From Promethearchaeota archaeon (lineage in GTDB: Archaea; Asgardarchaeota; Lokiarchaeia; Sigyniarchaeales; SOKP01): a stretch of 47,640 bases of DNA. This document shows positions 1 to 47,640 of the stretch, piece after piece (position 1 is the first letter of the stretch; every line of letters begins with the position of its first letter). The notes below the pieces were generated by a model. That model was not told the DNA's origin. It searched no databases and was given only the letters and a program-made list of their open reading frames with translations. The DNA lies in the NCBI GenBank assembly GCA_048941285.1, contig JBHLNS010000026.1, forward strand, positions 1-47,640. Direction: 5' to 3'. Both the position numbers and the translations under genes were made by a program.

Positions 1-28
1 TCTAAAATAATAATATTTAATAAAATAG

Positions 29-2371
29 TTATTTATTAAGAAATGATAAAGAAAGAGTTTCTTTAAGAATTTCAATTACCTTTTTAAAATCTTTTACCGG
101 GGCATCTACATCTTTTCCAAAATTGGGGTCTATTTTAATTGCTTTTTCGATATTTAAAATGGCATTATTATAATCTCTTTTATCAAAGTATGCTATTCCC
201 TTAAAGAACCATGCTTTCGCGAATTCAGGATTTATCTCAGTTGCTTTATTGTAACTCTCAATAGCTTTATCAAACTCGTTTCTGAGTTTGTGTACATTCC
301 CCAAATTGTACCAACCATCAGCAAAATTAGGGTCAATTTTTACTGAATTATTTATATTTTTAAGAGCATTATCATAATCTTCTTTAGCTTCATATGTCAA
401 GCCCATCCATTTCCATGATTCAGCGTGATTTTTATTATAATCAACAGCTTTCTGGAAATTTCCAATTGCTACATTATAATTTTTCTTATAGTAATAAATA
501 AGGCCAAGATGATAATACGCTTCAACAAATACATCATCTAACTCTAAAGCTCTCTTACATTGTTCGATGGCTTTATCATAATTTTTATTTTCAACTTCTA
601 ATTTTGCCCGATTTATAAGCCCTTTTTTATATGAGCTCTTAATTAAATCCTTGTTCTTAATATCTGGCGATTCCATCATTTCGTTGACTCTCAAGGCTTT
701 TTCATAAAATTTAAAGGCCTCGTCGTATTTTTTCGCGTCAGCCAATTGATTTCCTTGTTCAATTAATAATTTTATTTCTTCTGAATGGACTTCATCTATT
801 AATTGCTTAATCTTCGTCATTTCTGCTACTCTACGTTGAGGGTCATCTATAGATTGAGCATAATCTAATCGTTTTTTGAGTTTTTCTATTTCTTTTTCTT
901 TTAATTTCTGTTCTTCGGCTAATTCTCCTTTTCCTACCAATTGTTTTATTTCAGTTTCATAAATTAAACTTTTAATCTTAGCTACTTCTTTTTCCATTTC
1001 ACTAGTTAAATACATTTTGTTTGTCATAATTAATGCTTCATTATAAGATTCTATTGCTTTTTCGAACTCTCTTTGATCAACCAACTTATCAGCTTTATTT
1101 ACCACTTCTGAGACTTCAGCAAAATAAACTTTATTAACCAGGTTTTTAAGATTTTCTAACTCTGGATTTTTTTCTTCAGGATACGCCATTTTTTTAGCCA
1201 AACTTAAAGCAATATATAAATCGCTTACTGCTTCAACATATTTTTTTTGAACAATATATTGAATTGACTTATCTTTAATTACATTTATTCCTGAGAGGCA
1301 TGCATTATTAATTAGTTCATTAATTTGTTTGATTTGAATGTTCTTTTTTTCGGATGGGACCATTTTATTTACTAAATTTAAAGCTTGGGTGAAAATGTAT
1401 ACAGCCTCATTTACTAAAGTTATAGATTCTTCAAATTTATCTTTCTGGATAATATTTTTTCCTTTTTCAACTATTGGATCAATTTGATCAATATAAACAG
1501 GATTTAAGACTTCAGCAAGAAGACTTAATTCTAGTATTTTCAAATCAGAATCATACATTTTATTAGTGATTGATAACCCTTTATTAAACTCAGAAATGGC
1601 TTGTTCGGTTAAGTTCTGCGCTATTAAATCCTTTCCCTTCTTTAATAAAGGTTTAACTTGATTAGAGAGGATTTCATTAATCAAATTCTTGATAGTATCA
1701 ACTTGAGCTTTCTTTATATTTGGTTCGAAATAAATCTCAATCGTATCTAACGCTTCCTTGAAATAATTAATCGCTTCTTCATCCTTTCCGTCCTTTTTAA
1801 AGTTTTTGCCTTTTTCGATTGTCTCTTCAATTTGAGAGTCATAAATCTGAGCAAGTTCATTTTTAATTCTTCCAATACCTTCAGATCCAAGTTCTTTTTC
1901 ATAAATTTCCTCAGCAATTTTCAGAGCAACTTTAAAGAATTCAACAGCTTCATCTAATTGATCTTTACTTTTACTTTCTAATCCTTTCGCTAATAATTCT
2001 TCTATCTCATTCTCCCTTAATAATTTATTAATTTCATCAATTTCAAGAATCCTTAGAGCGGGATCGTAAATTTTCTCAACAATTTTAACTGCATTCAAAA
2101 ATTCCTCTTTTGCTTTATCAAATTTTCTTTGTGCAGTAAAATGGATTCCACCTTGAATTATATTGTCTACTTGGATAGAATAAGTTTGATTTATTGCATT
2201 TTTTATATTTTCTATTTCGGTTTTTTTATCTTCTTCTTCTTTAACCTTTAAATTAATAAATTCTAAAGCTTCTTGGAACTTTTTAATAGCTTTTGAGAAA
2301 TTATTTTTATCTTTAAGAGCATTAGCTTCTTCAATTATTTGATTTAATTTCTTCAAAATTGATGCTTTCAT
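29..2371 (-). CDS. Helical-repeat/TPR protein (about ten ~58-aa three-helix repeats, then ~5 canonical TPRs)
   Basis: C-terminal 34-aa TPRs (AYYHLGLIYY, GWYNLGNVH...KAIESYNKATEINP); N-terminal longer repeats G/A-x6-8-EA-x3-F-x2-AL. Confidence 0.85.
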   Translation of the reverse strand: MKASILKKLNQIIEEANALKDKNNFSKAIKKFQEALEFINLKVKEEEDKKTEIENIKNAINQTYSIQVDNIIQGGIHFTAQRKFDKAKEEFLNAVKIVEKIYDPALRILEIDEINKLLRENEIEELLAKGLESKSKDQLDEAVEFFKVALKIAEEIYEKELGSEGIGRIKNELAQIYDSQIEETIEKGKNFKKDGKDEEAINYFKEALDTIEIYFEPNIKKAQVDTIKNLINEILSNQVKPLLKKGKDLIAQNLTEQAISEFNKGLSITNKMYDSDLKILELSLLAEVLNPVYIDQIDPIVEKGKNIIQKDKFEESITLVNEAVYIFTQALNLVNKMVPSEKKNIQIKQINELINNACLSGINVIKDKSIQYIVQKKYVEAVSDLYIALSLAKKMAYPEEKNPELENLKNLVNKVYFAEVSEVVNKADKLVDQREFEKAIESYNEALIMTNKMYLTSEMEKEVAKIKSLIYETEIKQLVGKGELAEEQKLKEKEIEKLKKRLDYAQSIDDPQRRVAEMTKIKQLIDEVHSEEIKLLIEQGNQLADAKKYDEAFKFYEKALRVNEMMESPDIKNKDLIKSSYKKGLINRAKLEVENKNYDKAIEQCKRALELDDVFVEAYYHLGLIYYYKKNYNVAIGNFQKAVDYNKNHAESWKWMGLTYEAKEDYDNALKNINNSVKIDPNFADGWYNLGNVHKLRNEFDKAIESYNKATEINPEFAKAWFFKGIAYFDKRDYNNAILNIEKAIKIDPNFGKDVDAPVKDFKKVIEILKETLSLSFLNK

Positions 2372-2503
2372 TTTAAAATTTCAAATTTTTCCCTAATGAA
2401 TAATCCTAAGAATTATTTCATGTCTTTAATATTTTTCTTATAATCTTTTTATTTTTTAAAATGCTTGTAATAGATATCAAACAAAACAAATAAACATTTT
2501 AAA

Positions 2504-3082
2504 ATGACAAAAGAATATAAAGTGAAGGAGTATCCTACTATCGCTTGCTGTGGATTAGATTGTGGGTTATGTCCTGTTTATTACACTGAAGGACCTTCAA
2601 GATGTCCCGGTTGCTGTGGTCCTGATTTTCATGATAAGCATCCATCATGTTCAATAATCGTTTGTTGTGTAAAAAAGCACAGATTTGAAACTTGTGCTGA
2701 ATGTAATGAATTTCCATGCTTAAAAATAGATAAATGGGATAAATTTGATTCCTTTATCTCTCATCGCGTTTCTCTTTCAAATTTGAGGTTAATAAAAAAA
2801 ATAGGCATTGAGCAATTCTTCATTCAACAAAAGAAAAGAGTTGAAATACTTGAGATCATGTTAGAAAACTTTAATGATGGCAGATCTAAAAGCTTTTTTT
2901 GCATAGCTACAGCTTTACTTCCAATTGAAGATTTAGAAAAGTCATTGACAGATAGTTTAAAAAAAATTAAAGATGAAAAAATCGATTTAAAAAACCTAAA
3001 AACTAAGTCCAAAATCCTCAAAGAAAATCTTTCTAATTTAGCTGAGGATAAATCTATAATCCTTGAATTAAAAAAAAAATAA
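2504..3082 (+). CDS. DUF3795-like Cys-rich (Fe-S/Zn) protein
   Basis: ACCGLDCGLC, CPGC, CSIIVCC, TCAECNEFPC pattern. Confidence 0.75.
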   Translation: MTKEYKVKEYPTIACCGLDCGLCPVYYTEGPSRCPGCCGPDFHDKHPSCSIIVCCVKKHRFETCAECNEFPCLKIDKWDKFDSFISHRVSLSNLRLIKKIGIEQFFIQQKKRVEILEIMLENFNDGRSKSFFCIATALLPIEDLEKSLTDSLKKIKDEKIDLKNLKTKSKILKENLSNLAEDKSIILELKKK

Positions 3083-3138
3083 ATTTGTATTTACTTTTAG
3101 AAAATATTATTTTATGATTAATATGGAGTGAAAACTAA

Positions 3139-4716
3139 ATGAATATTTTTTACGGTGGACCGATTATTACTATGGATGAAACAAAACCAATTGTAGAAGC
3201 AGTGGGGATAAAAGGAGAGAAAATCATTGAAATTGGAACATTAGAACAAGTTATGAAAAACATGGGAAAAGATGCGAAATTAATAGATTTAAAAGGTAAA
3301 GCGCTCCTTCCTGGATTTATAGATTGTCATATGCATCCAATTTCATATATTATTTTATTATTAAATTATGATCTTTCAACTGTTAAAAGTGTAAAAGAAC
3401 TAAAGAGTATATTAAAGGAAGCAGCAGGTAATAAACCAAAAGGAGAAATCATTTTTGGATTGAGATTAAAAGAAGAGGAATTTGATATTCCAAGGTTACC
3501 TACTAGATGGGATTTAGATGAAGCTTGTCCAGAACATCCTGTGTTTATAATAAGGTATGATGGACATATTGGCATTGCTAACACAAAAACCTTGGAATTA
3601 ATTAATATTGATTCAAATACAACAGTTCCTGAAGGTGGTGAAATTCAGAAAAATGAAGATGGTGATATAACGGGTATTATATCAGAAAACGCTCTAGAAA
3701 TGTTTATTTCTAAACTCCTCAAATACCTGATTCCTAAACTTAACATATTGAAAGAATCTTCTGGAAAAACTTTTAAAGAATTTGCAGCAAATGGAATAAC
3801 ATCTATTCATGGTAATCTAGAGGTGGAAGGTGGGCGAATAGAAATATACAAATCAATTCAGAATAAAATATTTCAAAATTGGTATGCGATGATATCTACA
3901 GATAAGCCAAAGAAATTATTGAAATTAAAAAAGCCACCTTTGGATGGTGGGAAGAAAGATAGTAAATTCAAGGTAGGTACTTTGAAACTTTTTCTTGATG
4001 GAACTTTCGGGGCGAAGACAGCTTGTATGTGGGAACCCTTTTCTGATGCACCAGATTCATGTGGATTTTGTGTAGTTAATGAAGATGAGATTTATGAAAA
4101 AATGAAATTTGCGCACAACAATGGGTTCCAAATTGCAATTCATGTTATTGGAGATAAAGGCAATAGAATTTGCGTGGATTTATATAAAAAGCTTTTAACA
4201 GAATTTCCAAGAGATGATCATCGACATCGGATTGAACATGCTTCAATGTTAACAGATGATGTAATAAAAGACATGAAAAATCTTGGGCTTATTGCTTCAT
4301 GCCAACCACCTTTTATCAATTCTGAATATAACTGGTTAGAGAAAAGATTAGGAAAGGAGAGATGCAAATATACCTATCCTATGAAATCTATCATTGATGC
4401 TGAAATTATTTTAATTTCTGGTTCGGATTGTCCAGTTGAAGCCCCTAATGTGATCATGGGATTACACGCTTTAGTTAATCGTAATGGATTTGTTCCAGAA
4501 CAACGTATATCAATGATGGAAGCACTTAAAAGTTACACTATTAATGCCGCTTATGGTGCGTTTGAGGAGAAGGTTAAAGGAAGTATTGAAGTTGGAAAAT
4601 TAGCAGATTTGGTAATATTAGATAAAAATCCAATTGAAGTTGCATATGACAAAATAAGAGAAATTCAAGTAATAGAGACTATAATAAGAGGAGAATCAAT
4701 ATTCAAAAAATCTTAG
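3139..4716 (+). CDS. Amidohydrolase family 3 (YtcJ-like) metal-dependent hydrolase
   Basis: PGFIDCHMH, LKLFLDG, IHVIGD, RIEHAS, SGSDCPV, GSIEVGKLADLVILD. Confidence 0.92.
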   Translation: MNIFYGGPIITMDETKPIVEAVGIKGEKIIEIGTLEQVMKNMGKDAKLIDLKGKALLPGFIDCHMHPISYIILLLNYDLSTVKSVKELKSILKEAAGNKPKGEIIFGLRLKEEEFDIPRLPTRWDLDEACPEHPVFIIRYDGHIGIANTKTLELINIDSNTTVPEGGEIQKNEDGDITGIISENALEMFISKLLKYLIPKLNILKESSGKTFKEFAANGITSIHGNLEVEGGRIEIYKSIQNKIFQNWYAMISTDKPKKLLKLKKPPLDGGKKDSKFKVGTLKLFLDGTFGAKTACMWEPFSDAPDSCGFCVVNEDEIYEKMKFAHNNGFQIAIHVIGDKGNRICVDLYKKLLTEFPRDDHRHRIEHASMLTDDVIKDMKNLGLIASCQPPFINSEYNWLEKRLGKERCKYTYPMKSIIDAEIILISGSDCPVEAPNVIMGLHALVNRNGFVPEQRISMMEALKSYTINAAYGAFEEKVKGSIEVGKLADLVILDKNPIEVAYDKIREIQVIETIIRGESIFKKS

Positions 4717-4768
4717 CTAGTCTTATTTTTTAATAAATAAAGCAAAATAATTAACAATTTATAAAATA

Positions 4769-6043
4769 TTAAGCATTTACCACACGTTTATCTATGATGT
4801 AGAACAACGAGTAGAGAAAGAGAGCTAAAATACTAATACCTATTATTGAAAATAATATAATCCCCACAAAAGAATAATCAGGTGGAGGTTTATAAGTTGT
4901 TGGTATTAAGTAGATTATATTCTCGATCTGTGCTACTACATATTTACCATTAGCTGAGATACTCATCATTCTCAAATCCTCTCCAACACGATATGTCCAT
5001 AAGGGACTCTTGCTCGTGATACCGAAAAGAGATACTTTTCCATCACCACGTCCTACCGCAATATATTGTCCATCTGATGACATTGCTACCGTTTTTCGTA
5101 AATCTCCCCTAGAATATTTCCATAGAGGAATATTGCTTGTATTATTAAAAAGGTATATACTACCATCCCACAATCCACCAACAATAATATAAGACCCATT
5201 CGAACTGATTGCTAGTGAATAATAAGCACTCCCTGTTGAATAAGTCCATATAGGAGTGTTATTCGTATTACTGAAAAGATAAATATTATTATCATCACTT
5301 CCCGCAATAATATATTGACCATCAGACGAAATAGCTACAGATTCTATACTATTACCTGTTTCATAGGTCCATAAAGGAGTAGAATTGGTATTCTCGAAAA
5401 AATATACTATTTTATCTCTTCCTCCTGCAGCAATATACTTTCCATTGGATGAAATAGCTACGCATGTTATCCATTCCTCAATACTATAGTTCCATAAAGG
5501 AATAGGGCTAGTTTTGTTAAAAAAACAAACCTTACCATATCTTACTGATCCTTCTGCACCAGAACCACTTCCTGTTCCAGCAACGATATACTGTCCGTTA
5601 GATGAAATTGCTACCGAGTAGGGTTGAAAGGAGGATTCAAAGTGATGCCATAAAGGAGTAGAATTGTCTTTCTCAAAGAGACATGTCCATCTAGTGTCAC
5701 TCGCTGTAACAATATACTGCCCATCAGACGAGATCGAAACTGAGCGTATATTATTTCCTGGACCGCCAGAAGTATAATTCCATAGAGGAATCTGACTACT
5801 TTTATTAAAAAAATACAACATACACCCTCCTTCCGCGACAAAGTACTGTCCATCTGAGGAGATTTCCACATGATCAACGTTAATTCCTGCAATATAACGG
5901 CTTACCTTTTCATTTTTCTCATTGTCCGCTTCCTGTATGCCCCATCCATTCAAAATAAAAATGCTACCTCCATTAATAAATATAAGTTCACAGAAAAATA
6001 CCCAAAAAATAATATATTTTAAAATTTTGACTCTTCCCCTCAT
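4769..6043 (-). CDS. Membrane-anchored WD40-like beta-propeller surface protein
   Basis: ~8 repeats PLWxY...SVAISSDGQYIVAG; hydrophobic N-terminus and C-terminal TM (FVGIILFSIIGISILALFLY); AGGAG upstream of ATG. Confidence 0.85.
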   Translation of the reverse strand: MRGRVKILKYIIFWVFFCELIFINGGSIFILNGWGIQEADNEKNEKVSRYIAGINVDHVEISSDGQYFVAEGGCMLYFFNKSSQIPLWNYTSGGPGNNIRSVSISSDGQYIVTASDTRWTCLFEKDNSTPLWHHFESSFQPYSVAISSNGQYIVAGTGSGSGAEGSVRYGKVCFFNKTSPIPLWNYSIEEWITCVAISSNGKYIAAGGRDKIVYFFENTNSTPLWTYETGNSIESVAISSDGQYIIAGSDDNNIYLFSNTNNTPIWTYSTGSAYYSLAISSNGSYIIVGGLWDGSIYLFNNTSNIPLWKYSRGDLRKTVAMSSDGQYIAVGRGDGKVSLFGITSKSPLWTYRVGEDLRMMSISANGKYVVAQIENIIYLIPTTYKPPPDYSFVGIILFSIIGISILALFLYSLFYIIDKRVVNA

Positions 6044-6227
6044 AATTCTCTCCTTTTAGTTTTTAGAGTATCAAATGTTGTAAATTTAAAAGTATATATA
6101 AATCTAATAGGTGTAATTTTGCAAATATTTATCATCTTAATGATATTTAGCTTTAGAAACCTAAAAAGAAAATGCACTGAATTTTAATTTATTATAAAAG
6201 TGAGAAGGATTTGGAACTTTAAATAAA

Positions 6228-7391
6228 TTAATCAGTAAAGTAAAGATGCTCATCAAATCCAGTTTCAGCTATAAGATCCTGTCCTAGTTTTTGAATTGCT
6301 TTCTTAGTGGGATTCTCTAGTATACGTCTTGCTATATTAACGACTTTTGCTAATTTAACATCTGGAAACTCCCTTATTATTTGATCATAGCGCCCAAAGT
6401 TAATTCCTGCTGTATATACGCCTGTACTTCCATGACCAGCTGCGCTACTTGTTTGCCAATGCTCAACTTTTACTTCAATATTAGACATAAGATGAGAGCA
6501 AAAGAACCATTCTAAATAAAGACTCATTCTTTTTGATTTCCTCTTTGTATCTTTCAACATTTTAAAAGCACGGTTTAATCGATCAGGATGGATTTGCCTA
6601 AATACTCTTTCATAATTATCATTCATGTTGTCTTTAACATGATCTTTTATAAGTTGCATTATTTCTTCAACTTTCTTAGCTCTATCTCCTGAAATTTCTT
6701 GTTGTATAGCTTGTACATGTTGTTCGATAGCATTTTGGGTTTGTTGGCTCCTATCAATAGAAGCTGATTGAGTACTTGCAGACTGTTGAGCTCTTGATGG
6801 AGTTGTGCTTCTTGGTTGGATTTCTGCGGGTACACTATAAATCTCTTTAGGTTGTAAAGTAAATAAAGTGTCTAATTTTGAAGGGTCTTCTCGAACCTCT
6901 TTAAATTTCTCCTGTATCTCTTGGCTAGAATATCCAATTGATTGTAAATAAAAGCCAGCACTGGATAGTTGGTTTTCTAAGGTAGACGATGTACCGTGTG
7001 AAGCCCCAAACTCCTTTTCTATTTGTTCATCTGCTATCTTACTGATTTTAGATTCCTTTATCTGATTCAGGTTCAATGAACCTAATTTTGTTAGAATATA
7101 TTGAATCTGATTATCCATTAAATAATTTAAATTACCCGTAGGACCGATCATAAAAGAAATTTTTTCCATTTTCTTAAGGATATCAGCAAGATCTTCTTGG
7201 CCCTTCCCTTTTGAAATTATTAGGAAATGTTCTAAGAAATTCTTATCAAACCCAGCAATAATTCCTAGATATTTTTCATCATATTTATTTAGATGCCTTT
7301 GCAATTGATTTCCTTGAAGATCTGAAGGTAAATTGATCTGATATACCATAATATTGTCCATAATCATATAAATATAGTCTGATTTTTGCAT
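6228..7391 (-). CDS. Hypothetical protein with central S/T/Q-rich linker
   Basis: 387-aa ORF, no recognised motif; start uncertain (several Met near the N-terminus). Confidence 0.7.
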   Translation of the reverse strand: MQKSDYIYMIMDNIMVYQINLPSDLQGNQLQRHLNKYDEKYLGIIAGFDKNFLEHFLIISKGKGQEDLADILKKMEKISFMIGPTGNLNYLMDNQIQYILTKLGSLNLNQIKESKISKIADEQIEKEFGASHGTSSTLENQLSSAGFYLQSIGYSSQEIQEKFKEVREDPSKLDTLFTLQPKEIYSVPAEIQPRSTTPSRAQQSASTQSASIDRSQQTQNAIEQHVQAIQQEISGDRAKKVEEIMQLIKDHVKDNMNDNYERVFRQIHPDRLNRAFKMLKDTKRKSKRMSLYLEWFFCSHLMSNIEVKVEHWQTSSAAGHGSTGVYTAGINFGRYDQIIREFPDVKLAKVVNIARRILENPTKKAIQKLGQDLIAETGFDEHLYFTD

Positions 7392-7481
7392 AGGCTTCTA
7401 TAAGTATGGGTAATTTAACACTAAAAAATTCATATTCTTAATAATAAAATAAATTCTATTCTTAAATACTTTACATTAAAG

Positions 7482-7967
7482 TTATTCTCGATATTTATTA
7501 GCTATTTTTCGTGCTAATTCCATTTGTTCCTTTGTTTCTAGGCTACAAGGTCGTAATTTTCGAATCCATTTAACCGGATCCATTCCATATGGAATATAAT
7601 CATTAAACGCAGCCCATGCTACAATCATTATACCACTTCTTCCACAACCTGCTACACAATGCACTACAATTGGATTTTTATTATTTCCAAATCTAGTTGT
7701 TATATCTAAAAAATTATTTAACTGAGACTCTGTAGGAGTACCATAATCGGGTATATTTATATGAAAATATTGAAAATATACTGGTACTTCTTTCCTATAA
7801 TCAAATTCGGAACAATTTATTATGACTTTAATACCTTCTTCCTTATATTTTTCAAATAACGATCCACCTGGCCACCAGGAAACTGCAATTTTATTCTTCA
7901 CAATCCAAGTAAATGGAGTAGTTTTTTCAGGCATTCCGTTCTTAGGCCAATACCAAGGGTGAACCAT
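7482..7967 (-). CDS. Dual-specificity protein phosphatase (CDC14/DUSP23-like)
   Basis: Catalytic CX5R loop VHCVAGCGRSG, general-acid loop IPDYGTP, C-terminal RPCSLETKEQ. Confidence 0.92.
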   Translation of the reverse strand: MVHPWYWPKNGMPEKTTPFTWIVKNKIAVSWWPGGSLFEKYKEEGIKVIINCSEFDYRKEVPVYFQYFHINIPDYGTPTESQLNNFLDITTRFGNNKNPIVVHCVAGCGRSGIMIVAWAAFNDYIPYGMDPVKWIRKLRPCSLETKEQMELARKIANKYRE

Positions 7968-8208
7968 AAAATCAACAAAGATTTTTAAATCTATATAATT
8001 TTTTCTTCAACTTATTAATTAAAAAGCCCTATTTAATGTAAAGTTTAGGTCTAATCATTAATGCTGTTTATCATACTATTTTTGTAAGCTCCTTAAATTT
8101 ATTAAGTACAATCGAAGAAATAGTGTTATATAAAAAAGATGATAATAATTATTTTTCTTGATGTTTGATTAATAAATATTATAAATCTAAATAGTAGGTA
8201 GAATAAAA

Positions 8209-9069
8209 TTGAGTAAATACTATTATCCGATTATTTTATACCTAGCAGTGGTTATCCCTAATTTCCTTTTTCAAATCATTGCACTTGGAGCTGAAGGTAC
8301 AACAGATCTTACATATCTAATACCATTCCAGAGTTTAATTATCGATGCTGCCTACGGGGCTTTCTTATCACCTTTGATTATGATAATTTTAATACAATGC
8401 TTTTCTGTTTTACTGTCAGTATTTTTCTTAAAATTGCATAATTTTCTGAAGTTGAATCGATATAATTATTATATATTAAAAGAAAATTATATTAAATTAA
8501 GCTATTGGAGCATAACAAAAAGAGTTCTTCTCTTAGGTTTTTTCGGCTTTAGTATAGGGATATTTTTATCTCAAATCATACCTGCCGATATCATTATAGC
8601 ACCTTCACCATCAGTCTATGAAGCACCATCTCCTTTTCTTAAAGCATCAACTACTAGTAGTTTCATTCTCCCATTTTTGATTTTAATTATGGAACCAATT
8701 TGGCTACTGAGAGATTCGAGCATTCTCTGTTCATTGAAGGAAGAAAAAAGGAAAAAAGAGAAAAGACTTTTACCCGATATTGAAGGGATCTATCATTATT
8801 TCCAAAGTAATTTTTCGGGGTATGTAGGAATTGGGGCAATAATCGCGATAATCCTATTAATGTATGGTGCCATACAAAATTTACACCCTGAACTGGGAGA
8901 ACTTGCTGATATTCCTGGAATTATATTTAATCCTTTTATGCTTTCTATTGTTTCATTACCAGCCTTAATCTTCCATGAATTAAGATTAAAATACTTACGG
9001 AGAAAATTAATAAGTAAGTTGTCGCAAAAAGGAATTAGGTTTATCGAGAAAGTTCAAGATATAATTTAA
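8209..9069 (+). CDS. Hypothetical integral membrane protein (~6 TM)
   Basis: Multiple hydrophobic segments; TTG start. Confidence 0.7.
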   Translation: MSKYYYPIILYLAVVIPNFLFQIIALGAEGTTDLTYLIPFQSLIIDAAYGAFLSPLIMIILIQCFSVLLSVFFLKLHNFLKLNRYNYYILKENYIKLSYWSITKRVLLLGFFGFSIGIFLSQIIPADIIIAPSPSVYEAPSPFLKASTTSSFILPFLILIMEPIWLLRDSSILCSLKEEKRKKEKRLLPDIEGIYHYFQSNFSGYVGIGAIIAIILLMYGAIQNLHPELGELADIPGIIFNPFMLSIVSLPALIFHELRLKYLRRKLISKLSQKGIRFIEKVQDII

Positions 9070-9210
9070 AAAATTTATTTAAATTTTATGGATGTTAAGA
9101 AATATCTAAATATGAATGATAAACTATTCAATTGGCATTTATTATGAAATTAACTAAAATATTTAGGGCAAGAAACAATATTTAAAAAATATATTTATAT
9201 TTAAAATATT

Positions 9211-9741
9211 ATGAACCTTTGGAAAGATATTCCCCCAGGAGATAAACCCCCTGTTATTTTAAACGCAGTTATTGAAGTAATAAGCGGATCCAGAGATAAA
9301 TACGAGTATAAATCAGAATGGGAAGCATTCGTATTGGATCGAGTTATTCCTTCATCAGTAATTTTTCCTGTTGAATATGGTTTCATTCCACAAACGTGGT
9401 CAGATGATGAAGATCCTCTTGACATAATGATATTGAGTTACGAACCCCTCGAAGTGGGATGCATAGTAAAAGTTCGATTGATAGGTGCTCTAATTATTGA
9501 AGATGAACATGGGGATGACCCAAAAATTCTTTCTGTTTTAATTAACGATGCCAGGTTTAGTGGATATAATGAAATTAAAGATGTCCATAGTCACAAACTA
9601 AAGGAAATTCAAGAGTTCTATGAAACATATAAAAGATTAGAACCACATAAATGGGTTAAATTTAAAGAATGGCTGAACGTTGAGGATGCAAAAGAAATTG
9701 TTAGTTATTCAATCAAACTCTTTAAAGATAAGTGGTTATAA
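9211..9741 (+). CDS. ppa: Inorganic pyrophosphatase (family I)
   Basis: KYEY, LDR, YGFIPQT, DEDPLD, DDPKIL motifs. Confidence 0.96.
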   Translation: MNLWKDIPPGDKPPVILNAVIEVISGSRDKYEYKSEWEAFVLDRVIPSSVIFPVEYGFIPQTWSDDEDPLDIMILSYEPLEVGCIVKVRLIGALIIEDEHGDDPKILSVLINDARFSGYNEIKDVHSHKLKEIQEFYETYKRLEPHKWVKFKEWLNVEDAKEIVSYSIKLFKDKWL

Positions 9742-9768
9742 TAGATAAGATAGATTAAATATCGACTC

Positions 9769-10239
9769 ATGGTAGATAAAGAAAAATTAACAGCATTTGA
9801 TACAAGAAAGTACCCCATACGTCCTCATATTGGTGTAGGTGTTTTATTATTACGGGATAATCATTTACTTTTAGTCAAAAGGAAATTTGCTCCAGATGCG
9901 GGATATTGGAGTATTCCTGGAGGGCATTTAGATCTTGGAGAAAAATTAGAAATTGCTGCAGTAAGAGAGACTCTTGAGGAAACTGGATTTAAAGTAAAGG
10001 TTTCAAAATTAGCTGGTATTATAGATAAAATTATGTATGATGCCAGTGGAAAAATTGAATTTCATTATGTTTTAATCAACTATTTTGTAGAAGAAATAGA
10101 AGGAGATAAGAATCAATCACCTAAGGCAGCAGATGATGCTCTAGAAGCTAAATTTGTTCCTTTTGAAGAATTAAAAGACTATAAATTAACCTTATCTTTA
10201 ATTGAACTTCTTAAACAATTAAAAATCGGGTTTAGCTAA
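9769..10239 (+). CDS. NUDIX hydrolase (ADP-ribose pyrophosphatase-like)
   Basis: Nudix box GGHLDLGEKLEIAAVRETLEETG. Confidence 0.92.
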   Translation: MVDKEKLTAFDTRKYPIRPHIGVGVLLLRDNHLLLVKRKFAPDAGYWSIPGGHLDLGEKLEIAAVRETLEETGFKVKVSKLAGIIDKIMYDASGKIEFHYVLINYFVEEIEGDKNQSPKAADDALEAKFVPFEELKDYKLTLSLIELLKQLKIGFS

Positions 10240-10380
10240 AGAATTTTGAATAAATGATTATTTAGGCTCATATTTTTCTTTTTACATATTTTCTCGTATA
10301 TGATAGAGATGTAAATGTTTAAATGATAATCCCTCATAATTAGAGTTACAAAGAAATCTAATATTAATAAATTCAAGAAG

Positions 10381-10719
10381 GTGATTATTATAACAATATT
10401 ATTTTCTAAAAATTGGTTTCCTGCTGATCAAGCAAACAAAGTTGCGAAAAGATACATTGATTGGTTAAAAGATAATCCACCTGATAAAACAATTGAGACG
10501 AATGTTCGTATAGGTGTTTTATCCGATGAAAACGGAAATATTCTAGCAATAAGTATGGCCGATGTAGCAAAAGGAAAGGAAAAAGAAGCTCTGTATAATG
10601 TTACTAAACAGAATGTATTTATGGCTGCAGGTATCGAAGGATTTAAATACAAATCAGAAATAATTCTAGACTTTCAAGAGGCATATAAGATTCTAAATAT
10701 GACCGCACCAGAAGTGTAA
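10381..10719 (+). CDS. Small hypothetical alpha/beta protein
   Basis: 112-aa ORF with typical coding composition, followed by T-rich tract. Confidence 0.65.
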   Translation: MIIITILFSKNWFPADQANKVAKRYIDWLKDNPPDKTIETNVRIGVLSDENGNILAISMADVAKGKEKEALYNVTKQNVFMAAGIEGFKYKSEIILDFQEAYKILNMTAPEV

Positions 10720-10851
10720 AAAATAATTAATTTATTATTTTTTTAATTTTGAGATTTCTAATTCTATGGCTATTCCTAGAAGGTTATTTTTAATTCATAA
10801 AACAAAAGAATATAATTTTAACATTATTATTTTGTCATAGAGTACATTTTA

Positions 10852-12213
10852 ATGGTACATCAAAAAGATATTGTTAAAAGGTTCAAAAATTTGTCTACAT
10901 TGATGAAAACTGCTAGAAATGATAAAATAACCAAAGAAATGGAAGTTGTTGCTAAGAACGAACAATTAGATGTTGAATTCATAAGGAGAGGGCTAGAAAG
11001 AGGAAGAATCATTATTCCTAAATCGAATAGAAGAGAATTGGATCCCCCTATTGGTATTGGTAAAGGATTACTTGTAAAAATTAATGCGAATATTGGTTCT
11101 TCTAAAACTGTTTGTAATATCGACAACGAACTAGAAAAAGCTAAAACTGCAGTTAAATATGGGGCTGATACAGTTATGGATTTAAGTACAGGTATCACTG
11201 AATCGAATGTACAAACTATTAGAAAGCAAATACTTACTGAACTCAAAGTACCAATAGGAACAGTTCCAATTTATCAGTCAGCTCTAAGGGCAATAGAAAC
11301 TAAGGGCGCCATTATCCACATGGATGAAGATGACATGTTTAAAGTCGTAGAGGAACAAGCAAAAGAGGGAGTTGATTTCTTTACTATTCATGTTGGAGTA
11401 ACAAAAGAAATTGTGAATTATTTGGTTGATCACCCCAGAACCATGGGAGTTGTCTCGAGAGGTGGTACTTTCTTAGCTTCTTGGATTTTAGAAAATGAAA
11501 TCGAAAACCCCTATAATCGTAGATATGATTATTTACTTGAAATGGCTCAAGAATATGATTTTACTTTATCTTTAGGAGATGGTATGAGGCCTGGTTGTAT
11601 ATTTGATTCTACAGATTATGCACAGATACAAGAATTACTAGAAATTTCTAAATTAGTAAAGCGTGCATGGAAAGCAAATGTTCAGGTTATGGTTGAAGGT
11701 CCAGGTCATATCCCTGCTAATGAAATTGATCGAAACATCAAGTTACAAAAATCTTTATGTGATGAGGCACCTTTCTATGTCTTAGGACCGTTAGTCACTG
11801 ATATAGCTCCAGGTTATGACGATCTTGTTAGTGCAATTGGGGGTACAATTGCAGGATTAGCTGGGGCAGATTATTTATGTTATGTAACCCCTTCAGAGCA
11901 TCTCAGCCTTCCTACAAAAGAAGAAGTCAAAAGGGGTGTGATTGCGTCGAAAATTGCCGCTCATGCCGTAAATATTGCTAAATATGGAAATAGAGCCTCA
12001 GATTGGGATTATAAAATGGACATCGCACGAAAGAATTTAGATTGGGAAAGAATGATTCAATATTCTATTGATCCAGATTTAGCAAGAGAAATTCACTACA
12101 GAAACGGAAATGCAATTGATAATGAAGTTTGCAGTATGTGCGGAGAATTCTGTGCTATCAAACTTCTAAAAGATGCATTAGAAAGTAAGAAAAAATTTAA
12201 AAAGGAAAGTTAA
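10852..12213 (+). CDS. thiC: Phosphomethylpyrimidine synthase ThiC
   Basis: KINANIG, GADTVMDLST, IGTVPIYQ, SRGG, LSLGDGMRPG, EGPGH, PFYVLGPL, YVTPSEHL, C-terminal CSMCGEFC; thiD-thiN nearby. Confidence 0.93.
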   Translation: MVHQKDIVKRFKNLSTLMKTARNDKITKEMEVVAKNEQLDVEFIRRGLERGRIIIPKSNRRELDPPIGIGKGLLVKINANIGSSKTVCNIDNELEKAKTAVKYGADTVMDLSTGITESNVQTIRKQILTELKVPIGTVPIYQSALRAIETKGAIIHMDEDDMFKVVEEQAKEGVDFFTIHVGVTKEIVNYLVDHPRTMGVVSRGGTFLASWILENEIENPYNRRYDYLLEMAQEYDFTLSLGDGMRPGCIFDSTDYAQIQELLEISKLVKRAWKANVQVMVEGPGHIPANEIDRNIKLQKSLCDEAPFYVLGPLVTDIAPGYDDLVSAIGGTIAGLAGADYLCYVTPSEHLSLPTKEEVKRGVIASKIAAHAVNIAKYGNRASDWDYKMDIARKNLDWERMIQYSIDPDLAREIHYRNGNAIDNEVCSMCGEFCAIKLLKDALESKKKFKKES

Positions 12214-12221
12214 GCAACTTT

Positions 12222-12902
12222 TTATAGGATTCCTAAAGCATTTGGGCACATCTTACGACATAAATTACATTTCTTTAAGATATACCCTTTTTCTGTTTTA
12301 TAAATAGAATATTGTCTACAGGCTTTTTGGTTGACTGTATTCCCGTCCAATGCCCCTTGTGGACAAGAATCGAGACAAATTTGACAATCTGCTATACATC
12401 CTTCGTAATCTACTAAATTGTCTCCGTTTAAATCAACATTTACTAATACTGCTCCAAGTTGAATCATATTTCCATATCTATCATTTATTAATAAAGTGTT
12501 CTTTCCTAATACACCTAATCCTGCTAGATAACCTGAATGTCTTAATGATAAAATGCCTCTGCCATATAATCGTTCAGGTTCCCAATGTTCATAAGGATCA
12601 TCAGAAGGAATAGGAACACACCCTATATCTATCTCTTCAAACATCCTTACTATATTCAATGTTAGAACATCTACTTCATTAACAACTATGCTACTAAAAT
12701 GTGAGTATGGTACAAAATTTTCTGCTGAAAGCGGTGACCAAGGTACTTTTTTAGCAAAAACAATTACTGTTTTACATTCTTTATATATATCTAGAGGATG
12801 AAAACCACTGGGAGCATCATTAAATCTGTCAACGGGTGCAAAACCACACAGATCAGCCCCTAAATCTTCAATTTGATCTTTAATTTTTGAGGAGTCAATC
12901 AT
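12222..12902 (-). CDS. QueG/reductive-dehalogenase-like 4Fe-4S protein
   Basis: GADLCGFA, SLRHSGYLAGLGVLGKNTLLI, CQICLDSCP, CNLCRKMCP. Confidence 0.8.
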   Translation of the reverse strand: MIDSSKIKDQIEDLGADLCGFAPVDRFNDAPSGFHPLDIYKECKTVIVFAKKVPWSPLSAENFVPYSHFSSIVVNEVDVLTLNIVRMFEEIDIGCVPIPSDDPYEHWEPERLYGRGILSLRHSGYLAGLGVLGKNTLLINDRYGNMIQLGAVLVNVDLNGDNLVDYEGCIADCQICLDSCPQGALDGNTVNQKACRQYSIYKTEKGYILKKCNLCRKMCPNALGIL

Positions 12903-12942
12903 TATAAATTTAAATTGGTTTTAGTTTCTTATAAAAATAGAG

Positions 12943-14361
12943 TTAACAATAATCCATTTCATCAGATATTGCATCAAGTATTTTTTTTAGCTTTATTATC
13001 ATATCTTTGGCAGTTTTACCAAATAATCTCATCATCGGTTCTTTTCCTATAGCCCCTTTATCCCAAACGATATCAGGAATTTTACCATATGTCTCTGAAC
13101 TTTCTTTAATTAACCATTCCATCGTAGAGAATTCTTGTTCTTTAATTTCTTCTGGTTCTGTCTCTCTGATGATTTCCTTTAATTCTAAATCAGTTTTTTC
13201 TTGAATCAAGACTATCCAAAGTGGGCTATATTTTAAATTCATTACAAAATTAATAGATTTATCAAACTCTTTTGCTGAAAGGATCAATCTTGCGGTATGA
13301 TCAGAAACACCAAACTTAATTTCTCCTGAAGCTTTTGGAAATCCCTCTATAATTGTGATTCTTCCTTCTACTCCCGCAATATCTTCTTTTGTACTAGCAT
13401 TTGGAAGTGAACCTGAGATATTCATTCTCACTTCAGGAATTAATCTACTGGCATCTTTAGATTGAGAAATAAAATTATAAATTTCTTTAATCTGGTTTAT
13501 AAGGCTTAAACGTTCATCACTTACAGTTAAATCTAATATCTTTCCTGTATCAGGTAATTCAATAAAAGACTGAAACTTATTATCAAAAAAATTTTCTGCA
13601 TTAACAATAGCGTTTTCTAATGAGTAGCCTTTTGCTAAGAAAGCCGTAATCGCAGATGAAAAAACACAACCAGTTCCATGAACATTTCCTTCAAAAATAA
13701 TTTTCTTTTTCTCAAATAAATGAAACTTTCTTTTCATTTGTTTATTAATACTTTTATTTAGTAGAACTATATCAGAGATTTTATCATTTTTACTTCTTAT
13801 GCTTTTAATGATTACTGCTTTTTCAATATTCTTAGAGACTTCATGAAGATATAATTTATTTAATAGAATTTCAGCAACCTCTCTTAATTGACCAACATTT
13901 TCATTAGATAAAATACTCAAATCTACATTAGAATAAAAAGAAGCTTCTACAATATTAGGAGTAATTACTTTTACATAAGGAAATAGATTTCTTTCAATAT
14001 CTAATTCCAAACCTTCACTAGAAAGTCTTTCCCCCGCACTAGCAGTTGAAATTGGATCAAGAATTACATCTAGATTATAATTTCTAATAAATTTAATAAT
14101 AATATCTAGTGCTTTAACGTCTGGAATCATTCCTACTTTTACAAATTTTATTGGATAAACAGGTAATATTGCGTCTAATTGATTATTTAAATCATCTGAA
14201 AGAGATTTATAACCAATAAACTTTGTAGCGGTTTGGTATGTAATAGCTGTAATTACAGAGAAAGGATGAACTCCACATCGATCAAAAGTTCTAATATCTG
14301 CTTGAATGCCTGCTCCAGAAGTAGGATCCGCTCCCGCAATTGTTAAACAAAGAGGTTTCAT
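12943..14361 (-). CDS. thiDN: Bifunctional HMP/HMP-P kinase ThiD fused to ThiN-type thiamine-phosphate synthase domain
   Basis: LTIAGADPTSGAGIQAD, ITPN, HGTGC (ThiD); LIPEVRMN, GRIT, FGVSDHTAR, DKGAIGKEPM (ThiN). Confidence 0.92.
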   Translation of the reverse strand: MKPLCLTIAGADPTSGAGIQADIRTFDRCGVHPFSVITAITYQTATKFIGYKSLSDDLNNQLDAILPVYPIKFVKVGMIPDVKALDIIIKFIRNYNLDVILDPISTASAGERLSSEGLELDIERNLFPYVKVITPNIVEASFYSNVDLSILSNENVGQLREVAEILLNKLYLHEVSKNIEKAVIIKSIRSKNDKISDIVLLNKSINKQMKRKFHLFEKKKIIFEGNVHGTGCVFSSAITAFLAKGYSLENAIVNAENFFDNKFQSFIELPDTGKILDLTVSDERLSLINQIKEIYNFISQSKDASRLIPEVRMNISGSLPNASTKEDIAGVEGRITIIEGFPKASGEIKFGVSDHTARLILSAKEFDKSINFVMNLKYSPLWIVLIQEKTDLELKEIIRETEPEEIKEQEFSTMEWLIKESSETYGKIPDIVWDKGAIGKEPMMRLFGKTAKDMIIKLKKILDAISDEMDYC

Positions 14362-14389
14362 AATAATTATAGGTTAGGAAGAAATAAAA

Positions 14390-14974
14390 TTATTTACTTT
14401 CTTTGATTCGGTCATAAGCCCATTGGGCTTTATCATTAAGCCCTATTTTTTCATATGCTTTACCTAAGAGTAAAAACCCGTCTGGGTAATCGAATCTTAC
14501 TTTTACTAACTTAAATAAAAAATTTATAGCTAAATCAAATCTTCCTTTTAAAAAATTCGCTTTACCTAATAAAAAAAGGACTTTCATATTGTTATCATCT
14601 ATTGCTGTTTCACTATATGAATCTAAAAGTTTATCAACTGCTTCATTATACTTCTCTCTTTCTATTAGATTTTCAATAGATTCAACAAATTTTAAAAATA
14701 CCACTTTGTTAGCAACTTCTTCCATCTTTTTCATTGCTTCTTCCTGTAATTCCTTGTCTAAGGCATCCTGTTTTTCTTTTTCTTTTTGTTCCTTATAATC
14801 CTTAAATTGATCGATTAATCCTTGAGGATATGGTTCATTACATAATGGGCAATTTTGTGAATGCATTAACCATTCAGCTAGACAGGTTTTGTGAACAAGA
14901 TGTAAATTTGTACAACCCTTAAAAGAATCTGTGTTTTCATCTATATTCAAATGACAAATTATGCAAGAGGGCAT
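14390..14974 (-). CDS. RING-H2 finger - coiled coil - TPR protein (candidate E3 ligase)
   Basis: CIIC...CTNLHLVHKTCLAEWL...CPLC; charged helix; C-terminal TPRs (FLLGKANFLKG, LLLGKAYEKIG). Confidence 0.85.
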   Translation of the reverse strand: MPSCIICHLNIDENTDSFKGCTNLHLVHKTCLAEWLMHSQNCPLCNEPYPQGLIDQFKDYKEQKEKEKQDALDKELQEEAMKKMEEVANKVVFLKFVESIENLIEREKYNEAVDKLLDSYSETAIDDNNMKVLFLLGKANFLKGRFDLAINFLFKLVKVRFDYPDGFLLLGKAYEKIGLNDKAQWAYDRIKESK

Positions 14975-15154
14975 TATTAATTATCTTCTTAATTTGAAAG
15001 ATTTAACACTAACCAATTAATATAATAAATTAATAATACTAACTATTTTTAAGAATTTGCATAAACAAGATTACTACTAATATTTAGAAACACATTTGTC
15101 AAATTAGTTATATTGGAAATAACTACTTTTTAATCTTTAAATTACCTTGCAGCT

Positions 15155-15704
15155 TTAATAATTATTATGTTTTATCCTCCCCGACCAAATTAAACCATAT
15201 AAACTTACAAACACAATAACAATCACGATTATCTGGTATACTTCAACATTTTCTTTCAATATGAAATAAACAAATATCAGTGTAATTATAGGAGTAGGGG
15301 TGGTAATTCTACTTGCTACGGATGCATCTACATGCTTGATAGCATAAAACCACTTCACAAGTTCTAAGCAATATACAATTCACATTAAGAATCCGAATAT
15401 TGGAAATTCAATTCTCACTAATCCTTCAAAAACTTGAGATTCTGAAATACTCCCCTTTTTTTAGTTTAATTAATTCATAAAAGAACAAAGACATTGAACA
15501 AATTAACTCCCATAATGATAGGTAAAAAGCAAAATTTAGAGCATTTAAAGCTGAAGGTCTACTATTTGATATAATTGGTAATATTTCTAGAAGCAATAAG
15601 GATACAAGCGATAATGAAACCCCAATATTTCTATTAGGACTAAATTTTATATTCAATTTATCAGTTGAGGGAAATATGAGGGTTTTATTATGGTTTTCTT
15701 CCAT
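15155..15704 (-). pseudogene. Degraded EamA/DMT-family transporter
   Basis: N-terminal fragment 15426-15704 and C-terminal fragment (WFYAIKHVDASVAS...PIITLIFVYFILKE) in different frames; in-frame TGA in FGFLM*IVYCLEL; far shorter than a full EamA. Confidence 0.75.
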
Positions 15705-15856
15705 GATTACTAAAATATAATCTTAAAAATGAAGTAAGTAGATAATGATTATTTATCTTGAATATCCACTAAGATAAATATATAAAAATACATATTTCTA
15801 TTATAAGTGTAAATACAATTTTAAGCAAATATTGTCTATTATCGGTAAAAAAAATC

Positions 15857-17443
15857 ATGTCTATAAATAGAAATGAGCTTTTCAAGGAATTATTCAACCA
15901 ATTCTTGGAAATTAATACAGATGTAGAAGCAGTTATAGTAAGTGATAAACAAGGTTTAGTTATTGCTGGTGATAAAAGAAGTGATGTTGATATGGAGATT
16001 GTATCGGTGCTAACTTCTATAATTAATCCTATCATTGAAAGGATTCGAGATGAATTTATGTTTAAAAAATTTGGGACCGCCAGTTTTGATACGGAATTCT
16101 ACAGATTATTATTTATTTCTTTAGATGAACAAAGAACTTTAAGTGTCGTTTTAAATAATTTAGCATCAGTAGATAAAGCATCTCCTTATGCATATCTGCT
16201 GGCTGAAAAATCGGTTCAAATTCTCAATGCTGTAGAGGGTGATAATATACAGTTAACAATACCAAACTTTGAATATGAAACTGATGAAACTACTTATTCT
16301 GAAAGAGTAAAAAACCAAATATATCAAATGCGATTAGATCAAGGTGGGCTTTATCGCTTCAAATTTGTAATAATAGGAAATCATGAAGTAGGAAAAACTA
16401 GCCTTGTAAGACGTTTTGTAGAAAATAAGTTTTCACATGATTATCGTGCGACAATAGGGCTTAATATATTATCTCATTCCATTGAATTCTTTGGAAATAA
16501 TATTGTTTATTCACTTTGGGATGTAGGGGCTCAAATGTACTTTAAGCGTTTTCGCCAAACTTATTATTTAGGTACACAAGCAGCATTCATTGTCTTTGAC
16601 CTCACAAATAGAAAATCTTTTGAAAGCGTTAAAGATTGGTTTAAAGAATTAGAGGACTTTATAGGAGGTAGAGGCATTCCAATTATTATTATCGGAAATA
16701 AAACGGATCTTAAAGATCAAAGAGTTGTAGATTATGAAGAGGGAGTTAAATTAGTGAATGAATTGTCAGATAAACCAAATATAAAGATATCGTATATTGA
16801 AACCAGTGCTTTATCAGGAGAAAATGTTGAAGATGCATTTACATTGATAGCATATCATTATATTTCAAAAAGTAAAGAGGATGAAGAGGGAAGAGTTAGA
16901 GAAGATTTGGTTGAGGAACTCAATTCTATCCTAAAAGACAGAAAAGTAATTGGAGAGACATTGGATTCACTATTGACATTGACCATAATTTCTGAAAATG
17001 AATTCTGGAGTCCTGGCCTGCAAATTCTCTCTGAGATTAACGATTTAAATGATTGTGAAAAATTAAAAGATGATAGAGAAGAAAAATTATATAAATTTTC
17101 AAATGGAGTTGTTTTAAAGAATTATCTCTACCATAATTTTGATGTTACAGATTCTGATGGAGTATTCTGCATTTTTGATGCGCGAGATAAAGATCATATT
17201 GATCAAAATTGGAAAGATGTAGTGATTAAAATCATAAATGACATTCAAAAGAATAAAGTAGTATTAATTGGTATTAGAGTGTCAGATAAAAGCGATTGGT
17301 CAGCAATTATGGAAGAATTTAATGTTAACTATTTGCTAGAACAGAAAATGGTATCTTTATTATTTTTTAAGTTAGGACTCGAATATAGATTAGAAATATA
17401 TGACCAAATAAAAGTAATGTTAAATACAATTAGATATCTCTAG
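15857..17443 (+). CDS. Roadblock/LC7 domain + Rab-like small GTPase + degenerate G-domain (paralog 1)
   Basis: VEAVIVSDKQGLVIA (roadblock); G1 GNHEVGKTS, YRATIG, WDVGAQ, NKTD, ETSAL. Confidence 0.9.
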   Translation: MSINRNELFKELFNQFLEINTDVEAVIVSDKQGLVIAGDKRSDVDMEIVSVLTSIINPIIERIRDEFMFKKFGTASFDTEFYRLLFISLDEQRTLSVVLNNLASVDKASPYAYLLAEKSVQILNAVEGDNIQLTIPNFEYETDETTYSERVKNQIYQMRLDQGGLYRFKFVIIGNHEVGKTSLVRRFVENKFSHDYRATIGLNILSHSIEFFGNNIVYSLWDVGAQMYFKRFRQTYYLGTQAAFIVFDLTNRKSFESVKDWFKELEDFIGGRGIPIIIIGNKTDLKDQRVVDYEEGVKLVNELSDKPNIKISYIETSALSGENVEDAFTLIAYHYISKSKEDEEGRVREDLVEELNSILKDRKVIGETLDSLLTLTIISENEFWSPGLQILSEINDLNDCEKLKDDREEKLYKFSNGVVLKNYLYHNFDVTDSDGVFCIFDARDKDHIDQNWKDVVIKIINDIQKNKVVLIGIRVSDKSDWSAIMEEFNVNYLLEQKMVSLLFFKLGLEYRLEIYDQIKVMLNTIRYL

Positions 17444-17568
17444 TAGAGAATTATTCTTAAATTGAACTTATAAAAGTAGATCAATTGCCATTAATATTCT
17501 ATAATAAAAATCGCTATAATACATGTTATTATAAATAAGTATAAGATAATATCATATTATTTTACCGA

Positions 17569-19140
17569 GTGGAGTATCATTTGCTATTGCAAAAAAATAA
17601 GCTCTTTAGAGAATTATTTAACAAGTTTCTAGAAAGTAATAAAGAAGTAATAGCTAGTATCATATCCGATGCAGAAGGATTAATCATTGCCGGTGAAAAA
17701 AGAAAAGATATTGATATGGAATTAGTTTCTTTTTTAACTTCGATTATAAATCCTATATTAAGTCGTATGCGAAATGAGTTTGATTTTCAAAAATTCGGTA
17801 ATGCAAGTTTTGATACAGAAGAACATCGTCTTTTATTTATTTCTGTTGATGAAGAAAGAATATTAAGTGTTGTTCTAGAGAGTTATGCTTCAATAGAGCG
17901 AATGTCGCCATATGGACTTTTTCTAGCTGAAAAGGCTGCACAAATACTTAATGCTGATGAAGGAGATCTCATTCAGGTTGCAATTCCAAACTTCGAATAT
18001 GAAGCTGGAAATGTTGAGAGGTTAAAAAATCAATTATATCAAATGGAATTAGGATTAGGTGGTGAATATCGCTTTAAATTCGTTGTTTTAGGTGATCATG
18101 AAGTAGGAAAAACTTCTATTATCAGAAGATTTGTAGAAAAGAGATATACAACTGATTATAGAGCAACAATCGGACTTAATGTTCTATCTCATGAATTTGA
18201 ATTTTTTGGTAACAAAATTGGTGTGACTCTTTATGATATAGGAGCCCAAAAATTCTTTCGTCGTTTTCGTAAAGTTTATTATTTGGGAGCCCAAGCTACT
18301 TTCATAGTATTTGACCTTACAAATCGCGAGTCTTTCAAAAATATTAAAAGTTGGTATGAGGAATTAAAGCTATTTACTCCGGGCGAAGATATTCCCATCG
18401 TAATCGTTGGAAATAAAACAGATTTAACTGAGGAGAGAGAAGTATTTTATCAAGAAGGAGCAAAATTAGCTAACAATTTATCCCAAAGCGAAAAAATTAA
18501 AATTTCATATATAGAAACTAGTGCTTTAAGTGGTAGCAATGTAGAGGATGCCTTTAACTTAATTTCATATCATTATGTCATGAAAAGTAAAGAAATTGAG
18601 GAAAAAAGAAGGGGTGATATTCTGCTTGATATTATTAACTCTATCTTGAAAAAGAAAATTGTTTTTACTTTATCGTTAATAACTGAAACTTTACAATGGA
18701 GCCCTGGATTACAAATTATAACGAATATTACAAAATTAGGAAACAAATCTCTTATAAGAGATTATGATGATGAGGAAGTCTATCAGTTTACGAATGGTTT
18801 GATTATAAAACAACATCAATATTCTGCTATAGATGATATTTCAAGTTCTGATGGAATATTTTGCATTTTTGATGCTCGAACAAAAGAAACTGTAGACCCT
18901 ACGTGGAAATCAATTATAATAAGACTCATAGAAAACTCAAAAGAAAACGGAGTAATTTTAATTGGGATTAGAGCTTCTGAAAGTAGTAATTGGTCTGAGA
19001 TAATTGAAAGATTAAATGTAGATGAATTTCTTGAAAACAAAATAGTAGACCTCTTATTCTTCAGAATTGGCGCTGATTTTAGGCTTGACATTTTCGATCA
19101 ACTGAAAGTAATGCTCTCTGCTATCGATAATAAATATTAA
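17569..19140 (+). CDS. Roadblock/LC7 domain + Rab-like small GTPase + degenerate G-domain (paralog 2)
   Basis: VIASIISDAEGLIIA; GDHEVGKTS, YRATIG, YDIGAQ, NKTD, ETSAL; colinear with paralog 1; start may be slightly downstream. Confidence 0.9.
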   Translation: MEYHLLLQKNKLFRELFNKFLESNKEVIASIISDAEGLIIAGEKRKDIDMELVSFLTSIINPILSRMRNEFDFQKFGNASFDTEEHRLLFISVDEERILSVVLESYASIERMSPYGLFLAEKAAQILNADEGDLIQVAIPNFEYEAGNVERLKNQLYQMELGLGGEYRFKFVVLGDHEVGKTSIIRRFVEKRYTTDYRATIGLNVLSHEFEFFGNKIGVTLYDIGAQKFFRRFRKVYYLGAQATFIVFDLTNRESFKNIKSWYEELKLFTPGEDIPIVIVGNKTDLTEEREVFYQEGAKLANNLSQSEKIKISYIETSALSGSNVEDAFNLISYHYVMKSKEIEEKRRGDILLDIINSILKKKIVFTLSLITETLQWSPGLQIITNITKLGNKSLIRDYDDEEVYQFTNGLIIKQHQYSAIDDISSSDGIFCIFDARTKETVDPTWKSIIIRLIENSKENGVILIGIRASESSNWSEIIERLNVDEFLENKIVDLLFFRIGADFRLDIFDQLKVMLSAIDNKY

Positions 19141-19153
19141 GGGAAGATTAAAA

Positions 19154-19714
19154 TTGGATATTATTATTAAACCATTAATTCCAGACCTCGTTGAGGATTT
19201 TCTCCATTTTTTTGATTCAGTTGCATTTTCAGATAATCCTAATTGGGCAGCATGTTATTGTCACTGTTATCATTTCAATGGAACAATGAAACAATTTATT
19301 AAAAGAACAGCAGAAGAGAATAGAGAATCGTCAAAAGATTTAATTATATCAGGAAAGATGCATGGTTTTATTGCTTTTGATGAGGGGAAACCAATAGGTT
19401 GGTGTAATGTTAATTCAAAGGAAATTTATGCTAAAATACCTTATGAGGAAAAATCAGAGGATAAAATCGCTTCACTTATTTGTTTTGTTATTGCCCCTTC
19501 ATATAGAAAACAAGGAGTGGCTAGACGGCTGCTAAGATTTGTATGTTCTAGTTCTAAGAATGATGGATATGATTTAATTGAAGTATATCCTATGAAGGGG
19601 CAAAAATTATCAGATGCTCATAGTTATCGAGGACCATTTTCATTATATATCTCTGAAGGGTTTTCTATTTATAAGGAATTTAAAGACTTTTATGTAATGC
19701 ATAGAAAACTCTGA
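19154..19714 (+). CDS. GNAT N-acetyltransferase
   Basis: WAACYC, CFVIAPSYRKQGVARRLL acetyl-CoA motif A, IEVYP, GF. Confidence 0.88.
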   Translation: MDIIIKPLIPDLVEDFLHFFDSVAFSDNPNWAACYCHCYHFNGTMKQFIKRTAEENRESSKDLIISGKMHGFIAFDEGKPIGWCNVNSKEIYAKIPYEEKSEDKIASLICFVIAPSYRKQGVARRLLRFVCSSSKNDGYDLIEVYPMKGQKLSDAHSYRGPFSLYISEGFSIYKEFKDFYVMHRKL

Positions 19715-20022
19715 TTTCAATGTCCATTTAATTTTGATCATCGATTGGGCAAATATTTATAGCTTTTTAGACTTTTCCGGTAATAATATTTAAATTTAAA
19801 AAAAATCTCAGATCTAAAAGCTCAGATCCATATCTATCAGCTTTCTTTTCAAACATCGCAATTCTGTCGATCGGACGAAATTATTAACCAAAACATATTC
19901 TATCGAAAATTTTACGCAACTTTTAAATATTTGAAAGAAGTAATATAACATAATAAAGTTCTTATTGAAAAATTTGGACTTTGAAGAATAATATTCAAAA
20001 TTAAAAGTGGAGGAATAATAAA

Positions 20023-20235
20023 ATGGCCAAAAAAGTTTTTGCCTGGTCCCCAGTACGTAAGTTAATGAAAGATAATGGTGCTGAAATGGTCGCTCGAGAT
20101 GCTGTTGATGCCTTAATTGACTACTTAGAAAAATTAGCAAAAGGTATGACAAATAAAGCTCTTGAAATGACCCGACATGCTGGAAGAAAGAAACTCACAC
20201 TAGAAGATATGGACTTGGCAATGAAAATCAAATAA
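20023..20235 (+). CDS. Archaeal histone (HMf family)
   Basis: PVRKLMK..GAEMVARDA...A..MTRHAGRKKLTLEDMDLA histone-fold signature; GGAGG SD about 8 nt upstream. Confidence 0.95.
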   Translation: MAKKVFAWSPVRKLMKDNGAEMVARDAVDALIDYLEKLAKGMTNKALEMTRHAGRKKLTLEDMDLAMKIK

Positions 20236-20377
20236 ACTATAAAAAATAATAATATTATAAAATATTTTTTTTTCTTTCTATTTCTTATTTTATACAAAAT
20301 TTCAAATCTAAAAAATTAAAATGATAAAGAATCATTCAGTTATTTTAATTTAAAAATTAATTTTGAAAGGAAAGATT

Positions 20378-21463
20378 ATGCCTATATTAGATCGATCTAA
20401 AATTCGTCCCGAAATTCTTAAAAATATAGATGAGAGTGCAAAGATTCAATTGAAAGGTGTTCTAGAATACCTTAAGCTTGATGAAAATAAAGGATTCAAT
20501 CCGCAAGCTTATATGCAAAAAATTACAGAAGGAAATGATAAATTTTTTGAGATGTTATCTAAGAATGAAGGGGCCGTAGAAGATTTTTATGGATTTTTTA
20601 CTGATGAGGAGATGCTTAAACTTGCTAAATTTTTCCGATTTGTTGTCAACTATTATATAGAGAACCAAGTAAAGCAGCATCCACTGCCGGAAGATGTAAA
20701 AATAGAAGAAACTGTCATTGATGGGGTTCCTGCTGAATGGCAAATAGTACCTGGAGCGAGTGAAAAGAGAGTTATTTTATACTTCCATGGTGGTGGAATG
20801 GTTTTAATGTCTCCTAAGACTCATAGAGCATTAACTATAGAAATAGCAAAATATGCTAAAATGCGATTACTAAGCATAGATTATCGTCTTGCCCCCGAAC
20901 ATTCTCATCCGGCACCTTTAGAAGATTGTGTTAAAGCATATAAATGGCTTCTTTCACAAGGAGTAAAAGCAGAAAATATAGTTATTGCTGGAGATTCAGC
21001 GGGAGGCAATTTAACTCTGACTACTCTAATAAAACTAAAAAATGAAGGAGTTTCCTTACCTATCGGGGCAGTAGCGTTATCACCAGCCACTGATTTTACA
21101 GGAGAAAGTAAAACTTTTTATGAAAATGCTAAAACTGATCCAATTTTAGCAGATAGAGGGATCTTTTGGTGGACCACAGCTTTTTTAGCTGGAGCAGATC
21201 CAAGAGATCCATTGATTTCACCATTATTCGGAGATTTAAAGGGCTTACCCCCATTACTTATACAAGTGAGTACAAGTGAAATGCTTTATGATCATTCTAC
21301 AAGATTTATAGAGAAAGCTAAAAATGCAGGTGTTAATGCTATACTACAAGAATGGAAAGATACTATCCATGTCTTTCAAGGATTTGGATTATACGATTTA
21401 CCGGAAGCAAAAGAAGCTATAATAAAAATAGGAGACTTTATACAGAGCCTTTTTAGGAACTAA
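20378..21463 (+). CDS. Alpha/beta hydrolase, HSL/Aes esterase family
   Basis: YFHGGG, DYRLAPE, GDSAGG, HVF; ATG at 20378 preferred over upstream TTG at 20363. Confidence 0.92.
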   Translation: MPILDRSKIRPEILKNIDESAKIQLKGVLEYLKLDENKGFNPQAYMQKITEGNDKFFEMLSKNEGAVEDFYGFFTDEEMLKLAKFFRFVVNYYIENQVKQHPLPEDVKIEETVIDGVPAEWQIVPGASEKRVILYFHGGGMVLMSPKTHRALTIEIAKYAKMRLLSIDYRLAPEHSHPAPLEDCVKAYKWLLSQGVKAENIVIAGDSAGGNLTLTTLIKLKNEGVSLPIGAVALSPATDFTGESKTFYENAKTDPILADRGIFWWTTAFLAGADPRDPLISPLFGDLKGLPPLLIQVSTSEMLYDHSTRFIEKAKNAGVNAILQEWKDTIHVFQGFGLYDLPEAKEAIIKIGDFIQSLFRN

Positions 21464-21560
21464 ATTTTTGAAAGAAATGGTTATAATTTCAGATCCACAT
21501 ATATTTTTATTTTTTTTTAAAAAAAATCTAATATATTTCCACATAGCCCAAACTTAATAC

Positions 21561-21583
21561 TGAATGGCTCATTTTTGCATTCA
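21561..21583. promoter_or_regulatory. Inverted repeat TGAATG-N11-CATTCA, candidate operator for GNAT array
   Basis: tgaatggctcatttttgcattca just downstream of TATA-like cttaata and ~33 nt before ATG at 21616. Confidence 0.3.
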
Positions 21584-21615
21584 TAACTAAGAAAAAATAT
21601 ATAATTAGTTGAGAA

Positions 21616-22179
21616 ATGTCAGAAAAAAAAGAAGATAACCCCATACCATTTATTGAAGGAGAGAATGTATCTCTTTGTCCTGCAAATATGGATCACATTA
21701 ACTTATATGTTGCTTGGATGAATAATCCTAAAACTAGAAAATATGCTAGATATGAAATGCCCCAGACTATTGATGAAGTCAAAAAGCAATTTGAACCAAA
21801 AAAAGAACCAGTAAAAAGTGATATTTTTTTTGAAATTTGGCACAAAAAAGACAAGAAACCAATAGGTTATGCGGGTTTAATTAGGATTCAGTGGTTTACA
21901 CGTAATGCTCATATTTTTTTCCTTATTGATCCAGAATATTGGAGACAAAATATTGGAACTGAAGCTGGAAAACTAGTGGTAGATTATGCTTATAAAGAAT
22001 TAAATTTGCATAAAATTACTGCTCGAACATTTGCCCCATATAAGACTTCTCAGCGGGTAGCTGAGAAATTAGGCTTTAAGCATGAAATAACGCTTAAAAA
22101 AGAAGTATATATTGACGGTGAACATGTGGATGTTATTGAATATGCTATCTTTAAGGATGATTGGATAAAGTCTCATTAA
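21616..22179 (+). CDS. RimJ/RimL-family GNAT acetyltransferase (array copy 1)
   Basis: FIEGENVSL, WHKKDKKPIG, YW.QNIGTEA, ELNLHKI, AEKLGF. Confidence 0.92.
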   Translation: MSEKKEDNPIPFIEGENVSLCPANMDHINLYVAWMNNPKTRKYARYEMPQTIDEVKKQFEPKKEPVKSDIFFEIWHKKDKKPIGYAGLIRIQWFTRNAHIFFLIDPEYWRQNIGTEAGKLVVDYAYKELNLHKITARTFAPYKTSQRVAEKLGFKHEITLKKEVYIDGEHVDVIEYAIFKDDWIKSH

Positions 22180-22220
22180 AAATCGTATTGGCTTTATGAA
22201 TCAAGTGAAGAGGGTATAAT

Positions 22221-22805
22221 ATGGGAAATAAGGAAGAATTAAATGAAGCCGATGAAATTGAAGCTTTTCCTTTCATTAAAGGAGAATATATTAATCTGTG
22301 CCCTCGAGATTCCAAATTAGCAAAGACTTATGTTCGTTGGAAAAATCACCCTCATGTAAGAAAATTCGCGAGGAATGTTGTACCTAAAACAATAGAGGAC
22401 CAAAAAAAAAGATTTGAAGAAAGCACTAGGGGATTGAGAGATCATATTTCTTTAGATGTGTGGCATAAAAAAGATAAAAAACCCATTGGGGAAATTGGTT
22501 TAGGGCATATAGATTGGATTAATGGTTGGGCAAATGCATTTCTTCAAATTGGTGAAAAAGATTATTGGAATAAAGATATAGGCACCGAGGCTACAAAACT
22601 GCTCGTTGAATATGCATTTAATGAATTAAATCTAAATAAATTGCATGGGGGGGTTGCAGTGGATAATATTGGTTCATGGAGCGTAGCTGGAAAGATTGGA
22701 TTTAAGCTGGAAGGAATTAAAAAACATGAAATGTATGTTGACGGGAAATATATCGATAATAAAATCTATCGATTATTGAAAGAAGATTGGATGAAAAATA
22801 AATAA
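22221..22805 (+). CDS. RimJ/RimL-family GNAT acetyltransferase (copy 2)
   Basis: WHKKDKKPIG, YWNKDIGTEA, AFNELNLNKL, NIGSW. Confidence 0.92.
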   Translation: MGNKEELNEADEIEAFPFIKGEYINLCPRDSKLAKTYVRWKNHPHVRKFARNVVPKTIEDQKKRFEESTRGLRDHISLDVWHKKDKKPIGEIGLGHIDWINGWANAFLQIGEKDYWNKDIGTEATKLLVEYAFNELNLNKLHGGVAVDNIGSWSVAGKIGFKLEGIKKHEMYVDGKYIDNKIYRLLKEDWMKNK

Positions 22806-22878
22806 CACAAAAAAGTTCTTTTGAGGATAAAATAATAAAAATCAATCTATATAGAATAAAATAAAATTTAAAATAAAA

Positions 22879-23463
22879 ATGAATGATAAAAAGAAGAATT
22901 TTATAACACCATTTTTAGAGGGAAAAATAATAAATTTGTGTCCTTTAAACATGGAGCATGTTAATCTTTATACTAAGTGGAGTAATGATCCTGATATACG
23001 TAGATACTCGAGAAACATTATTCCCTGGACCATAGATGAAATTAAAAAATGGTCTGAATTGGAGGAAGACAGAGTTAAAAAAGAAATAGCTTTTGAGATT
23101 TGGCACCGTAAAGATAATAAACCCATTGGTACTGCTGGATTTAGTGATATTAATTGGCCTGATCGTAATGCAAATTTATTTGTAGGAATTGGAGAAATTG
23201 ACTATTGGGGGCAAAATATTGCTGCTGAAGTGAGTAGATTATTATTAGATTATGGATTTGAAGAGCTTAATCTTAATAAGGTTTATAGTAGAATATTTTC
23301 ACCAAATAAACAATCATTACGAGCTGCGGAAAAAATTGGGTTTAAGTATGAAGCAACATTGAAAGAGCATGCATATATTGAGGGTAAATTTGTTAATGAA
23401 CTGAGATTTGCACTCTTTAAGAAAGAGTGGTTAAATCAGAAAGAAATATTAAGTAAAAAGTAA
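22879..23463 (+). CDS. RimJ/RimL-family GNAT acetyltransferase (copy 3)
   Basis: WHRKDNKPIG, YWGQNI, GFEELNLNKV, AEKIGF. Confidence 0.92.
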   Translation: MNDKKKNFITPFLEGKIINLCPLNMEHVNLYTKWSNDPDIRRYSRNIIPWTIDEIKKWSELEEDRVKKEIAFEIWHRKDNKPIGTAGFSDINWPDRNANLFVGIGEIDYWGQNIAAEVSRLLLDYGFEELNLNKVYSRIFSPNKQSLRAAEKIGFKYEATLKEHAYIEGKFVNELRFALFKKEWLNQKEILSKK

Positions 23464-23499
23464 ATTTTAAATAAGAAAAATTAAGACGTAGAAAGAATT

Positions 23500-24078
23500 A
23501 TGAATAATGAAGAGGAAAGAGAAAATAAAGAAATTCCAGTCTTTATTGAAGGTAAATTAATCGATTTAGTCCCTCAAAATTTCGACCATATTAATTTATA
23601 TGTAAAATGGTTGAATGATCCAAAAGTTCGGAAATTTGCTAGATGGGAGATGCCCCGTACAGTTGAAGAGGTTAAAAGATGGTTTGAGCCTCGAGAAGGA
23701 AGAGTACCTTGGTTTATTAGCTTTGAAGTTTGGCATAAGAAAGATAGTAAACCAATAGGACAAGTAGGATTAGCTTGGATAGATTGGGTTAATGGATGGG
23801 CTAATGCTTTTGCTTATATCGGGGAACCTGAATATTGGAGCCAAGGTATTACTACAGAAGCCACGGAATTGCTTGTTGAATATGCATTCAATGAGTTAAA
23901 TCTTAATAAATTACAGGGTGGGGCAGCTATTGAAAATGTAGGTTCGTGGAGTGTTGCTGAAAAAATCGGTTTTAAATTTGAAGGAATAAGAAAAGATGAG
24001 ATGTATGTTGGCGGAAATTATCTTGACGTTAAAACATATCGTGTATCGAAAGAAGAATGGTCGAATTCCAAAAAATAG
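23500..24078 (+). CDS. RimJ/RimL-family GNAT acetyltransferase (copy 4)
   Basis: WHKKDSKPIG, YWSQGITTEA, AFNELNLNKL. Confidence 0.92.
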   Translation: MNNEEERENKEIPVFIEGKLIDLVPQNFDHINLYVKWLNDPKVRKFARWEMPRTVEEVKRWFEPREGRVPWFISFEVWHKKDSKPIGQVGLAWIDWVNGWANAFAYIGEPEYWSQGITTEATELLVEYAFNELNLNKLQGGAAIENVGSWSVAEKIGFKFEGIRKDEMYVGGNYLDVKTYRVSKEEWSNSKK

Positions 24079-24127
24079 GTTATTGAAATTATAGAATATC
24101 CAAAGTTGTGTATGTTTCATAAATAAT

Positions 24128-24742
24128 ATGGAAATTAAAAAACAGAAAGATTCTGAAGAAGTTCCAATCTTTATTGAAGGAGAGACTATATGTTTAATCC
24201 CCCATAATTCAGAATATATTAATTTGTATGTAAAATGGAATAATGATCCAAAAGTTCGAAAATACGCTCGAAGTATTTTCCCTATCAGAGTTGAAGATGC
24301 TAAAAAATGGTTTGAATCAAGCGAGAGGGGTATACCAGATTATATTGGTTTTGTAATTTGGCATAAGAAAGATAAAAAACCAATTGGTACAATAGGATTA
24401 GGACCAGTAAATTGGGTTGATGGTTGGGCAAATTTAGGAGCCTTGATTGGTGAACCAAAGTATTGGAATAAAAATATAGTCACTGAAGCTGCAGAATTAG
24501 TAATTGAATATGCTTTCAACGAATTGAATCTTTTTAAATTACAAGCTTGTGCTGCTATAGAGAACATCGGTTCTTGGACTGTTGCTGAAAAACTTGGATT
24601 CTTATTTGAAGGAATAGGAAAAAATGATATGTATGTTGATGGAAAATATTTAGATGAAAAAAGATATTGTTTATTTAGAGAAGATTGGCTAAACTCTAGA
24701 AAATTGAAACAAAATAGAAAAATGGATTTAACAAGTGATTGA
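24128..24742 (+). CDS. RimJ/RimL-family GNAT acetyltransferase (copy 5)
   Basis: WHKKDKKPIG, YWNKNIVTEA, AFNELNL. Confidence 0.92.
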   Translation: MEIKKQKDSEEVPIFIEGETICLIPHNSEYINLYVKWNNDPKVRKYARSIFPIRVEDAKKWFESSERGIPDYIGFVIWHKKDKKPIGTIGLGPVNWVDGWANLGALIGEPKYWNKNIVTEAAELVIEYAFNELNLFKLQACAAIENIGSWTVAEKLGFLFEGIGKNDMYVDGKYLDEKRYCLFREDWLNSRKLKQNRKMDLTSD

Positions 24743-24746
24743 ATAT

Positions 24747-25313
24747 ATGGACGAAAAAGAAGTTCCCGTCTTTATTGAAGGAAAAAACATATGTCTTATA
24801 CCTCAAAATTCGGAGAATATCAACTTGTATGTAAAATGGTTAAATAATCCTAAAGTGCGCATATATTCTCGCAATATCCTGCCAAAAAGAGTTGAAGATA
24901 TCAAAAAATGGTTTGAACCGCATGAGAGGGGAGCTCCCGGTTTCATCGGTTTTGAGATTTGGCATAAAAAGGATAAAAAAACACTTGGAACTGTTGGTTT
25001 AGGGTGGATAGATTGGATAAATGGGTGGACAAATGTAGGGTTAACAATAGGGGAACCAGCATATTGGAATAAGAATATAGCTACTGAAGCTACTGAATTA
25101 ATTATTGAATATGCTTTCAATGAATTAAACCTAAATAAATTACATGGCGGAGTATGTGTTAAAAATGTAGCTTCATGGAGTGTTGCTGAAAAACTTGGAT
25201 TTAAATTTGAGGGAACAAGGGAAAAAGAATGGTATGTTGATGGAGAATATCTTGGACTTAAAACCTATTGTTTATTAAAAGAAGATTGGTTAAAAATGAA
25301 TCAATTAAAATAA
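24747..25313 (+). CDS. RimJ/RimL-family GNAT acetyltransferase (copy 6)
   Basis: WHKKDKKTLG, YWNKNIATEA; ATG at 24747 preferred over GTG at 24735. Confidence 0.92.
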   Translation: MDEKEVPVFIEGKNICLIPQNSENINLYVKWLNNPKVRIYSRNILPKRVEDIKKWFEPHERGAPGFIGFEIWHKKDKKTLGTVGLGWIDWINGWTNVGLTIGEPAYWNKNIATEATELIIEYAFNELNLNKLHGGVCVKNVASWSVAEKLGFKFEGTREKEWYVDGEYLGLKTYCLLKEDWLKMNQLK

Positions 25314-25349
25314 ATGTATTTTCCCTTCATATTTTTCTACTTGTTTCGA

Positions 25350-26474
25350 TTATGGTAATAAGACAATAAATTTACTCCCCTGACTAAAATCTCCTTTTAT
25401 CTTATCCTCCACCCAGATTCTGCCTTTAAAAGTTTTAAGAATTTTTTTGACTAGAGAAAGACCTAAACCCATCCCCTTTGTTCCTTTGAATTCTCTATTA
25501 CCCTGTTTAAAAATGGTACGCTTTCTATCATCTGATACTCCGATACCATTGTCAATAAATTCAATTCTATTATAAACATTACCATCTATTTTAGTTTTAG
25601 AGATTTTTATGGTAATAATTATATCAGAATTGTCGTTATACTTTACAGAATTATGTAAAATGTTTTCAAAAACATCCTGTATTTGTTCATTTGCATTAAT
25701 AATTACATGATCTTCAGGACAATCAATTTTTATTTGAATATTTCTACTATTATATGATTTTTTAACAAAATCAATAGCCTTTTCCATTAATTCGCAAATT
25801 TCTGTTGGGTGTGCATGTATTTCCTCTTCCTCAAGTTTAGAGAGAGTATGTACATTTGAGACTAATTTGGCACCTCTATCAACCTGCTTATTAATAATAT
25901 TTCTGATTTCTTCTAAAATTTTAGAATTTTTAGAATCATCCTGATGATAAGCAATAAGTTCAATTGAAGAACCAATTATATGAAGGATATTGTTTATATC
26001 ATGAGCAAATAAATCTCTATAAAAATGAGCCCTATTATAGGCTTCTCTGTATTTTTTTTCTGATTCTTCTAATTTCCGTTGTAGATTGTATTTTTCAGTA
26101 ATATCAATAAAAGTACCGTCAATTCTAATTGGATTTCCTTCTTCATCTCTTATTAAATAAGAATTTAGTTCCACTACAATTTTAGTACCATCTTTTTTTA
26201 AGGCATGACAAATATAATTTTTTGTAAAACCGAAATTTAATAAATATTCAATGTATTTATCCCGATCTTCTGGATTCTGCCAGAATCGTCTTACATCAAA
26301 GGATTTTAAACTTCTTAATGGATCATACCCTAAAATAGTATTATGAGCTCGATTATGATTAAGCATTTGACCATCTAATGTCACTTGATAAAACCCCACA
26401 TCAATTGTTTCAAGCAAATTACTATATATTAATTCACTTTCTTTTGATTTTTCAATAGATGTCAAAATTTTCAC
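25350..26474 (-). CDS. Cytoplasmic PAS-domain sensor histidine kinase
   Basis: PAS/PAC (LKKDGTKIVVELN...IDGTFIDITE), H-box FAHDINN, N-box VFENILHNSVKY, DNGIG, GMGLGL. Confidence 0.93.
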   Translation of the reverse strand: MKILTSIEKSKESELIYSNLLETIDVGFYQVTLDGQMLNHNRAHNTILGYDPLRSLKSFDVRRFWQNPEDRDKYIEYLLNFGFTKNYICHALKKDGTKIVVELNSYLIRDEEGNPIRIDGTFIDITEKYNLQRKLEESEKKYREAYNRAHFYRDLFAHDINNILHIIGSSIELIAYHQDDSKNSKILEEIRNIINKQVDRGAKLVSNVHTLSKLEEEEIHAHPTEICELMEKAIDFVKKSYNSRNIQIKIDCPEDHVIINANEQIQDVFENILHNSVKYNDNSDIIITIKISKTKIDGNVYNRIEFIDNGIGVSDDRKRTIFKQGNREFKGTKGMGLGLSLVKKILKTFKGRIWVEDKIKGDFSQGSKFIVLLP

Positions 26475-26740
26475 CCGAGCTTTAAAATGTCTATTATCTT
26501 TTTTTTTTCACAAATGTTTCTTTTAATATCTATAAAAAATATTATATTAAGTGTGCAAAATTCGATGATTATAATAATTGTAAAAATACCCAATTAAAAA
26601 AAGATTCAAAAATTCTATTTGAACGTTCTTTCCTCAAAAACAAAAGGAAAAAATTGAACTTTGATCTTATTTGCTTTGGGTAAATTTATATATTAAAAAA
26701 AAGGAATATAAAAAAAAGAAAATTTAGTATTGATGTGGAG

Positions 26741-26986
26741 TTAACCTCCACCTATTGGAGGAAAGATAGAAACTAAATCTCCCTCTTTTAAAACTGTAGT
26801 AAGATCTTTATGCGGGCGACCATTAACTAAAATAATTGCTCTTCTGTCATCTTCCGGAATATTATATCTGTTAAATAAAAATTCGATTTCAGTATTTTCT
26901 GGAATTGTTAATACTTCTCTAGCTGGGCCGTATTGCCTTAAAGTTGCAAAAAATTTAACAGTTATTGTAATTGTATTATTATTCAT
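26741..26986 (-). CDS. MoaD/ThiS/SAMP-family ubiquitin-like sulfur carrier with C-terminal GG
   Basis: VKFFATLR...LVNG...LKEGDLVSIFPPIGGG; true start probably ATG at 26986, overlapping the upstream stop. Confidence 0.9.
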   Translation of the reverse strand: MNNNTITITVKFFATLRQYGPAREVLTIPENTEIEFLFNRYNIPEDDRRAIILVNGRPHKDLTTVLKEGDLVSIFPPIGGG

Positions 26987-27263
26987 CTTCTTCTCGTTTA
27001 AAATACCATTTGTATAATAATGCCATATTTCGTGGAAATAGTGAAACGCGGTCCCCAGATTTAATCTTTTTCTTATGTCCTGCGTATATTCCATTTACAA
27101 AAATATGGCTAACCTCACTATCTTCAATATTGAACTTTCTGAGAATATCCGATACCCGGCTTATTGCAACTTCATTAATTTTTAATTGTAAAGATAACGT
27201 TCCTGTTACTTTTGGATCTGCTTTTTGTCTTAAATCCCCAAATAATTTTAAATTAATTGGCAT
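26979..27263 (-). CDS. MoaD/ThiS-like protein lacking the terminal GG
   Basis: LKLFGDLR...IFVNG...GDRVSLFP then RNMALLYKWYFKREEDE; ATG at 27263. Confidence 0.85.
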   Translation of the reverse strand: MPINLKLFGDLRQKADPKVTGTLSLQLKINEVAISRVSDILRKFNIEDSEVSHIFVNGIYAGHKKKIKSGDRVSLFPRNMALLYKWYFKREEDE

Positions 27264-27282
27264 ATTTAACGGCCTATTTAAC

Positions 27283-29022
27283 CTAAAATACACTATCTAA
27301 ATCATCATCTGGCACATCAAATACTGTATTGTGCGGTGGGAGTCTTTCTTCCATTATAAATTCTGGAAGTCTGTCATGAATGGCTGTAAATCCTGCTTTC
27401 TTATTGAATTCAAGTTCTATTTCAATAATAGATTTTCCAATTGGGCCAACATCGTTAACAGTTAGATTCGCTCCTAATACACCATTTAATGATTCAACTA
27501 CTCCTTCTAGTCCTTCTGGAATATCAAGTACGGCAAAAGCAATGAAAAGACAGTATCCTGAGGCATCAACTGCAGCAGTAGCTAATTGTAAATTACGTGA
27601 AACTTCAGCTTTCTTTGGATCCATTGGATCTAATGTTCCTCCCACTCCTAAAATTTCTGGAGCAATCGCATATCCAGCAGTATGATCAGCACCCATAGGA
27701 GTCGTGGCGTAAGTTACACCTATTCCTTTAATTGCTCTTGGATCATATGCAGGAAATCCTTGGCCTTTACAGGTTGGAATCCTTGTCACACCTAAAACTT
27801 TACCCGTGATTTCAGTACCTTGAGATAAAATTTTCCCTGTTGGTGTTTTGTTACGTATCTCTTCCATAAGTTTTAAGGCTCCTTCACCATCACCAAATTT
27901 AGTTAATCCTCCTTCCATCGCAACCGCAATCGTGTCACCAGCTTCAATAGTATCACAACCAAGATCATTACAAGCTCGGTTCAGTTCACCAATATTGTCT
28001 AAATTATAGATTCCACAATTTGGTCCAAGGGCCCAAACACTTTCATATTCAAGAACTCCGACAGGATCTTTTCCATCAGGGTTTACCCAGATTTCTGAGC
28101 ATTGTATTATACAACCTGGATTACAAAAGTGAGGTCTAGATCCACCTCTTTTTTTAATAATTTCAGCTTTGGCTTCACCAGAAACTTGTTCAGCTCTATC
28201 ATCTTGACCAGTAGAAAAGTTTCTTTGTGGCAAAGCTCCCGCTTCGTTAATTATATTTACTAGTACAGATGTACCGTATGAATTGAGAGCCCCTTCTGGT
28301 TTTGTAACATCATGTGATGTAAGAGCGTCTCTTAATTTTCTGATACCTGTTTTAAAAACTTCTTCATTAGCAATTTCTACTCCTGGAGCCCCTGTTTCGT
28401 CAACTACTATAAATTTTAAACCTTTTGAAGCCATAACAGCCCCTAAACCACCCCTACCAGCATATCTACTAGGTAACCCTTCTGGATCATTAAAACAAAC
28501 TCCTGACATGGCTCCTAGTAGTTCAGCAGATATCCCAACACTACATATTCCTACTTTATCACCATATTCTTTAAAAATATCTTTATAAACACCATATAAT
28601 CCCTTTCCAGACCATTTATTAGCATTTATGAACTCTCCTCCATCCATAGTTACTTTCAGTAGATAATAATCATCACCTTTATGTTTGCCTTCAACTATTA
28701 TGGCGCCTATTCGCATACGAGCTAACATTTGAGCAAATGGAGTTCCTGCATTTGCTTCTTTGATACCTCCAGTTAAAGGAGACTTTCCTCCTACAGAAAG
28801 CCTTCCACTTGAGGGCGCTTCAGTGCCAGTAACTATCCCCGGAGCAATTACTAATTTATTATGAGGTCCTAATGGATTGCAAGTGGGAGGTACTTCTTTT
28901 GCAACGATTGTTGAAGTCATACCTCTTCCACCTAAAGCAGTATAATCTTTTGGTAGATCCTCATATTTAGCTTCTAAGTTGTTCATATTAACTCTTAATA
29001 TTCTTTTTGGCAAATTTTTCAC
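27283..29022 (-). CDS. aor: Tungsten-containing aldehyde:ferredoxin oxidoreductase family protein
   Basis: KSPLTGGIKEANAG, GRGGLGAVMASKGLK, C..GCIIQC, EYES, DLGCDTIE, AYDPR, GADHT. Confidence 0.93.
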   Translation of the reverse strand: MKNLPKRILRVNMNNLEAKYEDLPKDYTALGGRGMTSTIVAKEVPPTCNPLGPHNKLVIAPGIVTGTEAPSSGRLSVGGKSPLTGGIKEANAGTPFAQMLARMRIGAIIVEGKHKGDDYYLLKVTMDGGEFINANKWSGKGLYGVYKDIFKEYGDKVGICSVGISAELLGAMSGVCFNDPEGLPSRYAGRGGLGAVMASKGLKFIVVDETGAPGVEIANEEVFKTGIRKLRDALTSHDVTKPEGALNSYGTSVLVNIINEAGALPQRNFSTGQDDRAEQVSGEAKAEIIKKRGGSRPHFCNPGCIIQCSEIWVNPDGKDPVGVLEYESVWALGPNCGIYNLDNIGELNRACNDLGCDTIEAGDTIAVAMEGGLTKFGDGEGALKLMEEIRNKTPTGKILSQGTEITGKVLGVTRIPTCKGQGFPAYDPRAIKGIGVTYATTPMGADHTAGYAIAPEILGVGGTLDPMDPKKAEVSRNLQLATAAVDASGYCLFIAFAVLDIPEGLEGVVESLNGVLGANLTVNDVGPIGKSIIEIELEFNKKAGFTAIHDRLPEFIMEERLPPHNTVFDVPDDDLDSVF

Positions 29023-29207
29023 CTCTATTTAATTGGCATTATATGATGTGGTTTGCTTATTATTTATAACTTATTATAATAAAATTAATTTCGATATGTA
29101 TAGAGAACCCTATCGATCTTTCAAGAGAGAAAAACCTATTTTAAGTTATTGATTATTTAGAAATAACCGTACTCTTATATCAAAGTAAATAATTTGTATA
29201 TATTGAA

Positions 29208-29486
29208 ATGAGTAATCCAAAGCATCAAGAAAAACAATTTCTCTTTTTTAAGATTGTACAAAGTGGAGAAAGAATTAAAATTCCTTTGACAAAGGAAAAC
29301 CTAACTAGCGAAATGAAAGAGATTTATTTAATACTTTTAAAGGATCTAAAGCTAAAGCAAAAAGATGTCTATATTAGTAATGAAGAAGGAAAGATGATTG
29401 GAGATTTTGATTTGAAATTATCTTTAGAAGATATTATAAATAAGTTTGGTAATAAGTTAAAGCTCTATTATGAAAAAATAATCTAA
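29208..29486 (+). CDS. Small protein with probable ubiquitin-like beta-grasp fold (no GG)
   Basis: Pattern beta(FLFFKIV)-beta(RIKIPL)-helix(EMKEIYLILLKDL)-beta(VYIS)-EGKMI-(SLEDII)-beta(LKLYY). Confidence 0.55.
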   Translation: MSNPKHQEKQFLFFKIVQSGERIKIPLTKENLTSEMKEIYLILLKDLKLKQKDVYISNEEGKMIGDFDLKLSLEDIINKFGNKLKLYYEKII

Positions 29487-29507
29487 TTAAGCTGAATCTA
29501 GAATTAT

Positions 29508-31454
29508 TTATTTAAAAATCGGAATTAAAAGATAACTTGGAAACTCTTTGGAGTGATAAATTTTTTGTTCAGCAATAATATATTCTCCTAGGCTCCCCTC
29601 TCCTCCTAGGTTTGAGTTGAGGTCGAATCTAGGAAAATTACTTGATGATATCTCAATTCTTATCCGATGACCTTTTCTAAAATAGTTTGAAGTGTTTCCT
29701 AATTCTATTTCATATTTATATACTTTACCTGGTTCTATAAGAGAAGGATTATCATCACCATTTCTGAACCTGGCCCGAATTCCAGCATCTAAAATATTTA
29801 TTGCTTTTCCTCTAGGATAAACGTCTACCAATTTAACCATAAAGTCTGTATCTTTTACTGAGGATGAAGCATGTATAACCATCTTCACTGGGCCAGTTAC
29901 TTCTATTCCTTTCTTAAAAGGTTTAGTTGAGTAAACTAATACATCTTCCCTTTGTTCAGCATCTTTTTGATTTTGAGCACCTTTTAAAATAAGTAGATTC
30001 CGCCCTCCTTTAGTAATAACAGGATTCATCGGATCATAAATATAGTTATCCTCCTTTTCATCGGAGGGACTTTCAAAATCTATTAATCCATCTCCTTTTA
30101 CACTGTTAGCGTTTCCATCTGAATGAATATATAATCTTTGATAATCAATATTATTTGGAGGCCAATTCTCAGTGAATCTCCAAATATTTTTCCCCATTAC
30201 CCAATATTTAATAGATGATCTATGTATTTCTGGAAATGCTTTCTTATCATCCATCAACCAGTAACGATTCCAATGAAGATTCAAAAATCCCTTAAAAAAA
30301 CTCAATATACCCCCATTTTTAATTTTGCTTTCTGGGTGCCCAATTGCTCCATGTGCCCAAGATCCTATTAGTAATTTTGAATATTTTTTTGCATCTCCAT
30401 TAGCTTGTTTTTTAATTTCTAAAAAATCTTTGAGCTGTTTTTCAAAAAACATATCCTGCCATCCAGCTAACATAAAAATGGGTTGTAATATTTTAGAGGT
30501 ATCCATCTCTAAGAATCCTGACATCTTATATGTGTCTTTATCTAATCCTTGTGTAATTAAGAAATCATTTAGAAATTTAAAATACACCTTATAACTACGT
30601 TTTGAAGGATCGAAATTTTTCACGTTATAATAAGCAATCAACAGATCTTGGATTTCTTTAATATTTTTACCCTTTAATTGAGAGAGGCTAATTCGACTCT
30701 TCTTTTTAATTGTATCGTTAAATAAAGCATATTTTGGATTTAAAAACCTCTCATACATTAAATTTGTTAGAGTTTGCATCTGCGGAATCTCTTGGTGTGA
30801 TACAATATTAATCATTATTCGATATATTGAAGTTGTAAGACCATGAATCTGTAATCCTCCATTATTTTTCCATAAATTCAAAGTTGATGTTATAGCTGGT
30901 GTTAAACAATTTAAATATTTATTATCCCAAGATAAAGCAAGCTGAGTTATCCCAAAATAACTTGCGCCAGCCATTCCAACTCTCCCATTATACCAATATT
31001 GTTTAGAAATCCACTTTAATGTCTCTAATCCATCCTCTCTTTCTGTAAATAAATAGTAATTAAATCCATTAGAATGACCCGTTCCTCTTATATCTTGAAT
31101 TACTGTAGCAAATCCATAAGCAGCGTACGCATAACCTAGAAAACTGAACATATCCTTCCAGTATGGTAATCTTATTAAAATAGTTGGACATTTGCGTTTT
31201 TTCCTAAATATATCTTTTGGCATATAAATATCAGTAGCTAATTTTACTCCATCATTTAATTCAATAAAAGTCTCTGGATATCTTCTCACGCCATTTTTTG
31301 GATACCCTAAGCCTAATAAAATTCCCAGGATCTTGACTAATGGGACGGATCCGTATTGAACTATTTTATTGATTAAATTCCAAATAAATTTAGGTATTTT
31401 TGGTCTAATTGGCACCTTCAAGTAGGATAAGCTTGTTACATGGTTTTCTTTCAT
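29508..31454 (-). CDS. CocE/NonD-family hydrolase (X-Pro dipeptidyl-peptidase-like)
   Basis: DGVKLATDIY.P, RLPY, QDIRGTGHS.G, nucleophile GASYFG, GWQD, WAH, C-terminal ISSSNFPRFD. Confidence 0.93.
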   Translation of the reverse strand: MKENHVTSLSYLKVPIRPKIPKFIWNLINKIVQYGSVPLVKILGILLGLGYPKNGVRRYPETFIELNDGVKLATDIYMPKDIFRKKRKCPTILIRLPYWKDMFSFLGYAYAAYGFATVIQDIRGTGHSNGFNYYLFTEREDGLETLKWISKQYWYNGRVGMAGASYFGITQLALSWDNKYLNCLTPAITSTLNLWKNNGGLQIHGLTTSIYRIMINIVSHQEIPQMQTLTNLMYERFLNPKYALFNDTIKKKSRISLSQLKGKNIKEIQDLLIAYYNVKNFDPSKRSYKVYFKFLNDFLITQGLDKDTYKMSGFLEMDTSKILQPIFMLAGWQDMFFEKQLKDFLEIKKQANGDAKKYSKLLIGSWAHGAIGHPESKIKNGGILSFFKGFLNLHWNRYWLMDDKKAFPEIHRSSIKYWVMGKNIWRFTENWPPNNIDYQRLYIHSDGNANSVKGDGLIDFESPSDEKEDNYIYDPMNPVITKGGRNLLILKGAQNQKDAEQREDVLVYSTKPFKKGIEVTGPVKMVIHASSSVKDTDFMVKLVDVYPRGKAINILDAGIRARFRNGDDNPSLIEPGKVYKYEIELGNTSNYFRKGHRIRIEISSSNFPRFDLNSNLGGEGSLGEYIIAEQKIYHSKEFPSYLLIPIFK

Positions 31455-31504
31455 TAATTTGGAAAAAAATTAATACCTTATAAAGTTTCTAAAATTAAAA
31501 ATAG

Positions 31505-31609
31505 CAGGCCCGGGGGGATTTGAACCCCCGATATCTGCTTACTGCATTATCTTAGCAGTAATCTTCAGCTTAGGAGGCTGCCGCCTTATCCAGTCTGGGC
31601 CACGGGCCT
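31505..31609 (-). tRNA. tRNA-Arg(CCT) with a 30-nt intron in the variable loop; CCA not encoded
   Basis: Acceptor AGGCCCG/CGGGCCT, anticodon arm CAGC-CTCCTAA-GCTG, T-arm GGGGG-TTCAAAT-CCCCC; removing 31533-31562 gives a 75-nt cloverleaf with AGATC variable loop. Confidence 0.92.
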
Positions 31610-31801
31610 TATTTCATTAAGTTATTGTATAATCATATTAAAGCATTATTTAATAAAAAGTTAAATTTTATTATTGTATTTTCTGCGAGTATTAATGTAT
31701 AAAACTATAAAAAGTATAGAAAGGTTTTAATTGGCTGTGTATTTAAATGTAATTATAAATATTTTTTTATGATTAATTTTTTTTTAACGAGTTTTTGAAA
31801 T

Positions 31802-32065
31802 ATGGAAAGAAGAACTTCAAATCGTCCAATAGATTATTTAAAGTCATCAATTAATGAAATAATTCTTATTAAAGTGAAGCGTAACCGCCTTTTCAGGGGT
31901 CGGTTAGGCGGGTTTGATGAACACTTGAACTTATATCTTGAAGAAACTAGTCAGATTTTTGAATATCAAGATGATGAAGGGAACATCCGGGAGGAGCACG
32001 AAAATCTTGGTTCCATTGTAGTACGTGGAGATAACGTGATTTTTGTAAATTTAGCTCATTTATAG
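31802..32065 (+). CDS. Sm/Lsm-family RNA-binding protein (SmAP)
   Basis: Sm1 FRGRLGGFDEHLNLYL, Sm2 LGSIVVRGDNVIFV. Confidence 0.95.
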   Translation: MERRTSNRPIDYLKSSINEIILIKVKRNRLFRGRLGGFDEHLNLYLEETSQIFEYQDDEGNIREEHENLGSIVVRGDNVIFVNLAHL

Positions 32066-32203
32066 GCATTTTACATTGATATGTAAGGTTTTTTGACATT
32101 ATAACAACTAAAAAGTAATACTGTAATTACCTTTTTAAATCGCGATTATTTTGTTAGTAATAAGATAAATATTTGAATTATATGAAATAATTAGCTTTAA
32201 TTT

Positions 32204-34276
32204 TTGAGTGCTGTAGTAAAATTGAATCCAATAAAGGAAGAAACTAAGGAAATTCTTATTCTAACTATACCAAATTTGGGACAACCCTTAATTTTAGAAA
32301 TAGATCGCAAATTAAAAAAGAGAAAATTTCAGACTGATATACTTTTTATTGGTAATGATTTTGAAATAGAGCTCTTTAAAAAATCAATTCAAAATCAAAT
32401 CAGCATTGTTCCTTTATTCGACTATAAATGGTCTTATAAACTGATATTTAGAAAAAGGGAAAAGGGGATCTTTTCAAAATGGAGAGAAAAAAGACTTAAA
32501 AAGAAGAGAAAGAAATTTCTTGGAGACAAATTAAAATCTATAATAGACAAAGGCTTAAATTTAGAACAACTGAAAAAGTTAAAATCTCGGCTCCATAGAG
32601 GTAATCCGATCTTCCCGAAGCTAATCAGTGTTGGTAAAGTTTCTATTAATACCATTGCTGATCTCTCTTATTTAAAAAATATCCAACCTCAAGAAATTCT
32701 TGTGAAGAATCATGTGTTTGGAGATTTAAATCAATTTTATAAAGCCAAGATTGAATTTAAAATTGGCAAAGAAGTTATTAAATTTTTGAAAGAACGAAAC
32801 TTTGTGATGTTCGATATTCATTGTCCCGATAATCGAATTAATTACCATTCATTAGTAATTACAAAACAAAAATGGCAAGATTTTACATTTATTCATGCTA
32901 CAGATTTGCATTTAGCAGAAAGAAATGATAAACTTTTTGAAATTATAAAAAAATGGACTGAAACTTCAGTTAAAGAAAGTGTAGAGAACTTTTTTGAGGA
33001 AGTAAGAAAAAAGTTAAAAATTAAGAAGGAACAAGATAAAAAGGAAAAATTATTATCTGAAATTAAAATCCCCTTAAGAAAACGCTTGATTAATCCAAAT
33101 AATCAATTAAGAAAATTCATAAAATTGATGAATAGAAAAGTTCTCAAGAATGAACTAGATTTTATTGTACTTACGGGAGATCTTGTTGATTATACTATTT
33201 TAAGTAGGTTCGCAAAGAAGCTTCGCAAACTTAACGAATTTAGATATGAGGATAGTAATTGGCAAGTGTTTAAAAATATAATATTGAATATTCCATCGCA
33301 AGAAAAGCATAAAGGTATTATAAGGAGTGAGGAATTAAATTGTCCAATTTTTACAATATTAGGAAATCACGACTATCGTCCTTTTCATTATGATCTAACG
33401 TGGGGAAATATGTATAATAAGATTGGACTAAATGCTTCAGAGGCGGTAGCATTGAATGAATTATTTTCTGCTTCTCCTATTACAGCTTTAACAAAAACTT
33501 CATTAGCATTACGAGGATACCTATCAGAAATTAATCCATCCAGAGATTTTTCTATGAAACTAGGTAATAATTTATTTATATTTCTTAATACTGGTGGAGA
33601 TTCCTTCAGAAATGTTAGAGATTTATTAACTGGTCATCCATCTCTTACGGGGATAACCACTAAACAAATAAAATTTTTAGAAAACCTAATGAATAATGAA
33701 ATAAATAAATCTATGAATACATTTTTATTTTTACATGGACCACCATTAAATCCAGAAGGTAGAAAGCTTACTATTAATATATTTGAAAAAAAAGGGAGCC
33801 GTTTTGTGAGACAAAAACTTAGTGACTTTAAGGAATCAGTAATAAAAAGTTTTGGTAAAGCTCTTTCTAAAGCACGTATTGATGGTGTATTTAATACTAA
33901 GTATGGATGTGTATCTTCAAATTGGGAAAAATTAGTTGAATTTTGTAAAAATTTTACAATTCTCACACTCTCTGGACATACACACATTAGTCGAGAATTT
34001 AGATTAGACGATCCAGGGGAATTCAAAACTAGTGTGTTTGATGCTCCACCTTTTAGGTTGAAAAAAATTGAAAACCCTGCTGCGATTTTCTATGATGACT
34101 ATTCCAACATATATGATAACCCAAAAGAAATAAGTGAGAATGGGCCATTTGTAGTACAAACCCCCGCTTTAGGTTTAGGGAGTTATGGAAATCCAAAATC
34201 AGCTGGAGGTTATAGAGAAATAATTGTTAAAAATGGAGAACTCGCTTCATTTAAAATAAAGTCTATTAACCGTTAA
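32204..34276 (+). CDS. Calcineurin-like metallophosphoesterase with long N-terminal extension
   Basis: FIHATDLH, LTGDLVD, GNHD, LHGP, LSGHTH. Confidence 0.88.
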   Translation: MSAVVKLNPIKEETKEILILTIPNLGQPLILEIDRKLKKRKFQTDILFIGNDFEIELFKKSIQNQISIVPLFDYKWSYKLIFRKREKGIFSKWREKRLKKKRKKFLGDKLKSIIDKGLNLEQLKKLKSRLHRGNPIFPKLISVGKVSINTIADLSYLKNIQPQEILVKNHVFGDLNQFYKAKIEFKIGKEVIKFLKERNFVMFDIHCPDNRINYHSLVITKQKWQDFTFIHATDLHLAERNDKLFEIIKKWTETSVKESVENFFEEVRKKLKIKKEQDKKEKLLSEIKIPLRKRLINPNNQLRKFIKLMNRKVLKNELDFIVLTGDLVDYTILSRFAKKLRKLNEFRYEDSNWQVFKNIILNIPSQEKHKGIIRSEELNCPIFTILGNHDYRPFHYDLTWGNMYNKIGLNASEAVALNELFSASPITALTKTSLALRGYLSEINPSRDFSMKLGNNLFIFLNTGGDSFRNVRDLLTGHPSLTGITTKQIKFLENLMNNEINKSMNTFLFLHGPPLNPEGRKLTINIFEKKGSRFVRQKLSDFKESVIKSFGKALSKARIDGVFNTKYGCVSSNWEKLVEFCKNFTILTLSGHTHISREFRLDDPGEFKTSVFDAPPFRLKKIENPAAIFYDDYSNIYDNPKEISENGPFVVQTPALGLGSYGNPKSAGGYREIIVKNGELASFKIKSINR

Positions 34277-34418
34277 TGATTTGAGGTCACCAAAGCTTTT
34301 GCTTGCTTTAACTTTATTATATTTTTTCCAATTGTAAAAAGTAAATAGATCCATATTATATCAAATTAATATTCAACTCAAATAAAGTTTAAATTATCTT
34401 CATTTCAAAATTTTATTA

Positions 34419-35840
34419 TTGTATATTAAAAATACCTCTGATGTTCTTACTAAGGAATTACCTAAAGTTCAATTAAGGTTAAGAGAAATCGGACTTAAAG
34501 CAATTTCAAAGGCAATTTCAGCCGTACAGCCTAAGAATTTAATGAAAAAAAGTATCCACATAGATAATAACATACTATTCATCAAAAATGATGAGTATGA
34601 TTTACAGAAATATGAAAAAATATATTTAATCGGTGGTGGAAAAGCTACTGCTGAAATGGCATTAACACTTGAAAATTTATTGGTAAATATAAAAGCTATT
34701 GATAAAAAAAGTATTATAAATGTCCCTCAGAGCAATAAAATTCAAGGTTTTTTAAACAAAACAAATATATCTCTTAATTTTGCTACACATCCCATACCAA
34801 ATAAAAATGGGCTTAAAGGGTCCCTCTCCATGATGGAAATCATAGAGAACTCGAATGAAAATGACCTTATAATTTGCTTAATCTCAGGGGGAGGGTCTGC
34901 TTTACTTCCATTGCCAAAAAAGGGTATAGAACTTAAAGATTTACAATATGCTAATTCTTTACTTTTATCATCAGGCGCCTCGATTCATGAAATTAACACA
35001 ATAAGAAAACACTTGTCAGATTTTAAAGGAGGTAATTTAGCAAAAAAATTATATAATTCAAGTGGAGCTAAATTAATCTCGTTAATTATTTCTGATGTTG
35101 TTGGTGATGATCTTGATTCAATTGCTTCAGGGCCTACAGTACCTGATAAAACTACTTTTTTGGATGCTTATGAAATTATAAAAAAATATAACCTTTTAGA
35201 AAAAATCCCAATTTCAGTGAGAGATCATTTAGAAAAGGGTTTATCTGATAGTTCTTTAGAAAATCCAAAGCCCAATGATCCATGTTTTACAAATATTCAT
35301 AATTATTTAATTGGAAGTGTAAAATCGGCCGTTCAAGAGGTCAAATCTTTCTTAAAAAATGAAGGATTCGAAATAGAATGTTTTTCTAATAATGTAATAG
35401 GTGAAGCTAAGGAATTTGGAAAAGATCTATATGGTATTATTACTAAATGCATTCAAATGAATTTAGATCAAAAGAAAAATTCAAGAAAAGCGTTGATTGG
35501 AACGGGTGAATTAACAGTTACGATTAGAGGTAAGGGAATTGGAGGAAGAAATCAAGAGATGCTTTTAGGTTTTCTAAATTATATAAAAGATAAAAGCCTT
35601 AATTATCATTTTCTACTCATTGGTGTTAATCTAGATGGGATAGAAGGTAATAGTGAAGCAATGGGTGCTTTAATTGATAATTATGTATTTGAACAAATGA
35701 TAACGAAAAATATCGATCCTGAGAAGTTCTTAACTAATAATGATTCAAACAGCTTTTTTAAGAAACTAAGAACTGAATTAATAAGTGGACCAACAGGTTG
35801 TAATGTTAATGATTTAATCTTAATTCTTATACTTATATAA
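34419..35840 (+). CDS. Glycerate 2-kinase (MOFRL/DUF4147 family)
   Basis: GGGKA, ATHPIP, LISGGGSAL, INTIRKHLS.FKGG.L, SDVVGD.L..IASGP, GGRNQE, GPTGCNVND. Confidence 0.93.
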   Translation: MYIKNTSDVLTKELPKVQLRLREIGLKAISKAISAVQPKNLMKKSIHIDNNILFIKNDEYDLQKYEKIYLIGGGKATAEMALTLENLLVNIKAIDKKSIINVPQSNKIQGFLNKTNISLNFATHPIPNKNGLKGSLSMMEIIENSNENDLIICLISGGGSALLPLPKKGIELKDLQYANSLLLSSGASIHEINTIRKHLSDFKGGNLAKKLYNSSGAKLISLIISDVVGDDLDSIASGPTVPDKTTFLDAYEIIKKYNLLEKIPISVRDHLEKGLSDSSLENPKPNDPCFTNIHNYLIGSVKSAVQEVKSFLKNEGFEIECFSNNVIGEAKEFGKDLYGIITKCIQMNLDQKKNSRKALIGTGELTVTIRGKGIGGRNQEMLLGFLNYIKDKSLNYHFLLIGVNLDGIEGNSEAMGALIDNYVFEQMITKNIDPEKFLTNNDSNSFFKKLRTELISGPTGCNVNDLILILILI

Positions 35841-35876
35841 ATTTAAATATTTAGCTTTATAGTTATTTTACCGAAT

Positions 35877-36035
35877 ATGAATGAATTAATTATTTGTCCT
35901 TTGTGTGGTTTTAGTTTTAGAAATTCCAATTCTAGTAAAGAAAAGCAAAAGATAAAATGTCCAATGTGTGGTTATGAATTTAAAAATCCTCGTATTTCTC
36001 CCTTTACTGCAAAAGAATTTGATAGGAAAATATAG
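35877..36035 (+). CDS. 52-aa double-CPxCG zinc-ribbon microprotein (below ORF-track cut-off)
   Basis: Own translation: MNELIICPLCGFSFRNSNSSKEKQKIKCPMCGYEFKNPRISPFTAKEFDRKI*. Confidence 0.75.
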   Translation: MNELIICPLCGFSFRNSNSSKEKQKIKCPMCGYEFKNPRISPFTAKEFDRKI

Positions 36036-36233
36036 TGATATTTGATATTATAAGAAAAATTAGATTGAAGAAATTAGAATTAAAATTACTTCGATAAAAT
36101 CCTTTTACTCAATAATAATTTCTATATTGATAAATTTTTTAAAGATTGAAGTTGAAATTAGATCACCGATTAATTTTTATTAATTGCTAAATAATTTGCA
36201 ATTTAGTACAAAACAAATTCGTGGTAAAATACA

Positions 36234-38402
36234 ATGGGTAAAAAAGATAAGAAAAAGAAACCACCCGCGCGAACAGCACGAATGGGCTGGGATAAATCAG
36301 AAGCAGAGGAAGAGATCGTAGCTGATGCATTAAAACGAAAAGACATGGATAAAGGACGCGTTGAATTGATTGATAGAGATACCTCTACACCAGTTATCGA
36401 GACATATGACGAAGATACAGGAAAACTTGAAGGTAGTATCGTTTTAAAAGATGGAAATAGAGAAGGATTACTAGCTTTGGTAAAAATAATTGAATCAGTA
36501 GAAGTAGAACAGGATCATGATGCTAATATTAAATCATTTGCCCATAATGGTAAATTAAATATTGAAAATCCTAGTTCTGTTGATCGATTATGGGATATAG
36601 ACGTTACTCTCGAAAAAATTGGTAGTACAGATTTAAAATCTAAAGATATTTCAATCAGAGAATTAGGCACTGAATCACCCGATAATGTTGACTCAAGGAA
36701 TTTTAAAATAACAAAAGATATAAAAAATTTATTGCTAGTGAAAGAGTTTATAAGTACATTACCTAATGCTGACGATGTTTTAAATATCAATGATATAGAG
36801 AAGGATCTGCTCAAATTAAAAGATAAAACGGGTAAACCTTCATCTAAACCCTCTCCGAAACCTCCACCAGAGCCGAAAGTAGAAGAGGAGGAAGAAGAAG
36901 AAGAGGAAGAATTAGGAGATAAGGGTGAAACTTGGAGTGATGGTGGAACTCTCGTAGAAGCCGGTTTAGAATCTTTTGGAATCTCAATTGATAAACAAAA
37001 TGTTGTGACATTTGCTATAGCAATTAGAAGTATGTTTGATAAACCAGTTACTAATCTGAAAGTAGTAAAAAATATTCCTGATGATTTTACGAATCCAATC
37101 GTTAAAGATACAAGCGAAGGAAGAGCTGAAATTGAAGATAATAAAATAATTTGGACAATTGATAAATTAGCTCCAGAATATACTGTGATGTGTAAATTTA
37201 CATGCAATATTATGGTAACAGACATCACTAAAAGAAGAACTGGAAAAATAGAAGTCACTTATCAGGCCGCATCTTCATATGCTGAAGGCTTAGCAATAGG
37301 AAAATTCGATGCATATACAAGAAATAAATTTTATGTAGATACAGTTGAAAGGGATGAAGAACCTGGCATTTTTGATTGTAAGCTTGTATTTAATAATTCA
37401 TCCGAATTTATCATACAACTATTCAATGCAGATGTATATTCCCCAGAAGATGAAACAAAAAAATTTGTAGATATTGATCCTAATGATGTTCCAATGTTAC
37501 CAAGTGGAGCGCAGTGGCACTCTATAAAGTGGGAGTATAAGAGCGACGAATATCCAACCTTCAGGAAGAAATTAGAATTTCGAGTTATGCCTGATTTTCA
37601 GACTATAGTCAATGGAACAATGGCTCTATCAGATGTTATACTAGAGATTGGAAGTATCTCTGGTGTAATGTCCTACAACTTAATTGAAGTTCCAACTTAC
37701 CGAAAAAAAGATGTCATTGCAACACTTAAAATGGTTAATAATGGTTCAGCACCACTTGATGAGGTTACAATAATTCAACAATACTTTTCTGATGAATATC
37801 AACCTCCAAAAGCAGATGAAATTAAATTGCTATGGGATGGTGAAGAAGTTGAAGTTTCTCCCGGAGCAGTAACCTTCGAAGATAAAGCTTTTAAGATTGA
37901 TCTTAGAGATTTGAAAAACAGTAGCACGGGCATGTTTAATCCAGACTCTACTTTAGAGTTTGAATATCCTATTCATTGTGAAAGCCCTGCACGAGAATCT
38001 ACCTTTGAATCTGAAATAATATATCTAGCAAATACCTTTCCAGTAAGTCAGGAGTTAGAATTTAAACCAGATGTTCCTGTAATCGAAGCGATGCATATCA
38101 GACGTAAATTCAGAATTGGAAAAGAAGTGGTACCTATTGGAGATCTTGGGAATTATAGAATTATATTGACACTTGAAAATATTGGTGAGTCTAAACTTAG
38201 TAATTTGATTATCTTAGATAAAGTACCAGATCTATTTGAGTATGGTACATATTCTATGACTCCAGAAATCACTGATGAAGTGGGACAAGATACACTAAAG
38301 TGGAATATAAAACTTTTAGATATAGGAGAAAAATTGGAAATCACATATGAAATAACAGGTAAAGGCAAATATAGTCCATCTGATGCCCAATTAGCGCTTT
38401 AA
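36234..38402 (+). CDS. Cytosolic multi-beta-sandwich protein with mu-homology (adaptin mu/delta-COP C-terminal)-like domain
   Basis: LVKIIESVEVEQDHDANIKSFAHNGKL; IRSMFDKPVTNLKVVKNIP...TSEGRAEIEDNKIIWTI; KIEVTYQAASSYAEGLAI; further Ig-like modules; no signal peptide. ORF is certain, domain call is by eye. Confidence 0.65.
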   Translation: MGKKDKKKKPPARTARMGWDKSEAEEEIVADALKRKDMDKGRVELIDRDTSTPVIETYDEDTGKLEGSIVLKDGNREGLLALVKIIESVEVEQDHDANIKSFAHNGKLNIENPSSVDRLWDIDVTLEKIGSTDLKSKDISIRELGTESPDNVDSRNFKITKDIKNLLLVKEFISTLPNADDVLNINDIEKDLLKLKDKTGKPSSKPSPKPPPEPKVEEEEEEEEEELGDKGETWSDGGTLVEAGLESFGISIDKQNVVTFAIAIRSMFDKPVTNLKVVKNIPDDFTNPIVKDTSEGRAEIEDNKIIWTIDKLAPEYTVMCKFTCNIMVTDITKRRTGKIEVTYQAASSYAEGLAIGKFDAYTRNKFYVDTVERDEEPGIFDCKLVFNNSSEFIIQLFNADVYSPEDETKKFVDIDPNDVPMLPSGAQWHSIKWEYKSDEYPTFRKKLEFRVMPDFQTIVNGTMALSDVILEIGSISGVMSYNLIEVPTYRKKDVIATLKMVNNGSAPLDEVTIIQQYFSDEYQPPKADEIKLLWDGEEVEVSPGAVTFEDKAFKIDLRDLKNSSTGMFNPDSTLEFEYPIHCESPARESTFESEIIYLANTFPVSQELEFKPDVPVIEAMHIRRKFRIGKEVVPIGDLGNYRIILTLENIGESKLSNLIILDKVPDLFEYGTYSMTPEITDEVGQDTLKWNIKLLDIGEKLEITYEITGKGKYSPSDAQLAL

Positions 38403-38536
38403 ATTTAATAAAGCACTTTTTATTTTTTTTATTTTTTATATTTACACTAATAGTTTAATAACCTTAGAGATAATTCTTAAATGATAAAATAATGAATTTT
38501 AATTTAATTACTACTTTTAATATGTCTTGAGAAAGA

Positions 38537-40207
38537 ATGTTAAGAAAACGTTATCAATTGAATTGGATGTTTGAATGCCCAGATGCGGTGTTAACGTGTT
38601 CAATTTTGAAATGTAAAGGTAATAATTTCCTAGTTTTTGGCGGACATGACAAGAAATTATATTTGATGGATGAAGAGAGGAATATTGTAGATGATAGAAT
38701 GTTCGATGGATGGTGCAGATGTAGTTATCCAATAGATCTTGATGGAGATGGATGTGATGAGATATTAGTTGGTGCAGGTGATGGCAATTTTATGGTTTTA
38801 AAATTAAATGTTGAGAAAAAAAAGCTTGCAGGTTTAATGCGATACAAATCTTCAAAGAGGATTAATTGCTGTATTGCTGGAGATTTCACTCGAGATGGGA
38901 ATATAGAATTAATTTTTGGAGGTGACGATAAGACTCTTAGAATTTTTGATGACATTAAGGCAAAAAAGCCAAAGTTTATGTTATATTATGATTCCTGGGT
39001 CACTACTTGCTCATTGGGTTTTTTGAAATTAGCCGATTATGATGATCCTATATATGGTTTATTAGTTGGCACTAAAAATGGATTAGTTCAATTAATTCAA
39101 TTCCAAGATAACACGTTAGATATTATGTGGCAGAAAAATTTTACTACACAGATCAATGATATTAAAGTTGGAGATGTTACTAATGATGGTTTGAATGAGA
39201 TTCTAATAAGCACTGACGATTTATTCATTAAGATATTAAATAGTGCAGGAGAAACCATAAATGAGGTTAGTACTGAGGATGGAAGACCAATATCTTTATT
39301 AATCGAAGATATTGATGGTGATAATGCGAAAGAAATTGTTGCAGGATGTGCAGATGGGTCTCTAAAAGTTTTTCATAATCCAAATTTAGACTCACATGAA
39401 TTTGAATTAAAATGGAAAACTAAAGTATCCACTTCTATTAAAAACGTATGCTATCTAATTGAAGAAGATAAGAGCGTAAAACAGATAGTATTTGGAGGAT
39501 ATGATCGCACAATTAGGAATGTCACTGATTTTGAATGGGGGCAAAAGCAATCGCTTGAAATCCCTAATAAAATAATAATTGATGAAATTAAGGAGAGTAA
39601 AAAAGTAGATTTAATTAATGAAATTGCGAAAATAAAGGAAGTTCCAACAAATATGAGAGAACATATATTCAACATTCTTAAAGAAAAAGGACATCTAAAA
39701 GACTTAATGCAGGAATTATTAAAATTAGGTTATTCAGAAGATGAAATTTTGGATGAATTTGCACTTTTAAAGACTCAGAAATCAGTTCTTTATGAGAAAA
39801 TTACTTATCCTGTATGGAGTTTACCGAGTGAAGAATTTGAGAAGGAGATGCCTGAAGAAGTTAAAGCAGAAATTAAAGTTGAAGAACAACCAAAACCTAA
39901 GGTACAACCATTAGTTATTGAGGAAAGTATTACACCAAAAAAAGAGAAATTACGAGCAATATTAGAAGTTGAATCTAAGCTAGAAACCTCTGAAGGAAAA
40001 GTTAGTAGTGGCGGATCCTTGAAAAAAATGATTCTTGAATATCTAAAAGAGCATAAACTCGTAGCTACAAAAGCGCAGTTTATTAATGATATTAAAGAAA
40101 GGGGTTTTTCTAATAGTCAAATTGAAAATGAAATAAATGAATTAAAGGATCAAGGTAAAATTCAATATTCAAGAGCTAAACCAAAAGGTTGGAGCTTAAC
40201 TGGATAA
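38537..40207 (+). CDS. FG-GAP/VCBS-type beta-propeller with two C-terminal winged-helix-like domains
   Basis: DLDGDGCDEILVG, GDFTRDGNIELIFG, GDVTNDGLNEILIS, DIDGDNAKEIVAG; two repeats I..IL/YLKE...GYS/GFS..I..E...LK...Y.....WSL; no signal peptide. Confidence 0.75.
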   Translation: MLRKRYQLNWMFECPDAVLTCSILKCKGNNFLVFGGHDKKLYLMDEERNIVDDRMFDGWCRCSYPIDLDGDGCDEILVGAGDGNFMVLKLNVEKKKLAGLMRYKSSKRINCCIAGDFTRDGNIELIFGGDDKTLRIFDDIKAKKPKFMLYYDSWVTTCSLGFLKLADYDDPIYGLLVGTKNGLVQLIQFQDNTLDIMWQKNFTTQINDIKVGDVTNDGLNEILISTDDLFIKILNSAGETINEVSTEDGRPISLLIEDIDGDNAKEIVAGCADGSLKVFHNPNLDSHEFELKWKTKVSTSIKNVCYLIEEDKSVKQIVFGGYDRTIRNVTDFEWGQKQSLEIPNKIIIDEIKESKKVDLINEIAKIKEVPTNMREHIFNILKEKGHLKDLMQELLKLGYSEDEILDEFALLKTQKSVLYEKITYPVWSLPSEEFEKEMPEEVKAEIKVEEQPKPKVQPLVIEESITPKKEKLRAILEVESKLETSEGKVSSGGSLKKMILEYLKEHKLVATKAQFINDIKERGFSNSQIENEINELKDQGKIQYSRAKPKGWSLTG

Positions 40208-40654
40208 TTATTCTTGAGCTTTTTTTATAAAAAACTCCTGGATTGTGTCTTGAAAGGGTTCAAACTGATTTAATTCTGTGAAATCTGTTCTTTCATACTT
40301 TTGAATGAATAGTTGAAGGATTGGGTCGACCCTTTCAAAAAATTTTTTAACAAGTTTATCTGATTTTTTTTTGGATTTGTCAACTAGTCCATATAAAATA
40401 ATTGGTTCTTTTAAACGATTATCTCTAGATTGAATTTCTGCTATTTTAAATATAAACAAAATATTACCAGATTCTAGATATTCAATAGAATTTTTATTAA
40501 AAGCAGTGTCAACAAATGTATTAATTGCAGAAATAAATGCACCCCTAAGATCCTTATTTATTCCACTCTCTTTTTGAACTGGAAGTTTTTTCATTACATG
40601 ATTTACAAGGACAAATCCGCGAAATACAAAACCTATCTCGTAAAGTTCCTTCAA
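40208..40654 (-). CDS. Stand-alone longin-like domain protein
   Basis: beta-beta (IGFVFRGFVLV), helix DLRGAFISAINTF, strands IEYLES/ILFIF/ILYGLVD, helix ending FIQKY, terminal FEPFQDTI. Confidence 0.7.
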   Translation of the reverse strand: MKELYEIGFVFRGFVLVNHVMKKLPVQKESGINKDLRGAFISAINTFVDTAFNKNSIEYLESGNILFIFKIAEIQSRDNRLKEPIILYGLVDKSKKKSDKLVKKFFERVDPILQLFIQKYERTDFTELNQFEPFQDTIQEFFIKKAQE

Positions 40655-40779
40655 TTTAGAATCAAATAATAATCCTAATAATTAACTTTCTAATAATGAT
40701 TGTTAAAAAATTAATATTTATTTTCATATTTATTTTTAGACTAAATACGAATTTAATATTAAAATGAACGAACTATAAT

Positions 40780-41295
40780 ATGATGCTCGACATTGATAAA
40801 CGATTTGATGAAAAACTTAAAGAATTAAATAATTCATTACCCAAATTGAAGATAAATGCAAACTGTGCGGAATTGACATTTACAAGTGTTCTTCAGATAT
40901 TAGACCTTGATGATGATATATTTCATAATGCTGTAATTCCCTTAGCTGGGGGTTTTGGTGGATATAAATCAAAAAATGGTTGGCAAGGAGCTTGTGGGGC
41001 TGTTTGTGGGGGGTGTTGTGCAATAGGGGTAATAATGGGTGGACAAGAAAGAATGCAAAATGAACTTATGTTAAAAGTCTATTTAAAAGCTGCTCAATTT
41101 GTCAGTGAGTTTGAAGAAGAATATGGATCTGTAGTATGTTCAGAACTCTGTGGGTATGATTTTAGTCAACCTGAAGCTATGACAGGATATAGGAACAGTG
41201 GAACTTGGGGAAAAAAATGTTATCATTATGTAGTTTGGGCGGTAGATCAAGTAAGAAAAATCACAATAAAAGATTTAAAAGATAATTGGAAATAA
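40780..41295 (+). CDS. C_GCAxxG_C_C family putative redox protein
   Basis: NCAE, LAGGFG, ACGAVCGG, F..EYGSVVCSEL, terminal KC. Confidence 0.88.
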   Translation: MMLDIDKRFDEKLKELNNSLPKLKINANCAELTFTSVLQILDLDDDIFHNAVIPLAGGFGGYKSKNGWQGACGAVCGGCCAIGVIMGGQERMQNELMLKVYLKAAQFVSEFEEEYGSVVCSELCGYDFSQPEAMTGYRNSGTWGKKCYHYVVWAVDQVRKITIKDLKDNWK

Positions 41296-41424
41296 ACTAT
41301 TCTAAAAAAATGCTCTAAATACAGAATTTTTAATTTTTTGAAATTAAAAGTTTTTTATAGTAATATTGGTTTATTACAATTATTCAAAAAAAAATATTGA
41401 TAAATAAGGTTAGGAATTTAAATT

Positions 41425-41670
41425 TTGAGTGCAGAAGATGAATCAAGGTATTGTCCTTACTGTGGAGTCGAGTTAGAACATCCATACTGGGCTCATATCC
41501 AAGCAGAACACCCAGATAAATACACTCAAAAAGAGACTTGGGTAAAATTATGGAAGGATTACAGAGGTCTAGGAATGGATGAAGAGACTTCTTTACTGGT
41601 TATATCAGAACTATTTAATGCAACTCAAGAGGAAATCAAATCATTCTTGAAAAATGCTAAAGTTTTATAA
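41425..41670 (+). CDS. Small C2H2 zinc-finger protein with C-terminal helical domain
   Basis: CPYC...HIQAEHP. Confidence 0.75.
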   Translation: MSAEDESRYCPYCGVELEHPYWAHIQAEHPDKYTQKETWVKLWKDYRGLGMDEETSLLVISELFNATQEEIKSFLKNAKVL

Positions 41671-41718
41671 TAAATAAAGAAATAAATAAAAATAAAATCT
41701 AAAATCCTTAATTCTGTT

Positions 41719-42015
41719 TTAAAACTCCTCTTCTTCGTCGTCTTCTTTTAAAAGTCCTGCTTGTTTTAAAACATCTTCAATGCTATCTCGGGCTTTTATT
41801 ACTTGTTCATTCTCACTTAAATTAAGCTTTTCAAGCGCATCATCGCTAAATTCCATTAATTTCTTGATAGCCTCAGAAGAAAAATCTTTTATTTTTTCAG
41901 AAGTTTCTTCTATAAAATCTCGTCCACTTTCACCAAAAATGTTTCCAAAGAAATCTGTAAAAGATTTATTTAGCTTATCTATAAAGTTTTCTTTTTCCTC
42001 TCCTTCGTTAGTCAT
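41719..42015 (-). CDS. Small acidic amphipathic-helical hypothetical protein
   Basis: 98-aa ORF, GTGGA SD-like upstream, acidic tail EDDEEEEF. Confidence 0.7.
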   Translation of the reverse strand: MTNEGEEKENFIDKLNKSFTDFFGNIFGESGRDFIEETSEKIKDFSSEAIKKLMEFSDDALEKLNLSENEQVIKARDSIEDVLKQAGLLKEDDEEEEF

Positions 42016-42105
42016 AATATTCCACTTTTATTTGGATAAATTATTATAGAAAATTTTTTTTAAATATTAAAATTCATACTCCTTTTTCTTATTTACTTAT
42101 TCTAT

Positions 42106-43330
42106 TTATATTATTTTTTTTTTTTTCCAATCCTGAAGATCATCTTGATTATACCCAAGTAACTTAATATAAATATTTTCATTATCTATACCAAATTCCG
42201 GACCTGGAGTCTCAACAGACCCTTTTGAGTCTGAAAAATTAATTAAACGATTGGGTATTGTAACCTTTTCAACATCCCACTTAGAAAAATCAAAATGATC
42301 GCATAGCATCCCTCTTTCTTTAAGATTAGGGTGATCATGAACCTCATCAATAGTCAAGACATTACCACAGGGAATTCTCACAGATTCCAACTTCTGGATT
42401 GCTTCATCTCTATTTAAATTTCTACTCCATTCTCCAATAATTTTATCTAACTCATCTACATGATCAAAACGTTTAATAATATTATCTAGTCTTGGATCCT
42501 CTAATAATTCAGGCTTCTGTAAAATATCCCTAATTAACTTGTGATATTGATTTTCAGTTAGAGTGGTTAAAACAATTAGCCCATCTTTACAAGGATACTG
42601 ATTATAAATTGGTAAAAGTTTTGAAGTTAAATCGATATGCTGAGCTCTCGGCATAAATTCTTTTGCTTGAGCTCTTATATTTATCGCAAACATAATATCA
42701 TGCATAGAAATATCTATTAGTTGACCTTTTCCAGTTCTTTCCCTATAATACAAAGCTTGACTTATTCCAATCGCCGCAATATGCCCTGCAGTATAATCTG
42801 CTATAGGTAATCTTGGTGGACCTTCCTTAAAGCCTAAAGCATCGAGAATTCCAGCTTGAGCTTGGATAATTATATCAAAAGCAGTTTTTTGAGTATATTG
42901 CTCTAAACCTTCATTTCCAAATCCTGAAATTTTTGAATATATTAAACTCGGGTTAATTTCTTTTAACACTTCATACCCAATACCCCATTTTTCCATTGTC
43001 CCTTTCACAAAATTCTCAATGAGAACGTCTGATTTCTCTACTAATTTTTTAAAAATACTTTTCGCCTCTTCTCTTCTTAAATCGAGTGATATGGACTTCT
43101 TTCCTCTATTTAAAATTGAGAATAATGGAAAAATAGTTTTATCATATAGCACAAATAAACGGAAAGCTTCTCCAAAAGGAGGTGATTCAACTTTAATCAC
43201 TTCTGCTCCTTGATCTGCGAAAAAAGTGCTAGCCCATGGTCCAGAAATGAATTATACTCCTTTTAGCGAAATGCTTTTAAAAAAAGTGAGAGCAATCTAA
43301 AATTCTTAAACCTTCAAATATTTTAGTCAT
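42106..43330 (-). pseudogene. CoA-transferase family III (CaiB/BaiF) interrupted by a 34-nt insert near the 5' end
   Basis: ATG at 43330 gives MTKIFEGLRILDCSH; after 43252-43285 the frame resumes FISGPWASTFFADQGAEVIKVE...NRGKKSI...ENF...PIADYTAG; removing 34 nt yields an intact 396-aa ORF. Confidence 0.8.
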
Positions 43331-43365
43331 TTTTTTATGATTTTATTTTTAATTTAACATAATAA

Positions 43366-43400
43366 TAACTTAAGTTAACAGATCTAAATAAAACTTAAGT
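43366..43400. promoter_or_regulatory. Two ACTTAAGT palindromes upstream of the CoA-transferase gene (candidate operator)
   Basis: Perfect 12-bp palindrome TAACTTAAGTTA at 43366-43377 and ACTTAAGT at 43393-43400. Confidence 0.35.
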
Positions 43401-43454
43401 AATTCTTTTTCTATCAACTAATAACTAAAAAAAAAAATTAGAGATAAGTTGAAA

Positions 43455-46400
43455 TCATGAAATTTGATTTATTATACAAGATGCTTTAGTTATTAAGACC
43501 TCTCCTATTTCAGCTGAAATTATCTCATCCTTAATGAAGTCATATATTTGATTAATAAATGATTGAAGTATGTTGCATGCTACTTCGAATTGTTCATTTT
43601 CTATCTTCATAATTGCTATATCTAATTTAATTGTTAAAGATTTTCCTTGACCATTTCTTAAGATTCCCTCATCTACCATATCATTCACCTCATCTATCAA
43701 GTGTTGAGCTCTCTGTATAGGGTTATCACGCTCACTCGTTCGTGGATATGGATCTTCATTTAAAGCAGCACCATCAATAGAATATGGAAAATCAACAATT
43801 CCTATCGGATCTTCCACATCTGGGCTAATCCAATCACTCCAGTAATTATATTCAAATAAATTATTAAAACCATTATCAGAAGCTTGACAACTTCCTTCAT
43901 TGTTTTCAATGATATCATTCCATTTAATTAAGTTCTCACTAGACATGGAAGCAATATAAATCCCATACCATCCACTATTGATAATATAATTGTCTAAAAT
44001 ATCATTGTTACCTGAATCGTCTTGAAGTGTGACTCCAACACCATTCTCATAAATTAAATTGTATGATACAAGGTTAAAATCATTATCGTCGTTTAATCCT
44101 ATTCCCTCAGCATAATTATTATTAATTTCATTCCAAGTTATATTATTATAATCTGAATACTCATAAAGAATTATTCCAGAATTACAATCAAAGATATGGT
44201 TGTGTGAGATATTGTTGTTGTCGGAAGAATGAAGACCAATCCCTTCCCATTGATTATTGTAAACAACATTGTCCACTATTTCATTATTAACAGCTCCACC
44301 CCAAAGTACAATCCCAGCATCGTTTTGATGCACATCATTATTAATCACCTCATTCTTACTCGAATCATAAATTTCAATGCCAAAATAGTCGTTCTCTCCA
44401 AGATCATTACAAACTATCCTGTTATCAAATGAAGATGAGATATGAGTTCCTATACAATTATATAATAACGTGTTATCGGATATTAAACTGTTACTTGAGG
44501 ACTCCAGAACGATTCCATGAAAATTGTTAATAACGACATTATTTTCAATGATTCCATTTTCAATGTTCTCTAAATATATCCCATCCCAGTCTTGTGTGAT
44601 ACCATCTAGCTTACACTTGCGTATGATGAAATATACTGTTGTATCTTTGATATGGATCAAATTCCCATTATCAGCTGTAATATAAAAACTTTCAATAAGA
44701 TAAGGGTCTCCTTCCTCTCCACTCCCCGGGAAATCATAAGTTTCGAAATCATCATCACTATCAATATATATTGGGTCTTCTAAAGAACGGACAGATATGA
44801 TGGGCTCACCGATATCAGGATCCTCTGTTTCCTCTATAACTGTAATCATCTGATCTGTTTGACCCTCATCTAAAGAAACTTCCTCAACAGATCGTTCAAA
44901 TAATATTTCGCCTTCTGCACTAGAGAAATACTCCATAGAATAAGATGTATCCTCCGTCGCTGTTATTTCATAACTATAAGTTCCAAATATAGGGTCTTCA
45001 GGATTGATAGCTATAAGGATCATTACACTGTCTTCTCCTTCATCCCAGTCTTCATTTTCTATATAGAATGCATTTAAACCAATTTCATTAACATCCGCAT
45101 TAATTATTCGCCCATAAGGATCTTCAGCCTGGAAAATTATAGGAGAACCTCCACGCCCTGTCATCCACCAATCAGCGTACGGAAGCGGGCCATACTTTTC
45201 TGGAATTGAAGGATCCAAAAGAGGTGCATCATCTACACCTTCATGTGGTAGATCAGTGTCTCCAATATAATCTCCATCTGAATCATTACCCCAGTAATTA
45301 CTCCAAAAGTTACCTACATTGTTAATCGGGTCTACCCATACATTTAAACCAGCCAAAATCTGATGTGAATTGTTGATCAAAAGATTCCGGTAAATATAAT
45401 TTGAACTACCATTAGCAAAAACACCCCACCATGTATTTCTAGCAATAATATTATTGGTTACTTCATTCAGTGTTGAAGAAAGTATAATTCCTATTTTATT
45501 ATCTGATATATAATTAATAGTAATATTATTATGGTCACCACCATAAATTGAAATCCCTGTATGAAAACCTTGAATTGTAAGATTTTTTATTGTTACTGAG
45601 TCATAATTACTGATCAAAACGCCACTTCCACTACCGCTACCTATAATTTTGTGGCCATTACCATTAATCGTGATTCCATCTGCTCCTATTTTAAGCCCAT
45701 TTCCTTCCTCAAAATACATATCTGAAGTTAATGTATAATCAGTGGTGATTAGTTGAGACCCATATTCATAATAGACAGAATGAAACCATAATTTTTCCAT
45801 AGGATTTGATTGAAACCCATTGAATTCATTATTATAAGCATCGTAATTTCTGGGGACAAAGAGATATGCATACGGCATTGAATCCTCAACAAGATATTCT
45901 TGAATCGTGTTATAAATTTTTTTTCTATTTTCAGAATCATACGTATTTAACCCATCTAATAAGAGTTGTTCAAGATAATTGTCATCTACTACGCCAAGGT
46001 TCCAACCTCCTTCTCTACTGTACAAATCATATAAAAAATTGTTTGGGTCGTTGTAATCCTGAACCCATCCTATAAGCAATAACTCTAACTTTCTTCTCTC
46101 AACTAATCTAAATAAAAATTCTTCCCACTCTACTCCATCAAGGATTATTTTTATTCCTACTTTTGTTAGATTATTCTGTAGCATTGAACCTAATTCCTCT
46201 CTTTGTATATTTGCTATATTATAGACATAATCATATGTTAGAAATTCTCCTTGCTCCCATGAATCTTCATCAATACCAGGATATGTCGTATCTAATCCGA
46301 TACCATAACCAGCATCCTGCATAGCTTCCCTAGCTTCGGTAAAATTTAATTTTGGAAAGTCTAATGTTGAATTTGCATATAAAATCCCGTTTGGAACAGG

Positions 46401-47429
46401 TGATTTCAACCTTGAATAATGCCCTTCTAATATATCATTAATTATATAATTATAATCAATTGCATATGATATAGCTCTTCTAATATATGGATCTGATATC
46501 TCTGTATTATTCATTGTTAAAAAATAACCTACTGTTGTATTCCCGGCATCTACAAATGTAATATCTACATCTTCTTTAAGATCTTCAATCTTAGAGACAT
46601 CAATATTATTTATAAAATCAACATCGCCATCTAATAGAGACTGAGTAGCATCTGAAGTGATGATAAACGTTAATTCATCTATATTCGCAGGGCCATCCCT
46701 ATAATTTGCAAATTTATGAAATCTCACTTCATTACCATCATATGAATCATAGATAAAAGGACCTGTTCCAACCAAATCTCCTGTCATCAAATCAATATAT
46801 TCTTCTTGGGGAGTTGAGACTTGGGACATAATTCCTGATCCGCTAAAACATAACAGAGCTTCAAATGGAGCAAATTTCTTATTTAATACAAATTCTATCT
46901 CATAATCGCTTATGATATTTGTCGAATTGATTATAGGTTTTCCATTAGGCCACTGATACACTGAGTAAATATAGGCTTTATGGATTTCTCTAGGTAAAGT
47001 ACCAGATACATTCATGAAATAAGCTAATCTTTCGAAACTCCACCAAACAGCAGAAGCATTGAATTCGGATCCATCATGAAACTTAATACCATGCTTAAGT
47101 AAGACTCTATATGTTAAACCGTCTAAATCCCATGTACCGAAATCTGAAGCAAGACTTGGGATAATACCGAGTTCAGGATCAGATAAATTGTATGTAAATA
47201 ACCTTTCAACAACCTGATCTATAACGTTATAAGAAGGAGTATCCCATGCATTAAGTGGATCTAAACTTGCAGGACCCGCATATGTACCATATTTTAGTTC
47301 TATAGGTGACCCAGAAGTCCTAAGTTTTTCAATTATTTCTATTTTATTATCTACTTTTATCGGATTATAACTAAACACAGCAAAAATTATGATAAAAATA
47401 ATACAAATTGAAATTCGATTAGTTTTCAT
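43455..47429 (-). CDS. Secreted/anchored family-5 (oligopeptide-type) solute-binding protein fused to two NosD/CASH beta-helix regions and a C-terminal helical (FIMAH-like) domain
   Basis: N-terminal hydrophobic segment; SLDP, LKHGIKFHDGSEFNA, VGTGPF, IRRAISYAID, GWVQDYNDP; repeats GIxLxxSxNNxIxxNxIxxN; GNFWSNY/YNYWSDW...D..P; GQGKSLTIKL...LQSFINQI. Confidence 0.88.
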   Translation of the reverse strand: MKTNRISICIIFIIIFAVFSYNPIKVDNKIEIIEKLRTSGSPIELKYGTYAGPASLDPLNAWDTPSYNVIDQVVERLFTYNLSDPELGIIPSLASDFGTWDLDGLTYRVLLKHGIKFHDGSEFNASAVWWSFERLAYFMNVSGTLPREIHKAYIYSVYQWPNGKPIINSTNIISDYEIEFVLNKKFAPFEALLCFSGSGIMSQVSTPQEEYIDLMTGDLVGTGPFIYDSYDGNEVRFHKFANYRDGPANIDELTFIITSDATQSLLDGDVDFINNIDVSKIEDLKEDVDITFVDAGNTTVGYFLTMNNTEISDPYIRRAISYAIDYNYIINDILEGHYSRLKSPVPNGILYANSTLDFPKLNFTEAREAMQDAGYGIGLDTTYPGIDEDSWEQGEFLTYDYVYNIANIQREELGSMLQNNLTKVGIKIILDGVEWEEFLFRLVERRKLELLLIGWVQDYNDPNNFLYDLYSREGGWNLGVVDDNYLEQLLLDGLNTYDSENRKKIYNTIQEYLVEDSMPYAYLFVPRNYDAYNNEFNGFQSNPMEKLWFHSVYYEYGSQLITTDYTLTSDMYFEEGNGLKIGADGITINGNGHKIIGSGSGSGVLISNYDSVTIKNLTIQGFHTGISIYGGDHNNITINYISDNKIGIILSSTLNEVTNNIIARNTWWGVFANGSSNYIYRNLLINNSHQILAGLNVWVDPINNVGNFWSNYWGNDSDGDYIGDTDLPHEGVDDAPLLDPSIPEKYGPLPYADWWMTGRGGSPIIFQAEDPYGRIINADVNEIGLNAFYIENEDWDEGEDSVMILIAINPEDPIFGTYSYEITATEDTSYSMEYFSSAEGEILFERSVEEVSLDEGQTDQMITVIEETEDPDIGEPIISVRSLEDPIYIDSDDDFETYDFPGSGEEGDPYLIESFYITADNGNLIHIKDTTVYFIIRKCKLDGITQDWDGIYLENIENGIIENNVVINNFHGIVLESSSNSLISDNTLLYNCIGTHISSSFDNRIVCNDLGENDYFGIEIYDSSKNEVINNDVHQNDAGIVLWGGAVNNEIVDNVVYNNQWEGIGLHSSDNNNISHNHIFDCNSGIILYEYSDYNNITWNEINNNYAEGIGLNDDNDFNLVSYNLIYENGVGVTLQDDSGNNDILDNYIINSGWYGIYIASMSSENLIKWNDIIENNEGSCQASDNGFNNLFEYNYWSDWISPDVEDPIGIVDFPYSIDGAALNEDPYPRTSERDNPIQRAQHLIDEVNDMVDEGILRNGQGKSLTIKLDIAIMKIENEQFEVACNILQSFINQIYDFIKDEIISAEIGEVLITKASCIINQIS

Positions 47430-47640
47430 TTATCTAAACCCAATTATCTTTTCTAATTTATTAGGATTTCCACCCAAAACTATGTTCTTTTTAGAAAAAT
47501 TTAATTAATTTTGGATTACCGAATAATTATGATCTCTGGACTACTAATAAAGTTATTGTTTTATTTCACAAGTTTGTTAAATCAAGACCTAATTTTGAAA
47601 TATTACTAATTTAATGTTATTTCTTAGGAGTTCATTTTCA

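Follow-up and report, generated by a model that had tools for sequence, protein, structure and literature searches.

Do three adjacent genes of an Asgard archaeon, coding for a mu-homology domain (MHD) protein, a beta-propeller, and a longin, make up a membrane-sorting coat? The question is raised by a window of 47,640 nucleotides (the whole stretch of DNA analysed, from contig JBHLNS010000026.1 of a Promethearchaeota archaeon), for which the first-pass annotation proposed a single sorting complex: the longin (C) and the MHD protein (A) would be the halves of a split medium subunit of the AP/COPI type, and the propeller (B) would be that of the coat. A precedent exists in the eukaryotic TSET and COPI complexes, in which mu-like subunits are combined with propeller proteins. 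The features concerned are as follows (positions in the window):

34419..35840, forward strand: glycerate kinase gene (DUF4147/MOFRL; Pfam E 1.1e-74 and 8.9e-27), upstream of the A-B cassette
36234..38402, forward strand: gene A, an ORF of 722 aa; protein with MHD + Ig-like modules, in clade I of a broad Asgard family
36234..36293, forward strand: N-terminus of A (residues 1-20), polybasic (8 K/R, 2 D/E) and disordered, pLDDT < 50
36459..37634, forward strand: mu-homology domain of A (residues ~76-467), from structural alignment to mu2
36843..36953, forward strand: disordered Pro-rich, poly-Glu insertion in the MHD of A (residues 204-240), pLDDT < 50
37635..38399, forward strand: C-terminal beta-sandwich (Ig/DUF11-like) modules of A (residues 468-722), all-beta in the model
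38403..38536, no strand: spacer of 134 bp between A and B, read directly from the sequence
38537..40207, forward strand: gene B, an ORF of 556 aa; FG-GAP beta-propeller over residues 1 to ~345, then a tail of two winged-helix-like modules
39629..40204, forward strand: tail of B; winged-helix-like module 1 (~365-432), acidic linker, winged-helix-like module 2 (493-556)
40208..40654, reverse strand: gene C, 148 aa, TTG start; longin fold; a backbone gene

The layout of three adjacent genes was as annotated: the TAA of B (40205-40207) abuts the stop of C (TTA on the forward strand, 40208-40210), so that the boundary falls at 40207/40208. Since B and C are convergent, they cannot share a transcript, which counts against a single complex. 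Shortly 3' of the A stop, at ~38416-38438, the sequence contains a long oligo-T run that seems to resemble an archaeal terminator, which suggests that the two genes may have separate transcripts. The claim that none of the proteins has a signal peptide agrees with a simple hydropathy analysis, in which no hydrophobic segment was found (highest Kyte-Doolittle 19-residue means of 1.32 for A, 1.03 for B, and 0.99 for C); on this basis, all three look soluble. Database proteins at E <= 0.001 numbered 352 for A, 406 for B, and 633 for C, with identities of 63-100% among the best 120 for each. Compared with a distant genus (G180), A is 51% identical, B 44%, and C 50%, as against 55% for the flanking glycerate kinase. 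Judged from sequence, A, B, and C are real genes under selection.

The three proposed folds were all borne out, by structural models in the cases of A and C and by profile and Pfam matches in that of B. The AF2 model of A (pLDDT 87.5) contains a complete MHD with both subdomains, and its best VIA-align match is mu2 of AP-2 (5wrk_A; Z 19.6, rmsd 3.6 A, 224/245 residues), with residues 77..467 aligned to mu2 169..435. All of the top 50 structural matches are MHDs of adaptors or muniscins, including mu4 (Z 17.7), mu1 (17.5), mu3 (17.4), delta-COP (16.8), and SGIP1 (15.4). A therefore has the bipartite all-beta fold of AP mu1-mu4, delta-COP, and the muniscins (SGIP1/FCHo), at a sequence identity to eukaryotic MHD proteins of 7-15%. 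The weak sequence signal agrees: the best PDB sequence matches of the A1 profile are the AP-3 and AP-2 mu subunits (E 0.01-0.04), and PF00928 exceeds its cut-off in three of six close homologues of A, over the same stretch as a DUF11 match. In the Pfam search, the window's own A reached no PF00928 score, and a PF00928 search of this genome gave no match.

A nevertheless differs from its eukaryotic counterparts. It lacks both the N-terminal longin of mu and delta-COP and the F-BAR domain of the muniscins; indeed, scans of A and of 17 relatives from its family gave no longin or sigma-like Pfam domain. Its MHD is not C-terminal, being followed by ~255 residues of Ig-like sandwiches. These are the extra Ig modules of the first-pass annotation, and they were confirmed: residues 468-722 have a pLDDT mostly > 90, DUF11 matches fall at ~635-709 in homologues, and TIGR01451 matches at 635-676 (E 0.012). 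A further difference from eukaryotic MHDs is the inserted 37-residue acidic, Pro-rich loop (15 D/E against 4 K/R over residues 204-245), and another is the polybasic N-terminus, which has no hydrophobic character. All 10 of the close orthologues displayed begin with M-x-K/R-K-D/K-K-K-K, as do some of the more distant relatives; the most distant do not. The net charge of A is -46, and this strong acidity speaks against the MHD as the part that binds lipid.

Gene B exceeds the Pfam cut-offs for both Beta-prop_BBS7 (66.6 bits, cut-off 27) and BBS2_Mid (41 bits), and FG-GAP_3 scores 45 bits. Against PDB sequences, the A3 profile finds ITFG2 (E 3.9e-11), BBS7 (3.4e-5), and BBS2 (6.1e-4), which are the only solved structures detectable at E < 0.001, and the alignment displays repeated D-x-D-G-x-x-E-I/L loops. 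By these matches, B is classed as a cytosolic FG-GAP beta-propeller of the ITFG2/BBS2/BBS7 kind, with the homology to ITFG2 (KICSTOR) and to BBS2 and BBS7 (BBSome) visible by sequence. The tails are different. BBS2 and BBS7 continue into coiled-coil, GAE, and platform domains, whereas B, in which no Pfam match to the BBS C-terminal families was found, has short modules of winged-helix-like look, one to four of them in B proteins overall; the last, with a conserved YSRxxPKGW end, occurs in about four repeats in second-family relatives. The winged helices claimed for this tail fared less well than the propeller: the sequence pattern makes the fold a plausible candidate, and the matches are weak (TFA2_Winged_2 E 0.21, PKZ Z-alpha E 0.28, atlas scores <= 0.78, and the winged-helix domains of HrcA and MCM), so that the fold itself was not confirmed.

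These modules could point to nucleic-acid binding, and hence to the possibility that A and B cooperate away from membranes, in regulation or proteostasis, with nucleic acid or some other polymer as the ligand of the winged-helix-like modules of B, and the MHD serving as a generic interaction sandwich. Such a role would fit the repetition of the tail module, its resemblance to Z-alpha, HrcA, and MCM domains, the acidity of A, the equal scores of the middle of the MHD with prokaryotic DUF11 and PF00928, and a neighbourhood that is free of membrane-trafficking genes. However, the match to the MHD is specific and runs over its full length, the relatives of the propeller detected among solved structures at E < 0.001 are confined to ITFG2, BBS7, and BBS2, and elsewhere this type of propeller is joined to a Ras GTPase (see below); we consider this role unlikely.

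The model of C (AF2, pLDDT 83.2) has the longin order, strand-strand-helix-strand-strand-strand-helix-helix. Its best match among 48,161 chains is Trs23 (3cue_A; Z 12.9, 129 residues aligned by VIA-align), and ranks 1-21 are longins throughout, although neither Pfam longin families nor PDB chains match C at the sequence level. Longins of TRAPP, CPLANE, and VAMP7 score Z 11.6-12.9 (7q3d_C reaches 12.3, and 7b6d_C, 8yqg_B, and 4afi_B 11.7), whereas the range for the longins of AP sigma and the mu N-terminus is 8.9-10.4 (AP-5 and AP-3 sigma, 10.3-10.4). C, a stand-alone single domain matched over its whole 148 residues, thus resembles the longins of TRAPP (Trs23/TRAPPC4, TRAPPC1), CPLANE/Fuzzy, VAMP7/Sec22, Mon1-Ccz1, and AP sigma, as well as a solved Lokiarchaeota longin (PDB 8yqg). 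Because the Z differences are < 3, it is not assignable to one eukaryotic longin subfamily; in the model, it is no nearer to the sigma/mu longins than to those of TRAPP or VAMP7. The atlas lead for C goes to Fuzzy-type longins. With a single-sequence query, the C family was found in 40/40 genomes of one family and, weakly, in 2/160 elsewhere.

Does C then belong with A and B? In the window's family (f1), the backbone order is phosphoesterase, glycerate kinase, the A-B pair, C, a GCAxxG gene, and two small ORFs, with the glycerate kinase serving as the synteny control. This kinase lies upstream of A at locus L039, but at L036 (g2), L037 and L038 (both g3), and L014 (G141) the next gene, after 145-691 bp, is C, and tblastn detected no remnants of A or B at these four loci. 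In the order sample, the B profile and the window's A were found in 0/4 genomes of g2 and 0/5 of g3, as against 48/52 genomes each in g1 and, in g4, 40/42 for B and 37/42 for A. Tallied by eye, A and B adjoin each other in 48/49 B-bearing genomes of g1 (in the remaining one, a contig starts with B) and in 36/40 of g4, where three of the four exceptions have B at a contig end and G150 has no A match. One genome of g6 (G135) has B and C and lacks a clade-I A. A and B thus form a two-gene cassette set in a conserved backbone that already holds the longin gene; they are gained or lost together, and C holds its place with or without them.

The synteny that the first-pass annotation named as a check is conserved in the phylum sample: A, B, and C share a contig in 26/41 genomes of the window's family (tally by eye), and C lies next to B in 31 of the 32 genomes that bear B. 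Together with the correctness of all three folds and the presence of AP sigma and mu N-terminal longins among the matches of C, this speaks for a three-gene coat. However, since C adjoins the glycerate kinase at loci that lack A and B, the adjacency of B and C is background synteny. The C family was found essentially in one genome family alone, as against 184/201 genomes for A, and the longins of TRAPP, CPLANE, and VAMP7 fit C no worse than those of sigma or mu, with its atlas lead elsewhere. No adaptin-like large subunits lie nearby, and the HEAT-repeat matches elsewhere in the genome also occur in control genomes. We regard one coat of three subunits as very unlikely. A split medium subunit with C as its longin half was not supported, nor was the three-gene unit; the pairing of A with B was supported. 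C would be an accessory at most, more probably a GTPase-regulator module of general longin type than a subunit.

As to the pairing, genomes of one family are kin rather than independent cases, and synteny extends over the entire region throughout the family, so that adjacency within f1 is by itself weak evidence. A and B might be independent, their adjacency resulting from shared descent and a single event of transfer or deletion, as the terminator-like T run between them would allow. In a second family (f2), B-like genes indeed occur without A beside them in the stretches fetched (L083, L073, and, on short contigs, L084 and L086). Yet in each of the three f2 genomes where B is matched over its full length (G162, G207, G210), A adjoins B in convergent orientation, as it does at L085, and the flanks in G162 differ, with a PEP-utilising enzyme and an AIR-synthase-like gene. 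A and B are therefore neighbours in two Lokiarchaeial families in differing orientations and genomic contexts. This, and their joint presence or absence at the genus level, makes mere independence unlikely. In a quick tree of the A family (SH-aLRT support), the A of the cassette groups with f2 and f27 proteins (support 89), and the genome's own second A-family copy with the sole copies of g2, g3, and g6 (support 100).

Because the A-B adjacency is independent, a reduced form of the first idea survives, in which an MHD protein and a propeller would act jointly. The explanation that we prefer, to which we give a probability of about 0.55, is that the A-B cassette acts as a cytosolic adaptor-like scaffold for protein interactions, with C as an accessory at most. 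The MHD of A would read short linear motifs in partner proteins, an activity that is, to our knowledge, common to all characterised MHDs; the polybasic N-terminus could anchor A on an anionic membrane surface; and the propeller and tail modules of B would supply a platform. This platform would probably couple to a small GTPase, because in the 3/3 loci fetched from another Asgard family (f7), a homologue of the propeller carries a fused Ras domain at its C-terminus (E 1e-45 to 3e-47), B-like matches of this type occurring in 37/43 f7 genomes. This fusion distinguishes it from ITFG2, BBS2, and BBS7, and we know of no such architecture in eukaryotes. Since the longin gene seems to be only a neighbour, the locus is a testable lead and not a demonstrated proto-coat.

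All three folds are already known from Asgard archaea, and the caution about novelty in the first-pass annotation was justified. In the text of Eme et al. 2023 (PMC10307638), a mu C-terminal domain is detected in these archaea, 'not fused' to other AP domains and 'sparsely distributed', and that of a preprint (bioRxiv 10.64898/2026.10.28.762692) contains one catalogue-matched BBS7/ITFG2 Asgard-eukaryote cluster. The text of neither describes an MHD-propeller gene pair, and their supplementary tables may list these proteins; within these sources, we found no published description of the A-B pairing. In contrast to the sparse distribution given for the mu domain in the text of PMC10307638, the broad A family, as delimited by the A1 family profile, is present in 184 of 201 Asgard genomes. 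Against the preferred explanation, no propeller, longin, or GTPase neighbour was found around 18 A-family genes of other Asgard lineages; at 8 of these 18 loci, a gene of the metallo-beta-lactamase fold lies upstream.

The ORF call returned the three adjacent genes that the first-pass annotation had described and had read as an AP/COPI medium subunit whose mu-homology domain (MHD) and longin are split over separate genes, accompanied by a coat propeller:

36234..38402, plus strand: ORF of 722 aa, gene A, with a predicted MHD
38537..40207, plus strand: ORF of 556 aa, gene B, an FG-GAP beta-propeller
40208..40654, minus strand: ORF of 148 aa with a TTG start, gene C, with a predicted longin fold

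The window has a G+C content of about 30%, the homologues carry source labels of Promethearchaeota (Lokiarchaeia), and the immediate neighbours of the three genes are metabolic. The TAA of B abuts the stop codon of C, as had been noted, and the T run found 3' of the stop codon of A suggests that B may have a promoter of its own. Hydropathy reveals no membrane or signal-like segment in A, B or C, which are soluble by this measure, in line with the earlier statement that none has a signal peptide. At E <= 0.001, the database holds 352 relatives of A, 406 of B and 633 of C, and the best 120 of each show 63–100% identity. Identity to genus g8 is 51% for A, 44% for B and 50% for C, compared with 55% for the neighbouring glycerate kinase; A, B and C are conserved about as well as this kinase and are real genes under purifying selection.

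The only Pfam match of A in the window is to DUF11; no match to PF00928 was found in A at E <= 1, nor in the whole genome at E <= 0.01. A precomputed PF00928 match is nevertheless attached to 29 of the 120 listed homologues (manual count), and three of six rescanned close homologues exceed its cut-off of 31.6 bits (34–35 bits), with the match confined to profile positions 123–240 of 259, a stretch also matched by DUF11. Scanning 1.84 billion representatives in full with HMMER gave 331 distant relatives at E <= 0.001, across which the conserved core spans approximately residues 245–720. Against the PDB, a single-sequence search with A gave no match; with A1, the profile of an alignment of 85 A-family sequences, the best PDB sequences were AP-3 and AP-2 mu, at a weak E of 0.01–0.04. 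The sole sequence alignment over the strand of the tyrosine-motif (YxxPhi) or other linear-motif pocket scores -0.5 bits.

The AlphaFold2 model built from A1 has a mean pLDDT of 87.5, with disorder restricted to residues 1–20 and 204–240; residues 1–75 hold a basic disordered segment, a single helix and four short strands. Foldseek placed long multi-Ig proteins at the top ranks with poor TM-scores (0.10–0.18), and it aligned the C-terminal domain of mu2 with a TM-score of 0.67 and an rmsd of 3.4. With VIA-align, all 50 listed matches were MHDs: mu2 (Z 19.6, rmsd 3.6 over 224 of 245 residues, residues 77–467 of the model lying on 169–435 of mu2), mu4 (17.7), mu1 (17.5), mu3 (17.4), delta-COP (16.8) and SGIP1 (15.4). 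With only MHDs in these rows, the model places a whole MHD fold, with its two interleaved beta-sandwich subdomains, in A. A Pro-rich and poly-Glu loop is inserted within the MHD, a polybasic tail, kept among the close orthologues listed, precedes it, and about 255 further residues of beta-sandwiches follow it. Both the MHD and the extra Ig modules of the first-pass annotation are thus borne out. The alternative that A is a secreted or surface DUF11 adhesin was dropped, since A has neither a hydrophobic N-terminus nor a membrane segment and the MHD match is specific.

In its modelled MHD fold, A resembles the medium subunits of AP, COPI and TSET (mu, delta-COP and TCUP). Unlike them, it has no N-terminal longin on the same polypeptide, and the window protein does not fall in PF00928 by sequence. 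No longin or sigma Pfam domain was found in A or in 17 scanned relatives, 13 of which are longer forms, and the absence of the longin domain led us to reject the idea that the A family is a true mu subunit. One of the longer forms is fused to a NACHT NTPase. Near the three genes, no adaptin-type large or sigma-type small subunit is encoded; the rest of the genome has an Adaptin_N match of 48 bits (a model that also matches in 3 of 14 control genomes) and a single Clat_adaptor_s match of 23.2 bits within a 532-aa frame.

The propeller of B is recognised directly by Pfam, with Beta-prop_BBS7 at 66.6 bits and BBS2_Mid at 41 bits (cut-off 27 each) and FG-GAP_3 at 45 bits, also above cut-off; Itfg2, at 23.3 bits, remains under its own. 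Among PDB sequences, the 24-sequence profile of the B family (A3) matches ITFG2 of KICSTOR (E 3.9e-11), BBS7 (3.4e-5) and BBS2 (6.1e-4), and no other solved protein at E < 0.02. Sequence therefore assigns this propeller to the ITFG2/BBS2/BBS7 FG-GAP family and, together with the lack of a signal-like segment, agrees with the cytosolic beta-propeller proposed earlier.

The winged helices that had also been proposed for B stand as a sequence pattern, winged-helix-like (WH-like) at residues ~365–432 and 493–556 with a conserved YSRxxPKGW end, but their fold is unconfirmed, the winged-helix matches of the tail profile in the PDB being weak (Z-alpha of PKZ, E 0.28; HrcA, E 1.3). The matches of the same profile to designed helical repeats (E 6e-4 and 2e-3) are probably compositional, and atlas scores for the tail do not exceed 0.78. 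The C-terminal part of BBS2 and BBS7 is made of coiled-coil, GAE and platform domains; the tail of B appears to align as WH-like modules instead, and Pfam finds no domain of the BBS2/7 C-terminal type in residues 350–556. Relatives from f2, a second Asgard family, carry the last module about four times: their B-like proteins of 744–846 aa (loci L083:1583-3814, L084:2234-4567 and L086:1248-3785) consist of the propeller and then about four tandem C-terminal WH-like modules, where B has one (493–556). In both f2 genomes G089 (L072:1347-3553) and G094 (L073:470-2849), a TFIIB gene and a gelsolin-repeat gene precede the B-like propeller gene. Two matches to B contain in-frame stops, G261:C263:1194-2735 (three TGA and one TAA) and G294:C1:276280-277773 (one each of TGA, TAG and TAA), and these could be decayed copies or assembly errors.

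For C, neither phmmer nor a profile found a match in the PDB by sequence, and none of the 28 C-family members matches the Pfam longin families (Longin, Sybindin, Clat_adaptor_s and Fuz_longin_1) at E <= 1. The model from these 28 sequences, paralogues included, has a pLDDT of 83.2 and the order strand-strand-helix-strand-strand-strand-helix-helix, as in longins. An exhaustive VIA-align search of 48,161 chains put longins at all of ranks 1–21, with ranks 1–19 spanning residues 1–148 at Z 12.9 to 10.0; the matches include Trs23 (12.9), CPLANE (12.3), three at 11.7 (VAMP7, TRAPPC and a longin of Lokiarchaeota with a solved structure), and the sigma and mu N-terminal domains of AP (8.9–10.4). Roadblock domains match residues 1 to ~121 only (Z 8.7–9.9), and Foldseek indicates the longin/roadblock superfold at a TM-score of about 0.5. 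One atlas neighbour cluster of C (score 0.88), of which 34% of members carry Fuz_longin_1, is a lead only. The longin of the first-pass annotation is therefore recovered in the model: C is placed in the longin superfamily by predicted fold, not by Pfam sequence membership.

The C family has 2–8 members per genome in f1, the family of the window, and four in the window's own genome. One distant paralogue there (151 aa, profile E 6.6e-14; contig C68, L033:6164-6616) lies 22 bp upstream of a co-directional gene for an MMR_HSR1 + TGS GTPase (L033:4948-6138). In a genome of genus g3 (G040), where A and B are absent from the locus, a gene for a 334-aa Ras/Arf/Gtr1-like GTPase divergently flanks C (L037:6648-7649).

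Conserved synteny had been set beforehand as a check on the three-gene picture. Across 201 Asgard genomes, the A1 profile matches in 184, being absent only from three small-genome families; full-length B is present in 32, all in f1, and C, as a single-sequence query, in 43, with 40 of 40 in f1 and two weak matches among 160 others. A, B and C share a contig in 26 of 41 f1 genomes, and B adjoins C in 31 of the 32 B-bearing genomes of this phylum sample (both tallies by eye). As a control, the genes flanking A-B-C proved equally syntenic. In genera g2 (L036) and g3 (L037 and L038) and in genome G141 (L014), C comes directly after glycerate kinase, and the spacer without A and B is AT-rich and 145–691 bp long. 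No remnants of A or B were found in this gap in the four genomes searched; the sole matches in those four loci are at chance level (E 2.3 and 3.8) and lie outside it. Since the flanks are equally syntenic and the gap bears no trace of A or B, the A-B pair moves as a unit, a cassette that is inserted or deleted, and C is part of the backbone that includes glycerate kinase. The synteny check is thus upheld for A and B, whose adjacency recurs in two families, but not for C, whose adjacency is that of the backbone. The three-gene picture has to be corrected accordingly: the longin gene, which stays beside glycerate kinase where A-B is absent, is a neighbour by descent and not a demonstrated subunit.

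A quick tree with support values separates two kinds of A. The A of the cassette clusters with f2 and f27 proteins (support 89), and the second A copy of the genome (contig C79) clusters with the sole copies of g2, g3 and g6 (support 100), so these genera are without B and the cassette-type A. In a sample of 151 genomes from the order, the B profile matches in 125 and the window's A (at E <= 1e-80) in 113, with 0 of 4 for g2 and 0 of 5 for g3 in either case. By eye, A adjoins B in 48 of 49 B-bearing genomes of genus g1 and in 36 of 40 of g4; the non-adjacent cases are Bs at contig ends, plus G150, which has no A match. In f2, A lies convergently beside B in all three genomes with full-length B (G162, G207 and G210) and in a fourth (L085); the pair in G162 is flanked by unrelated genes, and one closed 6.0-Mb f2 genome carries the pair. 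Other f2 loci carry a B-like gene but no A within the fetched stretch: L073, L083 and two short contigs, L084 and L086. In G135, the protein upstream of B (1925 aa) is not matched by the A profile. The strongest indication that A and B work together is their adjacency in two orientations and contexts, combined with joint presence and absence, although independent events are few.

A link to small GTPases comes from family f7, where 37 of 43 genomes have B-like matches in frames of ~770–800 aa. All three fetched loci (L069:1880-4180 in G075, L071:1882-4188 in G128 and L082:3203-5530 in G063) encode ~770-aa proteins in which a propeller is followed by a middle region and, at the C-terminus, by a Ras/Roc GTPase domain (E ~1e-46); this fusion connects the propeller type with small-GTPase function. 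In eukaryotes, the BBSome is paired with Arl6 and KICSTOR with the Rag pathway, pairings that the f7 fusion would resemble. Its middle region reads like a beta-sandwich, and in each of the three loci the gene sits between those for an ABC ATPase and a pyruvate:ferredoxin oxidoreductase subunit. Around the A-family genes of 18 loci from other Asgard families, no propeller, longin, GTPase, B or C neighbour was found. Complex prediction with A 21–470, B 1–350 and C as partner scored 0.00 in two runs without controls, which counts neither for nor against an interaction.

Our preferred explanation for these observations is that A and B together make up an adaptor-like scaffold, in which the MHD of A would read linear motifs, its polybasic N-terminus may provide electrostatic contact with the membrane, the propeller and tail modules of B would serve as a platform, a small GTPase would be the likely recruiter and C would be at most accessory. 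We give this explanation a probability of roughly 0.55, most of which comes from the A-B link; the proposed roles of membrane and GTPase are much less certain. Of the earlier proposal of an archaeal proto-adaptor or coat, the three folds and the A-B link stand, but C as a demonstrated subunit does not. A stronger version, which we consider improbable, is that the pair is a working proto-adaptor and a pre-eukaryotic module: A would be anchored at the membrane through its polybasic N-terminus and select the tails of membrane proteins, the ITFG2/BBS-type propeller would be its scaffold, recruited by a Ras/Arf-like GTPase, longins such as C would regulate GTPases, and the pair would be ancestral both to the MHD found in AP/COPI/TSET medium subunits and to the BBSome and KICSTOR propellers.

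The caution about novelty in the first-pass annotation was justified, as the folds of A, B and C are of kinds already known from Asgard archaea. Passages of Eme et al. 2023 (PMC10307638) report all AP/COPI domains in these archaea, the mu C-terminal domain included, as "not fused" and "sparsely distributed"; part of a 2026 preprint (bioRxiv 10.64898/2026.10.28.762692) contains a catalogue-matched "BBS7/ITFG2" Asgard-eukaryote cluster, and longins appear as well known in Asgard archaea in sections of the Liu et al. 2020 preprint. None of the terms BBS, ITFG2, KICSTOR, "mu homology" and "propeller" occurs in the main text of Köstlbacher et al. 2026 (PMC12962969), and none of "adaptor", "mu subunit" and "propeller" in the Liu et al. 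preprint. Searches for literature on an Asgard mu homology domain or Asgard FG-GAP found none, titles and abstract openings of the BBSome literature revealed no Asgard BBS homologues, and the 2026 preprint was the only relevant publication found on ITFG2 in archaea. The pairing of A with B was not found in the main texts of the Asgard literature, the supplementary tables of which may list the proteins. Nor did we find in print an MHD that lacks a longin and has Ig modules, a propeller joined to WH-like repeats or to Ras, or the wide spread of an A family that PF00928 misses in this genome.

The origin of vesicle adaptors and coats is one of the open questions about how eukaryotes arose, and the Asgard homologues of adaptor domains have so far appeared in the literature as scattered and unfused, with no context. 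To this can be added that the MHD here comes from a family present in most sampled Asgard genomes, that one clade of this family is tied to a BBSome/KICSTOR-type propeller by repeated adjacency and by joint presence and absence, and that the same propeller type is fused to Ras in another lineage. The result is a concrete two-protein system open to tests of binding, membrane association and GTPase dependence.

Other genes deserve mention. In 8 of the 18 loci from other families (clade II loci L051, L052, L055, L056, L057, L058, L065 and L066, from f7, f19, f8 and f26), a co-directional gene of the metallo-beta-lactamase fold (Lactamase_B_3, ~235 aa) lies directly upstream of the A-family gene, and HerA-like DUF87 ATPases occur near it in f7 and f26 loci. 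In L052 (G038:C1:1982400-1996300), the A-family gene is within a few kb of several eukaryote-like genes, which encode a ubiquitin, a prokaryotic RING finger with a weak match that stays under its cut-off, a protein similar to ARPC4 (30.5 bits) and one with an IFT52 GIFT domain (51 bits). The window itself encodes, on its plus strand, two tandem ~525-aa proteins with a central Ras/Roc/Arf-like GTPase at residues ~169–332 between unassigned N- and C-terminal regions (15857-17443 and 17569-19140) and six tandem paralogous GNAT (Acetyltransf_3) genes of 187–204 aa, arranged head to tail (21616-25313), with a seventh GNAT gene at 19154-19714. On the minus strand, a 1324-aa protein (43455-47429) with a hydrophobic N-terminus, an SBP_bac_5 solute-binding domain and NosD/right-handed beta-helix repeats is probably a surface protein, and a 780-aa protein (29-2371) has many TPR repeats and a weak N-terminal match to MIT (26.6 bits, below cut-off), a domain that binds ESCRT-III in eukaryotes.
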